Shown here: one piece after another, positions 1-64,000 of the stretch
How positions within the stretch are numbered: the stretch's first letter is position 1
How the letters are laid out: each line of letters starts with the position of its first letter
Program-made: the position numbers and the translations under genes
Source: an uncultured Bacteroidota bacterium
GTDB taxonomy: Bacteria; Bacteroidota; Ignavibacteria; UBA10030; UBA6906
Assembly: GCA_963734955.1 (NCBI GenBank)
Contig: CAVTJO010000010.1
Coordinates: 8,352 to 72,351, forward strand
DNA: 64,000 bases
Direction: 5' to 3'
The notes under the pieces: generated by a model
What the model was told of the DNA's origin: nothing
The model's database searches: none
Seen by the model: only the letters and a program-made list of their open reading frames with translations

Positions 1-1096
1 GCAGACTTCCATCGGGATTGCGCGGCCCGCGGACGCCAGTCGTGTCGATGCTGACGAAGTCCGCATTTGTCACCACGAAGGGAGGCATCCAGCTGTTCGT
101 TCTCTGAATAACATACGAGCCGAGCGATCCATACGAGCCCAGTGCAACGCAGTTCTTCACCACAACCGATTCTGCGGAGGCAATTGCGCCAGAGATGCTG
201 TAGTTCGTTCCGTTGCGGTACGCTGTACAGTTCAACAGGACCATCGAACCCCTGTTATTGTTTTGATCGTATCCCTTCACCCTGTTGTCGAATGAGAGAC
301 AGTTCTTCAGTGTCATGTCGTGTCTCAAGCTGTCGGCGTTGCTGAGATCTCCGCCTCCCATTTTGTAGCCGTTGCCGTTGCCACTGCTCGGGAGCCCGGT
401 CTTCAGGTACCCGTTCATGAAACACCAGCAGTTCTCGAGTGTGGTTCTGACGTTGTTGGAGGGTCTTAAGTAGCCATCCCATCCATCGTCGGAGTTCTGC
501 CACGAGCGGCAGCCGTAGAAATAGTTATCCGTTCCTACATCGAGTTTCGGCGAAAACCCGTCAGCGTTCCCCTGGGTTGTATCTCTATTGAAGTATGAAT
601 CGCAATTGATGATCCGGTTATTGGATGCACCCCCGCCAAGTTGCAGACCAGTATCGTAGTTCTCGCTGAAGCTGCAGAATTCGATGATGTTGTTGGACCC
701 CGACATGTTCATCCCATTATCCCCCGCCCGCAGGATATCGAATCCCTTGATGTACCAGTAGCTTCCCGAGACTCTGATCCCGCGGCTCCCATAAGGTTCG
801 GTAGAGAAGTTGAGCAGCGGCCGTTCACCCGGGTACACGAGCAGATAGTATTTGCTTGCGTTGGTGCCACTTCTTGAGATGTTGATCGTACTAGGTGGGA
901 AGTATGTACCTCCACGGACATAGATGGACTCGCCGGGAACGGTCGCAACTGAAATAGCCTTGGGTATCGTCGCGAACGGATGTTCGAATGAGCCGTCACT
1001 GGTATCGCTCCCGGTGGTAGCCACGTAGAAGGTTTGTGAATTAAGCTCATATGCACAGACGACCAGAGCTGCGACGACAAAACAAAGGACTTTCAC
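1..1096 (-). CDS. Polysaccharide lyase family 9 (PelL-like pectate lyase), 3' end runs off the window
   Basis: Absent from the ORF track because there is no stop in the window. Manual translation from GTG 1096 (GGAG upstream): MKVLCFVVAALVVCAYELNSQTFYVATTGSD...RGGTY...NADGFSPK...NSDDGWD...GNGNGYKMGG. These are PL9 Ca-binding and catalytic-Lys motifs, preceded by a signal peptide. Confidence 0.9.
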   Translation of the reverse strand, partial: MKVLCFVVAALVVCAYELNSQTFYVATTGSDTSDGSFEHPFATIPKAISVATVPGESIYVRGGTYFPPSTINISRSGTNASKYYLLVYPGERPLLNFSTEPYGSRGIRVSGSYWYIKGFDILRAGDNGMNMSGSNNIIEFCSFSENYDTGLQLGGGASNNRIINCDSYFNRDTTQGNADGFSPKLDVGTDNYFYGCRSWQNSDDGWDGYLRPSNNVRTTLENCWCFMNGYLKTGLPSSGNGNGYKMGGGDLSNADSLRHDMTLKNCLSFDNRVKGYDQNNNRGSMVLLNCTAYRNGTNYSISGAIASAESVVVKNCVALGSYGSLGSYVIQRTNSWMPPFVVTNADFVSIDTTGVRGPRNPDGSL

Positions 1097-1197
1097 GTTC
1101 TCTCCACTATTCATGAAACAAGACAACTACATACGTCATTTACCTTGGACTTCAACTGCTATTTCCAGATTCAACGCTCGATCGATTCATTCCCGTC

Positions 1198-1865
1198 ATT
1201 TCAACAACATAAACTTCTTCAAATCGCTCCTATCCTTTTGAGCTGAGGAGGGTTACATCTCCATAGATCTCAGGTCCATCGTTGAAATTCGGGCCGCCAT
1301 TGGCACCGCTGTTTGTACCATTCCGCACCAAATTACAGAGCGTTTGGTTCCTCAGGTTGGTGGGCGTGGTTCCGGTGGTGCTGTCGATCCGACAAGTCGA
1401 ACCAGTGCGCCACACGTATGGCGGCATTGCAATATCCGCTCCCGCCGGCACGCTATAAATGAAGAATCCACCATTCTCAATGCTTATTCTCCCTGCGGCT
1501 GAAACAGTACCGAATTGATTCAGCGTGCCGTTCACGACCATGTCAACACTGTCGGCGCCATCTGCAACAGTCAGGGTGATCGTCGGCCTTACCGTCACGG
1601 TACCGTTCGAGTCAATGACAATCTGATCGGCAGAGAGATTTGAATCAATCGAGACGGTATGTCCACCAAGGATGCTGATGACACCATCGGACAACGTTGG
1701 TGCGGCCGGTGCAGGCGTTATCCAGGTCGCACCATTGAATCGCTCCCAGGAAGCAACATCGCTCCAGTTGCCTGTTTGATGAGTTCTGTAATCTCCGAGG
1801 GTCTGGGCATTAACAGGACCAACGATCCAGAACGCGGCAACCCAGGCCGCCAATAATTTTTTTAT
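1198..1865 (-). pseudogene. Internally deleted T9SS cargo gene, paralog of 7576..9177
   Basis: GAGGAG RBS followed by ATA (1863-1865) in place of ATG, reading (M)KKLLAAWV...AQTLGDYRT...WERFNG. The ORF stops at 1230. Immediately after, in another frame, is SDLKKFMLLK*, the last residues of a T9SS CTD. Confidence 0.75.
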
Positions 1866-1937
1866 AGTCTACTCCTCAACCAACACGGGTAACGGACCTG
1901 TTGTCATGATTTGTTTCCTCATCTGGTTTGATGAGTA

Positions 1938-3455
1938 CTACAATCGTGTCGATATCGCCATGGGAAGAAGCCATCGAAAAAGATTGCCTGCACCCACAGC
2001 ATTGTCATATCCTCCCGGTAACCTCCATGTGCCCATGTATTCATTGTAGAGCCAGGGATCACCAACAGCAAAAACTGCTCCTTTGCCAACGCGGGCGAAG
2101 GCCATGATGACGTCGCCCGTATCGGTTAAAATCGCTTGCGCAGGACCCTGCAACCGTAGCGTGCTCAATTCCTTGATGAATATCCGTCGCACGTCCTTGA
2201 AGATTGGATGGTCGGGTAACCTGTCAAAGGTCCCGGTCTCGAATGCCGCCCCCTGCACCTTGTTTCTACTGTCTCCGTTGAAATGAATCCCGAATTGGCT
2301 GGCAAGGTCGTTCAGATGTTCGAACTCAGCGTTGCCTTTGTCGTTCCCCATCAACATCAGCACACCGCCTTCTTTCACCCATCGAGTGATCGCATCAATA
2401 TCGCGCTGAGATATGTAGTTGGGTGAGTCGGTTTCCTGGGGGGTATCCGGATCAACGATCATGTAGATGCTCGCGTGCTTGAGCACGTCAGAGGTCGGTG
2501 CATGGTTCAGGGTGTCCATCGTACAGCCAAGGCGGAAGAGGATTGTCGCGAGCGTGGAAAAGCCGGAGTTAGCGGTATCGTTCCACACATAATGATAGCG
2601 GATGAGCTTCCCCTCCGCGTCTTTCTTCCATTCATTATTATAGTAGCAATCAAGGAGCACATTCTTTCCCGTACCGACAAATTCAGGTGGCTCATCCGCG
2701 ATCAGGAGGCCTTCCAATGGAAGATGAAGTTCCCGAATCTGATCAACAACGAGCCTGGCCACAACTGAGGCACCATACCAGCAAAAATGGGTATCGTCAC
2801 GTTTGCCGCCTGGCATCGCTGAAAACTCTCCGGCGCCAACGTGGAGGAATAGCTTTTTCGATTCTTCTTCGCCGAGTCGTTCCAGGAGATTCATGCTTTT
2901 GCGGTGCAGGTCAACTACAGGTACATTCTCCGCGGATCCAACTTCACGGACAACTCCCGGGTAGTCGCCATGGACATCATAGAATATACCCGTGGTGTCG
3001 AACCGCCTCCGCACAACTGGAGTGATAAGCACGGGATGCGCTCCCTTTGCTTCTGTCTCGCGGACAAATCTCAACAGATTCGATTTGAAGTCTGTGTGGG
3101 CATCAGCAAACCGCGTCGAATCGTCCTTCTTCTCATCGTTGTGACCAAACTGAATCAGCACATAGTCGCCTGATTTCAACTTATTGCGTACTTCCTCCCA
3201 TCGCCCCTCCTTGATGAAGCTCTTTGTACTGCGTCCATTCCTTGCATCGTTTTCGATGTGAATCTCTGGACGAACATAAAGCGCAAACACCTGACCCCAC
3301 CCACGCTCAGGGCTGCCGGTAAGCGGCTTGTCTGCCATTGTTGAGTCGCCAATGAGATAAATCGCAGGACCAGATTGACCAAGCCATCCCCATGTAAGAA
3401 TTGCAGCAACAACAAGTCCAGTACGGACGATGCAATTCCCGGACAATCTCGTCAT
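1938..3455 (-). CDS. Rhamnogalacturonan acetylesterase (CE12, SGNH) fused to a C-terminal DUF4350-like domain
   Basis: IGDSTMA, GWGQ, QFGHND and DDTH SGNH blocks. C-terminal half LLDCYYNNE...MIVDPD...LMGND...FAVGDPWLYNEY. Confidence 0.85.
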   Translation of the reverse strand: MTRLSGNCIVRTGLVVAAILTWGWLGQSGPAIYLIGDSTMADKPLTGSPERGWGQVFALYVRPEIHIENDARNGRSTKSFIKEGRWEEVRNKLKSGDYVLIQFGHNDEKKDDSTRFADAHTDFKSNLLRFVRETEAKGAHPVLITPVVRRRFDTTGIFYDVHGDYPGVVREVGSAENVPVVDLHRKSMNLLERLGEEESKKLFLHVGAGEFSAMPGGKRDDTHFCWYGASVVARLVVDQIRELHLPLEGLLIADEPPEFVGTGKNVLLDCYYNNEWKKDAEGKLIRYHYVWNDTANSGFSTLATILFRLGCTMDTLNHAPTSDVLKHASIYMIVDPDTPQETDSPNYISQRDIDAITRWVKEGGVLMLMGNDKGNAEFEHLNDLASQFGIHFNGDSRNKVQGAAFETGTFDRLPDHPIFKDVRRIFIKELSTLRLQGPAQAILTDTGDVIMAFARVGKGAVFAVGDPWLYNEYMGTWRLPGGYDNAVGAGNLFRWLLPMAISTRL

Positions 3456-4558
3456 CCTTTGGGCTCCTCGGCCACCTTCTGATCGACTGGAACAGCCCCA
3501 TTACCATTCCCTTTGGAAGGCACGATCACATTCTTGCCCGTGCAGGTTTCACGCAGAACCAGCTCAGTCGGAATGACGAGGTTCTGTTCTACCATCGACT
3601 CGGGATACGCGAGTGTCTTCAGCATTAACTCCACCGCTTTTGACCCTAACTCGTACGACGGTTGAGCGACACAACTCAATGAAGGGGAAATCACCCTGCT
3701 CACATCACTGTCCCCGAAACAGATGATATCAACATCGTCAGGGATGTGAAGCCCGAGCTCCTTCGTCGCCTCATACACACCAAGGGCAATCGGGTAGGTC
3801 ATCGCAAAAATGAACTCGGGGATATGCCCGCTGCTATGGAAGTGCATGAAGCCGTCATAGCCGACGTTCTTGCCAAAGCCGCCGGTAACAATCCAATCCT
3901 TCCGGACAGGGACCGAATGCTGGTTCATGGCTTGTTCGAACCCCAGCATCCGGTTCTTACCGATGTTAATGTGCGTGTTGCCCCCGATGCAGGCGATTTT
4001 CCTGTAGCCCACTTTGATTGCCTGTTCAACGGCCTTGAAGGCGCCGCCTTTGTCATCCACAACCACGCTGCTGAAACCGGGCAACGCCGGCTCCGGACGG
4101 CGGTCGAGAAACATGACGGGGATTCCCATCTTGCGGATTCTGGTAAACACCTCAAGATCCTTCGTAGCCTGTGAAATGGAAACGATAATTCCATCAACAC
4201 GCATCGAGGCGAGGGTTTGAAGATGCTTGCGCTCACGATCGGGGTTCTCCTGCGAGACGGTCAGGATCGTTTCATAGTTGTTTGCAAAGGCCATGTCATA
4301 CACACCTTCGATCACCGATCCGAAGAAGAAATGCGCAATCTTGGGGACCACGAGCCCAATCATGCTGGACCGGCGGGATGAAAGGCTCCGTGCAATGATA
4401 TTGGGGCTGTATCCAAGATCATTCGCGATCTTGCGAACGCGTTTCGTTGTTTCGACTGAGATATCCGGGTGCCCACGCAAAGCTTTCGATACCGTTACGC
4501 GTGATACATCCAGCTTCCTGGCAATGTCGTCAAGTGTTATGTGCGAGCGTCGTTTCAT
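3452..4558 (-). CDS. LacI-family transcriptional regulator
   Basis: ITLDDIARKLDVSRVTVSKAL HTH, LGYSPN hinge, periplasmic-binding-fold C-terminus ending LVLRET. Confidence 0.95.
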   Translation of the reverse strand: MKRRSHITLDDIARKLDVSRVTVSKALRGHPDISVETTKRVRKIANDLGYSPNIIARSLSSRRSSMIGLVVPKIAHFFFGSVIEGVYDMAFANNYETILTVSQENPDRERKHLQTLASMRVDGIIVSISQATKDLEVFTRIRKMGIPVMFLDRRPEPALPGFSSVVVDDKGGAFKAVEQAIKVGYRKIACIGGNTHINIGKNRMLGFEQAMNQHSVPVRKDWIVTGGFGKNVGYDGFMHFHSSGHIPEFIFAMTYPIALGVYEATKELGLHIPDDVDIICFGDSDVSRVISPSLSCVAQPSYELGSKAVELMLKTLAYPESMVEQNLVIPTELVLRETCTGKNVIVPSKGNGNGAVPVDQKVAEEPKG

Positions 4559-4615
4559 ACGATTCTTTCAGCATTATGCGAGTGTGTACAACCCGGCGTT
4601 GTCCGCTCGCTGACT

Positions 4616-5848
4616 TCAATGTTTTCCCTGCTCGAGCTCGATGGCTGCAAGGAGGAATGGACCGATACCCTTCATGTCGTTCGTCGTTTGTTGCTCGCTG
4701 ATGTAGTACTCAAAGCTGCCGTCCCGATACGGTACATTTCCAAGGCCCGCCCCTTTGCACGTGTTGTGCAGATCCACAAGCCCATCCGGATTGATCGTAA
4801 CAAAGTTCTTGATGACGTCTTCAAAAGATTCTTCTGCGATACGGAGAAATGACTTGTCCAAATAACCTTTGCCCGCGCCTTTCGCAAAGGTGTACACGAA
4901 CATGCATGACGCAGAGGACTCCAGATAATTTCCCTTTCGCGCACCCTGGTCCACGACCTGATACCAGAGGTGGGACTCCCGATCACGATACTTCATTAGG
5001 GCATCACACAGTCCTCGCAGAATTGCGATGAGCTCATTCCGCCCGGGATGATCGGCCGGAAAGTAGTCGAGCACATCGACAAGCCCCATGGCATACCATC
5101 CCATGGCCCTTCCCCAGAAGCTTGGGGAACATCCTGTTTCAGGATTCGCCCAGCGTTCTTTCCGGCTTTCGTCCCAGCCATGATAGTATAGACCCGTCAC
5201 TGTATCGCGAGTATGGTGCGCAATCCAGATGAACTGATTCGCGATATCATCAAATGCTTCGCTGTCATCAAACATCCTGGAATACAGCGCGTAAAACGGC
5301 TCCGCCATGTACAAACCATCCAGCCACATCTGGTACGGATAGATCTTCTTGTGCCAGAATCCACCTTCTTGAGTACGCGGCTGTTCCCGAAGTTGACGTC
5401 GCAAGGTATCAGCGGCGGCACGAAACTTCTCTCGATGTGTCGCCTCGTATGCTGCGAGAAGGGCTCTCCCGGGGTTCACAAGGTCCAGATTGTAATCGGA
5501 GAGCTTGTACGTCCGAATAGCGCCGCTTTCCTCAATGTACTGGTCAAGGTTCTTCCGGACAAAATCAAAATACTTCTTTTCACCGGAGTTGGTCGACATC
5601 TTGCCGAGCGCCAAAAGCATGAGCCCTTGTTCGTAGGTCCATCTACGATCAGGCATACCGGTGTCATAGGTAACCGCGTCGGGGTGACGAGAGAGAAAAG
5701 TGTCAGCAATCCTGGCAGACCATGGCTTACCTGAGATGATGGTCGAATCACCTTCCGCCGCATCACATACAAGCGGGCCAACCATCATGGCAACAACTGC
5801 GGAAAGAAGAGCGCTCATGCCATCCCCACGAAGAACCAATCCCACCAA
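4616..5848 (-). CDS. GH105 unsaturated rhamnogalacturonyl hydrolase (YteR-like); start may be ATG 5818
   Basis: WTYEQG, YNLD, GGFWHKKIYPYQMWLDGLYMAEPF, YHGWDES, WGRAMGW, ESSASCM motifs. Confidence 0.92.
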   Translation of the reverse strand: MVGLVLRGDGMSALLSAVVAMMVGPLVCDAAEGDSTIISGKPWSARIADTFLSRHPDAVTYDTGMPDRRWTYEQGLMLLALGKMSTNSGEKKYFDFVRKNLDQYIEESGAIRTYKLSDYNLDLVNPGRALLAAYEATHREKFRAAADTLRRQLREQPRTQEGGFWHKKIYPYQMWLDGLYMAEPFYALYSRMFDDSEAFDDIANQFIWIAHHTRDTVTGLYYHGWDESRKERWANPETGCSPSFWGRAMGWYAMGLVDVLDYFPADHPGRNELIAILRGLCDALMKYRDRESHLWYQVVDQGARKGNYLESSASCMFVYTFAKGAGKGYLDKSFLRIAEESFEDVIKNFVTINPDGLVDLHNTCKGAGLGNVPYRDGSFEYYISEQQTTNDMKGIGPFLLAAIELEQGKH

Positions 5849-5891
5849 ACATCGTTGAGGCGGAAATTTGAATATTCCCCTGATTGTGGAT

Positions 5892-7502
5892 TCATTCCGT
5901 TATCTTGACTGCCCCCGGGGCAACGTCGGCACCGAGCAACAGCACCATCTTTGCCTTCGTGGTGTCCATGCCGGCGATCTTGATTCCATTTGCATTCGGT
6001 CCATTCACTTTCACCAGTGGATCAGCCCCAGGAGGTGCATTCACGCCGTCAAACACAATCCCTTCACCATCAGTGATGGAAATTGCCGGCCATGTTCCTG
6101 GGTTGATCCGAATATCCGAGAACCGGACACCCTTGACATCGGTACACGCGATCCCTTTTGCTGCGTTCATCGCAAGGTGATCGAACGTGATATCTTTGAT
6201 GGGCATTTCAGGCAGCCCCAACATTTCCACAGCAAAGCTCTTTCCGGAAGTGCATGATATGCTGTCGAAGTGAATCTCCTGCATTCGAGGGGTCGCATCG
6301 GTGACCGCCTGGGCTGGAAAACGCGTACCGGTATAGAGCATGTTAAGATGGATTGCCTCGAGCGCGATCTCGTCCCCTTGCAGGCTACGGAACCACATAT
6401 TCTCCAGCACCCCACCGCGGCCTCTCGTTGTCTTAAGACGAACAATGCGATCGGTGCCGGTGAATGAACAGTCGTGGGCGAAGATGTTCCTGATGCCCCC
6501 CGAAGTCTCACTCCCGATGACGATGCCACCGTGTCCTCTTAGACCGCGGCAATAGCGAACCACAACGTTTTCGGTAGGCAACCCAACCCGCAAGCCATCC
6601 CTATCCCGCCCCGCCTTGATGGCAATACAATCGTCGCCGGTGTCAAACTCGCAGTATTCTATAAGAACATTTTTGCAGGAAGAAGGATCGACCCCATCAC
6701 CGTTCGGCGTATGTCCATAGGATCCTTCCGTCTCGATCCGCACATTCCGGACAATCACATTCTCACAGTAGGTCGGGGTAATCGTCCAAAATGCACCATA
6801 CAAGAACGTGACACCTTCGACAAGGATGTTCTTACATCGCATAGGTTGAAAAAACGCCGGGCGGAGGTGGTTGTTGTTCTTCCCGTCGAACACCCGTTGA
6901 TCGACCGGGACATCGTTATTCCCCATCTCAACCAGACGAGTCTCAGAGTCTTTATTCTGTTCCTTCAGTCGCCACCACGGCTTCCCTTGTCCACTAAGGA
7001 TTCCTTCCCCCGTGACTGCAATGTTGGTTTTACCATTTGCGTAGATGAACGCCGAGTATTTATAGCATTCCGTGTCTTCGTGCCGGGAGAACACGACGGG
7101 GAGATAGTCATCGAAGTCTTGACTGAAGAGAAGCTCGGCTCCCGCTGTTAAATGAAGGTTGATGTTGTTGTCAAGATGAATTGCACCTGTTAACCACTTG
7201 CCTTTGGGAATGATAATGGTTCCACCGCCAGCCTTCGTGGCAGCCTTGATAGCGTCACGGATCGCACTGGTATTCTTGACCTGGCCTCCCTCGACTGCGC
7301 CAAAATCACGGATGTCGAAGCTCCAGTCAGGGAAGACCGGCCTCGACATCTGCGGCATCGCAAACGGAGCGCCAAGAGGTGCAATATCCTGGGGCACGGG
7401 TCTGCCCAAGCCGCGCTGTGCGATCGCCGGGTGGATGCAGAGATCACCCACCAAAACAAGCGTGGCGAAAACCAACTTCTGACTATAGGATATCGAAGTC
7501 AT
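5892..7502 (-). CDS. GH28 polygalacturonase / rhamnogalacturonase
   Basis: NGDGVD, GDDCIAIK, GHGGIVIGSE and RLKT GH28 motifs; signal peptide. Confidence 0.92.
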   Translation of the reverse strand: MTSISYSQKLVFATLVLVGDLCIHPAIAQRGLGRPVPQDIAPLGAPFAMPQMSRPVFPDWSFDIRDFGAVEGGQVKNTSAIRDAIKAATKAGGGTIIIPKGKWLTGAIHLDNNINLHLTAGAELLFSQDFDDYLPVVFSRHEDTECYKYSAFIYANGKTNIAVTGEGILSGQGKPWWRLKEQNKDSETRLVEMGNNDVPVDQRVFDGKNNNHLRPAFFQPMRCKNILVEGVTFLYGAFWTITPTYCENVIVRNVRIETEGSYGHTPNGDGVDPSSCKNVLIEYCEFDTGDDCIAIKAGRDRDGLRVGLPTENVVVRYCRGLRGHGGIVIGSETSGGIRNIFAHDCSFTGTDRIVRLKTTRGRGGVLENMWFRSLQGDEIALEAIHLNMLYTGTRFPAQAVTDATPRMQEIHFDSISCTSGKSFAVEMLGLPEMPIKDITFDHLAMNAAKGIACTDVKGVRFSDIRINPGTWPAISITDGEGIVFDGVNAPPGADPLVKVNGPNANGIKIAGMDTTKAKMVLLLGADVAPGAVKITE

Positions 7503-7575
7503 GCCAGGTCAAGAAAATGTAATTGTGAATTGATCTATTTGTCAAACTATTCGAATCGTCCCAGCACACGGCTGT

Positions 7576-9177
7576 CTATTTTATCAGGATCATACGTTTG
7601 GTATCGACGGTTGTGCCTGCTTGAACACGAAGGAGATAGACGCCCGTGCTCTGGTTCGATGCATCAAACCGCAGCTCATGAACTCCCGCAGCCAGTCGGC
7701 CTGAGAACAACGTGGCTATCTCCTGTCCCAACAGATTGTAGACTCGAGCTGTGACAGCCATTTCCTGAGGTAATCCGAATTTGATGTTCGTACTCGGATT
7801 GAACGGATTGGGATAGTTCTGATCGACAAAAAAGGACTGTGGAACATTCGCGTCGGGCGTTGTCACTTGGGTCAGGGCTCCTCCCTCCTGGGAGACATGT
7901 CCGTTGGGCCCGAGTGTGTATCCCGTACCGCGACCAATATCAAACTGCCCTGCCCTCAGATGCAGTGTGTCGTTAATGAGAATATGTTTCGATAGAAAGA
8001 CAGTTGTGGGATTGTTTATGATAACATCTGCAAGTGTATCAGGGAGGAAGAGTCCGGTTTGTTGTACGACTGAACCGTTGAAGCCGTAGTTTGCACCTAT
8101 GGAAAAGAAGTTGCCGCCACCCTGAGCACCGGTGGATGTAATGTTTCCGTTGAGACCATTAGGATGTCCGGAATAGACTGTTCCACCTCCGAGCACTCTG
8201 AAACTCCCGGTACTTGAGTTCGGAGCCGTGCCGAGATCAGAAGTACCAAGATTGAGAATCGAGCCACTTGCAACATCGTAGTTTACAGGAGAACCTGATC
8301 CGGATCCGTAGGTCACGTTCGTCAACGTAAGCGTCTGAACGCCTTGTCGCGAAAACACAAATCGTCCACCACTGGGGTTCGAGTTTTGGGATGTGCAATT
8401 GGACAACGACATGTCCCCATACTGATACCATGTCGTCGTTCCAGTTCCTCCCTGACTGCCTCTGCTCACCGCAAAATTGCCGCCGGTGACGACGACATTC
8501 CCATAACAAAATACCGTGTCATTTGTCGCCGTGCCTGTGCCATTCGTGCCGAAATTTCCTGCCTGCATGATCATATTGCCCATGATCGTGACCGAGCCAC
8601 TGCTGCTCGCCATAAAATAGAAACGACCGGTGTTGGAAGTCACCAGTGTGACATCGCCGCGGAATGTCGCCCCATATGCACCAAGAGAAGTGTTCCCTGT
8701 CTGATTCGGGCAATTCCACACCAAGTTATAGAAATTCTGACTGCCGCCACCGGGAATAGAGGTGACTCCCAACGTTCCCGTCACCGTGCACGTCGACCCC
8801 GTGCTCCAAGTGGCCGCCGGTATCACACCGCCATTCTGTGCGTGTTCATATGTTCCTCCACTGGCAACCGTCAGGTTCGTGGGTGATCCAGGTCCCAATG
8901 ACCCCTGGTTGACCAGGCTTCCCGTGATATTCACCGCAACATTGACGTAGATCGAGTCGCCGGCCAGGATGGTGATTACGTGCGACCCGTCAGGCGGAGT
9001 CGGCGCCAGTGTCCAGGCGCTTCCGTTCCACCGTTCCCAATAACCGGCGGTGTTCCATACTCCTCCTGTCGGCAACGGGGCAACACTCCGGTAATCACCT
9101 ACCGCTTGTGCAGACACACTCGCGAATGAGGCAAGCGTCAGCAGAAGAACGGCCAAAACCCAAGAGAAAGATTTCAT
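7576..9177 (-). CDS. Secreted G/S/T/N-rich beta-solenoid-like protein with T9SS type A sorting domain
   Basis: AGGAGG RBS before ATG 9177 (MKSFSWVL...SAQ signal peptide). C-terminus QNYPNPFNPSTNIKF...YNLLGQEI...GVYLLRV...KRMILIK. Confidence 0.88.
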   Translation of the reverse strand: MKSFSWVLAVLLLTLASFASVSAQAVGDYRSVAPLPTGGVWNTAGYWERWNGSAWTLAPTPPDGSHVITILAGDSIYVNVAVNITGSLVNQGSLGPGSPTNLTVASGGTYEHAQNGGVIPAATWSTGSTCTVTGTLGVTSIPGGGSQNFYNLVWNCPNQTGNTSLGAYGATFRGDVTLVTSNTGRFYFMASSSGSVTIMGNMIMQAGNFGTNGTGTATNDTVFCYGNVVVTGGNFAVSRGSQGGTGTTTWYQYGDMSLSNCTSQNSNPSGGRFVFSRQGVQTLTLTNVTYGSGSGSPVNYDVASGSILNLGTSDLGTAPNSSTGSFRVLGGGTVYSGHPNGLNGNITSTGAQGGGNFFSIGANYGFNGSVVQQTGLFLPDTLADVIINNPTTVFLSKHILINDTLHLRAGQFDIGRGTGYTLGPNGHVSQEGGALTQVTTPDANVPQSFFVDQNYPNPFNPSTNIKFGLPQEMAVTARVYNLLGQEIATLFSGRLAAGVHELRFDASNQSTGVYLLRVQAGTTVDTKRMILIK

Positions 9178-9247
9178 GTTGCACCTCCTTAAATGAATTG
9201 ACAGAACAACCATTGTAAATAACTTTCATAAAGCACTTCTGTTACCG

Positions 9248-10733
9248 CTATTCTCCCGACCAAGGCAACTCATACGCAATGTCTGCGACAATTGTATGGC
9301 GTGAGTCTTTGTTGAGACTGATGGCACTAGCCCAGATGTCCTGGTATTTCATCTGCGCATATTCATACGTGATGTTCAAACGGGCCGGACCAAACAGAAG
9401 TCCGCACCCGGTGGAGAAGATCGAATAGCTCACCGGTTCGCCCGCTATGGGATTCCCTTCCGGCTCAAACACTTCAGCTTGCCCGCGGATTCCAGCACGC
9501 ACTATGAGCCACGAAGCAGGAGTGTACTGAGCCCCGACGTGAAAGAGATCCGATGAGAGCCATGGATTGGAGGCCACACCGCTTGCATCGGTGTACTTTG
9601 CCTGGGCATAGGATCTGATCTCGTATTCAAATCCGAGTTGCAGGTTCTCGCGCACCGCAATCGACAAACCAACGGTCCCCCGCCAAGGCAGTCGCATCTT
9701 GTCCTGACCGACGTCTGAAGTCACTGTCGGTGTTCCCATCGTGTCGACTGATATCCGAGCCGAGTACTTCCTCGTGATCGTCATCGGGTGGTTTTGCCGC
9801 AATACCGAGGGTTACGTACTTCCCGCGATAGATGGCACTGAACGTGAACTCGTTGCCATTGTAATCTGATGTCCCGATCTCACCGTATGACTGTACACAG
9901 AATCGAGCCTGAAGTAATTTGCATAAAATGTAAGATTGCCGCGGCCTGTGCGTTGCTCAAAATCATCCGTGCTTCCTTTCAACACCATCCCGCTAACGCC
10001 AAGGGAGATCTCTTCCGTCACCGCGCCAGAAAGCGCTCCACCATAGCCGTGGATTATTCCGTCACGCGATCGGGTGTACTGGAACCAACGGGCATCGAGG
10101 GTCGACACGTTCGATGGCAGGGGAAAAGGGGATGGACGTACAGACAGAATCGCTGGGGAGAGCACATTGTTGTTCTGATAGAAGAGCCTCAAATCGGCAT
10201 ACTCAACAGCTCCCGCTCCGACAGCGAACTTCATGTCCCCAACGGAAAACGGTACTCCGACGAGTGCTTGAACAAATTCGCCCTGTATTCTTCGAGTGCG
10301 ACCAGTTGGGACCAATGGTATCATGCGGTCTTTGTACAGTGTCTCCAGGATTTCTCCCGGGAATGGATGTGTCCGGATTGGGAATGTATCCTGTCAACCC
10401 CTCCATGAGGAGGCTGAAGTTCGAATAATACTTGAGCGGACCATATTGTTGCACCTGGGTGGTCTTGGCGTACTGTTGTACTCCGCCGAAAGACACTTGA
10501 ATTGCCTTGAGACTTTGGAGCAATGCCGGGTTGGAGAACATCAGTCCCACGTCATTCTGAATCCCAATTGTCACGCCGCCGGCAGCTCTCGATGCCGCCG
10601 ACTGCAACGTGGTACGGTCAAGGCCCTGGATGGTCAACGGGTCGCCATACCCCTGAGCAAGGACAACCTGTGCAAAAAAGATACAGCAGGCCGCTGTGCT
10701 GACAAGAGACAGTGTTCGAAATGGTTGCTTCAT
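9248..10733 (-). CDS. Outer-membrane beta-barrel protein (FadL/PorV-like), one gene broken by 3 single-base indels
   Basis: Signal peptide and 'ASRAAGG...MFSNPA' N-terminal motif, amphipathic strands and terminal IAYELPW. The frames join at about 10280 (+1), 9872 (-1) and 9787 (+1), all in short homopolymers. Confidence 0.7.
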
Positions 10734-11758
10734 TGTAGTGTCGCTCCCAAACTAATTCGCTGAACATGTCCCAGATAGGTTCCGATTGAACCGTAGCTGT
10801 AGTCGAGTGATACGTTCACCGATCCAAGCGTGTGCTTGATGCCGCCCCCAAGAGTCAATCCTTCGGAATCATAGTGAAATTTGTACCCTGCGCGCAACGC
10901 AAAGACGCCCGCGTATTCATACTCCATTCCAACATGTTCCTGTTGGTCATAGTCATTTGGTTGAAAGAGATCGAACGCGAGGCTCACTCGATTGTCTTCA
11001 TCGGACACAAGCAGAGGGTCCTTTCCAATCAGGTCCGCAGCGGTACCGAATCTGAAGAGTAGCGGAGCGAGACTGGATTGCTTCGCGTACGTGATCTCTG
11101 CTCCAAAGCTCTGCACTGCCGCGGCGATTTGAATCGAACGAAACCCGGTGTTGTACCGAATGCCGAAGTCAAACAGCAGGCCACTTCCCCAAGTCTTCAC
11201 ACTCTCAAACACGCCTTTTCTCACCATGGCTGTGACCATTTCGCCATTAAAAAGCGATTCGTGAGCATACTTTACCGTCAGCCCGGTGGAGAATTTGTCT
11301 GTGAGACTGCGGGCGTACGTGAGGCCAACAAGGTATCCGAATGGACGAAATGTTCTTCCGGTCATGCCGGGTTCAGCGGCATTCTGCATATACTGTGCAA
11401 GGAGACTCGTCTCCTCGAATTCACCATAATCAACGTATTGGATCTGCACCCCCAGGGCACCGATACTTCCGAGGCTTGCAGCATAGGAAAGTGCACCCTG
11501 CCGGGCATCGAAGATCCAGTCGATGTATGTCGAGGAGAATTCCTGATTCTGGACAAGAGCGACTCCACTCGGATTCCAGAAGACCGCCTCAGCACCAGAA
11601 GCCCAAGCGCTATACGCGTCGCCCAACGCCGTTGCGCGGGCACACGGCATAACCTTCAGAAATTGCATCGATGTCGTGCCCACTTTTTGAGCAAGTGCGG
11701 CTTGCGAACACACCATGACCAAGAGGGGCAACCAAGCAACTCTAGCAATGTTGTTCAC
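10730..11758 (-). CDS. PorV/PorQ-family (UPF0164) outer-membrane barrel
   Basis: KVGTTSMQFLK..CARATALGDA...AVFWNPSG, GMEYEY...LRAGY, DYSY...ISLG motifs. Confidence 0.88.
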   Translation of the reverse strand: MNNIARVAWLPLLVMVCSQAALAQKVGTTSMQFLKVMPCARATALGDAYSAWASGAEAVFWNPSGVALVQNQEFSSTYIDWIFDARQGALSYAASLGSIGALGVQIQYVDYGEFEETSLLAQYMQNAAEPGMTGRTFRPFGYLVGLTYARSLTDKFSTGLTVKYAHESLFNGEMVTAMVRKGVFESVKTWGSGLLFDFGIRYNTGFRSIQIAAAVQSFGAEITYAKQSSLAPLLFRFGTAADLIGKDPLLVSDEDNRVSLAFDLFQPNDYDQQEHVGMEYEYAGVFALRAGYKFHYDSEGLTLGGGIKHTLGSVNVSLDYSYGSIGTYLGHVQRISLGATLQ

Positions 11759-11776
11759 TTTGGCAGACTCCCTTCT

Positions 11777-14029
11777 TCAATGAATAATGACAAATTTCCC
11801 GTGCGACTGTGCCCCGCCGACATCCTCGACGACAAAGTAGTAAACCCCTGAAGCCAGCAATTGATTGTTCCTTGAGATCTGGAACCATGGATTGTTGAAA
11901 CCGCCATCATGCACGAGCGTCTGGATAAGCTGACCACTATAAGAAAATATCCTGATTGTACAATGTGCCGTCAGGCCAAAGAACTGAAGCCTGTCGGTCA
12001 CCTCTCCGTTGGGGTCAGATGCATTGCCACGACCGTTCGTAACAATGAGAGGGTTCGGGACCACATAGACTTTGCCGAGCGTTGGAACTGGTGGAGCTTG
12101 AGTCACGTGAGTGGCCATATTGGTCATCCCGCTCCTCCCGTTCAAAGAATCCACCGAGATAACAGCGTAGTAATAGTAGTCGCCAAGAATGCTCGCTGTG
12201 TCGAGCATAACGTAAACCGAATCCTTGAAGTAGCGAGGGTCCCTCGGCCTCACACTGTCCATCACGGCCCACGGACCCAAGGGGCTTGGGGAACGCATTG
12301 CAAGATACTGTTTGAACGGTGCATGAAGGCGGCCACCAGCCTGCGCGTTAGTGAACTCCTCAACCTGGGGCCCCCATACAATCTTGTTGAAAGCCGAGCG
12401 TGTGTCCTCGACTCTTATCACAGGCGCGGGGAAGGGAATAGGGATTGTATTGTACATACCAAACCCATTTGGCGCCGAGTTTACAGGTTCATATTGCAGC
12501 GTATCATGCTTCACCAGGGGGCGTCCGGTATACATCTGGATGGCCCGGTCTGCAACGTCGCGAATGGACACAACCCCCGGAGTGACGTACCAGGGCAACG
12601 GATGATTCTGAAGGTATCGGCTCCCGATGTACGATTTGCTTCCGAGATAGGGATACTGTAGGGTATCATACCAACTCGGCACAGGATTAAAATAGATGTT
12701 TCCATTATCAATGCCTGCCCGAATGTTTCCTCCGAGATCCGTGTACACTGTGTCACCTGCCACACCCGGACCATATCCAACAACCTCCGCAACGGCGAAT
12801 CGTAGTGTTACACCGGGGGGTAGAACATATGGGTAAAAGCCATACGCCCGAACCACCGGCTGATACCACGAGAGATTGGGAGAGCCTCTTGTTCGTCCCC
12901 TCCAGTAATACCAGTTGTTAATGTCCGAGGGGAGAAACTGTGTGACCAATCTCGCAGAATCACCACTCCCAAAGATTCCGGTCTTCCGTTGGCTTCTGGG
13001 GTCGAGCCAGGCTTGAGTTTTGGTCTGGGGAATATTGCCATTCTCAAATCGCAGGAGAAATGGCTGCTTCACCTTGCCATTGGCGTCCCACATTCCGGTG
13101 CTGTCACCTGCAACCGGCCAGATCTGTTGAGTTTGCGTCCGTGTAGCGATGTGGTCGTAATCATAGTACAGCATCATGAGCCCTGCCGCTTGCGGCGAGT
13201 TCAGCCCACCCCTGTCGCCAGGCTGGGACCATAAATCGAAGTACGCCGTGTCGGGTCTCCCCTCGCGATCATGATTGTACGTCATCCATCGCTTGAGGTC
13301 GAACCTGCCGAATTGGTTTCCCTCTCCATTTTGCCCGCGATAGTCGCCCTCTCCCCACCTATTGTATGTCCGCTGATAGCCAAACATCGACGGCCCAATG
13401 CCGTACGTCCAGACAACATCAAGATCCTTGATCGTATCGGCGGTCGTATTGAACAATTCGTATTCATAAATGATGAAACCATCATACCCGGGGAAACTCC
13501 AGGCTCGACTTGTTCGAGTGACCGTCACACCAAGTTGCGAGGTTGCCCATTTTGCCACGATCCTCTCCTCGGCCTCGTTTGGGTCGTACGCGGAATTCAG
13601 ATCACCATTGGCAAGCACGGGATAGTTCTCAATCCGGTCAATGGAAATCGGTACAACACCTTGAGTGGGGACGGGGTTTCCACTTGCATCCGAAATGGCA
13701 CCACAGTAGATGTATTGTCGACCTGCGGGAAGGTACCGACCAGCTGTATCAGGCCTGGTGCCGGCAAGCCACAGCCCACCCCCAAATGAATTCTGCTGTC
13801 CGGCATACTGTGTTCGATCGATAATCTGGGATGAATTTGGAGGCCATTCCATAGAGGGGAACCCTTCCAACACACCGCCCACTCCGTTGTCATATCCTCT
13901 TCCAATTTCACCCGTATTATACTCGGTCTCGTGCAACATTCCCCGCTGATGGACTCGGTACTCTCGAGTCTGTGAAAAAGCCGTCACAAAAGTCGTGGTC
14001 AGAAGGATTGAACCAAGAATGCATTTCAT
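11777..14029 (-). CDS. 750-aa secreted protein with a degenerate T9SS-type CTD; TBDR/PorV partner
   Basis: Start reassigned to ATG 14029 (MKCILGSILLTTTFVTAFSQ, AGGA upstream). C-terminus VYVVPNP...IRIFSYSGQLIQTL...LASGVYYFVVE...GKFVIIH. Confidence 0.8.
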   Translation of the reverse strand: MKCILGSILLTTTFVTAFSQTREYRVHQRGMLHETEYNTGEIGRGYDNGVGGVLEGFPSMEWPPNSSQIIDRTQYAGQQNSFGGGLWLAGTRPDTAGRYLPAGRQYIYCGAISDASGNPVPTQGVVPISIDRIENYPVLANGDLNSAYDPNEAEERIVAKWATSQLGVTVTRTSRAWSFPGYDGFIIYEYELFNTTADTIKDLDVVWTYGIGPSMFGYQRTYNRWGEGDYRGQNGEGNQFGRFDLKRWMTYNHDREGRPDTAYFDLWSQPGDRGGLNSPQAAGLMMLYYDYDHIATRTQTQQIWPVAGDSTGMWDANGKVKQPFLLRFENGNIPQTKTQAWLDPRSQRKTGIFGSGDSARLVTQFLPSDINNWYYWRGRTRGSPNLSWYQPVVRAYGFYPYVLPPGVTLRFAVAEVVGYGPGVAGDTVYTDLGGNIRAGIDNGNIYFNPVPSWYDTLQYPYLGSKSYIGSRYLQNHPLPWYVTPGVVSIRDVADRAIQMYTGRPLVKHDTLQYEPVNSAPNGFGMYNTIPIPFPAPVIRVEDTRSAFNKIVWGPQVEEFTNAQAGGRLHAPFKQYLAMRSPSPLGPWAVMDSVRPRDPRYFKDSVYVMLDTASILGDYYYYAVISVDSLNGRSGMTNMATHVTQAPPVPTLGKVYVVPNPLIVTNGRGNASDPNGEVTDRLQFFGLTAHCTIRIFSYSGQLIQTLVHDGGFNNPWFQISRNNQLLASGVYYFVVEDVGGAQSHGKFVIIH

Positions 14030-14060
14030 GTCGTTAGTCCTGCGCATGGTGACTCCGCAG

Positions 14061-17027
14061 CTACAATTGAATCGAGACACCGAAGTCGAAGGACCTCGGA
14101 GGATTGGAGTAGATAAGAAACGACTGGTCCACAGCAAAGGGGCCTTGCAGCGCAGTATCCCACCAATACCTGATACCATTTCTGGGATCGTCGATGGAAT
14201 AATTCTCATATGCCGCGATCCGGGGGTTCGGTTGCGAGAGTGTGCCAGTTGCAAACACGTAGTCATAGTTGAGAATCTTATTGTCAAAGAGATTGAACAC
14301 TTCAAGATAGACCAATGCCTCGGTCCCGAAGAAGTTCCGGATTCTTCTCGTGAGTTTCACGTTTGTGTTGTATTCCGCAGGAGCGCGTGAGCCGTTGATA
14401 AGCGTGGGGTTCCTCGGAGACGTGTATGGCCGGCCACTTCGCGCGAATGAGCTCGCCGATAGCGTGGCATCGGCAAAAGGCTGGATACCCAGGATAGTCG
14501 GCCCCCAATCCTGATCCGTAACGTACGCGAGGTTGACAATGACGTTGTGGGTCCGGTCAAAATCCAGGATGATGTCCCGAATCGGCACATTGACCGTGCT
14601 GGAAGTGACGGTTCCGTTTGGCTGGAGTGTGAAGGACACCGGGGCATTTGTCGCTGTGGCACTCTTACCTGTGGCCACAGAGTATTGATAGTTGATGGAG
14701 CCAGTGAGAGCTCCGCTTCGTTTGGTCAACGCGAGACGGAATCCTCGAATATCGGCATAATCCCTATTGAAAAATGTTGAATAGGACGAGTTCCCCGCCA
14801 CAAATACTGCAGAGTCGATAAGATTCTTAACGTCTTTGTAGTAACCGCTGACATCGAGAGTGAACCCCGCCCCGAGCCCCTGTGTAACGCCAATGTCGTA
14901 ACTGTTCGTCGTCTCCGGTTCAAGCCTCGGGTTTCCCAAAACCACTGGTCTCTGATACGCCTGGGTGACCCGGCTGGTAACGACGTACTTAAACGGGGGC
15001 CTTTGCATGAACGAGCCATAGTTCAGGTGAAACACCGTGTTAAGGGAAACAGGAAACGACACCCCAATTCTCGGTTGCAGTCTTACAAGAACGGGAGCTT
15101 TCTTTCGGGGAGCCAATTCCGGATGATAAAAACCAAGAGTGTCTTGTACAAGGTATGGGTGGAACTGATCGGTATAGTAGTCACTTGAAGAGCTCCACAG
15201 ATCGGCCCGGACGCCGACGTTAGCGATCATCCCTTCAAATTCCATCTTATCCTGTGCATACAACGCACCCTCAAATGGCTTGGACGTGTATCGTTCAACG
15301 GGTGTGGAAAGGCCATTGAACACGCCAAGATCGTTTGATATGTCAATAAGATACGCGTTCGCCTGAACGCCCATGTTCAGTAGATGCGAAGTGGTTACCT
15401 GGCTGGTGATGGATCCTTCGATTGAAATCGTGCGTGTAAGCTCATCCCTGAAAACGTCATCCCCGTTCATGTAGTCCAGTTTATCGGGAGAGTTGCCGTA
15501 AAGAACAGGAAGTATGAAGCTCCAGTTTAGTCTATTGGCAAGAATGACTGAATCGGGCAGCGAACTTGGCGTTGGAGTCGATCCAACTTTTCGCTTCGTC
15601 CACAGGGAGTTCAACTTCAGCTCAACAAAGGTACTCGGACTGAACGCGTGGGTGAAGCGCGTTCCCAATTGAAGGTTTGTCCTCTTTTGATAATCAATGG
15701 CGGTGATCCTGTCCCACAGCCAGTTTTGATATCCCGTGTAGTTGTTGACGCTCGGGAATATATTGGTGCTTTCCTCAGAGTAACCACCACTCAAGCGAAG
15801 CGTCGAACTCCCTCCAACGTCGATCGCGGCGTTCCCCATCACTTGCCTCTCGGTATTGGGCTGCTCGGTCGGGAAGACCGGCCATTCAACACTTGATCGT
15901 AAGGCTACGAATGCGCGCATGAATTCAGAGACCGGTCCGCCTGTGGCCACTTCCGCCGAGTAATCCATATCCTTTCCGTAGTTGAGGTTCAGATCCCTCC
16001 GCGTTTGCATCTGCCATAGGGTTCGTGCGATGGCAAGTTGAACGGCGGTGTCGCGTCCATACTGGCCGCTCAGTCCGGAACCCATGGAACCGATATACGA
16101 TCCGCCGCTTCCGGAGTTCGGATCTCCCTGCAGCCAGACGTTTCCATTGAGAAGCAGCGCTAGATAGGGATTTGCGTTGGGGTCGTATGCGCTGGGCCCA
16201 AAATGTTTCCGACCGGGAGCACGCATCCTCGTTTCCACTGTCGTCCTCCACATGTCGGGTTTCCCTTCCTTCATGGAGATGTTGACAACACCCGATTGTG
16301 CATTGCCATACTGGGCGCCGAAACCACTGGTGATCACCTCAACCTCTTCAACGGCACTCATGATCGGCAGAAACGCACTGGTGTTGTTCAATGGATTGAC
16401 AATCCCCATTCCCTGCAGAGTGTAGTATTCTTCGTTTTCCCGACCACCTCTGAAGTGTCCGTCCGTTACGTCCGCTGCGAGATTCAACACATCGCCAACG
16501 TCACGAATTCCTGCAAGCGACTGCACGTCCTCCGAACGGACAATCGCACTCGTGGATGTTTTTTCCCGCTCGACGTCTGGCCGGGTCGCCTGAACGACCA
16601 CTTCCTCCATGAGCACCGCCGACGCTTTGAGTTTGAAGTCCACTGTAGTCGTCCGTCCAACATCAATAATAACTCCACGCATGAGGGTCTTTTGATACCC
16701 GAGCATGGATGCCTGAACGTCGTACTTACCCGGTGGGATGTTGAGGATAAAGAACTCGCCATCCATGTTCGTGGAGGCGCCCAAGGTTGTCCCCATGACT
16801 GCGACATTGCAGCCGATGAGTGGATCACCTGTTTCGGCGTCGATAGCCTTGCCGGAGATCTTTCCAACGCTCTGAGCAGAAAGGATACTGGCGCCCAGCA
16901 ATAATAGCAGTGTCAAGTAAAGAAGGGACACCCACGCCTTTTGAAGGGGGCGCAATGTTGCATCTGCCCGACGCGGTAACCCAACGTGCCTGGTATTCTC
17001 CATCGTGACGGTACCCTTGTCTGTCAT
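14061..17027 (-). CDS. TonB-dependent transporter with N-terminal carboxypeptidase-regulatory-like domain
   Basis: TAAGGAG before ATG 17027. GKISGKAIDAETGDPLIG, plug HFRGGR...VEEVEVITSGFGAQYG, PRIGVSFP, GNPRLEPE, C-terminal PRSFDFGVSIQL. Confidence 0.92.
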   Translation of the reverse strand: MTDKGTVTMENTRHVGLPRRADATLRPLQKAWVSLLYLTLLLLLGASILSAQSVGKISGKAIDAETGDPLIGCNVAVMGTTLGASTNMDGEFFILNIPPGKYDVQASMLGYQKTLMRGVIIDVGRTTTVDFKLKASAVLMEEVVVQATRPDVEREKTSTSAIVRSEDVQSLAGIRDVGDVLNLAADVTDGHFRGGRENEEYYTLQGMGIVNPLNNTSAFLPIMSAVEEVEVITSGFGAQYGNAQSGVVNISMKEGKPDMWRTTVETRMRAPGRKHFGPSAYDPNANPYLALLLNGNVWLQGDPNSGSGGSYIGSMGSGLSGQYGRDTAVQLAIARTLWQMQTRRDLNLNYGKDMDYSAEVATGGPVSEFMRAFVALRSSVEWPVFPTEQPNTERQVMGNAAIDVGGSSTLRLSGGYSEESTNIFPSVNNYTGYQNWLWDRITAIDYQKRTNLQLGTRFTHAFSPSTFVELKLNSLWTKRKVGSTPTPSSLPDSVILANRLNWSFILPVLYGNSPDKLDYMNGDDVFRDELTRTISIEGSITSQVTTSHLLNMGVQANAYLIDISNDLGVFNGLSTPVERYTSKPFEGALYAQDKMEFEGMIANVGVRADLWSSSSDYYTDQFHPYLVQDTLGFYHPELAPRKKAPVLVRLQPRIGVSFPVSLNTVFHLNYGSFMQRPPFKYVVTSRVTQAYQRPVVLGNPRLEPETTNSYDIGVTQGLGAGFTLDVSGYYKDVKNLIDSAVFVAGNSSYSTFFNRDYADIRGFRLALTKRSGALTGSINYQYSVATGKSATATNAPVSFTLQPNGTVTSSTVNVPIRDIILDFDRTHNVIVNLAYVTDQDWGPTILGIQPFADATLSASSFARSGRPYTSPRNPTLINGSRAPAEYNTNVKLTRRIRNFFGTEALVYLEVFNLFDNKILNYDYVFATGTLSQPNPRIAAYENYSIDDPRNGIRYWWDTALQGPFAVDQSFLIYSNPPRSFDFGVSIQL

Positions 17028-17410
17028 TAGGGACTCCTTATTTCTGGACGACAGCAACTGCATCATGGTGTGAACTTCGCGTACTCCATCTTCGCGCGAA
17101 ATCGCTGCCCGACAACATAGCCACAACTCTCGACCGCATCAATCCGGTTAGCTAATTTCATAATTTTCTACTCATCAATTCTCACCGCTCCTCCTGCTGA
17201 CAGACGAAGAACACCAGAGGCACCCGGCTGCCCTGTCACGCGATCAATCAAGAGCAGAGAATGGAGCGGCGCACTCTTGACCTGAAAGGCTGATTCAAGT
17301 TGGCCCATGCGAGCAGATCAGGATGAGCAAAGAACTTCGGGGCTACTATCAGCAAGCGATGTCGAAGCTATCGGCTGTTGTGCGGATTTCGAGAAAAAGG
17401 GGCGGTGAAA

Positions 17411-17440
17411 TATCGCTTACTTTATCGATTACTTTATCGC
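17411..17440. repeat. 12-bp tandem direct repeat (2.5 copies), candidate LacI operator array
   Basis: TATCGCTTACTT-TATCGATTACTT-TATCGC, immediately downstream of the predicted transcription start. Confidence 0.6.
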
Positions 17441-17446
17441 TACGCA

Positions 17447-17475
17447 AGTATAGCATAATGAACTGTCTTTGTCAA
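17447..17475 (-). promoter_or_regulatory. Sigma70-type promoter for the pectin locus
   Basis: Minus strand TTGACA (17475-17470), 17-nt spacer, TATACT (17452-17447), with extended TG-n before the -10. Confidence 0.8.
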
Positions 17476-17955
17476 GTCATTTGTTGCGCGCGGAAAAGAT
17501 TGTGGGAATCTCTATCCGCCCCGATTACACCGATGGATGGCTGCAGCGCCTTGGGGCAACAATAGCAGATGTGAGGAGTTCGTGAGCTGAACGCCATTCA
17601 CATTGAAGAGCTTTTTCTTAGACTGATAGCGAGACAGACGACAATAGGCGGTCTGGACGAATGGGTTGCGGGAGCATTGGTCATTAGTCGGAGAGCCTGG
17701 AAATCCTGCCTTAGTACACACTCCATTGGATGACACATTGGGGAAATTCTCGTCAGGATCGTAATGGTGGCTGCCGGAATTTCTTACACCAGAGACGAAA
17801 AATCGACCGAGTCAGACGGAGCCGTAAGCAGATTTGCCGCCTATGCCCCATTATCCGGTGTGGAACGCAAATTGCGTGAATTGGCTTGAGACCACACTGA
17901 AGTTCAGCGCGGGTACTCGGAAAATCAGAAAAAATACAATCTGGACGTCTGGACA

Positions 17956-18561
17956 ATGAGCTCTCCAGAGACAAGAAGTGAACCCAAACGAAAAACGCCA
18001 GCCCCACGGGGGAATGCGAAGCGACTACCAACAAACATGACGAGCGCACGAGCAAAAGAGAAAAGAGATCAGAATCCTCAACCTTCACGCCATCAGACCT
18101 CAAGCTCGTCAAAAGGATCCCCAGTACTCTATATTATGGCAATCGGGGCGTGCGTCCTTCTCGGTGGATCGTACGCAATGTACCTGTCGACATCGGCTCA
18201 CGAAACATGGTATGCCGCCCCGTCGACAGATGTGTCATTCGAACCAACGCCGGTATCGCTAACGCAGCCAAAACCAGCACCGGTGAAAGAAGTGCCATCG
18301 AATAGTGCGCCGCTCACATCAAGTGGGACAGCCAGGCAACCCGTCAGACCAAACGCCGTGATCGACGTACCTCATGTGGGTTTGAGGAACGTACCTGACA
18401 TTCACATGAAAGCTTCGCCCGCAGGCCTCAAGCGCGGAGAGCGTGTGGAAGTGCTCAAGAAAATCTCAGGTAAGGGCCCGGCGTGGGTCAAGATCCGGAC
18501 GAAGGGGGGCAAAGTAGGCTGGGTAATTGCATCAGTCGTTAGCCCAAAGAAGGCTGGGTAG
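17956..18561 (+). CDS. Membrane-anchored bacterial SH3-domain protein
   Basis: TM segment LYIMAIGACVLLGGSYAMY, Pro-rich linker, then LRNVP...LKRGERVEVL...WVKIRT...GWV (SH3b pattern). Confidence 0.7.
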   Translation: MSSPETRSEPKRKTPAPRGNAKRLPTNMTSARAKEKRDQNPQPSRHQTSSSSKGSPVLYIMAIGACVLLGGSYAMYLSTSAHETWYAAPSTDVSFEPTPVSLTQPKPAPVKEVPSNSAPLTSSGTARQPVRPNAVIDVPHVGLRNVPDIHMKASPAGLKRGERVEVLKKISGKGPAWVKIRTKGGKVGWVIASVVSPKKAG

Positions 18562-18651
18562 ATCTCTTCTCGAACATCTTGCCCGACCGCTCGCATCTTC
18601 GCGTATGCGAGCGGTTTGGTAAGCGAACAAGAATCGCAACAGGGTGGCAGA

Positions 18652-20499
18652 TCATTCCCTGCGCAATGATGTCGCTGGCAGATAGATCCCGCGATATTTC
18701 CTGTACCAGTATGCACCTGTCTTGTTTCTCTCAGCTGCGTTTGTGAAGCGATAGTCATACACCAAGGCTCTCACATACCGCGGTGGCATCCCGTGAAAAG
18801 GGTCCTGCGCAAGCAACGCAACCACATCGGGAGACCCCTGAAGAATACGCACCATGAAATTCATGAACCACCGATTTTCCCGAGCCTCTCCAAGTGCTGC
18901 AAACCACATTTGCCAGTCAAGACGAGGTTGATGCGGTGCAACCCAAGGCGGCGCACGCAACGTGTCTCCCGGTTTGTATGTAAATTCATAGGCGAACCAA
19001 TGTCCGCCATCATTACTCCCCTCGACAATGATTTCCGGGCGCGACGTGGTCATCACGCGAAAGAGCCCGTAACTGTTGACGATGTTGTACATCGAGGACC
19101 AGCGGATCAATGCGGCAGCCGTGTCCGGCATCTGTCCGGGTCTGATGAACAATCCCGCAAGGTGTGCCACGTTGAAGACAACCATCACCGCAGCAAATGA
19201 GTCACGAATGCACCTTAGGACCATCGGGCGATTCACTCTCTCGCTTGAAGTCACACGTGCCTGCCCTCTTCGTATAACGCGACGAATCGAGGCATCATCA
19301 AAGAGGGCCAGGCAAAGAACAATCGTGAGATAATTGAAGAACGCGTAATTGCCGGTGAGGATAATAAGCAATTGAAATGCGATGAGGAACCAAGCGCCGA
19401 GCATCCGCAGCCGTCGTGGCATGAAAATAAGGAAAGGAATCACAAGCTCGACGGCAAACATGACCGCCACGGCAAACTGTTGAAACCATAACGGCATGAG
19501 ATGCGCGTACCACGCGACGGGAGTCGGAATGCACTGGGTTTCAAAATGAAAAGTCAGTGCTGTCAGATTGGACCAGGATGGGTCGCCGCTCGTCAGCTTC
19601 ACGACCCCCGACTGAAACATCAGTCGAAATAGGAGCAGTCTGGGAAGCCATAGGAGCATTCTCGATGGAGGCCGCGGAGGCGAGCGACCGGGCAGAATCC
19701 CAAACGGAGCAAGGATGACGGTAAGAAAGCCAGCCTCAAGCAGCAAAATATCCCATTGAAACGAAAGGAAGTCCTGGCCAACGGCGTAAAGTGAAAAGTA
19801 AAATGCCCATAGAAGGAATGCGGCGGGCTTCTGGAATAAGCCGATAAGAAACAGCACCGAGAGAACCACGCCACCGATACAAAGGAATGACAGGAAGCCG
19901 TCCCCTGAATCAAGCCAAACAAGTGTCGGAATCAGTCGATAGGCTCTGGAACCGAGCTGCTGATGAACAGCATCGAGAAACTGGTGCGCAGGGAGAATTC
20001 CTTGAGCCCCAACGAGTCCCAGGATTTGGGTCGAGAGTGAAAGGAAAGCGACAAGGTAAACGAGACCCATCCCGCGCAGGAATAACCATTGTGCCAGGTG
20101 ATACTCCGGTATGCGGATGTTACTCCCCCACAAGAGACGCGTGAGTCTAAAAAACGCATTCCTCCGCTTGGCAACAAATCGGTAGTAGCATTCAGAAAGC
20201 AATGCAACGCCGGGCACACAACGATACATCCAGAGCAGCCATCTCGTGCCTCGTGTCAGAGACAACATCGTGAACACAGCCTGTGCGCCACCAACAACAT
20301 TTCCTTGCGGATCGATGAGTTGAAGGGATTTCTTGAAATCCTCCAACGGAAGGCGAGGGAACTCGTGAGCGACGTCCTGAAATGCAACAAACTCAATGCC
20401 GCTGAGGTCAGCAGATTTCCATCGGTCAATCCACAATCGGCAGAAATTGCAGTCAGCGTCGAAAACAAGGAGAGGCTTGTCGCGGGAGGGTTGGCTCAT
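18652..20499 (-). CDS. DCC (DUF393) thiol-disulfide oxidoreductase-like domain fused to lipase maturation factor family membrane protein
   Basis: FDADCNFC; FQWDILLLEAGF, FRLMFQSGVVK, HFETQCIP, TGNYAFFN, PHQPRLDWQMWFAAL. Likely start MSQPSR at 20499. Confidence 0.88.
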   Translation of the reverse strand: MSQPSRDKPLLVFDADCNFCRLWIDRWKSADLSGIEFVAFQDVAHEFPRLPLEDFKKSLQLIDPQGNVVGGAQAVFTMLSLTRGTRWLLWMYRCVPGVALLSECYYRFVAKRRNAFFRLTRLLWGSNIRIPEYHLAQWLFLRGMGLVYLVAFLSLSTQILGLVGAQGILPAHQFLDAVHQQLGSRAYRLIPTLVWLDSGDGFLSFLCIGGVVLSVLFLIGLFQKPAAFLLWAFYFSLYAVGQDFLSFQWDILLLEAGFLTVILAPFGILPGRSPPRPPSRMLLWLPRLLLFRLMFQSGVVKLTSGDPSWSNLTALTFHFETQCIPTPVAWYAHLMPLWFQQFAVAVMFAVELVIPFLIFMPRRLRMLGAWFLIAFQLLIILTGNYAFFNYLTIVLCLALFDDASIRRVIRRGQARVTSSERVNRPMVLRCIRDSFAAVMVVFNVAHLAGLFIRPGQMPDTAAALIRWSSMYNIVNSYGLFRVMTTSRPEIIVEGSNDGGHWFAYEFTYKPGDTLRAPPWVAPHQPRLDWQMWFAALGEARENRWFMNFMVRILQGSPDVVALLAQDPFHGMPPRYVRALVYDYRFTNAAERNKTGAYWYRKYRGIYLPATSLRRE

Positions 20500-20574
20500 A
20501 AGAGCACGGCAATCTACCTTATTCTGCAGTGGGCGCGGCATCGCGCCCACGCAGAGTTCACTCACAACAAACAA

Positions 20575-21164
20575 TCAATAGTAGGTTTCAATCGCTGAAG
20601 GGTCGTCGGAAGCCGCGCTTGTTGTGTCATCCGGTATCTTGTGGGACACAGCCTTCAGATGCCGGAGGTAGACGAGCACAGCATGGCGATCTTCCTCTGT
20701 CCAATTGGAATAGGCAGCCCACGGCATGTCCCGATAGTGGGCGACCCTTCCTTCGGGCAGCAGGCCGCTTCGCAGCACGCGTTTCACCTCGTCGTCGGTC
20801 CGACGTGCAAGACCGGTCTGTCTATCCGGTGTGAGGTTTCTTGTTACGAATGTGCCGTACCCCCGAAATGCTGTTTTATTACCACCGGCGAGGTATTGGT
20901 CCCACTCCGGACCCTCGTCGCCGTTCCGGGTATGACAACCGCTGCAATCCGAAACCGTGACGATATACTTTCCCCGCTCCGCCATCGCGCGTTCCGCCGG
21001 ATCGGTGATATCATTGAGCGAGGGGGCTGCCGCCGCAGTTGGCCTGCTGAATTCATCAGGAGCCACCAAAGTAAACGGTGGAATGAAATAGAGAAATCCC
21101 AAGAAACCCAATCACCAGGATAATTCCGAGGACGATACCCACCCACTTAAATCGCCTTCTTCAT
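20575..21164 (-). CDS. Membrane-anchored monoheme cytochrome c, with 2 indels near the 5' end
   Basis: CSGCH, NLTPD, MPW. ATG 21164 overlaps the upstream stop (ATGA). Removing one base at about 21150 and one at about 21108 gives MKKAIKWVGIVLGIILVIGFLGFLYF. Confidence 0.75.
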
Positions 21165-22510
21165 TGATGTACCTCATTCGCTATAAGATGAGAGGGAATG
21201 AGATTCATCGAGACTGGTTTTCCGCTTGTTGACCCGGCATTGCCGGCATAGACATGGAGCGGGAGGTTCTTCTTGAGGATGAGGGCCTGAAACTTGCCCC
21301 AGAGATATGAGAGAATGTTTGGAGACTTCGGCTCGGGAATCCTGTTATACACCGGTGCCACCGTCCGGAGATATGCCACGATGGCGTTGAGATCATCCTC
21401 CTTCAGGCTCGCGAATGCCGGCCATGGCATGGGATACGGAATCATCCGGGTTCCATTGCGACGAATGCCCTTGGTAAGGAAGGTTTTTATCTGATCGTCG
21501 GTCCAGTTTCCCAACCCTGTCTCCTTGTCCGACGTCAGGTTATAGGAGACGACGTCATCAAACGGGTAAAGATTCCATCGTTGGCCGCCGGCAAGTCGAA
21601 GTTCCTCGATGACACTCCCATCCTCCCGGACCGGTGAATGACAGAATCCGCACCCGATTGTGTTGACGAGATATCGTCCTCTCTCGACAGGATGGTGCTT
21701 TGCGAATTCGTCCACTGTCGCGTAGAACGTCTTAATCTCCTGGCCATTCATCGCCCAAACCGGTTTTCTCGCCAGTGATGCAACATAGTTGGCGAGGTCC
21801 CACATCTCATGGTCACTCGCTGAGCCCGCAAATGACGGCATCGGCGAACCGTCAATACCCGTCCTGAAGCGGAGATAAATGTCCTTTGGCGTGGAACCGC
21901 CACGGAATGTCCATGGCTCGGTCAAGTTAGTGGCATTGATGGGATATCCCCAATCATCCTGGAAGTCGGTGGCAATCGCGTTCATCCCCCGGCCATCCGT
22001 TCCATGACAACTGGTGCACTCAAGTTTCTCAAATACCTTTTTCCCTGCTGCAATACTCGCAGGAGTGGATGCAATGGGTCGCCCCGTGCTTACCACTTTC
22101 GGCGCTTCCTTCTGAAAGCGGGGAGAAAATGATTTCACATATGCGACCACTGCCCTTAAGGTGTCTCCATGAAGGAATGAGCCCCAATCAGGCATTGCCG
22201 TGCCGTGAAGCCCTTTCATAATTGAACTCATGAGATCATCGTCAGTGGGGATAGTCCCCGATTCGGTGGAGCGAAATTTGAACTTTCCGGCCGTGAAGTC
22301 CCTCGGCCGCGGGTTGAGAATTGCAGCAGCAACTCCGCGACCTTTCCCCTCTTTGTCGTGGCATTGCACGCACTTCATTTCATAGATCGATTTGCCGAGG
22401 GGATCATCCGGCTTGTCGGTCGGACCAGTGACAGCAAGCGCAGCAGACCCGTGCAGAAGGATGATCGCTCCGGCAGGCCAAGCCGCATACCGCGAGAAAG
22501 CATTCCCCAT
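21161..22510 (-). CDS. Triheme c-type cytochrome
   Basis: Signal peptide; CVQCH, CTSCH and CGFCH, each followed by an MP axial-ligand motif. Confidence 0.9.
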   Translation of the reverse strand: MGNAFSRYAAWPAGAIILLHGSAALAVTGPTDKPDDPLGKSIYEMKCVQCHDKEGKGRGVAAAILNPRPRDFTAGKFKFRSTESGTIPTDDDLMSSIMKGLHGTAMPDWGSFLHGDTLRAVVAYVKSFSPRFQKEAPKVVSTGRPIASTPASIAAGKKVFEKLECTSCHGTDGRGMNAIATDFQDDWGYPINATNLTEPWTFRGGSTPKDIYLRFRTGIDGSPMPSFAGSASDHEMWDLANYVASLARKPVWAMNGQEIKTFYATVDEFAKHHPVERGRYLVNTIGCGFCHSPVREDGSVIEELRLAGGQRWNLYPFDDVVSYNLTSDKETGLGNWTDDQIKTFLTKGIRRNGTRMIPYPMPWPAFASLKEDDLNAIVAYLRTVAPVYNRIPEPKSPNILSYLWGKFQALILKKNLPLHVYAGNAGSTSGKPVSMNLIPSHLIANEVHQ

Positions 22511-22601
22511 AGAGACTCCTTGAGTTGATGTATGATATGTGAATGAACAGATGTAACAGCAATGTGGTGGAACGATTTCAAATCAATTGCCTACTCGGAA
22601 A

Positions 22602-23447
22602 TCAAGGGTTCCGGGCAGGTCGTTTTGATTGGCCAGTGACACGCGCACTGATGGATGGAATCAGCCACGCTGCGTAGCCATCCTTCTGCTTCGCACAGTC
22701 AATCATGTCATTAAAGCGATTGCGCACATCCTGAAGCGGCTTGCCGGAGTTCATGCTGATCCACTCCTCGAATCCGTCCCGCCAGTGGACAAAGATCTCC
22801 GCCAGCAAATTTCGATCCACGCGCAACGTATCGACGCAGAGATAGTTCATTTCGATTTGGTCACATTTCAGGGACGCAAGTATTGCAGGCATCTTTCTCC
22901 CTTGTCGAAGATCCGAGCCTGCCCTGACGGAAGCTTTGCCTCCATAGACTCCGAAGAATTCATCCATGTCATATCTTGTTGGATGAAAGAATAGCATCCC
23001 GTAATCTTCGGCGAGATAGTACAGCCATCCGCCGGGTTTAACAACACGAATCATCTCCCTGATGACACCCTCAGAATCAGGAATCGCCTGCAGCATGTGT
23101 CGGCACAGACTGACGTCGAACCGATCACTTTCAAAGGGGAGCGCATGTGCATCCCCATGTTCGAATGTGAACCCCGGGTTGCTCCCGACCCGCTCCTTTG
23201 CACGTCGGATATGCGTCTCCGCCAGGTCAATGCCTGTTATGTGTCCGGGCGAAAACTCTCTCATGATTCGCACGGCAATCTCTCCCGTGCCGCAACCAAC
23301 ATCGAGTACATCGAGACCCGGTCGCGTGAAGATACGCTTGACGATGTTCCGCTCCTGGGGCCAGATAGCGCGGGCCTGGGCATCAAGAGTGCGCGCCATT
23401 GCCTCGTTTTCCATCGGAGCCTTTTGGCCGTAGTCATGATCAGACAT
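22602..23447 (-). CDS. Class I SAM-dependent methyltransferase
   Basis: VLDVGCGTG, GIDL, GDAHALPF..FD, RVVKPGG. Confidence 0.9.
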   Translation of the reverse strand: MSDHDYGQKAPMENEAMARTLDAQARAIWPQERNIVKRIFTRPGLDVLDVGCGTGEIAVRIMREFSPGHITGIDLAETHIRRAKERVGSNPGFTFEHGDAHALPFESDRFDVSLCRHMLQAIPDSEGVIREMIRVVKPGGWLYYLAEDYGMLFFHPTRYDMDEFFGVYGGKASVRAGSDLRQGRKMPAILASLKCDQIEMNYLCVDTLRVDRNLLAEIFVHWRDGFEEWISMNSGKPLQDVRNRFNDMIDCAKQKDGYAAWLIPSISARVTGQSKRPARNP

Positions 23448-23487
23448 TCAGGTGTCTTCCCTTGTTATTGCAAACACCAAGGCACGG

Positions 23488-23645
23488 TCATCTTAGAAAC
23501 AAGAATCGTTTCACGTCGGAAAACTCTCCGCTGGTCAACCGACAGAAATATGTCCCGCTCGCGAGGCCGCTTGCATTAAACGGGACCGTGTATCGTCCAG
23601 GCGCCAGACCTCGTTCACAAGGGTGGCGAATTCCTGTCCCAACAA
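23488..23645 (-). pseudogene. Orphan remnant of a T9SS C-terminal sorting domain
   Basis: LLGQEFATLVNE/LAPGRYTVPFNASGLASGTYFCRLTSGEFSDVKRFLFLR* with one frameshift and no upstream coding region. Confidence 0.7.
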
Positions 23646-23915
23646 GAGCCCCCGCCCGCGAACGAGGGTGGGGCAAAATGGAATCAACAATCCCTTTGGC
23701 TCTTGCAACGCCAAAAATTTGCCGATTCTTGTTTTAGTCAACAGGAGTTCCCGGGATGCATTAGCAAAATCTTCCTAAAACGTCGAGACAATAATCCGCA
23801 TTACTTAGACCTTAAATCATTTTAATTCGGCACTTTCCTGTTGTTTCTTTTCCCGTATGAGTTTTTCTTGAACTGGAGCGCTTGCTCTGTTTAACAACAG
23901 ATAAGGAGGGAAGGC

Positions 23916-24410
23916 ATGAAGCACACGATCGCATTGTTGAGCATTGTTTCTGTAATTTCCATCATGTGCCCCCGGGTTGCAGACGCTCAGGGCCGTTTTG
24001 GAATCGGCTTCATCGTTGGAGACCCAACAGGATTCTCCATGAAGTACAAAATCAACAACGTGAATTCCCTGGACGGCGCGCTGGGGTTTTCTCCTTTTGA
24101 CAGGTTTCGCATCCACGCGGACTATCTATGGATCACCAGACCGTTCAGCGATCAGCAGTTCTCTCTTACATACGGTTCAGGGTTTGCCATCGGGTTTGGC
24201 AGCTCCGACTACCTTGTCAGCAGAGGAAGATATGTATACTTCTCGCGAGACGTTCCCACCGGTTTCGGAGTGAGAGTCCCTGTAGGTCTTAGTTTCATGA
24301 TCCCTCGAAGTCCCGTTGAACTGACACTGGAGCTTGCACCCATGGTCATATTCGCTCCCGACGGGGGAGTTGGGATTGATGGCGGTCTGGCCGTCCGGTT
24401 CTACCCGTAA
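23916..24410 (+). CDS. Small outer-membrane beta-barrel protein (DUF3996-like)
   Basis: Signal peptide; FGIGFIVGDPTGFSMKY, HADYL, GVRVPVGL, ELAP, terminal AVRFY. Confidence 0.75.
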   Translation: MKHTIALLSIVSVISIMCPRVADAQGRFGIGFIVGDPTGFSMKYKINNVNSLDGALGFSPFDRFRIHADYLWITRPFSDQQFSLTYGSGFAIGFGSSDYLVSRGRYVYFSRDVPTGFGVRVPVGLSFMIPRSPVELTLELAPMVIFAPDGGVGIDGGLAVRFYP

Positions 24411-24540
24411 ATGCGGCTACGCATTCCCACAAGTACAGGCGATCGGGCAATCCCCGATCGTCTTTGTTTTGACCAAGCCGTCGGGTGCATAGATGTCGGG
24501 AATGATACGCTCCGCAAGCACAATCATTTTCCGGCAGACA

Positions 24541-25254
24541 CTAAGAGACTTCGAAGAAGGGGTCGAACAGGCGACGAACGTCCAGCAACGATTGCTCAAT
24601 CAATATGTCGACGGTCTTTGCGTAGATATCAAGAACCGCCACTGCGTTGACCATCGAATCGGTTTCAGTTGCGGTGCGAAGCCGTTCGATGATCGCGGAG
24701 TTTACAATCTCCATGTTGCGATAGATACGCTGCAGGCCCTCCAGAGTGAAATCGGCACCACGACCGTCTCTCTTCAAGAAATACTGGGCCAGCAAATACA
24801 TCGAGGTTGCACGGTACACCGTCTCTTCTCTTCCAGCAAAGGGCAAATGAAAGCGCGCCATCGGCTTGAAGACGGCAGTGTGAGGGCATCCGCTGGTGGC
24901 AATCACGAGCCCTATCAGCGAACCAATCCCTCGCTGGGCACTCGTGACTGAGGAAATGCGTCGTTCCTTTGTAACAACTTCCAGGTGGATCTTATCATAT
25001 GAGAGCAGGCCATCGAAGCGGTCAACGATACTCACGAGTCGTGCTGCAACGGGGCAATGAGGGTTGGTCCTGGCTTTGAGGGGGCAGTGGGAACATTGGT
25101 GAAATTTCAGCCTGGTCCAGGAAGGCAGACGCTTCGGGAGGGGATTGCACGGAGAAAGAGTTCGGGAGTCCAATTCCACATCAAAAACCTCCTGCGATGC
25201 ATCGGCAAGAGTGAAACTGTACTGAATGCTGATACGCGCCATTGAATGGACCAA
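24541..25254 (-). CDS. Conserved hypothetical protein (DUF6901-like)
   Basis: WTRLKFHQCSHCPL...CP, ATSGCP...PMARFHLPFA..EETVYRATSMYLLAQYF. Confidence 0.65.
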   Translation of the reverse strand: MVHSMARISIQYSFTLADASQEVFDVELDSRTLSPCNPLPKRLPSWTRLKFHQCSHCPLKARTNPHCPVAARLVSIVDRFDGLLSYDKIHLEVVTKERRISSVTSAQRGIGSLIGLVIATSGCPHTAVFKPMARFHLPFAGREETVYRATSMYLLAQYFLKRDGRGADFTLEGLQRIYRNMEIVNSAIIERLRTATETDSMVNAVAVLDIYAKTVDILIEQSLLDVRRLFDPFFEVS

Positions 25255-25459
25255 GCCCCGGTGATCAAACCACTGACAAAACCTTGCGTCGAATTAATCT
25301 GAAATTGGTGTCAATTTCAACTGAAGTATTCCGATATGTTTGTGGTTCACATCATGAGCGCAAATAACTACGCAGGCACCCTCCGGCGCTGGCGACATGT
25401 TCCGAATGAGCAATCGGCACTTGACAGCGGCAATTGTGAGGGGCTTCTCGAGCCGGAAC

Positions 25460-26263
25460 TTATCGTCCGAGAAGACGTTTGACGCCATCCAATACTGATG
25501 ATGGCCCCTGAACGTGAACAACTTGAACAGTAATATTGTCCTGTCCCCCACGCTCGTTTGCGAGGTCAACCATGGCCTTGCATGCAGCCGGGGGTGGATG
25601 CGACAATACCAGTTTCTGCATTTCTTCATCATCCACATTGTTGTACAATCCATCACTACACAGGAGGTAGTATTCATCCGCACGCAACGTGAGATTCGAG
25701 ACAATGTCAACCTCCACGTCCGATCCCACGCCGAGCGCCCGATAGAGAATGGACCGCTGCGGATGTTTCTTCGCTTGCTCCCTCGACAACTCCCGACGGC
25801 GAACCATCTCTGCAACCTGTGAATGATCCTTGGTCAACTGCTTGACGCTCAACCGGGTTATCCGGTACACGCGACTATCGCCGACATGCGCAACGAATGC
25901 CTTATGCTCCAAGATGACTAAAGTACTACATGTCGTCCCCATGGCGGCAAGCAGGGGATTGCTGCGCCCGTATCGGTATATCGCCTCATTCGCTTTTAGA
26001 AATGCCTTGCGCAGACTCTCTTCCGTTGAATCTGAAGCATCGGCAAAATACGCATTCTGGATAGTCTCAACGGCAAGAGCGCTTGCCTCCTTTCCACCTC
26101 TGTGTCCACCCATGCCGTCGGCAACGATAAACACGTGACCTTTGGGAGCTGCGGGGTCGAGAGTATCAGCGGGAAATTTCCCAAATGCATCCTGGTTTTC
26201 CGACCGAACAAGACCGATGTCGGTGCAATTTCCGTACGATATTCTGAGTTCAATATCCGACAA
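25460..26263 (-). CDS. PP2C-family Ser/Thr phosphatase (PppA/Stp1-like)
   Basis: TDIGLVRSENQD, VADGMGGH, MGTT, HVGDSR, LCSDGL, GGQDNIT. Confidence 0.93.
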   Translation of the reverse strand: MSDIELRISYGNCTDIGLVRSENQDAFGKFPADTLDPAAPKGHVFIVADGMGGHRGGKEASALAVETIQNAYFADASDSTEESLRKAFLKANEAIYRYGRSNPLLAAMGTTCSTLVILEHKAFVAHVGDSRVYRITRLSVKQLTKDHSQVAEMVRRRELSREQAKKHPQRSILYRALGVGSDVEVDIVSNLTLRADEYYLLCSDGLYNNVDDEEMQKLVLSHPPPAACKAMVDLANERGGQDNITVQVVHVQGPSSVLDGVKRLLGR

Positions 26264-26332
26264 ACCGACGATTGCCTCTACGTGGTTATGGGTGAGGGTG
26301 GATTGCGGGTATCGACACTCGGCACGCAGGTT

Positions 26333-27832
26333 TCATCTGGACCCGCTGTCGACTGAATCGGCATGAGCTACATTGAGCGGATTATCAAAGTCAAACCCGA
26401 ACAATCTGGGGTTCTCGCCGATCACTGCTGCGGACACAATATAAAAAACATAGTCGAAGGTTTCCTGGGGAAACTTGTTCTCACTCAACATTTTCCAGAA
26501 ATTTCGCTGCCGGGGGTCTTCAGGCATGCGGCTCAACATCTCACGAACTTTGTTCTCGTTCCAATTGTAACAGGCCATCACCAGGAGCCCCGATGCCTGG
26601 GCCTCTGTTTGATAAAGATCTCTCAGATAGTGCGCCGCCGCCCCGGTTGCCTTGTCGACGTTTTGCCGTTCGTCGAGCGGATCGGGTTTTCGCAAATCGA
26701 CAAGTGGACCCGTTTGAAGACCGTACTTTAACGCTGTCTGCGGGATGAACTGCCACATCCCTTTTGCGATGCCAGCATACGTCTGGGGCCCGCACCGTTG
26801 CGTGTCGAAGTCACTCTCCTGGAGGGCAAGATAGAAGAACTGCGGCGGCATGTCATTCGCAAGCAACGCACGTACGATTCTCGGGGCGTAGCGATCCGCC
26901 TTCGCTCTCTGGATCGCCTCACGGAAACGGGGAGTTGCCTGCCAGTATCGAATGTACTGCTTCACTGTTTCTACAAACCCCTTTGGCATGCTCACATCAC
27001 ACTCACCGAACAGGCGCGCCACCTTGTAAATGAGCCACTCTTCATCTGTGAGCTTGCCCTTTGAAATGCCCAGCTCGTCAAGAAAATCCTCGTACCTCGC
27101 CTGAAGGCCCTGCTGTTCTTTCAGCTTCTCCTGAAACTGTTTCCTTATCTCAGGGTCAGCCGTTTGGTCGACAGTCGATTGCAATTTCGCCACCTGCAAC
27201 TCGAGTGATTTCGTCGCATAGAAGACGTTTTCAGCGGTGGCATGCAGCAATTCCAGTTTCCTCACACGCTGCTGATAGTACAGAATTGCGGCAACGGCAC
27301 ATATCAACAACACAGAAATGATTCCGATGACGAGCCTGTAACGCTTCGAGTGTTTCTGCTTTACTTTCTGATACGCCTGAAATATCAAGCGGGTCCGTTC
27401 GCCCGCAGTGCCGGATTCCGCGCCCTCGAAGTATCGCTGAACGACCTGCGTCAGGCCCCGGGGGTCATCGGTAATGTTCCTTCCCGGTCTTTGTGTTTGA
27501 TCCTCAATTTCAAAAAAGAGAACAGGGCCGTCAAGGGCCAGGCTTACCTTGACTCCCACAGGAAGAAGAACCTTGTCAAGGATACGCTCACCGTTAACGT
27601 AGGTTCCATTCTTGCTGCCCACATCCCTGAGCCACCAAGTACCGTTTTCCCAAAACACCGCGGCATGGCGCGAGCTTACGTTCTTGTCAGCAAGCTGGAT
27701 GTCATTCTCATCGCCCCGGCCAATATTGAAGCCAAATGCAAGGCGTTCCGGACCCTTGAGCACCTTCCCTTTTTTTACCTGGACACGAACCGGAGGTGCG
27801 GCAAAGACCTGGGTCTTGTCGAGTGAGCTCAT
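26333..27832 (-). CDS. FHA domain - transmembrane helix - coiled coil - lytic transglycosylase (SLT/MltD-like) fusion
   Basis: FHA: IGR...VSSRHA...DVGSKNGTYVNG. TM: LVIGIISVLLICAVAAILYY. SLT: LALQES, AKGMWQFIPQTA, ACYN, ETFDYV. Confidence 0.88.
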   Translation of the reverse strand: MSSLDKTQVFAAPPVRVQVKKGKVLKGPERLAFGFNIGRGDENDIQLADKNVSSRHAAVFWENGTWWLRDVGSKNGTYVNGERILDKVLLPVGVKVSLALDGPVLFFEIEDQTQRPGRNITDDPRGLTQVVQRYFEGAESGTAGERTRLIFQAYQKVKQKHSKRYRLVIGIISVLLICAVAAILYYQQRVRKLELLHATAENVFYATKSLELQVAKLQSTVDQTADPEIRKQFQEKLKEQQGLQARYEDFLDELGISKGKLTDEEWLIYKVARLFGECDVSMPKGFVETVKQYIRYWQATPRFREAIQRAKADRYAPRIVRALLANDMPPQFFYLALQESDFDTQRCGPQTYAGIAKGMWQFIPQTALKYGLQTGPLVDLRKPDPLDERQNVDKATGAAAHYLRDLYQTEAQASGLLVMACYNWNENKVREMLSRMPEDPRQRNFWKMLSENKFPQETFDYVFYIVSAAVIGENPRLFGFDFDNPLNVAHADSVDSGSR

Positions 27833-27921
27833 CTAAACGTATACTTGAATCTTCAAAGCCACAATCAATTTCTATGAGGAGTCCCGGGATGGCCGGACGC
27901 GATCGTTGAACGAAATCCCGG

Positions 27922-29868
27922 CTACTTCAACGTCAACTCATATCCCATGACAATGCTGACTTCCCGCCCAAGTATCTCCGGCGGAGTTGTCACGCGAATC
28001 TTTAGTGGTATTCGATTTGTAGGTCCAGCGCGTTCTGTGATCTCCACTTCGATTCCCTTGTACGGTAATCGCGCTTCGGTCGCCTTCAGCAGGTCGCCCA
28101 ATACCTCCACTACCTTCCCTTTCACAGCAGACGTCGAAAGGTGTGGGGGGAGATCACGCTCGAATCGCAAAAGATGTTGAAGAATGCGAGATGTCATCAA
28201 TTGACACGCCAACGTGGCATGCGTGCGCGCATCCTCATTCGCCTCTTCGTTGTCGTACTTCCCGGGGAGATGAATCGTGGGAGCAAATGCGACACATACA
28301 GAATCGTCATTCGGTCGGCAGGATAATACCGTGAACCCCATCTCCGAGAGTTCTACTTGCTTGTCTTCAGGAATGTTTACATCCAACGGTATGCGCACCT
28401 GCGTGCCCGAACTGGAGGGGAACCACAACGGCAAATCGTCAACTCTCCCGCCACTTTGAGGACCTGTGAAATGCGTCGGCCAACCGCTTTCAGCGAAGCT
28501 GCGCGCCATCGTTATCGCAACTGCAACCGCCGGGCTGCCCCACAAAAAGAGAGTTGGGTCTATAGGCCCGCCCCTCAGGGTAGTACTGCCTGGTGACTCG
28601 ACGAATTGAAACTCTTTCACGGGATTATCCGGCCCGTAAGGAAACCGCAGGAGAAATCCCGGCAGAGCGAGTGCCACGTAGGCTGATATATCCCGGCTCC
28701 GCAACGAATTCCAGGCTACATATTCCGGTCTCTCGAAATGTTGCCAGAGAACCGCCAGTTCCGCAATGTCTGAAGGACCTTTCCGTCCGAAGAACGAAGG
28801 GCCAACGGCGGCAACAAATGGCACTTGTGCACTTGCCATTGTCTCTGCAATATCGCGAAGATGGTCCACCTCACGTGGAGAAATGCCGAATTCAACATCC
28901 GTTATAACCACCGAAGCAGGAGCCTCTTCAAATTGCTTTCGCGTCTCATCGGAAGGGTTCAACAATTGATTATGGAGGGCCGCATTGAGATGCTCTTTAT
29001 GTGTCGCCAGCACACTGAAGCGAATATTCTTCCGGAAATCAATCCTGTCGACTAAAAACTTCAGTTCGCGCCAGGAAGCCTCAAGCCTCTGGAAACGAGG
29101 ATCATGCAGAATCGCGTTTACCTGATCACTCAGCATTTGATCAAGTTCCGCAGTCAACATTGTCGCAACGCGCCCTTCAACACCAGCAACTCCCTGAGCA
29201 GACGTGGAGACACCCGAGCCGGCACCGTTTCCGGTAATTGCGGTGAGGAATGCATTCATGGAGTCAGGTTTCTTTCCTGCGACCCCGCCGGGAGTGAGGT
29301 CAACCATTCGGAGTAACGAACCCAGCTTGCCTTCCTCCTGTGAGGCACTACGTTGAATCTCAGGAGTCGCTGGAGGAAGGGGTTGGGTAGATACGTCCGG
29401 GGCAGCAAGCACTTCCTGAAACCGTTGGGCCAGATCCGGATCGAGGCCTGCCGCCTCCGCGTGTGTTTTGAAATCGGCAAGCGGCAATTCTCCCTTCCTC
29501 ACTTTCTCCACAAGCATTCGCACCTTACGCAGCCGCGACAATGCCGGAACTTGCGCCGAGATGCTTTCAGGGCGAAATGCCTTCAGGTCATGAAATTGTA
29601 AATTGACCTCCACCGCCCTGGTCCCTCTCCCAATGAGATCGGGGACGTCAATACTCAGCCGGGGTGCAAGCCTCTGCATCAGTTGGGAGAATGATTCCTT
29701 GTTCACCTCCTCAACGATGAGCGATCCAGGCCCGTCCGCCGGACCCTGTGGGTTGAGATCACCCAGAAATAGAATGTGAAATGGAAGCTGGGTGGACTTT
29801 ACCTTCGCTTGAACCTGTAGGTGCGATTGAATGGTGATCCCTACAGGTCCTTTTGTTCGTTTCGCCAT
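27922..29868 (-). CDS. Second T6SS sheath gene: TssB-TssC single-chain fusion
   Basis: The N-terminus aligns by eye to TssB (LPFHILFLGD...FRPESISAQVPAL). The C-terminus aligns to TssC (ILHDPRFQRLEASWRELKFLVDRIDFRKNIR...FLLRFPYG). Confidence 0.85.
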   Translation of the reverse strand: MAKRTKGPVGITIQSHLQVQAKVKSTQLPFHILFLGDLNPQGPADGPGSLIVEEVNKESFSQLMQRLAPRLSIDVPDLIGRGTRAVEVNLQFHDLKAFRPESISAQVPALSRLRKVRMLVEKVRKGELPLADFKTHAEAAGLDPDLAQRFQEVLAAPDVSTQPLPPATPEIQRSASQEEGKLGSLLRMVDLTPGGVAGKKPDSMNAFLTAITGNGAGSGVSTSAQGVAGVEGRVATMLTAELDQMLSDQVNAILHDPRFQRLEASWRELKFLVDRIDFRKNIRFSVLATHKEHLNAALHNQLLNPSDETRKQFEEAPASVVITDVEFGISPREVDHLRDIAETMASAQVPFVAAVGPSFFGRKGPSDIAELAVLWQHFERPEYVAWNSLRSRDISAYVALALPGFLLRFPYGPDNPVKEFQFVESPGSTTLRGGPIDPTLFLWGSPAVAVAITMARSFAESGWPTHFTGPQSGGRVDDLPLWFPSSSGTQVRIPLDVNIPEDKQVELSEMGFTVLSCRPNDDSVCVAFAPTIHLPGKYDNEEANEDARTHATLACQLMTSRILQHLLRFERDLPPHLSTSAVKGKVVEVLGDLLKATEARLPYKGIEVEITERAGPTNRIPLKIRVTTPPEILGREVSIVMGYELTLK

Positions 29869-29933
29869 GTTCGATTCCTATTTTCGTTCTGCCGCATTCC
29901 GCGCATAACGCGGATGGACAATACTTCGCTCCC

Positions 29934-30425
29934 CTACTTTGACCTTCCCGGAGTGAAACTCAGCATCATACGCTCGACTTGCGGGCCCAGTGTCTTACGC
30001 GTCTTCTTGTTGAAGGTGGCCGTGAGTTTGTATGCGGTTCTTTCAGCAAGAACAAAAATCTGCTCCTGATACACTTTGACTGTATCAGTGGGATGCCAAC
30101 TGAAGATAGCTTTATAGGCTGGCACTCCATTGGCAAGCGTGATGCTGCCTTTCTTCAGAAGTCGACACGCTTTGAGTTCCTGCTCAAGTGCCCCAATTTG
30201 CCATTCGGCATACTCTCGAACCGTTTCAAAGTCCGAATTCTGTTCCAATGTAATCACGACGTTGTGCTGGATGGCATCTTCGACGGGACCGGTGAGAGTA
30301 TAGATCGTCTTGTCCTGCCAGTCGTCGGGGAAAGAAAGCTCAAAGGTATTCGCGAGAAAGCTCCGGTGAAGGGCTCTTCCCTCTTCGTTTTTCTTCCCGC
30401 TGGTTTGTGGCTTCGGTTGAGTCAT
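29934..30425 (-). CDS. DcrB/DUF1795 (Eag-like, PsbP fold) T6SS chaperone
   Basis: FELSFPDDWQDKTIYTL...NVVIT...VYQEQIFV...AYKLTAT...MMLSF; T6SS context. Confidence 0.72.
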   Translation of the reverse strand: MTQPKPQTSGKKNEEGRALHRSFLANTFELSFPDDWQDKTIYTLTGPVEDAIQHNVVITLEQNSDFETVREYAEWQIGALEQELKACRLLKKGSITLANGVPAYKAIFSWHPTDTVKVYQEQIFVLAERTAYKLTATFNKKTRKTLGPQVERMMLSFTPGRSK

Positions 30426-30455
30426 CCGGTTTCTTGCCGTTGTGAATCCGAAAAC

Positions 30456-31169
30456 TTACTGGCGAGTGTCTGGCATGGCCTCGGCTTGCTCGGTAAGAGC
30501 CACCCAGGTCTTAGATTTTTGTAGCCGAGCAATCTCGCTGTCACGTTCTGCTTCGTTCATGGAATACAGAAATATACGTGCATTGACCATATCTGATTCT
30601 TCGTCTTCCATTGAGAGCAGTCGACGCATCATCAGGTAGGCCTCGTCGCACACGCGGCGGTTCGGGCTTTTCTCTTCAGTAAAAGGTCCCTGCTCTCGAG
30701 GAGTAAGCCAACGCTTATCCCCAAGTAGTTGATTCAACTGCTTGACAATTCTCGCCTGGTCTTCCCTGTGGAAACCAACAACTGACTGCAAAGCCCAGAC
30801 GAGTTTGTCCGGCGAACCAGCGTCAAGCGAATCAAGAAGAGGGGTCAGTGCGACATCTCCTAGCGATAGGATAACAAGCCGCGCATTCTGTACTGCTTGT
30901 TCCTCAGGGTCTTTTCTGTTCGTCATGTCGACGACCTGACGCGTTTGCTCCCACGCCCGACCCCGGATCGTCCCGACCAAAGAATCCACTTTCTTGTTGT
31001 CGTTTGGATTCAACGATTCAATTGCAGCATTGAGAGAAGTATCCATGGATTTTGCTCCCATCAGTTGCTTGTGTTGTTCATTCCTTGAGCATGTCGCACC
31101 ACTGAGCACCGCTAGCATTGCGTACGTAAGAGTCGTCCACCGGATTTCCTGTCTTATCATCCTACGCAT
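30456..31169 (-). CDS. Exported helical protein / possible lipoprotein, candidate immunity protein
   Basis: Basic N-region, hydrophobic stretch and Cys (non-canonical lipobox); RVCDEAY motif; lies directly downstream of a putative effector. Confidence 0.5.
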   Translation of the reverse strand: MRRMIRQEIRWTTLTYAMLAVLSGATCSRNEQHKQLMGAKSMDTSLNAAIESLNPNDNKKVDSLVGTIRGRAWEQTRQVVDMTNRKDPEEQAVQNARLVILSLGDVALTPLLDSLDAGSPDKLVWALQSVVGFHREDQARIVKQLNQLLGDKRWLTPREQGPFTEEKSPNRRVCDEAYLMMRRLLSMEDEESDMVNARIFLYSMNEAERDSEIARLQKSKTWVALTEQAEAMPDTRQ

Positions 31170-31190
31170 AGCTCGACCGTCCTTGCCCAG

Positions 31191-32342
31191 TCAAAAGAGT
31201 TGAAAGCCTGCCGACTCAGCCGAAAGCCTCTGGTTTGCCCGCCTCACTGCATATTCGTGGCTGTCGAAGAAGTGTGAATCATTGTTGGGCTTGTTGTAGC
31301 TCAGTAGATAGAATAACCAATACACTGTTCTCCAGTCTGATGTGGCAGTCGTAAAATATGCAAGCTGCTCTGTCGGAGGTTTGGGCCGAGCCCATCCCTT
31401 GTATTCCAACCGACGAAGCAGCTGCCAAAGATGGATCTTGGAGCTACAACCAAAGTGGCAGAACGTCCTGCACCCGAGGTTCACGTCATTCAAATTGTGG
31501 ATGCTCCGCGCCGCACCATCCCAGCCAGCGTTCAGAACGATCGTGGCGCCATACCCCCAATAGCTGTCGGAAGGGGAAGTGAAACCGGCCTTTACCTGGC
31601 CGGCGAGTTCTGGTTTGATCTTTATTGGCAGTAGTGTTCTTCGTGCTTCCGGATGGCGACTCATGGGGTGCTGAGCTTCATTCGGGGGTTTCGGCAACTC
31701 GACGGGGATCGGCCTGCAGGTATATTTGTGGTGTTCCAGGTCCTCAATCTCAACCGGCACAAACGGATACCCCATGCGAAAGATGCCGTTGTCCTTGTGG
31801 GTCCCCTCTTCCCACTGTTCGCCAGTCATGTTACACTCCTTAGCGTACTGGTCGAAGCATGGACCGCGTCCATATCGTGCATGACCGCTATATACAACAA
31901 TAAGCTCCGGCGTCTCCAGTGCTTTCTTATAGTCCGAAAGCGAATACACAAGCCGGAACTTATAATGTACTCCCTGATCATAATTGATGTACTCCGCCGC
32001 CTTTCGATCCCCGGAGACTTTGAAGTCCGGAGAAAGTTTCTCTTCGAGAAACAAGATATCAGAGTATTGTTTCGCGCGCGCTATCCTGTTCTTTATCTGC
32101 TGTGCCCTCTGCGCATCAGTGCCCCATGTGTTCTTGGCAAGGGACTTAAGCACCGGATCGGTTTTGTAGGCAGCAGGATCCGCATCCAGTTTGTCCGAAT
32201 ATGCCTGTAGCATGTTATTATGCGCGGCAATGTCGGATTCATGGAACTGCACACCTTCAGCAATGACGATCTCCCTCACTTCCAAGGTGGAAACAAAACT
32301 GAACGGAGATCCGGTCGAGCCGCTGTTTGGTTCGCCGCTCAT
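31191..32342 (-). CDS. Putative T6SS effector with clan CD (caspase/CHAT-like) His-Cys peptidase pattern
   Basis: LIVVYSGHARYG ... TFCHFGCSS; no signal peptide; ATGA-coupled to the upstream gene. Confidence 0.5.
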   Translation of the reverse strand: MSGEPNSGSTGSPFSFVSTLEVREIVIAEGVQFHESDIAAHNNMLQAYSDKLDADPAAYKTDPVLKSLAKNTWGTDAQRAQQIKNRIARAKQYSDILFLEEKLSPDFKVSGDRKAAEYINYDQGVHYKFRLVYSLSDYKKALETPELIVVYSGHARYGRGPCFDQYAKECNMTGEQWEEGTHKDNGIFRMGYPFVPVEIEDLEHHKYTCRPIPVELPKPPNEAQHPMSRHPEARRTLLPIKIKPELAGQVKAGFTSPSDSYWGYGATIVLNAGWDGAARSIHNLNDVNLGCRTFCHFGCSSKIHLWQLLRRLEYKGWARPKPPTEQLAYFTTATSDWRTVYWLFYLLSYNKPNNDSHFFDSHEYAVRRANQRLSAESAGFQLF

Positions 32343-33220
32343 GCTTTCCCTGCTTCTCCAACCAGTGGACCAGCACCTTCAACTTCAATAACGTAGGCAC
32401 CCGGTGGCGCAGAGTGGACTCTGGCGTGTCCATCCGCATCTAACTTTCCATTTTCCTTTCGTCCATCAGCGAACGTAATGGTGAAGTTACGATCCGCAAT
32501 CGGATTGTGCTTTGAGTCTTTCACCGTAAATTCCACCCAGTCCCTGAACTCCAGCAGCCCCGATTCACCTGTCACTTCTCCCACTCTTACGCGGAAGAAA
32601 TACTCGGGTGGGCTGTACTTCTTGCCCGCAGGCTGCAACTCAGCATGCGTCGGGATGTCGTCCGTGTCCTCGTGATACTCATACTCCCACTCGGCTTCGA
32701 CCTTCTTGTTTTTCACCTGGACCGGAAATTTAGTGACAAAGTCATGCGCGCCATCTGCATCGTGTTCCCAGATTTCGATCATCGTTTCAACCCCATCCGG
32801 AACTCCCTTCACATCGGCGGTGAGCTTGAGGATGTCTCCTCGTTGGGCTTCCTTCTTGTCCCACTTAGCATTGGTAATCTGCACCGGGGGAAGAACGATA
32901 AGTGGTCCGGACTTCTGGCTCAGGCCGTGTTTGGAGAGCTTCACTGTCGCGTAGAGTTCCTCCTTCGCATCTGCCGGGACCATCACTGGCGCCCAAAAAT
33001 GATTGCCGTGAATTTTGTCTGAGAAGGTGCCATGATTCTTTCCGGATTTGTTCGTCAACTCGATCTTCAGATCGGAGTTGTTGCCGACGTAGTGGGTGAA
33101 CACTTCCAAACCGACACTCCCTCCCGGTGCAGCAGCACGACGCGTCCAGTACACCTGTTGGATGCTGGATTCAAGCTTGACCTTCTTTACTTCACCGGTT
33201 TTACCTGAATGCTCGGCCAT
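32339..33220 (-). CDS. Stand-alone Ig-like + transthyretin-like (TTR) adaptor, paralog of the PAAR C-terminal extension
   Basis: AKW...KVEAEWEY...EYFF...SGLL..DWVEF..KD...GKLDADGHAR...PPG matches the PAAR-protein tail. Confidence 0.7.
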   Translation of the reverse strand: MAEHSGKTGEVKKVKLESSIQQVYWTRRAAAPGGSVGLEVFTHYVGNNSDLKIELTNKSGKNHGTFSDKIHGNHFWAPVMVPADAKEELYATVKLSKHGLSQKSGPLIVLPPVQITNAKWDKKEAQRGDILKLTADVKGVPDGVETMIEIWEHDADGAHDFVTKFPVQVKNKKVEAEWEYEYHEDTDDIPTHAELQPAGKKYSPPEYFFRVRVGEVTGESGLLEFRDWVEFTVKDSKHNPIADRNFTITFADGRKENGKLDADGHARVHSAPPGAYVIEVEGAGPLVGEAGKA

Positions 33221-33247
33221 CGTTTAATCAGGATAAGTGTCTGGGTA

Positions 33248-34420
33248 TTATTCGATTTTGATGAGTGAATCCTCTGTGGCAACAACGATCTTCCCTTCCG
33301 GGGTTGCAATGGGAGGAGCGGACACGGGCTTTCCCAGAGCAACCTCGAACACCGGCTGCCCGGCGGAGTCGATGAGAACGACCGTCCCCCCACCGCTCGC
33401 AATCAGGAAGCCATTTCCCAGAGCGGTTGCATACGTGAAGTCTACTCCGGCACGATCAAAGGTCCACACGATTTTCCCTTCCCGCACTGCAATAATGTGT
33501 GACGCTACCACATACACGAACGACATTCCCACGATGGGAGGGAACCTGCCGGTTTGAAGTCGATGGAGACTCAACCCGGGAAGCCTGAGGCGCGATTGAA
33601 CCTTACCCCCTGGTTCGAGAACGGAAAGTTCAGGCTCGTCCTCGTTTGTGCCAAGAACATAAATGTCTCCACCCGGGTCTGCGCTTGCGACAAGAGGGTT
33701 ATCCATCGGGATCGGGATCCTCTTCACTTCAGCCCCTGAGTTGGCACCAATCATAATAGCCTCCTGCTTGAACACGGCGAGCAGATCCTTCTCCTTGATG
33801 AACAGTGGCGTCATCTTCTGAATGCCATCATACTCAAGCTCCCAGGTTGACAGGCCGCTTCCATATTCGGTGCCGAGAACAAACACCTGTGGCGGGGGCT
33901 CGTGTACTCCCCCAAGAGCCTGAACGACCGCAGTGAAGCCCCTGGGTTGCGGGACCAAAAGGGAGACGGGAAACTGGTTGTCCGGCACCTCAGGGATATA
34001 GTCATTAAGAGTCTTTTCCTTCCCTTCCATCGTGATGGTGTTGAGTTGGTACTTAACCGTAATGTAGTAGGCGTATGACTCGTTGATGCTTACCGGCAAA
34101 CCATTGGCTTTTTCCCGTTGCCAGATCAGATTCCCCTTGTCGGAATACAGGGCAATGCCGGATGCCGTCTCGACCAACACGTTGTCACCCCACGGCATCA
34201 AGAACATGGGGCGTGACTTGAGCTTGAGCGGACGTGCCCAGGCGACGTGACCTTGAGCTGTCGCGACGACCGGACAAAACGAACTCTGTCGGAAATCAGC
34301 GAATCGGGTGAAATACGGTGATTGCGCCATTGTGTTTTCTCTATTAGAATTTTCCCGTGGCTCACGGTCGGGTGCACAGACCGACAGACACACAAGCAAC
34401 ATCAACATCGCACGTTCCAT
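33248..34420 (-). CDS. PQQ-like beta-propeller protein with putative signal peptide, candidate immunity protein
   Basis: Repeated G..xW blades (GHVAW, GNLIW, GLSTW, GKIVW), SAPPIATPEGKIVVAT; hydrophobic MLMLLVCLSVC leader. Start uncertain. Confidence 0.65.
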   Translation of the reverse strand: MERAMLMLLVCLSVCAPDREPRENSNRENTMAQSPYFTRFADFRQSSFCPVVATAQGHVAWARPLKLKSRPMFLMPWGDNVLVETASGIALYSDKGNLIWQREKANGLPVSINESYAYYITVKYQLNTITMEGKEKTLNDYIPEVPDNQFPVSLLVPQPRGFTAVVQALGGVHEPPPQVFVLGTEYGSGLSTWELEYDGIQKMTPLFIKEKDLLAVFKQEAIMIGANSGAEVKRIPIPMDNPLVASADPGGDIYVLGTNEDEPELSVLEPGGKVQSRLRLPGLSLHRLQTGRFPPIVGMSFVYVVASHIIAVREGKIVWTFDRAGVDFTYATALGNGFLIASGGGTVVLIDSAGQPVFEVALGKPVSAPPIATPEGKIVVATEDSLIKIE

Positions 34421-34433
34421 CGGCAGCCATGAG

Positions 34434-37400
34434 CTAAATATTGTGAAATGTAAATGTGCCGTTTGCAACCGCCGGTCCCTGCACCCATGTTTTGATCACA
34501 CCGAGATCAGCAGAGGTCAGACCCGCCAGTGTCGCATCCTTCCCAAAAAAATATCTGATGATCTTCCTGTTATCACAATTGTTCCCAACGTTCACGGTCT
34601 TGCCACTTGTGCTGAAGCCGGATGAATTATCCTTCGTGACAACAACCCTGAAGTGATGCGCAGCGCTCGAGGCACCTGTTACCACCTCGCCATGTGGCAT
34701 GAAACGGATGTAGATGTTTGCAAAGTCATTTTTGGGATCCGAGCATTCCAGACGGTATTTTGCATCCAGCATTTGCCGGAAGTCCCTGTCAAGACGTTGG
34801 AACCACTGACGTTTCTGGGCAGCTGTCCAATTGGATGCACCGTCGACAAAAACAGCAGAAATGTTGGTCCGCACAACCAGCAAACCTTTGTATGTTTGTC
34901 CCGCAGTAATTGCATGGGCAAATTCATCGTCGCCGAGCTTATAGAGAAGCAGATCATCGGTCGACCCGCCTCCGAAGGAGTGGTTAATCTCCTGAGCCGC
35001 AGGTTTGTAGATATTCCTGTATCGTGCCGGAATGAGGGAGAACTTCAGATCCTTAAGCGATGACGCCAAATTCCGTCCCCTTGAGGAAAGGGTGGAGTGC
35101 CTTTCCGGCTTTGCCGAAGTCATTCAGCCAGTTGACCCGACCCCACATGTGACGCATCCGGGTTGCGTGATTCCCCGTCATCAATGCGAGGTTGTCGATC
35201 GAATACGGCATGCCGGGATAGTACTGAGTGAACTTCGGGACGGGTGAAAAGCCGCTGACGCTGGAAACATATTCGTCATCGAGACCGGATGCATGCCCCA
35301 GTTCGTGGGCCACGGTCAACCTCTTTGTTGTGCTGCCATCATAGTCTGCAACCGTATTGAGTGGATCATCCGGGTCGCCGGGACTGCTGCCGAACGGTTT
35401 GCTCTCGTCTGCATATCCGCTCGTACGAAACTGCGCCGTGTTAATTGCCATCCAGCTTCCCTGAGCATCGCTCACCAGCGTCACAAGGCACTTGTGTTTT
35501 CCTCCGCGCTGGATGGTACCTCCCGCTGCAACGCTGATGTCCTGTTTTGCCTCAAAAAGAGAAAAGGGTCTTATCAGAATTTCTTCACTGCCGTTGACTT
35601 TTTCAACCTGATAATCCTTGGCCGCATGCCGCTCCATGGCATTTTGAAATCCCTTGGTTTCGTAATGGACTCGATCTGTCGCAGTTCCACCGTTGCCCGC
35701 ATCAACCTTAAACCGACCTGACCAATACAGCACAAGGGCGCTGACAATCTTCTTGTCGGAGAGCCCGCATCCGTGGAGGTAATACAGATCAAAATTGCCG
35801 CAATCCTTGGCTACATAGTCGCTCGTGACATCGGCACTCCCCGTACTGCCAATAATGGCTTTGGATCCACTTACATCAGCATCATTGATTCTGGCAGCAC
35901 GGGCACCAAGAATATGATCCTTGGAGAAATCGAACCCAGCAACATTCTCGGTCCGACGCTTGCTAATGTGATAGAAGTCGGAGCAAAACACCACAGCACA
36001 GCTCGCACCATGCAAATCGCTGATGAGATTTTCCTTGAACGCCACGTCGGAGTGATACGCACCGTCCGCCTTCGCTTTGTGAACTTTGACCTTAAATTTG
36101 TCGTCGGGGTCCAGGAAGAGAATACATACGCGAGAGTTTTCCGAAAGCGCAACCGGATTGTCACTGCCATCCTTATCCTGAATGGCCTGCTTCCCGGTCG
36201 CATCGACGAGGACGACATCATCGAGGGAGAAGAGCAGCGGTTTGTCCGGCGTTGTTATTGCACCTCCGAATGGCTTCAGTTTCTTGTCGTCCTTGACCAC
36301 CTTCTCGAAGCGGTTTCCCGTACCCATGTTTCCGTCATAGCGGGTCCAGTAGTTCTGTGATGACCAATGTGGCGGCAGATCGTAGTACTTGAATCGCTCG
36401 GTAAACGGCAGCACCTTTATATTGTCGGATGTTTCCTTCTTAAAAACCGGCGTCGCACTCTTATCCTTCGTGTACAGCCATGTTTGATCCGCCTTGAACT
36501 CGAAGTGAACGGTTTTCCGCGCAGAATCATTCAAGGGGGTCTCGTACTGCACTTTGAGACTGTAGACACCGTTTTTCCATTTCGCCTCGGTCTTAAGTTC
36601 CTTCGTCCCATTCTCGAACGCCTGTATCTGCAGGCCATCGGGAACATCCATCCATTTGTTCGTCACGCGATTAAAATACTTGAACCCAATGTGATAAACC
36701 ACGGCATACAAATCAGCCGGGTCGATATAGAGGGGAACAAAATGAAACGGATGGTAGATGGGGCATTCGCTTGCCTTGTGAACCTTCTCAATCTGCGCCG
36801 GACAATTCAGAACCGGGACCTCATCCTTGTCGAAGAACAGTATCTCCACCCTTCGGTTTTGTTGAGAGCGGTAATTGTCCTTCTCGGCCGACTGTATCGG
36901 GAACGACTCCCCGCATCCGACAAAGCGTTTTTCGTCTGAAACAAAATTCAATCCATGCCGGAGACTTTCAAGATCATCAGCGGATACACTCAGCGTATTG
37001 GCGATATCCTCGCTGTAGATGTCGTAGACTGCTTCCAACATCTCCCTGGTCCATCGTTTCCTGGCATCATTGCGAACGGCAGTACTCGCCGTTCCAGGAA
37101 TCCTTGCACGCGCATGTTTGTCGGCAAACTCCGAGTTGTAATATTGGATGAAGTTGTTCGTCGCCTTCTCGGTATCGTCTCCCCAGTTGTTGTCGACCTT
37201 GACCGGATTGCAGGGCCATTTCCGGCTCTTGAACACATACATCAGGATTTGCTGGTAATCTTCAATCCTGTGCCTGTTGTGACTTACAGTTGCCCAGTCC
37301 TCTCGCTCGCCGGTTAACAGATACAGGATATTCTTCGCCCTCAGATCGGAAAGCTCGAAGTTATATTTTGCCTGGCCGGAGGTGTCGGTGTGGCCTGCGA

Positions 37401-37707
37401 CGAGAATTCGCTTGTCCGGATCGAATTCCACCTGTTTGAACACCAACGCAAGCGCTTTTACGCCGGTTATCCTATCCTGCAACTCCTTGATTCCTGTTTG
37501 GGGTCCCGATGCACCGTCCGTCGACGATTTTCCCGACGGACGCTCCGGCATCATGACCGAACTGTCGAGATGAAAAAGGACATCCTCCATCTCAAGGACG
37601 TGAACGTCGATCTTCTTCAGAATCAACTCCACGGTCCGGTGCGAAAACGTTGACGATTTCCCCAGGATCTCGCGGAAGATGACGCTTTGTTCGACTGTAG
37701 GATCCAT
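34434..37707 (-). CDS. About 1090-aa OmpA-like domain + zinc metallopeptidase protein (putative effector), one +1 indel at about 35055
   Basis: ILVAGHTDTSG...NFELSDLRA...NRRVEI (OmpA-like, with a large insert); VAHELGHASGLDDEY. Removing one T in GCTTAAG fuses ORF 35053..37734 with 34434..35123. Confidence 0.72.
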
Positions 37708-37717
37708 GCCGCGGGCC

Positions 37718-38794
37718 TTATAGCCGTGGGTCAATCTTGATCAGTATCCTGCCGGGGGGAACCTTTTCCAGTTTTGCCTTCCCACTCCCGTCAAACGTTC
37801 CCTGACGCACTTCGCCGCTGCTGAGAAACGCAGTATACTTCTTGTTCCCAATTGATTTTCCGTCGTTATCTTTGAGATGAATCTCTGCCCAATCCCCGCA
37901 TGAAAGCAACCCGGAGCGAGCTTTCACATTCTGGACGAGGGCCTCGAAATAGTAGGTAGGGTAAGAGTATTGCGTAATCTCAGTGTCCTCCTGCTTTCCA
38001 CCTGTCTCCGGCACCGGGTATTCCCATTCAGCTTCGAGCTTGTTTCCTCGAACTGTCACACTGATTTCAGTGACCATTGTATCCGGTCCCTGGATGTCGC
38101 GCTTGAAAATCATCAGCGAAGCCTGGCTTCCGTCCTTGAATCCCTCCGTCTGAGCTTGAAGCTTGATCTTCTCCCCCACGGGAACGTAGTCCTTCGCCCA
38201 CTTCGCATCATATACGCCCATCAGCTCGACCTTGCAGTTCCCTTTGTTCATGGCATCCCGCCCAACGCGACCATCAGGACGGAGGATGCTGAAGGACTCC
38301 TTGCCGTCCGAGTCTGTAAACTTGTACGGCATTCCACTGACAGGCTTCCCGGCCTTGTCGGTGAACTGAAATTCCACCCAATGTTCGATCTTCTTGAAGG
38401 ACTCCACATTTTCGGTGGCCGCAGTCGCCGCACTCGCCGCAGCCGCAGCAGCAGCACTGCTCCCGGCTCCCCCCCCGCTTGCACTACCTGAACCGCCTTC
38501 TCCAATGAGGACTGTCGGACATCCCATCAGAATCGTTGCCGGTGGTCCAACACAGGTCGCCATATCACCCATACGCGCAGCAGGCTGCCCACCGATGAGA
38601 ACCATCGGACTCCCGAGGATGATCGGTCCACCGACATGCGGGATTGGCGGCACAGCCGGTGTCATCATCGGACACATGTGCATGTCGCCCAGACGTGCGG
38701 CGGGCATGCCTCCAATGAGAACCATTGGGAACCCCAATGTGATCACACCGCCATGGGCAGTTGGATCGCCCAGACGCGCTGCAGGCTTACCCAT
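37718..38794 (-). CDS. PAAR-domain spike tip protein with TTR-Ig-TTR C-terminal extension
   Basis: Three PAAR motifs (KPAARLGD, MPAARLGD, QPAARMGD), G/A linker, then WVEFQFTDKAGKPV..Y.....G and WAEIHLKD TTR-like units. Confidence 0.93.
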   Translation of the reverse strand: MGKPAARLGDPTAHGGVITLGFPMVLIGGMPAARLGDMHMCPMMTPAVPPIPHVGGPIILGSPMVLIGGQPAARMGDMATCVGPPATILMGCPTVLIGEGGSGSASGGGAGSSAAAAAAASAATAATENVESFKKIEHWVEFQFTDKAGKPVSGMPYKFTDSDGKESFSILRPDGRVGRDAMNKGNCKVELMGVYDAKWAKDYVPVGEKIKLQAQTEGFKDGSQASLMIFKRDIQGPDTMVTEISVTVRGNKLEAEWEYPVPETGGKQEDTEITQYSYPTYYFEALVQNVKARSGLLSCGDWAEIHLKDNDGKSIGNKKYTAFLSSGEVRQGTFDGSGKAKLEKVPPGRILIKIDPRL

Positions 38795-38854
38795 GATTGT
38801 CCAGGATTTGGTGCTCGGAATTCAACAGACAACCTCGAATTCTTTTGACATGTT

Positions 38855-40987
38855 TCAATTGATCATAACCGGCATTCCCTTGATCGTGTTGGGTCCGGTC
38901 GATTGCACCGTCACCAGGGAACCTTTAACCTGAAGATTGACGCCAGCCTCGACAGTGGTGTTGAGTCCCTTGATCTCATGCGTCGTGGAGGCCTCGGTTT
39001 TCACCGTCATTCCCTTCGACTCACACGCCATCTTTGCCTCCTGCTTGATATTCGACGCATTGACCTTGTAGTCGGTTTTTGCCTCCGACTGGATATTCGC
39101 CGCCTTGATCTTCGTGTCACCGTCGGTCTCAATGTTCAGTGTTGTTGCCTTGATGTCAATGGTTCCCTTGGGAGCATGGAAATCAATGCTTCCTTCGTCT
39201 GTCTTGATCACAAGCTTCTTGTTTGTAATGTCGATGATGAATGTATTCTTCTTTTCTTTATCCGAAAGCGTAATCATCTCGCTTCCGGATGCGTCGTTGA
39301 TGGTGACGAAGTGGCCGTTCTTGCTCTGGATTGTGATCTTCGTATTCTTGTCATCCATGATGATCTGATGACCGTCGGTCGTCTTGACTGAGATGTTCTG
39401 ATTCTTATCATCCATTGTCACCACATGTTTCTTTGTTGTAACGATATCGATCTTGTCATCCTTATCGTCGAGCAACAGAGTATGGGCGTCAGTCGTCTTG
39501 AGAGAAATGTGTGTCTCATCCTTCAGATCGTCCATCACCATCTCATTGCCGGCAGCGGTGCGAATCACGTTATGGGATTTGTTCTGGGCAACGACCGGCG
39601 AATTCTGCGAGGGGTTCGGCACAGACGAAAGCCCAAGGGGACGATCGACATTTCCGTCGATGCATGCCCACACGAGCTCGGCACCGGCGTGAACCGGAAA
39701 GTGCATTCCGTAGCCCGCGCCGGTGTACGGTTGCGCAAGCCTGATTGCCCTGGAAGCTTTCCCTTGTCCCGCGCTGCCCATGTCGAACGGCATCTTTACT
39801 CTGTAACGACCGTCTTCATCGAGATAGGCGTACTCACCACCGGCGGACTCCACCTTTGCCGTCATGATCCCCGGGATGCGCGGCTCGGGCGTGATTCGAG
39901 GCGGACGATATTGCACATCAGCGGGAATGCAGGTAAACTGGTTCTTGTACGATGGACTGGTGCCACCCGCTCCTCCCGCCGAACCAATCCCGCCACCCTG
40001 CGACGCCGTATGTGTCACCTGGGTAATGAGGTAATCACCGTTCAACGCACTGCGGTAGTGCCGGCTCAATGTGAATTTGTATCCGGCGTGAAACCCCCGG
40101 CAGTCTCCGCCTCCCACCACTACCCGCCGGGCAGCCTCGATCTCTTCGTTGCGAATTTTGGCAAGCACCTTCCCTTCGCTTGCGGTCTTGAAGTGCTCGC
40201 CATACTCGTAGTACATGCCGGGACTTTTACTGTCCATCTGGGACTCGGCGGAGAGGCTCGTTTCCGGTGTGCGATAGTTATAATCTTTCAGCACCACCTT
40301 CCCTGTCACGACACGCTCATGCCAGGAGAGTTCGCGAACGGTTTCCTCATCCACATCCGTCCCCTCACCGACATACGACTCGATATCATCCGGGGCTTCG
40401 ATCTTCGGATCGTTCGCATTGTCATCCACAATCACCAGCACATCTTTCCCATTGGAGTGGTCGAAGAAGTAGTACATACCTTCGTACTCCATCAGGCGGC
40501 TGATGAAATTGAGATCGGTTTCGCGGTACTGCGCACAATATTCGCGGGGTTGATATGTCCGCTTTGTCTTGAGGGAGAAATCGTCGTTCGCCAGCCCTGC
40601 ATCTTTCAGAACGTCCTTGATGATATCCGGCACCGATTTGTTTTGGAAGATTCGGCTCTGATAAAAGAGTGAGAGCTTCCACAACCGCGGGACGAGCACC
40701 GCATGGTACTGTGCAAAATCCTTGCTCCGACCCGTTTCTTCCAGCTCGGAGAGAATTCCATGAAGCTCCTTCTTCTCATCATCCCGCCGGATGACAAGCT
40801 TCGCCGGCTTGTTCAGGAAGTCCGGGAGATTGAGATCGGAGTCGATGGGTGCGATCAGTTTGACCTCGAATCGGGACAGTTGCGAAATCGATTCGGCACC
40901 ATAGAACTCTGTGAGTTGAAATGTGCTTTCCGGTTCACCGCCGACTTCGAACCAGAATTGGGCCTCGGATGCGGCATACTCGGGCAT
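38855..40987 (-). CDS. vgrG: T6SS spike protein VgrG (TssI)
   Basis: E.ISQL..F, RIFQNKSVPDII, QYRETDLNFISRLMEYEG, DYNYRTP, DEDGRYRV, GMHFP..G.E...DGNVDRP, gp5-like C-terminal repeats. Confidence 0.97.
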   Translation of the reverse strand: MPEYAASEAQFWFEVGGEPESTFQLTEFYGAESISQLSRFEVKLIAPIDSDLNLPDFLNKPAKLVIRRDDEKKELHGILSELEETGRSKDFAQYHAVLVPRLWKLSLFYQSRIFQNKSVPDIIKDVLKDAGLANDDFSLKTKRTYQPREYCAQYRETDLNFISRLMEYEGMYYFFDHSNGKDVLVIVDDNANDPKIEAPDDIESYVGEGTDVDEETVRELSWHERVVTGKVVLKDYNYRTPETSLSAESQMDSKSPGMYYEYGEHFKTASEGKVLAKIRNEEIEAARRVVVGGGDCRGFHAGYKFTLSRHYRSALNGDYLITQVTHTASQGGGIGSAGGAGGTSPSYKNQFTCIPADVQYRPPRITPEPRIPGIMTAKVESAGGEYAYLDEDGRYRVKMPFDMGSAGQGKASRAIRLAQPYTGAGYGMHFPVHAGAELVWACIDGNVDRPLGLSSVPNPSQNSPVVAQNKSHNVIRTAAGNEMVMDDLKDETHISLKTTDAHTLLLDDKDDKIDIVTTKKHVVTMDDKNQNISVKTTDGHQIIMDDKNTKITIQSKNGHFVTINDASGSEMITLSDKEKKNTFIIDITNKKLVIKTDEGSIDFHAPKGTIDIKATTLNIETDGDTKIKAANIQSEAKTDYKVNASNIKQEAKMACESKGMTVKTEASTTHEIKGLNTTVEAGVNLQVKGSLVTVQSTGPNTIKGMPVMIN

Positions 40988-41091
40988 GGCGTTCTCTCTT
41001 GGTTGGTAGTATCACTGAGCAATAATTCCGGCTCTCGATAATCGAGATCCAATCGCTACATTCTGTCTCGCCACTTAGGCGGATGGTCGTC

Positions 41092-44000
41092 TCATTTGTC
41101 CATGAGCGGCAGGACGCGATTTACTTCCTCCATTCCGCCCCAGTCGTTGAAGAGTGTCTCACCCTTCTGCTTAATTTCCTCAAGCGTGGGAATCCGGTAT
41201 CTGCCCTGACCGGAATGTGGATAGATAATGTAGAGCATTTTCGCCTCGACAATACCAGCTGCGTGCACCCGTTGGGCCAGCGCGGGTGAACCTTCTCCGA
41301 AATGAGGATCGTCGCCTCCTCCCATATCGGCAAATACTGCATGACAGTATCTGTGTGCGTCATCGGCGTCAGGGTTCACCACGGTGAGGAAGTCACCAAT
41401 CTCTCCGGTCGGCCCTTGTGTGACTTGCGTAAACCGGGAACCGCTCGCGGCGTACACCTGTCCAGGGAAAGCGATGTAGGGAATCCTGCGTGCATCAACA
41501 TAGCGGTTCGGATCGTTGCGATGCTTCGTCTGATCAACAAGGCTTGTGGAGGACACATAGAATCCCGGGCAGGGATCATGTTGCCCTTGTATGATGGGAG
41601 TTCCCGTCTTCTCACCGGTGTCCGTCACAACGCCGAACCAATTCCCCGGATGCCCACCGTTGCTCTTCTTGTCAAGGGCACCCCTATATGACATTAAGTC
41701 AACAGTCAGATATTCCGCCTGATTAAGAACGTTCAGATCCTCGGGGTGATAGCAGTTTGGGGCGCCATCCACGTCAACCTGAAGCCGACCCTTGATCAGG
41801 TATGCAGAAGACTTCCCTTTCACTTTGTACGCGGCATACGTATGGTCCCGGGCCGCAGAACTCTCGCCGACACTGCCCTTGAACTTGAAGAAGACCTCCA
41901 AAGAATCATCGACAGGCTTAGCCTCGGCAGGCGCAGTGCCTGTTCCAAGCCGCGCTCCTTCAGGATACGTCAGCGATGTGACAGAAATAAGTTTGCTGAG
42001 CAGATCGCTCAGAAATTGCCCTGAGATAAGATTGTAACTCCTTCCATCTGCCTCCTGGCCGGGTGCTTTGCCCCCTGGCCATTGACCCAGTGATGGCATT
42101 CGCACCCTGTCCTTATCCATCGTCCCATCGACGTATCCATCTTTGTCCTTCCAGTTGGCGATCTCCGCGGTGCCCCCGTTGTGCGCCTGAAAGAGCACAC
42201 CTCCGGGATCAACGAGCAGGAGACCTCCGCCGACGATGCCATGAGCCAGCACGAAGTGTCCTGCCGGCGCACCAATACCGACGATGACCGGTCCCGTTTT
42301 AAGCATGTCCCGGATCAAGCCCAGCCATCCACCGGCCGGTTCCTTGCTCACATAGCGCGCGGTAACGCCGGAAGGTTCAACCACATCACCTTTGTGCTCG
42401 CCTTTTTCTGCCCGTTGAATCTCCCCCGTCTTCAAGTAGTGTGCGGCCACTTTGTAGATTGTGAGAAAGTCTATCGTTCCTCTGCCTGTCAACGCCACTT
42501 TCCCCGGTGGATCGGCGTTGGGCCAGAACGATTCAGCCATGCGAAGACCGTACCAGCTCTGGTCAATACTTCCACCCGGCTTGGTCGGGAATGGAATCTT
42601 CCCCGCCTTACAATCCTCCGCAAACCATCGAAGTGTCATCGCGGCAGTGGATGCATTGCAGCCGTTGTTGATCCAGTCGATCAACCTGCCGGTTTTCGGG
42701 CCGGCGATCCGCGCGCGCTTCCAGCGATTATCGTACTGCGGGAGCAAACGCACCGGCGGGTCGAGATACACATCGTCACCCTTCACAATGGCAATCGGAC
42801 CGGTCGACTTCTCCCGAATCTGAAGGGGAGCCGATGTTGTGGCCTCCAACTCTCCCTCGTCAGAAAGTGCCGCAGTGACACGTGCTTTCAGCAGTGTACC
42901 AACACTGAAATCCGCAGGGATCGGAACAGTCATTTCGACTTCCGCCTTGTCGACTTTCATGTTCGCCGACGCTTCAATTTCTTTCCCTCCTGCCTCATCA
43001 ATCAGAAGGATGGGGCACTCCTGACCGATTACCAGATCACGAGAGTGCAGACGCAATTTCGCCGAACCGCCGGGGGCCACTGTATTGCCGACCCAGTAGA
43101 GATGATGCAGACCTGGTTCAAGTCCGGGTTTCTCCGTTGTAGCTGCGTGGCCCCGACATACATCCATGATCTTGGCCAGCGTGTCCGCATCAGGCAGACC
43201 AGTCACATCCAGCCCGTTGGACTTCTGGAATTCTTCTACCGCCGCGAGCGTTTCATCATTATTGATCCCGTCAGGCGGACCGGGGTCATGAGTCAGCTTT
43301 TTTCCGCGACATAGATTCCCGAGAAGAAGTTGAGCAGTCACCTGATGCAGTGAGGCGGGAAGTTGCCTGGCGATAGCTCCACGTGTTTCGGGGCCTGCTA
43401 TACCATCGACCTTTTTGAGATGGAATTTTGTCTGAAACTCCTTGAGCGCTTCCTGTGTCTTTGCATCATTGATGTCGTCTGAATTCCCGGGGTCTGACTT
43501 GATCCACTTCGCCCGGTAAAACTGTTGTAATGCCTGCTCGACATCATGCTGCATAGTGAGCGGCTTTCCCTTTTCCTGAGTGGCAGGTTTGGGGGTGGCT
43601 TTCCCCGGAGCTTGCGCGTCCCGTTTCACGTTCCGGCCTTTCACCACGGTAACTGCAGCATCGAGGTGGCCGGGCACATCGGACTCATTGGTCGGTGCAG
43701 CACCATCCTTCATGCAGTAGGGCTTGGGAGGCTCCCCCTTGTAGTGGAGACGAGCGCATTTGAGTGATGCCACCGAATGGGCGTCCGTACCGGGATATAC
43801 GACCCTCATGGGTTTCTTGCGAAACGATTTCATATCGATTTTCTTGACTCCAGGGAGCACGAGCCAGACCCCCGCCTCGACAATAGCATCTTCGTCAACG
43901 AAGATTTTATCCTTGCCTTTGCACTTGGACAAATTGCCTGGTTTCTCAATCCACCATTCCGTTTCCTTCTTCTTCTTTCCGGGGTGTTTCTTATCATCCT

Positions 44001-44604
44001 TCTCCACAATCTTGCTTTTTACTACGGCGTTCTTTCCGGTAATCCACGGATCTCCCCAACATCCATAAATACTCACACCGGGGAAGTTTCCGTTGGAGCC
44101 GATGATCTGAAAGCAGTCGACTTTTGCATCGGGGCCGGGTCCATCAAGATGTACATCCCAGCAGAAAACAGAGTGGCCGATGGTGTTTTGCCATCCAATT
44201 TCCACCAGGTCCCCGCGCCGCATCTGCGTTGGATCGATCTTATGGCCAAGGTTGTACTTCTCGATGGCGTCGACGCCGTGACTGTTGTTATTGAGGTTGT
44301 AAAAATCATGAAATGGGAGCGGGTCTTTGCCACCGTTGACCATGGGAACATAGGGATTCCTGGCATCGACTTTTCTTGGATAGTCCCCGGTGTCAAACGC
44401 AACGCCAATCACCGTTCCGGTAAACGGCGAGCATGTCGTCCCTTTGCGGACTGGAATCGTACAACCGCTTACATAGGTCAGTACTCCGCCGCAGCCCGGG
44501 ACATAGCCATCCTCATTCAGCACGCGCAGGTCCTCACAGATCTGGATGATACTGTCAACGCCTTGTGGAAGATCTGTCTGTGTGTACTGAACAGGCTCAC
44601 TCAT
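41092..44604 (-). CDS. 1170-aa multi-enzyme putative T6SS effector: NlpC/P60-like, 2x PG-binding, Ig-like, peptidase C39-like, GH75 chitosanase-like
   Basis: TTCSPF...RRGDLVEI.W...GHSVF; ALKEFQ..VDGIAGPET and AVEEFQ..GLDVTG; PQYD..GCNAST..GHFVL..VDP; VDVDGAP...YVDARRIPYIA...FADMG...GEGS. Confidence 0.78.
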   Translation of the reverse strand: MSEPVQYTQTDLPQGVDSIIQICEDLRVLNEDGYVPGCGGVLTYVSGCTIPVRKGTTCSPFTGTVIGVAFDTGDYPRKVDARNPYVPMVNGGKDPLPFHDFYNLNNNSHGVDAIEKYNLGHKIDPTQMRRGDLVEIGWQNTIGHSVFCWDVHLDGPGPDAKVDCFQIIGSNGNFPGVSIYGCWGDPWITGKNAVVKSKIVEKDDKKHPGKKKKETEWWIEKPGNLSKCKGKDKIFVDEDAIVEAGVWLVLPGVKKIDMKSFRKKPMRVVYPGTDAHSVASLKCARLHYKGEPPKPYCMKDGAAPTNESDVPGHLDAAVTVVKGRNVKRDAQAPGKATPKPATQEKGKPLTMQHDVEQALQQFYRAKWIKSDPGNSDDINDAKTQEALKEFQTKFHLKKVDGIAGPETRGAIARQLPASLHQVTAQLLLGNLCRGKKLTHDPGPPDGINNDETLAAVEEFQKSNGLDVTGLPDADTLAKIMDVCRGHAATTEKPGLEPGLHHLYWVGNTVAPGGSAKLRLHSRDLVIGQECPILLIDEAGGKEIEASANMKVDKAEVEMTVPIPADFSVGTLLKARVTAALSDEGELEATTSAPLQIREKSTGPIAIVKGDDVYLDPPVRLLPQYDNRWKRARIAGPKTGRLIDWINNGCNASTAAMTLRWFAEDCKAGKIPFPTKPGGSIDQSWYGLRMAESFWPNADPPGKVALTGRGTIDFLTIYKVAAHYLKTGEIQRAEKGEHKGDVVEPSGVTARYVSKEPAGGWLGLIRDMLKTGPVIVGIGAPAGHFVLAHGIVGGGLLLVDPGGVLFQAHNGGTAEIANWKDKDGYVDGTMDKDRVRMPSLGQWPGGKAPGQEADGRSYNLISGQFLSDLLSKLISVTSLTYPEGARLGTGTAPAEAKPVDDSLEVFFKFKGSVGESSAARDHTYAAYKVKGKSSAYLIKGRLQVDVDGAPNCYHPEDLNVLNQAEYLTVDLMSYRGALDKKSNGGHPGNWFGVVTDTGEKTGTPIIQGQHDPCPGFYVSSTSLVDQTKHRNDPNRYVDARRIPYIAFPGQVYAASGSRFTQVTQGPTGEIGDFLTVVNPDADDAHRYCHAVFADMGGGDDPHFGEGSPALAQRVHAAGIVEAKMLYIIYPHSGQGRYRIPTLEEIKQKGETLFNDWGGMEEVNRVLPLMDK

Positions 44605-45548
44605 GGGTCGCCTTCCTCTTCTCCGGCCAGGTCAACATACTCCGTCAACCGTGAGCTGGCCTCCGCGCCTTCGTCCTGCGAATCCGCCGTCCCGACGATG
44701 AATCGATACACATTCTCTTCATCTTCCCGGTCCTTCCAAAGTAGTGGATGCGCCGTGAATGTTTCCCCGCGTACCTCCACATCATATGCTGCAAGCAGAG
44801 CCGGGGCCTCGATCCTGCCGTCCGCATCCGTGATGACATCGAATCGGTCATCCCCCGAACTTACTTCGACCTGTTCGTTCGTAATCGGATTCCCCGCCTC
44901 ATCAACAAAATGGCAGATGAGAACTCCCTGGGGATAGTCTGCCGGGAGCGGTGGCGGTGATTGCGGGATGGCATCTTCATCGAGAATTTCAATGCGATAA
45001 TTCTTGTTCTCCGGAACAACGGCGCGAACAACACCGTTTTCATCTGTCATCTTTGGGCTGCCGACCGCCTTGCCGGTGTCTGGATCGATGATCCGGACCT
45101 TGTGGTTCGCAAGAACGGTATCACCGATGGTGCGAACCTCTGTCGCGATCACGTAGATCTCCTCTTCTCTTGCGGGCTGAATCTCCGCGACAGCTCCTTC
45201 CGGCTCTGCTACCGTCTCAGGCTTCCTCGCTGCAACAGGGACATTGCCAACGTGAGGCGCGCGCATGATGACGAGATCACCGCGTTGGAACGCTTCGACG
45301 AGCCGGGATTTGATGCGACCATGCAGATCGTACCCACGCGTCCATCTTCCAACGACCACGGGGATTCCGCTGATGCTCTCGTAGATCTCCACCATATTCT
45401 GCCGCGTATGGGGATCCGCAAGCCAACGGTCGATGTAGAGCCATGCAAGGTGAGGATTCACCTGTGCATCCACCGCGGCAGGAATGTCATGCCTCCTCGC
45501 TATCTGATATGACTCGGAGATCCCGTGCAGGCGCCAGGTTCTTTGCAT
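44601..45548 (-). CDS. Protein with two TTR/prealbumin-like domains, putative T6SS adaptor
   Basis: VLANHKVRII...TDENGVV and FVDEAGNPITNEQVEV...TDADGRI; ATGA-coupled to the 1170-aa gene. Confidence 0.6.
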   Translation of the reverse strand: MQRTWRLHGISESYQIARRHDIPAAVDAQVNPHLAWLYIDRWLADPHTRQNMVEIYESISGIPVVVGRWTRGYDLHGRIKSRLVEAFQRGDLVIMRAPHVGNVPVAARKPETVAEPEGAVAEIQPAREEEIYVIATEVRTIGDTVLANHKVRIIDPDTGKAVGSPKMTDENGVVRAVVPENKNYRIEILDEDAIPQSPPPLPADYPQGVLICHFVDEAGNPITNEQVEVSSGDDRFDVITDADGRIEAPALLAAYDVEVRGETFTAHPLLWKDREDEENVYRFIVGTADSQDEGAEASSRLTEYVDLAGEEEGDP

Positions 45549-45681
45549 GTTCCCGATATTTCAATGGACAGAGGACAACATTACGAACTCTCCAACAACA
45601 CAATCCCGCGGGGGACCGTCATCGATTGACTTTCAGGATCCATCACCCGAAGAAGTCAACGTCAATCCCGGAGTGGACTAC

Positions 45682-48315
45682 CTACGCAAATACATACGTA
45701 AAATTCCCGGCGTCATCCATGCCGAGTGTGAGCTTTGACGGCACCTTCTCATCCGCCATCTTTGTGATCATCGCCTTCGAGACCTCAGGCAACAACGTAC
45801 GGTCAATAATGAAGTCGATGTTCCGTGCACCGGTGTCGATCTGGGTGCAACGCTCGGCAACACGGTCGATAACAACCGGGTTATAATCGAACGCCATCCC
45901 GTGAGCATCATTGAGGCGCTTTCCGATCTGGCCAAGCTTCAACTTCACAATACCTTTCATCGTTTCTTTTCGCAAAGGATAGAACGGAACCACCTTCATG
46001 CGCGCAAGGAGAGCGGCCTGAAAATGATTCACCAATTGGGGGTGAATGACCTCCCGAAGTTGATCAGGTGTGGGATGTTCATCTTCAGTGCAGACCTGCA
46101 TGAAAATGTCAGACCCAAGGTTCGAGGTCATCATAATGATGGTATTCTTGAAGTCGATCTCACGGCCTTCTCCATCCCGCATGAATCCCTTGTCAAACAC
46201 CTGGTAGAAGAGGTTCAGCACGTCACGGTGCGCCTTCTCTACTTCGTCCAGCAGCACCACAGAGTATGGCCGCTGTCGCACCGCTTCAGTGAGAACGCCT
46301 CCTTCACCATACCCAACATATCCTGGGGGCGAGCCTTTGAGTTGCGAAACGGTGTGCGATTCCTGGTACTCAGACATGTTAATGGTAATGACGAACCTCT
46401 CCCCGCCAAAAAGGAGATCGGCAACAACGCGGGCACACTCCGTTTTACCCACACCGCTCGGGCCGACAAACAGGAACACACCAATCGGTGCTTCGGGATT
46501 TCGCATGCCTGCCTTGGCCGTGCGAATCGTATCGGCAACATCCGTGATTGCCTCTTCCTGGCCAAGTATTCGAGTCTTCAGCTTGTCTTCAAAACTCAGC
46601 AGAACCTGTGCTTCGTCTTTCATCATGTTGCCGACGGGAATCCCCGTCCAATCTGCGACAACTTCTGCCGCTATGCTTCCGTCCACCTCAACGTGGACGA
46701 GTGGTTCTTCGGTTTGTATCGCCTCCAAATCCTTCTTGAGCTGATCGATTTCCTTCTTGATCTTCTCAGGGTCGTTCCTCTTGCTTTTGCCATCCCCATC
46801 CGGCTTCCCGGTGAGCTGCGCCCTCAGCGCAGTGATTTTCTTGACGAATTCGTTTTCTTTTTTCCACCGCTCCTCGATTGCAGCCCTGTCTTCATCAACC
46901 TGTTTTCGCTCGTCGTTCAACGTCGTCACGGCCAGTCCGTCGTTGAGAACGCCTGTATCAAGGTCTCGCTTCACGGCGGCTATTTTGATATCGAGGTTTT
47001 GCAGTCGGCGTTCAACGTCATCAAGCGCCGCAGGTTTCGATGTCTGCCCCATGCGCACTCGTGCCGCCGATGTGTCCAGCAGATCGACAGCTTTATCCGG
47101 AAGCTGCCGGCCGGAGATGAACCGCTCCGCAAGCTTGACGGCCGTGCTTATGGCTTCATCCGAGATCTGGATGTTGTGATGTTTTTCGTACTTCGATTTG
47201 ATTCCCCTCATCATGCTTGTCGCCACTTCAACAGATGGCTCATCGACCTTCACCATCTGGAACCGCCGCTCAAGCGCAGCATCTTTCTCAAAGTACTTCT
47301 TGTATTCCGACCATGTCGTCGCAGCAACAGTCCGTAGTTCCCCGCGTGCGAGAGCGGGCTTCAGCAGATTCGCAGCATCGCTCGTTCCGGCGGCGCCGCC
47401 TGCCCCAATCAGTGTATGTGCCTCGTCGATAAACAGGATAATCGGCTTTGCGGATTCCTTTGTTTCCTTGATTACCGACTTCAATCGATTTTCAAATTCC
47501 CCTTTCACCCCGGCACCTGCCTGCAAGAGCCCCAGATCGAGGCCGCGGATTTCAACTTCAGCAAGACTCGATGGCACATCACCCTGCGTGATGCGCAACG
47601 CAAGACCTTCAACGACAGCGGTCTTGCCGACGCCGGCTTCTCCAACGAGGATGGGATTGTTCTTGCGGCGACGGCTGAGAATGTCGATCATCTGCCGGAT
47701 CTCCTTGTCGCGTCCGAACACCGGGTCGACTTTGCCGGCGCGAGCGTTACCGGTCATGTCGGTTGTGTACAGGTCAAGTGCCGTCTCTCCTTCACGTCTG
47801 CTCTTTTCCGCCTCGGACCTGGCCACCGAAAGCTTTGCCGGCGCATCCTCCACAGACCCATCAACGATCTTGAAGAAATTCTGGCGCAACTCATCGGCGC
47901 GGATAAGAGAAAGAACATCAGCGTAACTTGCCGACAGTCCTTCGTTGTCGACGAGCGCTTCAAGCATGCTGCCGGAACGGATCTCCGGAAAGCCATGATG
48001 AATCGAGCCGGTGACCCATGCCGATTCGACGAATTGCAGAAGGATGGGAGACATTGTCGGGCGACCGGTGTTGCCTGACCGGAAACTCTCCAGACGCTTC
48101 AACATCGCATCCCAGAATTTTCCTGCGTCGGCGTTGAAGTGCGCGAATATCCTCGGGATATCCCCCGTCCCGTCCTCCAGGAGCTTGAGAAGGAGATGTT
48201 CGATCGATACCTCGTAATGGCCTCGTCCTATGCAAAACCCTGCTGCCGCTTCGAGACCACGTGTTGTATGGTCGTTCAGCTTTTCCAGCAGTTTCTTGAG
48301 GTCTTTCGTGATCAT
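45682..48315 (-). CDS. tssH: T6SS ATPase TssH/ClpV
   Basis: RRRKNNPILVGEAGVGKT, FIDEAH, GPSGVGKTE, GSPPGYVGYGEGG, LLDEVEKA; T6SS context. Confidence 0.97.
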   Translation of the reverse strand: MITKDLKKLLEKLNDHTTRGLEAAAGFCIGRGHYEVSIEHLLLKLLEDGTGDIPRIFAHFNADAGKFWDAMLKRLESFRSGNTGRPTMSPILLQFVESAWVTGSIHHGFPEIRSGSMLEALVDNEGLSASYADVLSLIRADELRQNFFKIVDGSVEDAPAKLSVARSEAEKSRREGETALDLYTTDMTGNARAGKVDPVFGRDKEIRQMIDILSRRRKNNPILVGEAGVGKTAVVEGLALRITQGDVPSSLAEVEIRGLDLGLLQAGAGVKGEFENRLKSVIKETKESAKPIILFIDEAHTLIGAGGAAGTSDAANLLKPALARGELRTVAATTWSEYKKYFEKDAALERRFQMVKVDEPSVEVATSMMRGIKSKYEKHHNIQISDEAISTAVKLAERFISGRQLPDKAVDLLDTSAARVRMGQTSKPAALDDVERRLQNLDIKIAAVKRDLDTGVLNDGLAVTTLNDERKQVDEDRAAIEERWKKENEFVKKITALRAQLTGKPDGDGKSKRNDPEKIKKEIDQLKKDLEAIQTEEPLVHVEVDGSIAAEVVADWTGIPVGNMMKDEAQVLLSFEDKLKTRILGQEEAITDVADTIRTAKAGMRNPEAPIGVFLFVGPSGVGKTECARVVADLLFGGERFVITINMSEYQESHTVSQLKGSPPGYVGYGEGGVLTEAVRQRPYSVVLLDEVEKAHRDVLNLFYQVFDKGFMRDGEGREIDFKNTIIMMTSNLGSDIFMQVCTEDEHPTPDQLREVIHPQLVNHFQAALLARMKVVPFYPLRKETMKGIVKLKLGQIGKRLNDAHGMAFDYNPVVIDRVAERCTQIDTGARNIDFIIDRTLLPEVSKAMITKMADEKVPSKLTLGMDDAGNFTYVFA

Positions 48316-48337
48316 ATGGTTCCCGCGATGAGTTGTG

Positions 48338-49357
48338 TTAGTGATATACGACGGTTCGTGAAGTCGTCTCGGTCAGCGGCTTTCCCAGCCACGTGGTCAG
48401 TCCGAGTTTCATGGTCCTGTCACCCAGCCGATATATCGGGATCTCGAATGTTATGAGTTTCAACTCGACATCATACGCAAGCGTGTCTCGCACGTACAGC
48501 CGCACAAGAAACTGCAGAAGCCGGGCGCTTGCACCTCCGGGCAGAAGCGCGAGATATTGCAGCAACGACAACGGCCCCACGACGATGCAGAACTTGCCCG
48601 AGACATCGTGCACCTGTTCACCTATACACGCGGTCTGGCCTAACACCGCTGGAACGGCATTCTTCCTGCCAATACTTCCCCTCCGGGGAATCGTCACCCA
48701 GCGGGAGACGTTCTCAAGCACAGAAACCTGGACTCCTCCAAGGAACGCGGCCACAAATGTCTGCAGCCCTTCAGCGTTATGCACTCTCATGGAAAGCGAT
48801 CCGGCAAAGGAAGCAAGCCGAATCGGCTCGATCACAGAATCATCGATGGCTTTCTTTGTGCCAAGACCCGCAAGGGACATGGCACGCACGACAAGCTTCT
48901 CTCTGCTCGACGGGTTCCGGTAGTGAAGAGCCAGGCGGTATTTCTTCCAGCTTCTATAAAAGAGAGAATAGAGCCTGTGGTTGAACATGTCGAGGAAATC
49001 GCGCAGAGAGGTGGATTCCTCGGTTTCAGTTGCCACTGAATCGTAAAAGTACACGGGCAATGGTGAGTCAATACCATACAAACCCATGAATGTTGCGGTG
49101 ATCCGCGCGCACTGTGGCGGTCCCTTGAGCAGTTCGACGCTCCTCACATCCGTCGCAGGGAAGACCAAACCGTTGTGCGGGCGAAAACGTATTTGCTCCC
49201 CGGCAACATCAACTGCCTCACCGGGAATCCTCCCTTCCGGGAAAAAGCCCTCCAGCAGACGCACGGACTGGAAAAAATCAAACATATAGCCCTCGCGGAA
49301 CAGCCGTGCGATGACTCCGACGGGCGCGCGAGGTTCAACCGATGTCATGGCAACCAC
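48338..49357 (-). CDS. tssG: T6SS baseplate TssG
   Basis: FDFFQSVRLLE, FMGLYGIDSPLP, DFLDMFNHRLYSLFYRSWKKY, LG.TTWLG. Confidence 0.95.
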   Translation of the reverse strand: MVAMTSVEPRAPVGVIARLFREGYMFDFFQSVRLLEGFFPEGRIPGEAVDVAGEQIRFRPHNGLVFPATDVRSVELLKGPPQCARITATFMGLYGIDSPLPVYFYDSVATETEESTSLRDFLDMFNHRLYSLFYRSWKKYRLALHYRNPSSREKLVVRAMSLAGLGTKKAIDDSVIEPIRLASFAGSLSMRVHNAEGLQTFVAAFLGGVQVSVLENVSRWVTIPRRGSIGRKNAVPAVLGQTACIGEQVHDVSGKFCIVVGPLSLLQYLALLPGGASARLLQFLVRLYVRDTLAYDVELKLITFEIPIYRLGDRTMKLGLTTWLGKPLTETTSRTVVYH

Positions 49358-49381
49358 TCAGTTCCATGCAGAATGCGTTCA

Positions 49382-51157
49382 TCAAATAATGGGGAGACTG
49401 CCCTTTAAAGGCTGCCACCGATAATGATGCTCAGACGGCTTCGTGACGATGCTGAGATGAACAAATGAGTTTATCGTGGCATACATCGAGAAGAACTCAC
49501 TCAGGACCATGACCGAACAAGCACAGGTCGCCTTCATCGGCAAAGTGCCCGTCCTGTATTTCCACCGTCACTTCAACGCCGCGGATCACGGCACTTCGAT
49601 GGATAATCTCCTTCGGCGCGGATGAGACGTTTCGCAATCCCGCGAGACGTCGTCGGTTCGCATCGGTCCCCGTCCAGTCGTACAGCTCGAGCACACTCCG
49701 CAGGGAGTCGAGAGTTGCGACGGAGACAAAATTCAGGGAGAGATGTGAGATCATTCTCCAGAGGAAATTCTCTTCTCGTTTCGTCGAGCGAATCGACTCG
49801 AAACCCTTGGGGTGCAAATCGAGGGTTGGCTGGGTTATGTTCTCGAACGTCACGATTCCCGGGAAATCCGGCGCAGGCTGGGTAATGGTGCGCTCCTGCA
49901 GCTTCTCGCGGGGGAGACTGCCGTTCGTGCAGACGATCCCCGCTGACAATGTTTCCACCGGGAGATTTCCATCCTCAGCCGCGAAACCTTCCAGAGCAAT
50001 GAATGTCTGATAGCTGTCCGACGGTCCTACGCGGGTCGATGTGGTAAAGTACCGGTTCCCTCCGCCGAGCCCGCTCTTGAACGAGAAGAACGGATGGTAC
50101 TGATGCTGCTTCCCCGTTCCTTCTTCGGTGCCGATCACCGTATCGACAGAATATACCTCGTTGCTTTTGGGATGGTGAATGTCAGGGATGATGCGATATT
50201 CCGAGTTCAGATGATCCACCCGGATTGGTTCGGCGTCCGTTCGAAATACATTGGCGATCGGCGAACAATACAGCCGGATGTTTTCGGCTTTGAACTTCTT
50301 CTCTTCTGGAAACGCCTTGTCAAAATGGATTCTGACCTGGAATTCCTGGGTCTTCTCAGGTGGAGCAAACCGGTCAAACCCATACACATCAGCGAACCAG
50401 AATTTGCGCCGGAAGCTCAGATACTCCTGCAGCAGGAGAAATCCTCTGAACGAATGCTCTGAATACGGAAGCAATCCTTCGTTCGCCGCCATCCCGACCG
50501 GACGAATTGCCTGTTGCCCGCTCAGTTCACGCGTGACCTCCCCTGCCGAAAAGACCACCCTGCTGACATTGCGGGTGAAAAACAAATGCATCATCGATGC
50601 AACCGCATCCTCGGCGTGAAAATACAGCCTGAGGGGATTCAGGCGTAACTTCTGATACTCGATTCCCTTTTCGAGAGCGAAGCGGAGAGTAAGTATTGTC
50701 GTTCCATCCGGTGGCCAGTTGAGCACGGCGTCCTCAAGTTTCATTGGATGGACCCTGTACCTCCTGTGTCGTTCGAAAGCGACATATCGTTGCATCATCG
50801 CCAACCGGTACCGAGTTGCACTTCGGTTCCTGGAGGAAATGCGGCCGTCTGCTGCACGAGGCCGGGACGAGGCTTGAATTCCAGTATGGAAAGCGAAGGA
50901 ATGGGCTTGAGAAAATGAGGCCAGAGCATGTTGCACAACGATTCGGTCAACTCCGGCAATTCATCATCAAGGCGTTCCCGGATCCGTCCGGTAAGAAATG
51001 CAAAGCCTTCAAACAATCGCTCGACATACGGATCGCGATCGTCCTTACTCTCGCTGTCGATATGCAAATACCGCGCTATGTCGGGATGAGTCCTGGCAAA
51101 CTCCTTGCCTGCCTGATACAAATAGCGAAGCTCATCTTCATAGTAATAACGGATCAT
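49382..51157 (-). CDS. tssF: T6SS baseplate TssF, broken by three +1 indels (about 50815, 50754, 49512)
   Basis: YYEDELRYL...DPYVERLFEGFAFL, LLQEY, LYCSPIANVF, LWRMISHLSLN. The corrected end reads FFSMYATINSF...WQP..G.LPII*. Confidence 0.9.
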
Positions 51158-51190
51158 GAGTCTATCTTCAGCAATGTTCGGGAACGCTCA

Positions 51191-51634
51191 TCATGACGGC
51201 TTGCGCCATGGTGTTACCTGGGCAAGATCATTGGAAGCAAAGATGGTCTGGAACTGCACTCGCTGGCCTTTCAAAAGCTCGCCAGTCACAATAAACGAGA
51301 CGCGCATATCAAACTGCTCGTCTGCTGATTTCTCATGTTTCTCAACCCGGACTCTGCGGAGCCGGGGTTCATATTTCTCCACAACATCCTTGATGGCAGT
51401 CCGGAGTCCATCCACGGAGTACGGCAGATCACGATACACCTGCGTAATATCCGGAAGCCCGTAATCCGGAAGATGAGCGAGAGAACCGCGTCGTGTATTG
51501 AAGAGTCGATTCAAATTGTCGATGATGCTCAGGATACGCTGTTGCCCGCGGTCATCGTCAACAACCCGTTGACCGTTTGAAAAACTTCCCAGCAACACGT
51601 CAATGATTGCAGCTTCCATGAGGTACCTGATCAT
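51191..51634 (-). CDS. tssE: T6SS baseplate TssE (gp25-like)
   Basis: NLNRLFNTRRG, DYGLPD, KYEPRL. Confidence 0.93.
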   Translation of the reverse strand: MIRYLMEAAIIDVLLGSFSNGQRVVDDDRGQQRILSIIDNLNRLFNTRRGSLAHLPDYGLPDITQVYRDLPYSVDGLRTAIKDVVEKYEPRLRRVRVEKHEKSADEQFDMRVSFIVTGELLKGQRVQFQTIFASNDLAQVTPWRKPS

Positions 51635-51642
51635 TCAGACAT

Positions 51643-51725
51643 CATGCCGTGGCCATTCCTCACCACGATGGAGCAGCCACGGCATGTTTGACTGCGTTCA
51701 CATTGATGTCACACATTTCAATGTG
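51643..51725. terminator. Two tandem inverted repeats downstream of hcp
   Basis: CATGCCGTGGC/GCCACGGCATG (51643-51686) and CACATTGA/TCAATGTG (51699-51725). No strong U-tract on the minus strand. Confidence 0.5.
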
Positions 51726-51728
51726 GTG

Positions 51729-52214
51729 TTACTTTTGCGCGGTCCACTCGTCGACGTACTCGACATTACCATCAACAAACACCCACGAGATTTTCCCATA
51801 CACCAGAGATACTTCTTCGAGATGCACGTATCGTTCCTTGTCAATGTCCTTTGTGTTCGGCATGAACGCCTTCATCGCTGCCACTTTCACATGCTCCAGT
51901 TTGTGGATGAAGTACACCTTCTCCGTCCCACTTTCATCGATCGTGTACCATTTGATGGTTACTTCGTTCAGCGTCTGCCCCTCGCAACATGCCTTATAGA
52001 GAAACGGTGAAGAATGATCAAACGCCTTGATCATGACGGCTGGACTGTGCATACGTACACCCGTTAACCTTCCCGTGTGGGGATCTGTCGGGATATGAAG
52101 GTTGTGGTGGAATTCCATTATTTCAATGCTTCCCTCCCTGTCCGCAATCTCGACGGAGCCCTTGATATCGGCACCGGTGTTGTCCTTTATCCAGGCATAC
52201 GATGGGGTTGGCAT
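51729..52214 (-). CDS. hcp: T6SS tube protein Hcp (TssD)
   Basis: AAGGAG before ATG 52214; IKGSV..REGSIE, GVRMH...KAFDHSSP.L...GQTL, HLEEVSLVYGKISW. Confidence 0.96.
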   Translation of the reverse strand: MPTPSYAWIKDNTGADIKGSVEIADREGSIEIMEFHHNLHIPTDPHTGRLTGVRMHSPAVMIKAFDHSSPFLYKACCEGQTLNEVTIKWYTIDESGTEKVYFIHKLEHVKVAAMKAFMPNTKDIDKERYVHLEEVSLVYGKISWVFVDGNVEYVDEWTAQK

Positions 52215-52293
52215 AGATGTACTCCTTTCATAACGATATGATAGAATCGTTCCCCCGGGGACGATGCCCGAGGGATGTGAGTTCATTGTTCAA

Positions 52294-53811
52294 CTATTTT
52301 GCCTTGGGCATCTTTCCCACGAGCGAGAGGCTGATATCCATTCCTTCGATCTGGAAGTGAGGCATGATCATCATCTCGACACGGTAGAACCCGGGATTCT
52401 CCTCGATGTCATAGACCTTCACCTGTGCATCCCGCAGAGGATATTTCGCGATCTGCTGTTCGGAAGGATCTTTGATGCCTATGACAAGACTCTTGATCCA
52501 TGTATTGAGTTCCTTCTCAATCTTGGCCCGGTCTTTCGTGGTCCCGATATTCTCTCTCTGCAACACCTTCAGATAGTGTGCAATGCGCGATGAGAGAAAA
52601 ATATACGGCAACCTGGCATTGATGCGGCTGTTCGCGGTCGCCTCCTTCTGGTCATACTCTGCCGGTTTTTGTGCGGAACTGGCTGAGAAGAAACAGGCAA
52701 AGTCGCGGCCCTGATAGTGACTGAATGGAATAAATCCAAGGTTCGCAGCCGTGAATTCCGTGGTCTCATCGATGGGGACTTCCGTGGGGATCTTCATTTG
52801 TTTCCCCCTGCCTGCGTCGTACAGATGGACGGGCAGGTTCTCGACGGTTCCGCCCGCCTGCGGCCCTCGAATCTGGACGCACCATCCATCGCTTGCAAAT
52901 GCGCGGACCATATTACTTGCAAATGCGAAGCTTGCGTTACCCCACAGATATTTTTCATGGTCGGGGCCCTTGACATTCTCAACGTAATTGAAACCCTTGA
53001 CCGGAACAGAATCGGGGCCGTACGGCAAGCGCACCATGAAACGCGGCATTACAAGTCCGACATACCTCGAGTCTTCCGACTCGCGGAATGCGCGCCACTT
53101 TGTATACTCCGCAGTTTCCATCCATGCTTTCAGATCCGGGATCTTCTTCCATTCCTCCATCGATTTTTTCCCGAAGAACTTCGGACCCACAGAGCCGATA
53201 AACGGGCAATGTGCTGATGAAGCCACTTTCGACACTTCTTGCAGGAGCGAGATGTCCTGGGCAGAGTTGTCGAATTCATAATTGGAGATCATCGCACCAT
53301 AGGGATCTGCACCGGGTTGATCATACGCGCCGCTATATACCTGTTTGTACAATGCGGACTGGATCAATTCGGGTGCATCTTCAAACGATTCACGGAGTGC
53401 ATCCTTTGAAACATCAATCATTTCGATGCGGACGTTCTTGCGGAAGTCCGTCTTGTCGATCAGGAACTTCAACCCGCGCCACGCGGATTCAAGCTGCTGG
53501 AATTTTTGCGCGTGCATAATTTCATCCAGCTGCTCGCTCAGCTTGGCGTCCAGCTTCGAAATCAAACCATCAAGAAGATTCTTGTCAATCCTCTCGAGGG
53601 GTGCTTCCAACTGGCCTATTGCGTCGACGAACACCCGGAGAGCCGCGGTGACTACTGCGCTTTTGTCACTCTCCGAGATGTGATCGAGAGCGACGGTTCC
53701 CGTTGGCAGAGCAACATTCACCTTTTCCAGCAGGATGCTCAGCCTGCCCTCTTTCGATTCAGTCGTTTGTGCAGCAGCTTGAGGGGTCGCTGCTTCTTTC
53801 TTTTCAGGCAT
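52294..53811 (-). CDS. tssC: T6SS sheath large subunit TssC (VipB)
   Basis: FQQLESAWRGL, AHCPFI, PRFMVRLPYG, IRGPQAGG.VENLP, RIAHYLK. Start ATG 53811 with AAGGAG. Confidence 0.97.
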   Translation of the reverse strand: MPEKKEAATPQAAAQTTESKEGRLSILLEKVNVALPTGTVALDHISESDKSAVVTAALRVFVDAIGQLEAPLERIDKNLLDGLISKLDAKLSEQLDEIMHAQKFQQLESAWRGLKFLIDKTDFRKNVRIEMIDVSKDALRESFEDAPELIQSALYKQVYSGAYDQPGADPYGAMISNYEFDNSAQDISLLQEVSKVASSAHCPFIGSVGPKFFGKKSMEEWKKIPDLKAWMETAEYTKWRAFRESEDSRYVGLVMPRFMVRLPYGPDSVPVKGFNYVENVKGPDHEKYLWGNASFAFASNMVRAFASDGWCVQIRGPQAGGTVENLPVHLYDAGRGKQMKIPTEVPIDETTEFTAANLGFIPFSHYQGRDFACFFSASSAQKPAEYDQKEATANSRINARLPYIFLSSRIAHYLKVLQRENIGTTKDRAKIEKELNTWIKSLVIGIKDPSEQQIAKYPLRDAQVKVYDIEENPGFYRVEMMIMPHFQIEGMDISLSLVGKMPKAK

Positions 53812-53860
53812 TGTCAATCTCCTTATGATGGACAGCTGTGAGGTAGATGGGTCAAGTCCG

Positions 53861-54370
53861 TTACTTCTGCTCCGGCTCACTGGCCGGCACGATTTTTTCC
53901 AGTTCGCCTTTGAGCTGGGCCAGCGCACTCTTGTCCTTCACGACGCGTTCAAGTTCCTTGCGGAATTCATTCGTGCTGATCGCGCGGTTGCGCAGATCCT
54001 GCAGCAGCGTTCGTGTCGACAGAAGTTTTGCAAGCTGGGGAACCTGCTTCGCCACTTCTTCCGGCTCAAATGATTTCAAGTCGTCGAACTTCAGATCCAC
54101 TTTTGACTCCGCCTCTCCACCTTTGAGACGGTCCGGAACTGTCAGATCCAGCTTGAGGCCCATCGACTTCATCACCTGCTGGAAATTGTCCTTGTTGATA
54201 TTGATTTTCTCGCGTTCAGCGAGCGGGACGTTAGAGCCTGATTGGGAGTAGTCGCCCAGGGCAAGCAATCGCAGGGGTAACTCCATTTTCTTTTTCGCAT
54301 CACCCTTGAGCACCTCGAGGAAGAGGTTGATTCTCGCCGGTGGCTTTTCTTTTTGAAAACTCTCTGCCAT
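53861..54370 (-). CDS. tssB: T6SS sheath small subunit TssB (VipA)
   Basis: ESFQK..P.RIN, ELPLRLLALGDYS, FEPEEVAKQVPQL. Confidence 0.97.
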   Translation of the reverse strand: MAESFQKEKPPARINLFLEVLKGDAKKKMELPLRLLALGDYSQSGSNVPLAEREKININKDNFQQVMKSMGLKLDLTVPDRLKGGEAESKVDLKFDDLKSFEPEEVAKQVPQLAKLLSTRTLLQDLRNRAISTNEFRKELERVVKDKSALAQLKGELEKIVPASEPEQK

Positions 54371-54381
54371 GATACATCTCC

Positions 54382-56328
54382 TTATGATTGTGGGTGTGAT
54401 TTAGTAGACTTTCTCGTTTCCGATTGTTTGGAAGGGTCATGCTTTGCATCGTCTTTGGCAGGCACCTTGGCGTCCGGTTTTGTTTCGGCTTGCTGGGGCG
54501 GAGCCTGCGGTTTCGTTTTCGGTTTTGCACCTGTGGTTGCCAGGGCATACCCTACATCAAGACGACAAATCCTCTCGAAGACTTTCTCTTCGAGTTGCTG
54601 CACAGCTTGTTTTGCCGGAGAGGCTGGCCCGCTCGCAAGTGTTTCGTAGCACTTATGGAGGTTTGTCCAGACATCGAGGGTGATCGCCGGCTCCCACTCA
54701 TCAATCGAGAACCTGTCAATTTCGTCACACAACTCTTCGAGCAACGTTCTCGCAATTGACGGCTGGTTCCCGCGCATACAGAGTGCTGCCATGGCGAGCT
54801 TCCGGCGAAAAGCAGATCTGCGGGAATTGTCCTTTGGCGCATTGGACTGAAGCAGCAGGATTGCACCAGGCAGGTCGCCCGCATCGAGGGTTTTCTTTGC
54901 ATCGGCAATTTCCGTATCGAGTTCGCTGTCAAGAAAGCGTGCCCCGGGTCCAGGTCCGGTTGCACCCGCCTGTCCCAAAGCAGCGTTCACCGTTTCTTCA
55001 ATCCAATCACAAGTGGCAGGGTCGGCGAAACCGGTGCCATCAGTGAATGTCAAGGATGTGAGGGCCGGAACGCGCCGCAGAAGGACTACAAGTTCCGTGA
55101 CGATGGCGGTCCGAACCACCTGGAATTCACTCCCCAGTCCATCGAGTGCTGCAACGGCCAATCGCTGCAGATCAAGCCAGAAATGGAATCCGGGATTGCC
55201 AAAGCTGAGTTCACACTCATCGAGCAACTTGCTCCAGTCGGATGCATCGCGCAGCCCGATGAGGAAATTCCGTCGCGGTAATGGCGGCGCCTCAAATTTC
55301 GTTTTCCCGCTCTCGTTTGGCGGAGTGGCACCCACACCATCCCACTTCAGACTGCGCACAAGTCGGTACGGCACGGGGTTTTTTCGATTCTGGTCACGGA
55401 AGAACTTCGCTGCCTTCTTCACCAGATCGACGGCATCCTGATTGGTACGAAGCTCCCCGATCACTGCGGGCTGTGGGCCCGCCGACCCCGCCAGCGGTTG
55501 TCCCGGGGCGGAAGAAGCAGTAGAACCCGGAGCCGCCGGGACTGATGGAGGTGAAGGTTTGGGGACTTTGCTCAAACACTTCTCTACTGCCTGGACCATG
55601 CCCAGAATGGATGGAGGACTGTCCGGGATCTTCTCCGTGAAACCCTTTTGCAGACTTGCAAGAACCTCTTTCGCGCGGCGCAGTGGCTCGGCATCGTCCA
55701 CCTTTACCTGTGTATACTCCACCACTTCGCCGAGTTTGGAAGTCAGAAATTCGACTGCATTTTTCCGGGCACCGAGCCGGGCCTTGGGTGGATACAGACC
55801 TTCCCAAAAGCCACGCACAAGAATATCAATTGCCGACAATCCTTCCGCGAGTCCGGGGAACATCTGCGTATGCCATAAGGCGAAGCAAAGATAGCTTGCA
55901 ACACGAATGTCCTTTGACTTTTCAGACAGGATTTTGAGCGAGAGGTCCTTGATGAGTCCATAGTCCGGACCACCGCTCTGTTCCACAACACTGGCCCGCT
56001 GTTCGAGCTGCTTCTCGGCCTCTGCCCGTTCTGCTTTCTTGAGAGTGTCCCGTGTGGCGTCCATCATCTGACGTAATTCGGAGGCGCGCTCCTGATCAAC
56101 GCGACCACTCACGGTTCCCATCTTGTCGATTTCGGCCTTGATCCTCAGATAGTCTTCATCGTACGAAACATCCACGCCACAGGGATCACTACCCGGAATA
56201 GGACGGCCAACGGCCTCGAGGAGAGGTGATAATTCGGCTTTTGCAGGCGAAATGTCCGGTGTCCCACTCTCTGGTGTTGAGGGACTGCCCGAATTCTCGA
56301 CTACCGGTGTTGTCTGTTCATCAGCCAT
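54382..56328 (-). CDS. tssA: T6SS TssA (ImpA_N + VasJ-like)
   Basis: PIPGSDPCG.D..Y, KSKDIRVA, FWEGLYP, FWLDLQR, LTFTDGTGFAD, WEP. Confidence 0.92.
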   Translation of the reverse strand: MADEQTTPVVENSGSPSTPESGTPDISPAKAELSPLLEAVGRPIPGSDPCGVDVSYDEDYLRIKAEIDKMGTVSGRVDQERASELRQMMDATRDTLKKAERAEAEKQLEQRASVVEQSGGPDYGLIKDLSLKILSEKSKDIRVASYLCFALWHTQMFPGLAEGLSAIDILVRGFWEGLYPPKARLGARKNAVEFLTSKLGEVVEYTQVKVDDAEPLRRAKEVLASLQKGFTEKIPDSPPSILGMVQAVEKCLSKVPKPSPPSVPAAPGSTASSAPGQPLAGSAGPQPAVIGELRTNQDAVDLVKKAAKFFRDQNRKNPVPYRLVRSLKWDGVGATPPNESGKTKFEAPPLPRRNFLIGLRDASDWSKLLDECELSFGNPGFHFWLDLQRLAVAALDGLGSEFQVVRTAIVTELVVLLRRVPALTSLTFTDGTGFADPATCDWIEETVNAALGQAGATGPGPGARFLDSELDTEIADAKKTLDAGDLPGAILLLQSNAPKDNSRRSAFRRKLAMAALCMRGNQPSIARTLLEELCDEIDRFSIDEWEPAITLDVWTNLHKCYETLASGPASPAKQAVQQLEEKVFERICRLDVGYALATTGAKPKTKPQAPPQQAETKPDAKVPAKDDAKHDPSKQSETRKSTKSHPQS

Positions 56329-56363
56329 GTACGTTGATCAGATCATGAGACGATGATGGGTTC

Positions 56364-57353
56364 CTAAAGGGTCACGTTCCCGATGTCGTGAAGAAATTGT
56401 CCCAGTGTGCGATTACCCGCGTCCAATAAAGAACGCAGGCTTGCCGAAAGAGTCTGCGAACTCGTCGCAACCCTGTCATTCCCATCCTGATCCACAACGC
56501 ATATCGTTTCACTCTCGGCGTCGGGTTTCAGGATCTGCAAGTAGCTCCTCGCAGAAGGCTGGCGAAAGAAGAGAAACATGTGACCTGCCTTCCCGGGCTG
56601 TGGCGGCGCCCAAAAAAGTATCGGCGTAAACAGTGAGGAGCCGAGCAATGCGAGACATGTATGCACCCAGAAACAGACCTCGTAGCTCGTTGTACTGGCA
56701 TCGGTGGAAAGCGGAAACCGCAAGCCAAGGTTGAGGCGAAGGAGACTGCGGCTTCTGAAGGGTTGGAGCACATCGACAAGGTTCTTAAACAAAAGATATT
56801 TGCGCGGATCGTCAAACCGATCAAAGAGCCGGGCGATGAGTTTCTCAAGGGTGACGGTATCCAGAAACTCGGCCTTGTAGGGCGACGTCGAGGCAAGATG
56901 ACCAAGGTCGGTGACATTCAGCGCCTGGGTTTGATCTGCAATTTCCCGCGCTTCAATACCATTCATGGCGCGTTCGACGAACCGTCGTCCACCCTCAAAA
57001 AAACCGGCAAGCGCTACAGGAAGAAGATACGCCTCACCATTGGAAAATCGTCGACGATCAATGAGGAGGGAGATCAAGAAGGGGTATCGCCGGAGACTCT
57101 TGTCATGACTTGCCTGCATCACACCTGCCAGGAAACGCTCTGCGTTTTCAGGAACAAAGAGGAAGTGATACTGTGGAGCAGCAGCAAATGTCACATCCCA
57201 TTTCGGTCCGAGTTGCGTGCGGGCGAAGTACAGTCCCTGATGGAGCCACTCATCGAACGCCAGCACTTCCCGGCTGGTGGCATTGTGCCGGACGAAGTCG
57301 CCGAACGAAGGCAACTTCCCAAAACAGACGGCAGGGAAAAGAACATCCGACAT
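56364..57353 (-). CDS. tagF: T6SS-associated TagF
   Basis: FGKLPSFGDFV, DEWL, S.DKSLRRYPF. Confidence 0.92.
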   Translation of the reverse strand: MSDVLFPAVCFGKLPSFGDFVRHNATSREVLAFDEWLHQGLYFARTQLGPKWDVTFAAAPQYHFLFVPENAERFLAGVMQASHDKSLRRYPFLISLLIDRRRFSNGEAYLLPVALAGFFEGGRRFVERAMNGIEAREIADQTQALNVTDLGHLASTSPYKAEFLDTVTLEKLIARLFDRFDDPRKYLLFKNLVDVLQPFRSRSLLRLNLGLRFPLSTDASTTSYEVCFWVHTCLALLGSSLFTPILFWAPPQPGKAGHMFLFFRQPSARSYLQILKPDAESETICVVDQDGNDRVATSSQTLSASLRSLLDAGNRTLGQFLHDIGNVTL

Positions 57354-57420
57354 GAACGCCTCACATCAGTGGTTGAAACAACGTTGATTGCTCATGCTGG
57401 AAATACGATGCAGAGAGCAG

Positions 57421-60400
57421 TCAGTTCAGCTTGTCGGGCAAATTCAGGCTGAACGATCGTGACAACGGGTTATTGAAGCCTTTATCTGTTCGAATTGCAC
57501 ATGTCACAGATGTGCCATCTTTGAACGTCCATTTGCAGCGATAGTCCGCTCTGCTGCTGGACGGAACTTTTGCTGCTGATCCAACAAGTTTAAAGAGGGC
57601 CCATCCTCCATCAAAGCTCTTTTCCTCGATCACCTCGTCACTGGAGGAACCGAAGAGTCCGAGGGTTTTCCCGTGTTCCTGCACAAGCCTCAGGCTCGCT
57701 CCTCCCTCACCGGGCCAGTCAAATGAAAAAGTTGCAGGTTTCTTATCCTCCAGTATCATGCACTTCATTTGTCCGCCAATCACCATGCAAATCTTGTCGA
57801 AGCTCTTCCCGCTCTCCGGACGATAGGGGAGTTCCATGCGAACGTCGACCTTCATACCGGCGTCGGCACCACGGAACAACGAGCCTCTGACCAGCCTTGC
57901 CTGAAGCAGCGCAGTTTTCGTTGCCGGAGACAACTCAACTCCTTCTCCTTCCCACTTTGTGGCATCCCACTGGTTTGTTTCATCGGCGAATGGCCTCAGG
58001 TTCTTGTCCACAAAGGTCCACAGCGTGCCATTGTCAGAGAAAATCTCCGCCACCTCGCTCAGGGGGGCGTCATGCTGGCCGCTTGCATCAAAGGGATAAT
58101 AACTGGAAAGCTGTCGATATGGTGTAATCACTTCCTGGGACCATTGATCATTCAGGTATTGCGTCACCCGCGACAAAACCGCCCTCCATGAATAGCGGAT
58201 GGGTTGCTCGAACACTCCAGACAGTGAGCGGCGCGTTTTCTCATCTTTCGACTTCAGAATTCCGAGGATTCCTTTCAGTGCCTGCGGCATCGCCCCATTG
58301 TTGTTGTACACACCCTGGGCAAGAGTCATGGCATCCTTCGGCGATTGATTATTGAGAGCATCCATCTCATCCGCGACCTGTCCCAGTTGCGCTATGACGC
58401 CGTCAAGATCGGCAGGTTTGTCGGGAGTGTTGCCCACAAAAGCGTGAAGATCTCTGAAGTCCCTATCGACCGGATTGATGCTCACAACGTTGCCAACGAT
58501 CTTTCCCACCTTTTCCTTGAGACCTGCTGACGACTTGCTCTCGAACTGCGTGTTGCGGACAATATCCCCAAACACCCTCTTGAGTGGGGAATTTCGCGTG
58601 TCAGATAATTGCCTCATACGATTTGCAGCATCAGAGAGGTTGTCGAACGGAATAATCTCGAATCCATCGAGGAAATTCCACCACTCGTTTGCATACTCAC
58701 GATAATAGACGCTTCTCAATGAGTCGCTGATTTCTGATTGATTCTGGATTGCACCTGACATCTGGGCGTTCTGGGTGCCCAGAACCCACTTTGCTTCATC
58801 GCCGAGGTTGGTGAACTCTCCATTTTCGATCAGCTGGCCGAGTTGGGCAGCACCCTCCATGGTGTAGACTCCCCTGACTGTGTTCTTGGACCTGAACAAT
58901 GGGTCTGAGAGTGAATACGGCTGGAGATTCCCGAGCTGTCGTTTGAGGTTTTCATAGATGACCCCGACGTCCAGATGACCCGCATTGAAGCGTGCGACCG
59001 AGATAGCCCGCGCATCGCCGGGAAACGGCTGAGCAAGACTATCGCCCACCACTTCGCCAAACCATTGGGAGAAATAGTCAATGTGTGGCGCCATCGTCGA
59101 GGCAGTTCGCTGATCCAGCATTTTTGACAGATGCGTAAACAGAAACTTCTTATTCTCGGGATTGTCACGCAGCCGGTCCGTTTCCTTCGTGAGAAGCAGA
59201 TAGGCCTTCAAATCATCGTACGCGTCGCTACGCGCCCCGCCCCCGGAAAGACGACCCTGCAGTGGCTGGAGGAACGAGGTTTGTATTAACGGATAGAGTT
59301 GCCGGAAGTAGACCTTTCTCATCGGTCCAAGAAGCGATTTGCTCCGATCCATGCCGAACACAAAAAACGGTGGATCCTCCAGCACTTTGATCCGGTTCAA
59401 GAGAAGATCCAATTTTTGATTGGGGGACATTGCAGAACCAGCCGGGAGTCTTCAATAACTCCACTGCAGTTCCGGTCTCCACCACGAGGGATTTGCTCCT
59501 GAAGTACGCCTGCGTTACCCCAAGAACGAACAACAACAGCCCTACGGCGGCAGCCGATATGATGCCCACTTTCAACAGTCGCTTGCTTCGTGCGGCCCGG
59601 GAGTTGAGTCGAACCAGCCGCTCATCGGGAATAATAATCTCCGTGAAGACGTCTTTGATAAAATAGCTTTTGGTTTGCATTTCCGGATTGAACTGCTGGA
59701 CAGTCTCAGCCGTCAGACCAAAGGCATTGGCAAGAGTCTGCAGTACCCTGTCAATCGGGACTCCTTCCTGAGTACCACTGGTGAAGTAGAACCCGCGGAA
59801 CAGCGGGCTTTCCTGGTACGGGTTTGGTTGAAATACCTTGCCGATAAGGTAGGAGAGATTCTCTTTAGCCGACAGAAACTCCATCGGGAAGGCAAAAATG
59901 AGCCCGCGCTGCTCACGCTTGATTCCCGGCGAAAGCTTCGCGAACCGAATTTGGATCAATGAGTCGTAAAGCGCCTGGTACTCTTTCTCAAATAGCGCCT
60001 TGGGATTTGTATCATCAAGCTGATCCTTGCTGAATGTGCAACCCCAGATGGCCTCACGCTGGGTCCGACTGAACTCCTCAAAGAATTCCACAAACCCGTT
60101 GAGCAAATCGGATTTGGTGAAAACCAAGTAGACGGGAAATCGAAGCCCGAGACGTTGTGTCAACTCATCCATCCGCTTGCGAATTGTCTTGGCGTGCCAC
60201 TCCAGCTCTTCCAGATTTGCGTTCAACAATTCCGCAATGCTGATACAAATGAGAACACCATTGATCGGTTGGCGGCGACGATTCTTCTTGAGCGTGTCAA
60301 GGAATGCAAGCCATTCTTCCTGGTCCTGATCCTCAGTCGTGTACCTCCCGGCGGTATCCAGAATAATGGCAGAATTCGAAAACCACCAATCGCAATTGCG

Positions 60401-60889
60401 CGTTCCTCCAACGCCCTGAATCTCATGATCGGTGCCGAACGGGAATTCCAATCCTGAGTTCTTGATTGCCGTGGTTTTTCCCGCAGCTGGAGGGCCGATG
60501 ATCATGTACCAGGGAAGAGCATAAAGCGCAGCAGTGCCTCTTTTGCCGTGACCCAGTTTCGACTTTTTGAGTTTCTGAATCGAGGCCGAGAGCTGCTGGC
60601 GCAAGAGCTCGACTTCCTCGCGCTTCTCGGGCCGCACTCCCATCTTCTGTTCTTCGCTCTGTTCCCAAATGGAACGTTCCAGTTGGTCCGAGCGTTTTGC
60701 CGCGGTCGATTGTTCCCAGAATAGATACAGGATAAGAAACAGCAGGACCACACATGTTGCGATCAGGCATATCGTCGCCCCAAAATCGAGGAGCCAGCCA
60801 AGTATCACCCAGATCAGAACAATGAGGGACAAAAAACCGACTGTGATGACGAACCTTCGGGACTTGAAGAGGCCGAATACTTTGCGCAT
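57421..60889 (-). CDS. tssM: T6SS membrane subunit TssM (IcmF), one +1 indel at about 59445
   Basis: LYALPWYMIIGPPAAGKTT, CDWWF, LDTAGRY, PINGV, FRGFYFTSGTQEG; C-terminal YYPF and GGWALFKL. The two ORFs fuse by removing one C. Confidence 0.92.
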
Positions 60890-60896
60890 GTGTAGT

Positions 60897-61595
60897 TTAT
60901 CCTACACTCTCAATGATGTTTTTCACGGTGTCCGCTGAACCGGTCATGAGCCATGACATTATCAGAAAGAACAGGACGCACAGCGCCGCCGCGGAAGCAC
61001 CGATTACCCAGGTCGGTATATCCCGGTACACGACGTCTGCAAGTCTGTCCTCCGGCTTCCCGTGCGGCGAAAGCAGCAGCCCTGTTCGCCCGCCATCCTT
61101 CACACGGCGGAGATCAGCCTTTGTATCGTCCACCAATCCTCGCAAGGCCGCCGTCTCCTGGTAGGCATACTTGCCCTTATACCCCAGCATCAAACACAGG
61201 CTGAACACTTCAAGCACCTGCGCGTGAACCTGAGGACGCTGACGCAATTCGTTCAGCCGACGGAAAAACTCTTCCCCGGCATCATAGCGGCCGAACAATT
61301 CCATCTGGAGCGGATTCGCCAACCACGCGTCTTTCTCGTTGAAGTTGACCCCTGTTATGGCCTCATCGATGAATGCAACAAGGGCAAACCTGGAGTTTTC
61401 AATATCCTCGCGCTCAAAGCCTGCATCTTTGGCTGCCCGGTCAAGTCGTTCGAGCACTGCTTTCGTTCGCTCTCTCAGCTGGACGGGATCGTCGATGGTC
61501 TTTGCCGAGCGAAGCTGAAGAATCAGCATGAGACATTCACTGCTGAGATCAGCCAGGGTTTGTTTTCCGCTTGATCTGGATGATGCTGGAGCCAT
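60897..61595 (-). CDS. tssL: T6SS TssL (DotU), short form with no OmpA domain
   Basis: FALVAFIDE, W..NPLQ..F...AGEEFF, CLMLGYKGKY, C-terminal TM. Confidence 0.93.
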   Translation of the reverse strand: MAPASSRSSGKQTLADLSSECLMLILQLRSAKTIDDPVQLRERTKAVLERLDRAAKDAGFEREDIENSRFALVAFIDEAITGVNFNEKDAWLANPLQMELFGRYDAGEEFFRRLNELRQRPQVHAQVLEVFSLCLMLGYKGKYAYQETAALRGLVDDTKADLRRVKDGGRTGLLLSPHGKPEDRLADVVYRDIPTWVIGASAAALCVLFFLIMSWLMTGSADTVKNIIESVG

Positions 61596-61605
61596 GAGAT
61601 TATCC

Positions 61606-62967
61606 TCAACTTTCCTTGATGGCGAAAAGCTCAAACTTCACACTCTTGAAGTCTGCCGGAACGAAGAGCGCAAGAGTATTGGTTTTCAGAACTGCGTCCC
61701 ACAGGCGTCCGGTCTTCTCCAGTCGAAAGTATTGCAGTCCCGCCCGGGCAGGAAGGCCGACAGGGGGACGTGCAGCAAACGTAATCGGAAGACCGGGAAG
61801 GGCGGCAGCAACAAGTGTGTGCACGTCATCCGGACCGCCAATCTTGACTTTGTGTGGCAACTCATCCACGATCTTGCGCTCAGGAAGTTCTCCACTCACT
61901 GCGAAGAAGAACTGGGCGCTGATAAGCAGGTTGTTGTCGGGGATGCTTCCAACCCATTGATTCTCGCTCTGCTTCTCCAGCGAGACCCGTATGAAATTGC
62001 TCGACATGACAATCTCAAGCAGTCTCGCGATGCGAGCCTCAAGTCCACCAAAACACTCAGCGGCAGTTGCGTGATCATACGGTGGGAGATCAGCCGGACG
62101 CATGTCCTGATCGGGCGAAAACGTCATGAGCTGACCTGCAAGAGTTATCAGCAGAGAATAGACTCCCTCCGGATGACAATTGCCCACACTGTGGTAATAT
62201 TTTAGCTGGGGAATGGAGCTGTTGATGGTCTGCAGCACGCCGAGGAGTGTCACATCCGACGTGGTGAATTCGATTTGCCCCGACGGTTGTTGCCGTCGAC
62301 GGTCAGAGAGAGCATTGCTTTTTGCGACCAGGAGTTCCAGCAGATTGCGCGTGGTCTTCATCAGGTTCGCGGAGGCCGAGATTGACAAACACGGTGGCAT
62401 AAACCTCTCGCTGATCGCATATGTGCCGTCAGCGGCGCGCACCACATCGGCAATCTGCAGCACGCTGAACTCCTCGCGCGGTTCATCGCCGAAGAGAAGG
62501 CGAAAGTTTGTCCGGATAACGCCGATGTCGCGTTCGTTCGTTCCGGTGTTGTCGTCCGAGATCGAAACAGTCTCGAGCGAAAATCGTGTTTCGCGATCCT
62601 GAACTGAGCTATCCAACTGGCAATTACCGCCGCGCGATCGTTCTGCGGGCAGGGCAAGATAGACGCTGACTTTCTGTTCGGAGGGAGGGAAGTGCTCTTT
62701 AATGGACTGAGCCTGCGGAAGAGGTCCATTCGCCGGCAAATCAAACACGAGGCCATCTGCCATGACGCCGCTGCAGCCTCGCAGAGTAAACAGCCCATTC
62801 GTGAGGCTCTCCCGGTCGACGTCGAGAGTTACAAATCCCCAATCATTCGGGTGAATCGACCGGAAACGCTTGTTCACGACGTACCTGTTGTATCGGTCCC
62901 ACTGCTGGAAGTGGTGCGGATCGAGAGTCATCCCCTCGTACCATACTGGTCGCTGATGGTTGGGCAC
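61606..62967 (-). CDS. tssK: T6SS baseplate TssK
   Basis: VWYEGMTLDPHHFQQWD, GVMADG, FMPP, HPE..Y, YDH, ALPGLP. Confidence 0.96.
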   Translation of the reverse strand: MPNHQRPVWYEGMTLDPHHFQQWDRYNRYVVNKRFRSIHPNDWGFVTLDVDRESLTNGLFTLRGCSGVMADGLVFDLPANGPLPQAQSIKEHFPPSEQKVSVYLALPAERSRGGNCQLDSSVQDRETRFSLETVSISDDNTGTNERDIGVIRTNFRLLFGDEPREEFSVLQIADVVRAADGTYAISERFMPPCLSISASANLMKTTRNLLELLVAKSNALSDRRRQQPSGQIEFTTSDVTLLGVLQTINSSIPQLKYYHSVGNCHPEGVYSLLITLAGQLMTFSPDQDMRPADLPPYDHATAAECFGGLEARIARLLEIVMSSNFIRVSLEKQSENQWVGSIPDNNLLISAQFFFAVSGELPERKIVDELPHKVKIGGPDDVHTLVAAALPGLPITFAARPPVGLPARAGLQYFRLEKTGRLWDAVLKTNTLALFVPADFKSVKFELFAIKES

Positions 62968-63054
62968 GGTTGCAGTCGAATATTATTGTAGTATGAACGT
63001 TCTCGGTGTGTACCGCCCCGAGCGGCTTACCAAAACCTGGAGTGAATGACAGGC

Positions 63055-64000
63055 TTACTTTTCCCGGGCGTCACGTTGCGTTCCCCGGAGTGACGCAATG
63101 CATTTCTCATAACCGTGAATGAACCCGGTCCGGAAGTACCGTTTCTCCAACACGCCCCGATCCTCCCGCAACAACTCCTGGTGCATCTGGTTCGACATTT
63201 GTGTCGCCTTCCATTGCAGCAGGAACGGAATCAACCGATACGGAATCTCCATCGGACCGAGCCTGAGCTTCGATTGGGCCAACTGGTTCCGAAAGATATC
63301 GGCGTTCGTCTTCTGAAGGAGCTTCTGCACCCCATCATCAACGCTGGTGCGGTACCCGTCAAGCAATGCCACGACATGCACAATGAACTCATCGAGTTCC
63401 CTCTGCAGGGCGGCACTCTGGGCGGCAAATTCCTCTTCCGATGTCGATCCTTCCAGCAATGACTCAATTGCGGTTTCAGGAGAGAGAAGCGCCGATAATT
63501 CCCCATTCACTATCATCGTGGCACCGAGAAACTCGTTGCGGAACGACGAGCGCCCGCGTAGAAGCTTTGAAAATGCTTCGAGCAAACGTTTCGTCGTGTC
63601 AATCAGCCGCAATGTGGAAACTGCTGCGGACTGTGCTGCCGGCTGCGGCTCTCGATGTTGTTGCTCCTGCTGTTGCCGGGAGGAGAGGCTTTCAAGAGAC
63701 TCGTGCAACCTCCGGTTTTCTTCCTTCAAACGATCACGCTCGGCCTCAACCTCCCGCAAATTCGCTGCCAGGCCCTCTATATCGGAAGATTCGAGGCGCC
63801 CAATGATATCGGCGAGTGCCTGTTTGAGTTGTGCACGCTTTTGAACGTAAGCTGGATTCGCATACTCCTCGGTAACCCGTGCGAGTTGCGCTTCCACGTC
63901 GTGCGAAACAACGGGTGCCGCAACGCTCGCCTTTACAGGCTCATGTTTCGCGGGCTTGTGTCCAAAGCCAAGTATCTCAAGAACATACTCTCCAATCCGC
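63055..64000 (-). CDS. T6SS FHA-domain protein TagH/Fha, 5' end outside the window
   Basis: The frame is open to the window edge (RIGEYVLEI, the last FHA strand), followed by a coiled coil and a TagH-like C-terminal domain (R..FRNEF, ALLDG, F...F..GYE). Confidence 0.75.
   Translation of the reverse strand, partial: RIGEYVLEILGFGHKPAKHEPVKASVAAPVVSHDVEAQLARVTEEYANPAYVQKRAQLKQALADIIGRLESSDIEGLAANLREVEAERDRLKEENRRLHESLESLSSRQQQEQQHREPQPAAQSAAVSTLRLIDTTKRLLEAFSKLLRGRSSFRNEFLGATMIVNGELSALLSPETAIESLLEGSTSEEEFAAQSAALQRELDEFIVHVVALLDGYRTSVDDGVQKLLQKTNADIFRNQLAQSKLRLGPMEIPYRLIPFLLQWKATQMSNQMHQELLREDRGVLEKRYFRTGFIHGYEKCIASLRGTQRDAREK

Follow-up and report, generated by a model that had tools for sequence, protein, structure and literature searches.

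A Conserved Ig-TTR Protein and a Paralogous PAAR Tail as Putative Carriers of Exchangeable Cargo in a T6SS-i Cluster

The genes beyond ClpV in the 64,000-nucleotide stretch of DNA analysed here (the window) appear to form the cargo portion of a T6SS-i cluster, in which the protein p293 and the tail of the PAAR protein PAAR358 are paralogous carriers and p293 probably serves as a modular loading adaptor with a cargo-specific TTR domain. We assign this reading a probability of roughly 0.7.

A complete T6SS-i cluster is encoded on the minus strand of the window. The TssA-TssM core genes, Hcp, VgrG, PAAR, and ClpV, whose joint occurrence defines T6SS-i here, are all represented: TssK, TssL, TssM (two ORFs), TagF, TssA, TssB, TssC, and Hcp have Pfam matches, as do TssE, TssF, TssG, ClpV, VgrG, and PAAR. 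In related loci, VgrG directly follows ClpV. The features of the region are given in Table 1. The three gene junctions singled out in the first-pass annotation are all real, with the genes in place on the minus strand. The ORFs of p315 (44601-45548) and p293 (32339-33220) each share an ATGA overlap with the following ORF, p1170 and p383, respectively, and the TAA stop of PAAR358 is separated by 10 nt from the ATG at 37707 of the OmpA/HExxH protein.

Table 1. Features of the putative cargo region and flanking genes (positions in the window)
Feature	Position	Strand	Description
ClpV/TssH	45682..48315	-	Last core gene ahead of the cargo region; Pfam AAA_2, AAA_lid_9, ClpB_D2-small, Clp_N
p315 (315 aa)	44601..45548	-	Candidate adaptor or chaperone for p1170
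p1170 (1170 aa)	41092..44604	-	Large putative cell-wall-targeting effector: 2x PG_binding_1 and C-terminal chitosanase-like domain (aa 925-1161)
VgrG/TssI spike	38855..40987	-	Phage_GPD E 2.4e-87; TIGR03361 E 6.7e-115
PAAR358	37718..38794	-	PAAR aa 1-100 (38495-38794), then Gly/Ser/Ala linker
PAAR358 tail		-	TTR1 aa 138-192 (38219-38383); IgB aa 194-297 (37904-38215)
PAAR358 variable TTR2	37721-37897	-	aa 300-358
p893 (884 aa from ATG 37707)	35053..37707	-	OmpA-like domain and C-terminal HExxH region; putative PAAR-tail cargo effector
p229 (229-aa ORF)	34434..35123	-	Separate overlapping ORF after a frame change; in relatives, C-terminal part of the p893 protein
p406	33248..34468	-	Beta-propeller; putative periplasmic immunity protein for p893
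p293 constant part (aa 1-230)	32531..33220	-	IgA (aa 19-109) and IgB (aa 114-225) beta-sandwiches
p293 variable TTR (aa 231-293, plus stop)	32339..32530	-	Proposed cargo-specificity domain
p383 (383 aa)	31191..32342	-	Putative cargo effector of p293
p237	30456..31169	-	Putative lipoprotein immunity protein for p383
Eag163	29934..30425	-	Eag/DUF1795 (Pfam DcrB) family; constant companion of p293 and the PAAR tail

The AF2 model of p293 (293 aa; pLDDT 87.1) folds into three beta-sandwiches in the order IgA-IgB-TTR, in agreement with the TTR/Ig fold first proposed for it. Residues 226 to 293 resemble small beta-sandwich domains (VIA Z of 8.9 to 9.3), which places them in the prealbumin-like fold, and precomputed matches to PF13620 or PF17802 exist for some p293 homologues. 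The p293 TTR itself scores 20.5 bits against CarboxypepD_reg (PF13620), below the gathering score of 32.3; all Pfam matches of p293 lie below the cut-off, and the protein has no NCBIfam match. Neither DUF4123 (Tap/Tec) nor DUF2169 was returned for p293 or p315 by Pfam at E<=0.01, and both proteins lack a PAAR domain (PF05488). The constant part contains an invariant acidic loop with a motif of the EWEYEYHEDTDEIP type, as seen in invariant alignment columns. The kinship of the two carriers is clear. A BLASTP alignment of p293 aa 115-281 with PAAR358 aa 194-355 shows 33% identity over 167 aa (E=4e-28), followed by a second match in the TTR (E=1e-4), and the motifs quoted in the first-pass annotation for p293 as a PAAR-less paralogue of the PAAR tail are found in both proteins. 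The two are the sole copies in the genome.

The p293 family is widespread and unnamed. It comprises 585 proteins at E<=1e-3, and at the level of 50% identity clusters 4428, 1176, and 296 members at E<=1e-3, 1e-10, and 1e-30, respectively; no p293 relative among the 120 matches listed carries a functional name. The phyla include Zixibacteria, Krumholzibacteria, Aminicenantes, Ignavibacteria, Calditrichota, and Desulfobacterota, which have few cultured members. We gathered 102 related loci, 23 from genomes and 79 from metagenomes. In T6SS loci the family is accompanied by a PAAR-tail protein and by an Eag/DUF1795 gene, each found in 21 of the 23 genome loci. Both paralogues, the p293 type and the PAAR-tail type, occur in all six positive genomes of the 401 searched, 4-6 kb apart. 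The earlier suggestion that profiles of the tails would lead to variable genes in other T6SS loci is borne out, with the p293 family lying ahead of highly variable genes, many of them matching enzyme families.

Mechanical ORF calling yielded a downstream ORF for 84 p293 homologues, and these ORFs fall into 49 sequence families. The median gap between the two genes is 27.5 nt (<=50 nt in 67/84), and the Pfam matches of the downstream ORFs include Metallophos, PAD, Amidase_2, Zn_dep_PLPC, Het-C, and MBL. Two of the 84 homologues (L003 and L035) are followed directly by Eag, without a cargo gene. Ten pairs of p293 alleles have near-identical N-terminal parts and different cargo; their identity falls from 0.92 at aa 221-230 to 0.31 at aa 231-240, the constant part being 0.79-0.95 identical per 10-residue bin. 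At the DNA level, loci L023 and L093 share 89.8% identity from Eag to codon ~236 and none beyond. Pairs with different cargo have a TTR identity of 0.41-0.44 at any N-part identity, and tandem p293 copies in L007 and L097 are each followed by different cargo. This junction at aa ~230, the 49 downstream families, and the recurring p383-p237 pair correspond to a modular exchange of the polymorphic-toxin type.

The p293 TTR travels with the downstream gene. With near-duplicate loci removed (81 to 73) and among pairs that are phylogenetically non-independent, the nearest neighbor by TTR has the same cargo family in 22/36 cases, compared with 7/36 by IgA and IgB and a chance level of 0.057. Within cargo families, TTR identity correlates with cargo identity (Spearman 0.44). 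Among distant pairs (N-part identity of 0.4-0.5), the TTRs are no more alike with the same cargo (0.44) than with different cargo (0.42), and the TTR of the window p293 is 0.25-0.46 identical to those of the eight metagenome p293 homologues preceding p383 relatives. Linkage alone could also explain the co-transfer, because the TTR is flanked by the conserved crossover site on one side and by the cargo gene on the other.

Natural fusions link the same parts covalently. Within the best 150 representatives, the p293 module stands alone in 50 and carries a C-terminal extension of at least 150 aa in 21, with Amidohydro_2, MBL, OmpA, or PG_binding_1 domains on the extensions; for seven of these 21 extensions, a matching stand-alone ORF occurs downstream of p293 homologues. 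In P0136, a linker joins the p293 module (E 7e-93) to a C-terminal p383 homologue, and in P0347 an IgB-TTR module is fused to Hcp. The p293/IgB-TTR module is found in three settings, as for MIX: stand-alone, on structural proteins (PAAR, Hcp), and on toxin N-termini. Some apparent p293 fusions could be gene-calling artefacts.

In the mechanism that we propose, the last TTR (~60 aa) would be the variable end of both carriers, IgA-IgB-TTR in p293 and TTR1-Ig-TTR2 in the PAAR tail, and recombination would swap it along with the downstream effector and immunity genes, the rest remaining conserved. Such an exchange argues for p293 being a modular loading adaptor or, in equivalent terms, a detached N-terminal loading domain. 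The p293 TTR would hold the product of the next gene downstream, which here is the putative effector p383 (immunity protein p237), and the constant IgA-IgB region and the constant Eag/DUF1795 protein would couple p293 to the secreted spike. We infer the physical TTR-cargo binding, the secretion, and the docking place of the constant part. The PAAR tail would act likewise for p893/p229, with p406 as the immunity protein.

The gene p383 has 167 homologues, some with LysM, and its homologues follow p293 homologues in 9/84 cases. The family has the invariant columns H154, C291, C295, H296, and C299, suggesting that p383 is possibly a Cys/His hydrolase. The CD-like protease label is tentative: p383 has no Pfam match even at E<=1 and no PDB sequence match, and the ESM-Atlas rows for CHAT (0.91) and Peptidase_C25 (0.79) serve only as weak leads beside the invariant His and Cys columns. 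The N-terminus of p237 is a hydrophobic segment ending in Cys, as judged by eye, and in L050, L063, and L086 the p383 homologue is again followed by a homologue of p237.

PAAR358 belongs to the PAAR_motif family (PF05488; E 1.2e-23, 83.5 bits versus 27). In its relatives, PAAR and TTR1 are 0.72-0.92 identical, and TTR2 is 0.36-0.54 identical where the downstream gene differs. This trend is the same as in p293 but weaker, and the nearest-neighbor test for the PAAR family gives TTR2 no advantage (15/19 versus 13/19). The p893 family follows 8/29 PAAR358 homologues. The label OmpA-metallopeptidase is matched by an OmpA domain (Pfam, E 2.5e-7) and by an HExxH motif in the translation of p893, but the protein is split by a frame change here; single ORFs of 1107-1163 aa in L001, L002, L011, L017, and L019 span p893 and p229. 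The p406 protein matches PQQ_2 (E 2e-6), has an N-terminus that looks signal-peptide/lipobox-like by eye, and is conserved after p893 in many loci.

TTR domains of VgrG proteins are described as mediating cargo specificity in the excerpted text of PMC10433429 and PMC7376260. In the Pseudomonas aeruginosa pair VgrG2a/VgrG2b, the spike is 99.5% and the TTR 25% identical, and the cargo differs (Tle4/Tle3) (PMC10433429, PMC7376260); the p293 alleles with a near-identical constant part, a divergent TTR, and different cargo resemble this pair as it is described there. In EAEC VgrG1-Tle1 and in VgrG2a/VgrG2b, according to the same excerpts, a small TTR likewise ends a conserved secreted T6SS part, and delivery of the cognate cargo is mediated by it or predicted to require it. 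Unlike in VgrG, the TTRs of the window belong to a PAAR tail and to a separately encoded Ig-Ig-TTR protein, and in the profile comparison the p293 TTR does not significantly match the EAEC VgrG TTR (PDB ID 6sjl, aa 783-835; E 1.4). The Tap/Tec (DUF4123) adaptors have a conserved lobe binding the spike and a variable lobe recognizing unrelated effector families, as outlined in part of PMC11582642. p293 resembles that outline in its gene position upstream of a putative effector and in its constant and variable parts, but has no Pfam DUF4123 match, is all-beta in the model, and has its module also fused to PAAR, Hcp, and effectors. MIX, FIX-like, DUF2345, LysM, PG_binding_1, and RIX (secreted adaptors) are named in excerpts of PMC10673891 and PMC10435454 as domains that occur stand-alone, with their gene lying between those of spike and toxin, on a structural protein, or at a toxin N-terminus. 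The p293/IgB-TTR module takes all three forms, but is outside the six families named there and has no Pfam or NCBIfam model.

A further comparison is with the paired delivery of Bacteroides fragilis GA3, where the available parts of PMC13699834 and PMC13402684 describe the PAAR-effector BtpeA, the effector BtaeB (Bfe7), and the adaptor BtapC, and also Bte3, with three N-terminal beta-sandwiches, together with the PAAR-like Pte3 and the adaptor Ate3. This conserved triad, in which a PAAR-linked effector and a second effector with tandem beta-sandwiches at its start depend on a small, beta-rich adaptor for their co-secretion, is comparable to the genes of the window. As these sources portray it, the Bacteroides system is of the GA3 type, whereas the window cluster has ClpV, TssA, TssL, and TssM; the beta-sandwich module of the window has a gene of its own and is paralogous to the PAAR tail, and its companion is Eag/DUF1795 rather than BtapC. 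The p293 IgA-IgB model superposes on the BtaeB N-terminal domain with Z 11.8 over 187 residues at an rmsd of 10 A (PDB ID 9jdh) and Z 11.0 (9jg8_C), and generic tandems score alike (A2M MG 11.8, C3 11.2, intimin 10.2). The PDB sequence search gave no match of p293 to 9jdh or 9jg8.

The first-pass annotation regarded p315, the PAAR tail, and p293 as three repeated cassettes. The TTR-like fold of p315 is supported, the model (AF2 pLDDT 71.9) showing an alpha+beta domain (aa 1-97), a disordered linker, and two small prealbumin-like beta-sandwiches (aa 132-188 and 208-284), which match HIUase/transthyretin-like proteins, the carboxypeptidase D/M/N regulatory domain, and CnaB (Foldseek E 1e-4 to 2e-2). 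The Pfam score to CarboxypepD_reg (PF13620) is 26.0 bits, below the cut-off of 32.3. As a homologous third adaptor, p315 does not hold up: the E values in BLASTP against the two carriers are 0.013 and 0.066, and the hhalign profile match covers just one TTR domain (probability 86%, E 5e-6). The repetition was overstated, because p315 has only a generic TTR-like fold and belongs to a different family of 7 proteins, found in 1/401 genomes of the phylum sample (G000) and absent from all 102 related loci. Its partner p1170 (PG_binding_1, Pfam E 1.3e-22; viral chitosanase V-Csn, PDB ID 7tvl, E 1.1e-13) is likewise absent from the 102 loci and has no full-length homologue in the 401 genomes, the C-terminal domain alone matching in 9. 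p315 and p1170 form a third pair of TTR gene and putative effector, of separate origin and with a conjectural role.

These results also bear on the idea of three homologous TTR/Ig cassettes in which free p315 and p293 oligomerise with the PAAR tail or VgrG, so that three large effectors share one spike and one firing. The regular co-occurrence of the p293 and PAAR-tail types, the highly conserved IgB common to both, the constant Eag-like gene beside them, and the Bacteroides precedent of a PAAR-effector and a second effector joined by one adaptor, with the structural match to the N-terminal domain of that second effector, would fit such sharing, but with p315 rare and not a paralogue of the other two, and the BtaeB match no better than generic tandem Ig/MG folds (Z 10-11.8), we consider the idea rather improbable. 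An unlikely alternative is that p293 is a non-secreted cytoplasmic chaperone or holdase, similar to Eag or Tap, handing the effector to the spike; the small, translationally coupled gene directly upstream of the effector is like those of known non-secreted adaptors, and the two lobes of Tap/DUF4123 are a parallel in the excerpted account of PMC11582642. A co-secreted loading domain fits better, because covalent fusions join the module to secreted parts (PAAR in the window, Hcp in P0347) and to effector N-termini.

The variation of the TTR might also reflect hitch-hiking with the variable region, p293 being a structural or accessory spike component without a part in cargo choice. The crossover site at a conserved motif beside the variable cassette, the failure of the TTR to track the cargo family at long evolutionary distance, and the two homologues without a cargo gene are in line with this, but it is very unlikely given the fusions of p293 to effector families that elsewhere lie downstream, the TTR predicting the cargo family about 3 times better than the longer constant part, and the correlation within families. 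Hardly credible is a role of p293 or p315 as a cytoplasmic immunity protein or inhibitor that would block the downstream enzyme inside the producing cell. p1170 is overlapped by p315 and has no adjacent signal-peptide gene, and Tle1 is reportedly inhibited on binding to VgrG through the TTR domain, as stated in an excerpt of PMC10433429; however, p383 and p893 are followed by lipoprotein-like immunity candidates of their own, an N-terminal fusion to its own toxin as in P0136 would be unexpected for an immunity protein, and conservation of the constant p293 part goes far beyond what is usual for such proteins.

Returning to p293 as a loading adaptor, its family has no Pfam or NCBIfam model, and the principle of the system is in part already described: cargo recruitment by TTRs and adaptors with constant and variable lobes are known from the excerpts cited above. 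A bolder and tentative proposal, which we consider less likely than not, is that the p293/PAAR-tail/Eag triad represents an undescribed T6SS-i loading class, widespread in mostly uncultured phyla, in which tip-tethered and free Ig-TTR copies bridged by an Eag-family protein without a transmembrane client co-load two different effectors on one spike, and hypervariable TTRs act as exchangeable sockets whose effector-immunity cassettes are swapped at one fixed junction. If true, the triad would have arrived independently at the paired delivery recently described in Bacteroides. How the T6SS recognizes unrelated effectors without a signal sequence is being solved family by family, and the fixed junction with a 60-aa variable domain offers a compact model for the encoding and exchange of cargo specificity. 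A p293-type gene marks the adjoining gene as a likely T6SS effector and could therefore serve as a handle for effector discovery, like MIX, FIX, and RIX.

The remaining member of the triad, Eag163, passes the threshold of PF08786 (E 1.2e-13, 51.7 bits versus a cut-off of 27.2) and matches EagT6 (PDB ID 1tu1/6xrf) weakly (E 0.04). It adjoins PAAR or p293. EagT6 and EagR stabilise N-terminal transmembrane domains of effectors according to the excerpted text of PMC12881460; unlike the clients described there, PAAR358, p293, and the cargo proteins p383, p893, and p1170 show no transmembrane or prePAAR-type segment by eye. The p293 family may point to a role for Eag proteins other than chaperoning transmembrane segments. 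Eag identity tracks the constant part of p293 (0.74) and not the TTR (0.43).

The T6SS-i cluster is complete within the window, with every gene on the minus strand (see the table below). The first-pass annotation had described three cassettes, each with a TTR/Ig adaptor gene ahead of an effector gene, and the three gene junctions it reported are all exact in the nucleotide sequence. The genes for p315 and p1170 (proteins are named here by their length in residues) share an ATGA overlap, the PAAR protein with a TTR1-IgB-TTR2 tail (PAAR358) ends in TAA and is followed after 10 nt by the ATG at 37707 of the OmpA/HExxH protein p893, and p293 and p383 are again joined by an ATGA overlap. A promoter and terminator scan over 29800-45800 gave a site count not above that of shuffled sequence. 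A TTR-like gene does precede each of the three effector-like genes, with common ancestry beyond this small fold found in only two of the three cassettes.

These two are the cassettes of p293 and PAAR358. Residues 115-281 of p293, which has the layout IgA-IgB-TTR, align with residues 194-355 of PAAR358 at 33% identity (E 4e-28), making p293 a clear paralogue of the PAAR tail, and its TTR domain also matches the first TTR of that tail (E 1e-4). They are the sole two copies of the module in the 4.19-Mb genome. The AF2 model of p293, built from a 36-sequence alignment, folds into three beta-sandwiches with a pLDDT of 87.1.

The third putative adaptor, p315, is not a paralogue of the other two (BLASTP E 0.013 and 0.066), and "three homologous cassettes" was an overstatement. 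Profile-profile comparison aligned one 60-residue TTR-like domain of p315 (probability 86%, E 5e-6). Its AF2 model, based on 7 sequences, has a pLDDT of 71.9 and consists of an alpha+beta N-terminal domain, for which the ESM Atlas gave no usable match, a disordered linker and two small beta-sandwiches resembling HIUase/transthyretin-like proteins, carboxypeptidase regulatory domains and CnaB. The p315 family comprises 7 proteins, and no homologue was found in the 102 related loci, where VgrG directly follows ClpV, or in the 400 other genomes of the phylum sample (1/401 is the source genome itself). The downstream p1170 is likewise absent from the 102 loci, and a full-length relative is absent from the phylum sample. 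An Ig-like stretch of p1170 (aa 480-584) was considered as a relative of the p293 IgA domain and rejected, having a BLASTP E of 1e-4 but an hhalign probability of 7%.

Features of the T6SS-i cluster, of p293 and of the type IX secretion-related region in the window
Feature	Position	Strand
Cluster genes in order: TssK, TssL, TssM (two overlapping ORFs), TagF, TssA, TssB, TssC		-
Following TssC: Hcp, TssE, TssF, TssG, ClpV		-
Following ClpV: p315, p1170, VgrG, PAAR358		-
Following PAAR358: p893, p229, p406, p293, p383, p237		-
Following p237: Eag163 (DcrB/DUF1795), TssB-TssC-like fusion, FHA-SLT protein, PP2C phosphatase		-
TssM, ORF 1	57421-59451	-
TssM, ORF 2	59228-60901	-
p893	35053-37707	-
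p229	34434-35123	-
p293, IgA (AF2 model)	aa 19-109	
p293, IgB (AF2 model)	aa 114-225	
p293, TTR (AF2 model)	aa 227-289	
TssB-TssC-like fusion	27922-29868	-
FHA-SLT protein	26333-27832	-
PP2C phosphatase	25460-26263	-
Type IX secretion-related genes	5892-17126	-
CarboxypepD_reg/OMP beta-barrel protein	14061-17126	-
PorV-like protein	10730-11758	-
Por_Secre_tail protein	7576-9213	-

The p293 protein has no Pfam match above the cut-off and no NCBIfam match. A word-index search yielded 585 relatives at E ≤ 1e-3, and the best 120 of these are 53-100% identical, about 285 residues long and, where named, all called "hypothetical protein". An exhaustive profile search gave 4428, 1176 and 296 clusters (50% identity) at E ≤ 1e-3, 1e-10 and 1e-30, the first tier probably including generic TTR-like domains. 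The 23 loci collected from species-representative genomes are labelled Aminicenantes, Ignavibacteria, Zixibacteria, Krumholzibacteria, Calditrichota, Desulfosarcina and Acidiferrobacterales, among others, and 79 metagenome loci were kept from 224 relatives found. Of the 23 genome loci, 21 encode a PAAR358-type protein that has this tail, the other two having less than 3.2 kb of upstream sequence, and a homologue of the Eag/DUF1795 protein Eag163 is also present in 21/23. Two gene orders recur: VgrG, PAAR-tail protein, effector block, p293, variable gene, Eag, in some cases the TssBC-like fusion, FHA-SLT, PP2C; and PAAR-tail protein, effector block, Eag, p293, variable gene, ClpV. Within the phylum sample, 6/401 genomes carry the family, all six with full-length p293-type and PAAR-tail-type matches 4-6 kb apart. 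The distribution is patchy, since none of the 8 genomes of the source organism's own family carries the module. One carrier genome has a third match covering the TTR domain only (G344:C1:3928192-3928371, profile positions 227-286), located in a 258-aa ORF that the p293 gene of this genome precedes by about 4.4 kb.

The first-pass annotation had suggested checking whether the tail family precedes variable genes in other T6SS loci, and for p293 this is what we find. A same-strand downstream ORF could be called for 84 homologues, at a median gap of 27.5 nt (≤50 nt in 67/84, overlapping in 11). These ORFs fall into 49 sequence families with 35 singletons, where one "family" is Eag itself, some loci are near-duplicates and two (L003, L035) lack a cargo gene. 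The p383 family accounts for 9/84 downstream ORFs and for none in the 23 genome loci. A Pfam scan of 29 ORFs from the genome loci matched Metallophos, PAD, Zn_dep_PLPC, Het-C, metallo-beta-lactamase, LysM and, twice, Amidase_2, once together with PG_binding_1; 14/29 had no Pfam match. Second-position ORFs also matched pentapeptide-repeat or HEAT proteins, which may be immunity proteins. An all-against-all BLAST of the cargo proteins revealed no shared N-terminal motif.

The last domain of p293 varies with the cargo. Among pairs of homologues, which are not independent of one another, those with different cargo have a TTR identity of 0.41-0.44 at any similarity of the remaining protein (0.41 for the 10 pairs with IgA+IgB identity >0.9), and in same-cargo pairs TTR identity climbs from 0.44 to 0.98 in step with the rest of p293. 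In 10 different-cargo pairs with near-identical N-terminal parts, identity averaged over 10-residue bins stays at 0.79-0.95 through residue 230 and drops to 0.31 at residues 231-240, just past a conserved LLxF[KR]DW[IV]E motif. The same junction is visible in the DNA of two loci (L023 and L093), which are 89.8% identical over a stretch that starts at the Eag gene and ends near codon ~236 of p293, and have no identity beyond, their downstream proteins (1007 and 1004 aa) being unrelated. Two near-identical records (L007, L097) hold tandem p293 copies with identities of 0.91 for IgA, 0.93 for IgB and 0.47 for TTR, and a different gene follows each copy.

In a nearest-neighbour test on a non-redundant set of 73 homologues, 36 of which have a cargo family of at least two members, the nearest neighbour shared the cargo family in 22/36 cases by TTR versus 7/36 by IgA+IgB (IgA 4/36, IgB 8/36; chance 0.057). 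Within families, TTR and cargo identity correlate (Spearman 0.44), and regression of TTR identity gives coefficients of 0.46 for cargo and 0.32 for the N-terminal part. Linkage alone would give some co-variation, because the TTR is the segment that separates the crossover site from the cargo gene. At N-terminal identities of 0.4-0.5, the TTR is no closer in same-cargo than in different-cargo pairs (0.44 versus 0.42). Three relatives (P0004, P0013, P0025) have a TTR 0.66-0.74 identical to that of the window, P0025 with an IgA identity of just 0.42; as a circumstantial link, their longest-contig values coincide with those of close p383 relatives. The TTR identity of the window protein to eight metagenome homologues preceding p383 relatives is 0.25-0.46, with 36-49% for their cargo. 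For the PAAR358 family (29 members with a downstream ORF, in 13 families, the p893 family having 8), PAAR and TTR1 hold 0.72-0.92 identity when the cargo differs and TTR2 falls to 0.36-0.54; in the nearest-neighbour test, TTR2 did no better than the constant part (15/19 versus 13/19).

The module also occurs fused to other proteins. Of the best 150 cluster representatives, classed with a local HMM, 50 consist of a free-standing p293-like protein. In 21 others the complete module forms the N-terminus, ahead of an extension of at least 150 residues; IgB-TTR precedes an extension in 18 and makes up the C-terminus of a different protein in 10, and the remaining 51 are short forms, fragments and other arrangements. 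The extensions include Amidohydro_2 (3), metallo-beta-lactamase, OmpA and PG_binding_1 domains, and for 7 of the 21 there is a match (E ≤ 1e-6) among the stand-alone ORFs that follow p293 homologues in the collected loci. The most direct case is a 633-aa relative of p383 (P0136; 51% identity over 95% of p383), which is composed of a full p293 module (aa 2-292, E 7e-93), an acidic Ser/Asp-rich linker and the p383 domain. An Hcp-domain protein (P0347) ends in IgB-TTR, an Rhs protein (P0375) carries it after the RHS core, at the C-terminal position expected for the toxin domain, and it also occurs together with Peptidase_M15, OmpA and DUF2272. The module thus exists as a protein of its own, as part of secreted structural proteins and at the N-termini of effectors, the signature by which MIX-like loading domains are defined (PMC10673891).

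We read p293 as a modular loading adaptor or, equally, as a detached loading domain, with a probability of about 0.7. The hypervariable TTR would hold the effector encoded downstream, the constant IgA-IgB part would couple p293 to the secreted spike or tube, with which it would be secreted, and the PAAR tail would be a tethered version of the same device. The first-pass annotation, largely right in what it observed, went further and proposed that free adaptors oligomerise with the single PAAR/VgrG and so let several effectors share one spike. Docking of p293 on the PAAR tail or VgrG, with two or three effectors per spike, agrees with the strict co-occurrence of the two paralogues, with the constant Eag gene that accompanies both, and with a precedent from Bacteroides, where, as reported in PMC13699834 and PMC13402684, the effector BtaeB and the PAAR-effector BtpeA are loaded together onto VgrG by the adaptor BtapC; we nevertheless regard this arrangement as rather unlikely. 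The p293 IgA-IgB model aligns with the BtaeB N-terminal domain (9jdh, Z 11.8; 9jg8_C, Z 11.0), a lead that generic tandem Ig/MG domains equal in score, and a sequence match to these entries was not found. According to the same sources, Bte3 of B. fragilis also has three N-terminal beta-sandwiches and depends on both a PAAR-like protein and an adaptor of the BtapC type.

The principle behind the loading that we favour for p293 is already known. C-terminal TTR domains of VgrG recruit cargo, and VgrG2a and VgrG2b, differing nearly only in the TTR, deliver different lipases (PMC10433429, PMC7376260); Tap/DUF4123 adaptors combine a conserved spike-binding lobe with a variable effector-binding lobe (PMC11582642); and several T6SS loading domains occur both free and fused (PMC10673891). 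Among the titles, abstracts and passages covered by full-text literature searches, which reached few subscription journals, none describes the p293 family. Four features set the family apart: it supplies the PAAR tail with a free-standing Ig-Ig-TTR paralogue, its recombination junction is fixed, it is widespread in mostly uncultured phyla, and its constant partner is an Eag-family gene with no evident transmembrane client.

In sequence conservation, Eag behaves like the constant part of p293. In 20 different-cargo pairs with N-terminal identity of at least 0.7, mean Eag identity is 0.74 versus 0.43 for the TTR, and high Eag identity also holds where the gene sits downstream of the variable cassette. 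For 105 p293 copies, Eag lies immediately upstream in 31, downstream within ~4.4 kb in 21 and further upstream in 6, with none in 47. The Gly/Ser/Ala linker after the PAAR domain was considered as an Eag client and rejected, its low complexity and its absence from several lineages being unlike a transmembrane segment.

The cargo genes of the window encode diverse proteins. In p1170, two PG_binding_1 domains are combined with a C-terminal domain resembling the viral chitosanase V-Csn (E 1.1e-13). None of the genes adjacent to it (neighbourhood of 41092-44604, minus strand) encodes a signal-peptide protein fit for immunity, so its target might be something that the producer lacks, such as a non-self cell wall. 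p893 combines an OmpA-like domain with a C-terminal HExxH and forms one ORF of 1107-1163 aa with p229 in five related loci (L001, L002, L011, L017, L019). In the window the two overlap by 71 nt in differing frames, with the change near 35053-35123, for which a frameshift, a sequencing error and a genuine split are all possible explanations. The beta-propeller protein p406 and p237 have lipoprotein-like N-termini by eye and recur after p893 and p383 relatives, respectively, as expected for immunity proteins, which they putatively are. p383 has invariant His/Cys columns, and some relatives carry LysM; its Atlas leads to CHAT and Peptidase_C25 are weak, and the label "CD-like protease" is a guess.

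Several further features of the cluster were observed. The two TssM ORFs lie in different frames with an overlap of ~220 nt, one holding the IcmF-related_N part and the other the IcmF-related/helical/C part. At the far cluster end, after Eag, a 648-aa fusion protein resembles TssB/VipA at its N-terminus (E 8.3e-17) and TssC/VipB over its body (E 1.3e-64), which is 33% identical to the cluster's own TssC; homologues occupy the same position in L062 and L087, and a second, fused sheath paralogue is unusual. The following FHA-SLT gene, encoding an FHA domain fused to an SLT lytic transglycosylase, and the PP2C gene form a pair conserved at the end of related clusters, which suggests threonine-phosphorylation control tied to a peptidoglycan-cutting enzyme. 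The window also contains type IX secretion-related genes, and the source genome appears to combine a T9SS with the patchily distributed T6SS-i cluster. ClpV homologues in the loci labelled Zixibacteria or Ignavibacteriaceae (L010, L014, L015, L017, L018, L020, L021) are encoded as two neighbouring ORFs of ~487 and ~364 aa, and those in L009, L011, L016 and L019 as a single ORF of 819-842 aa.
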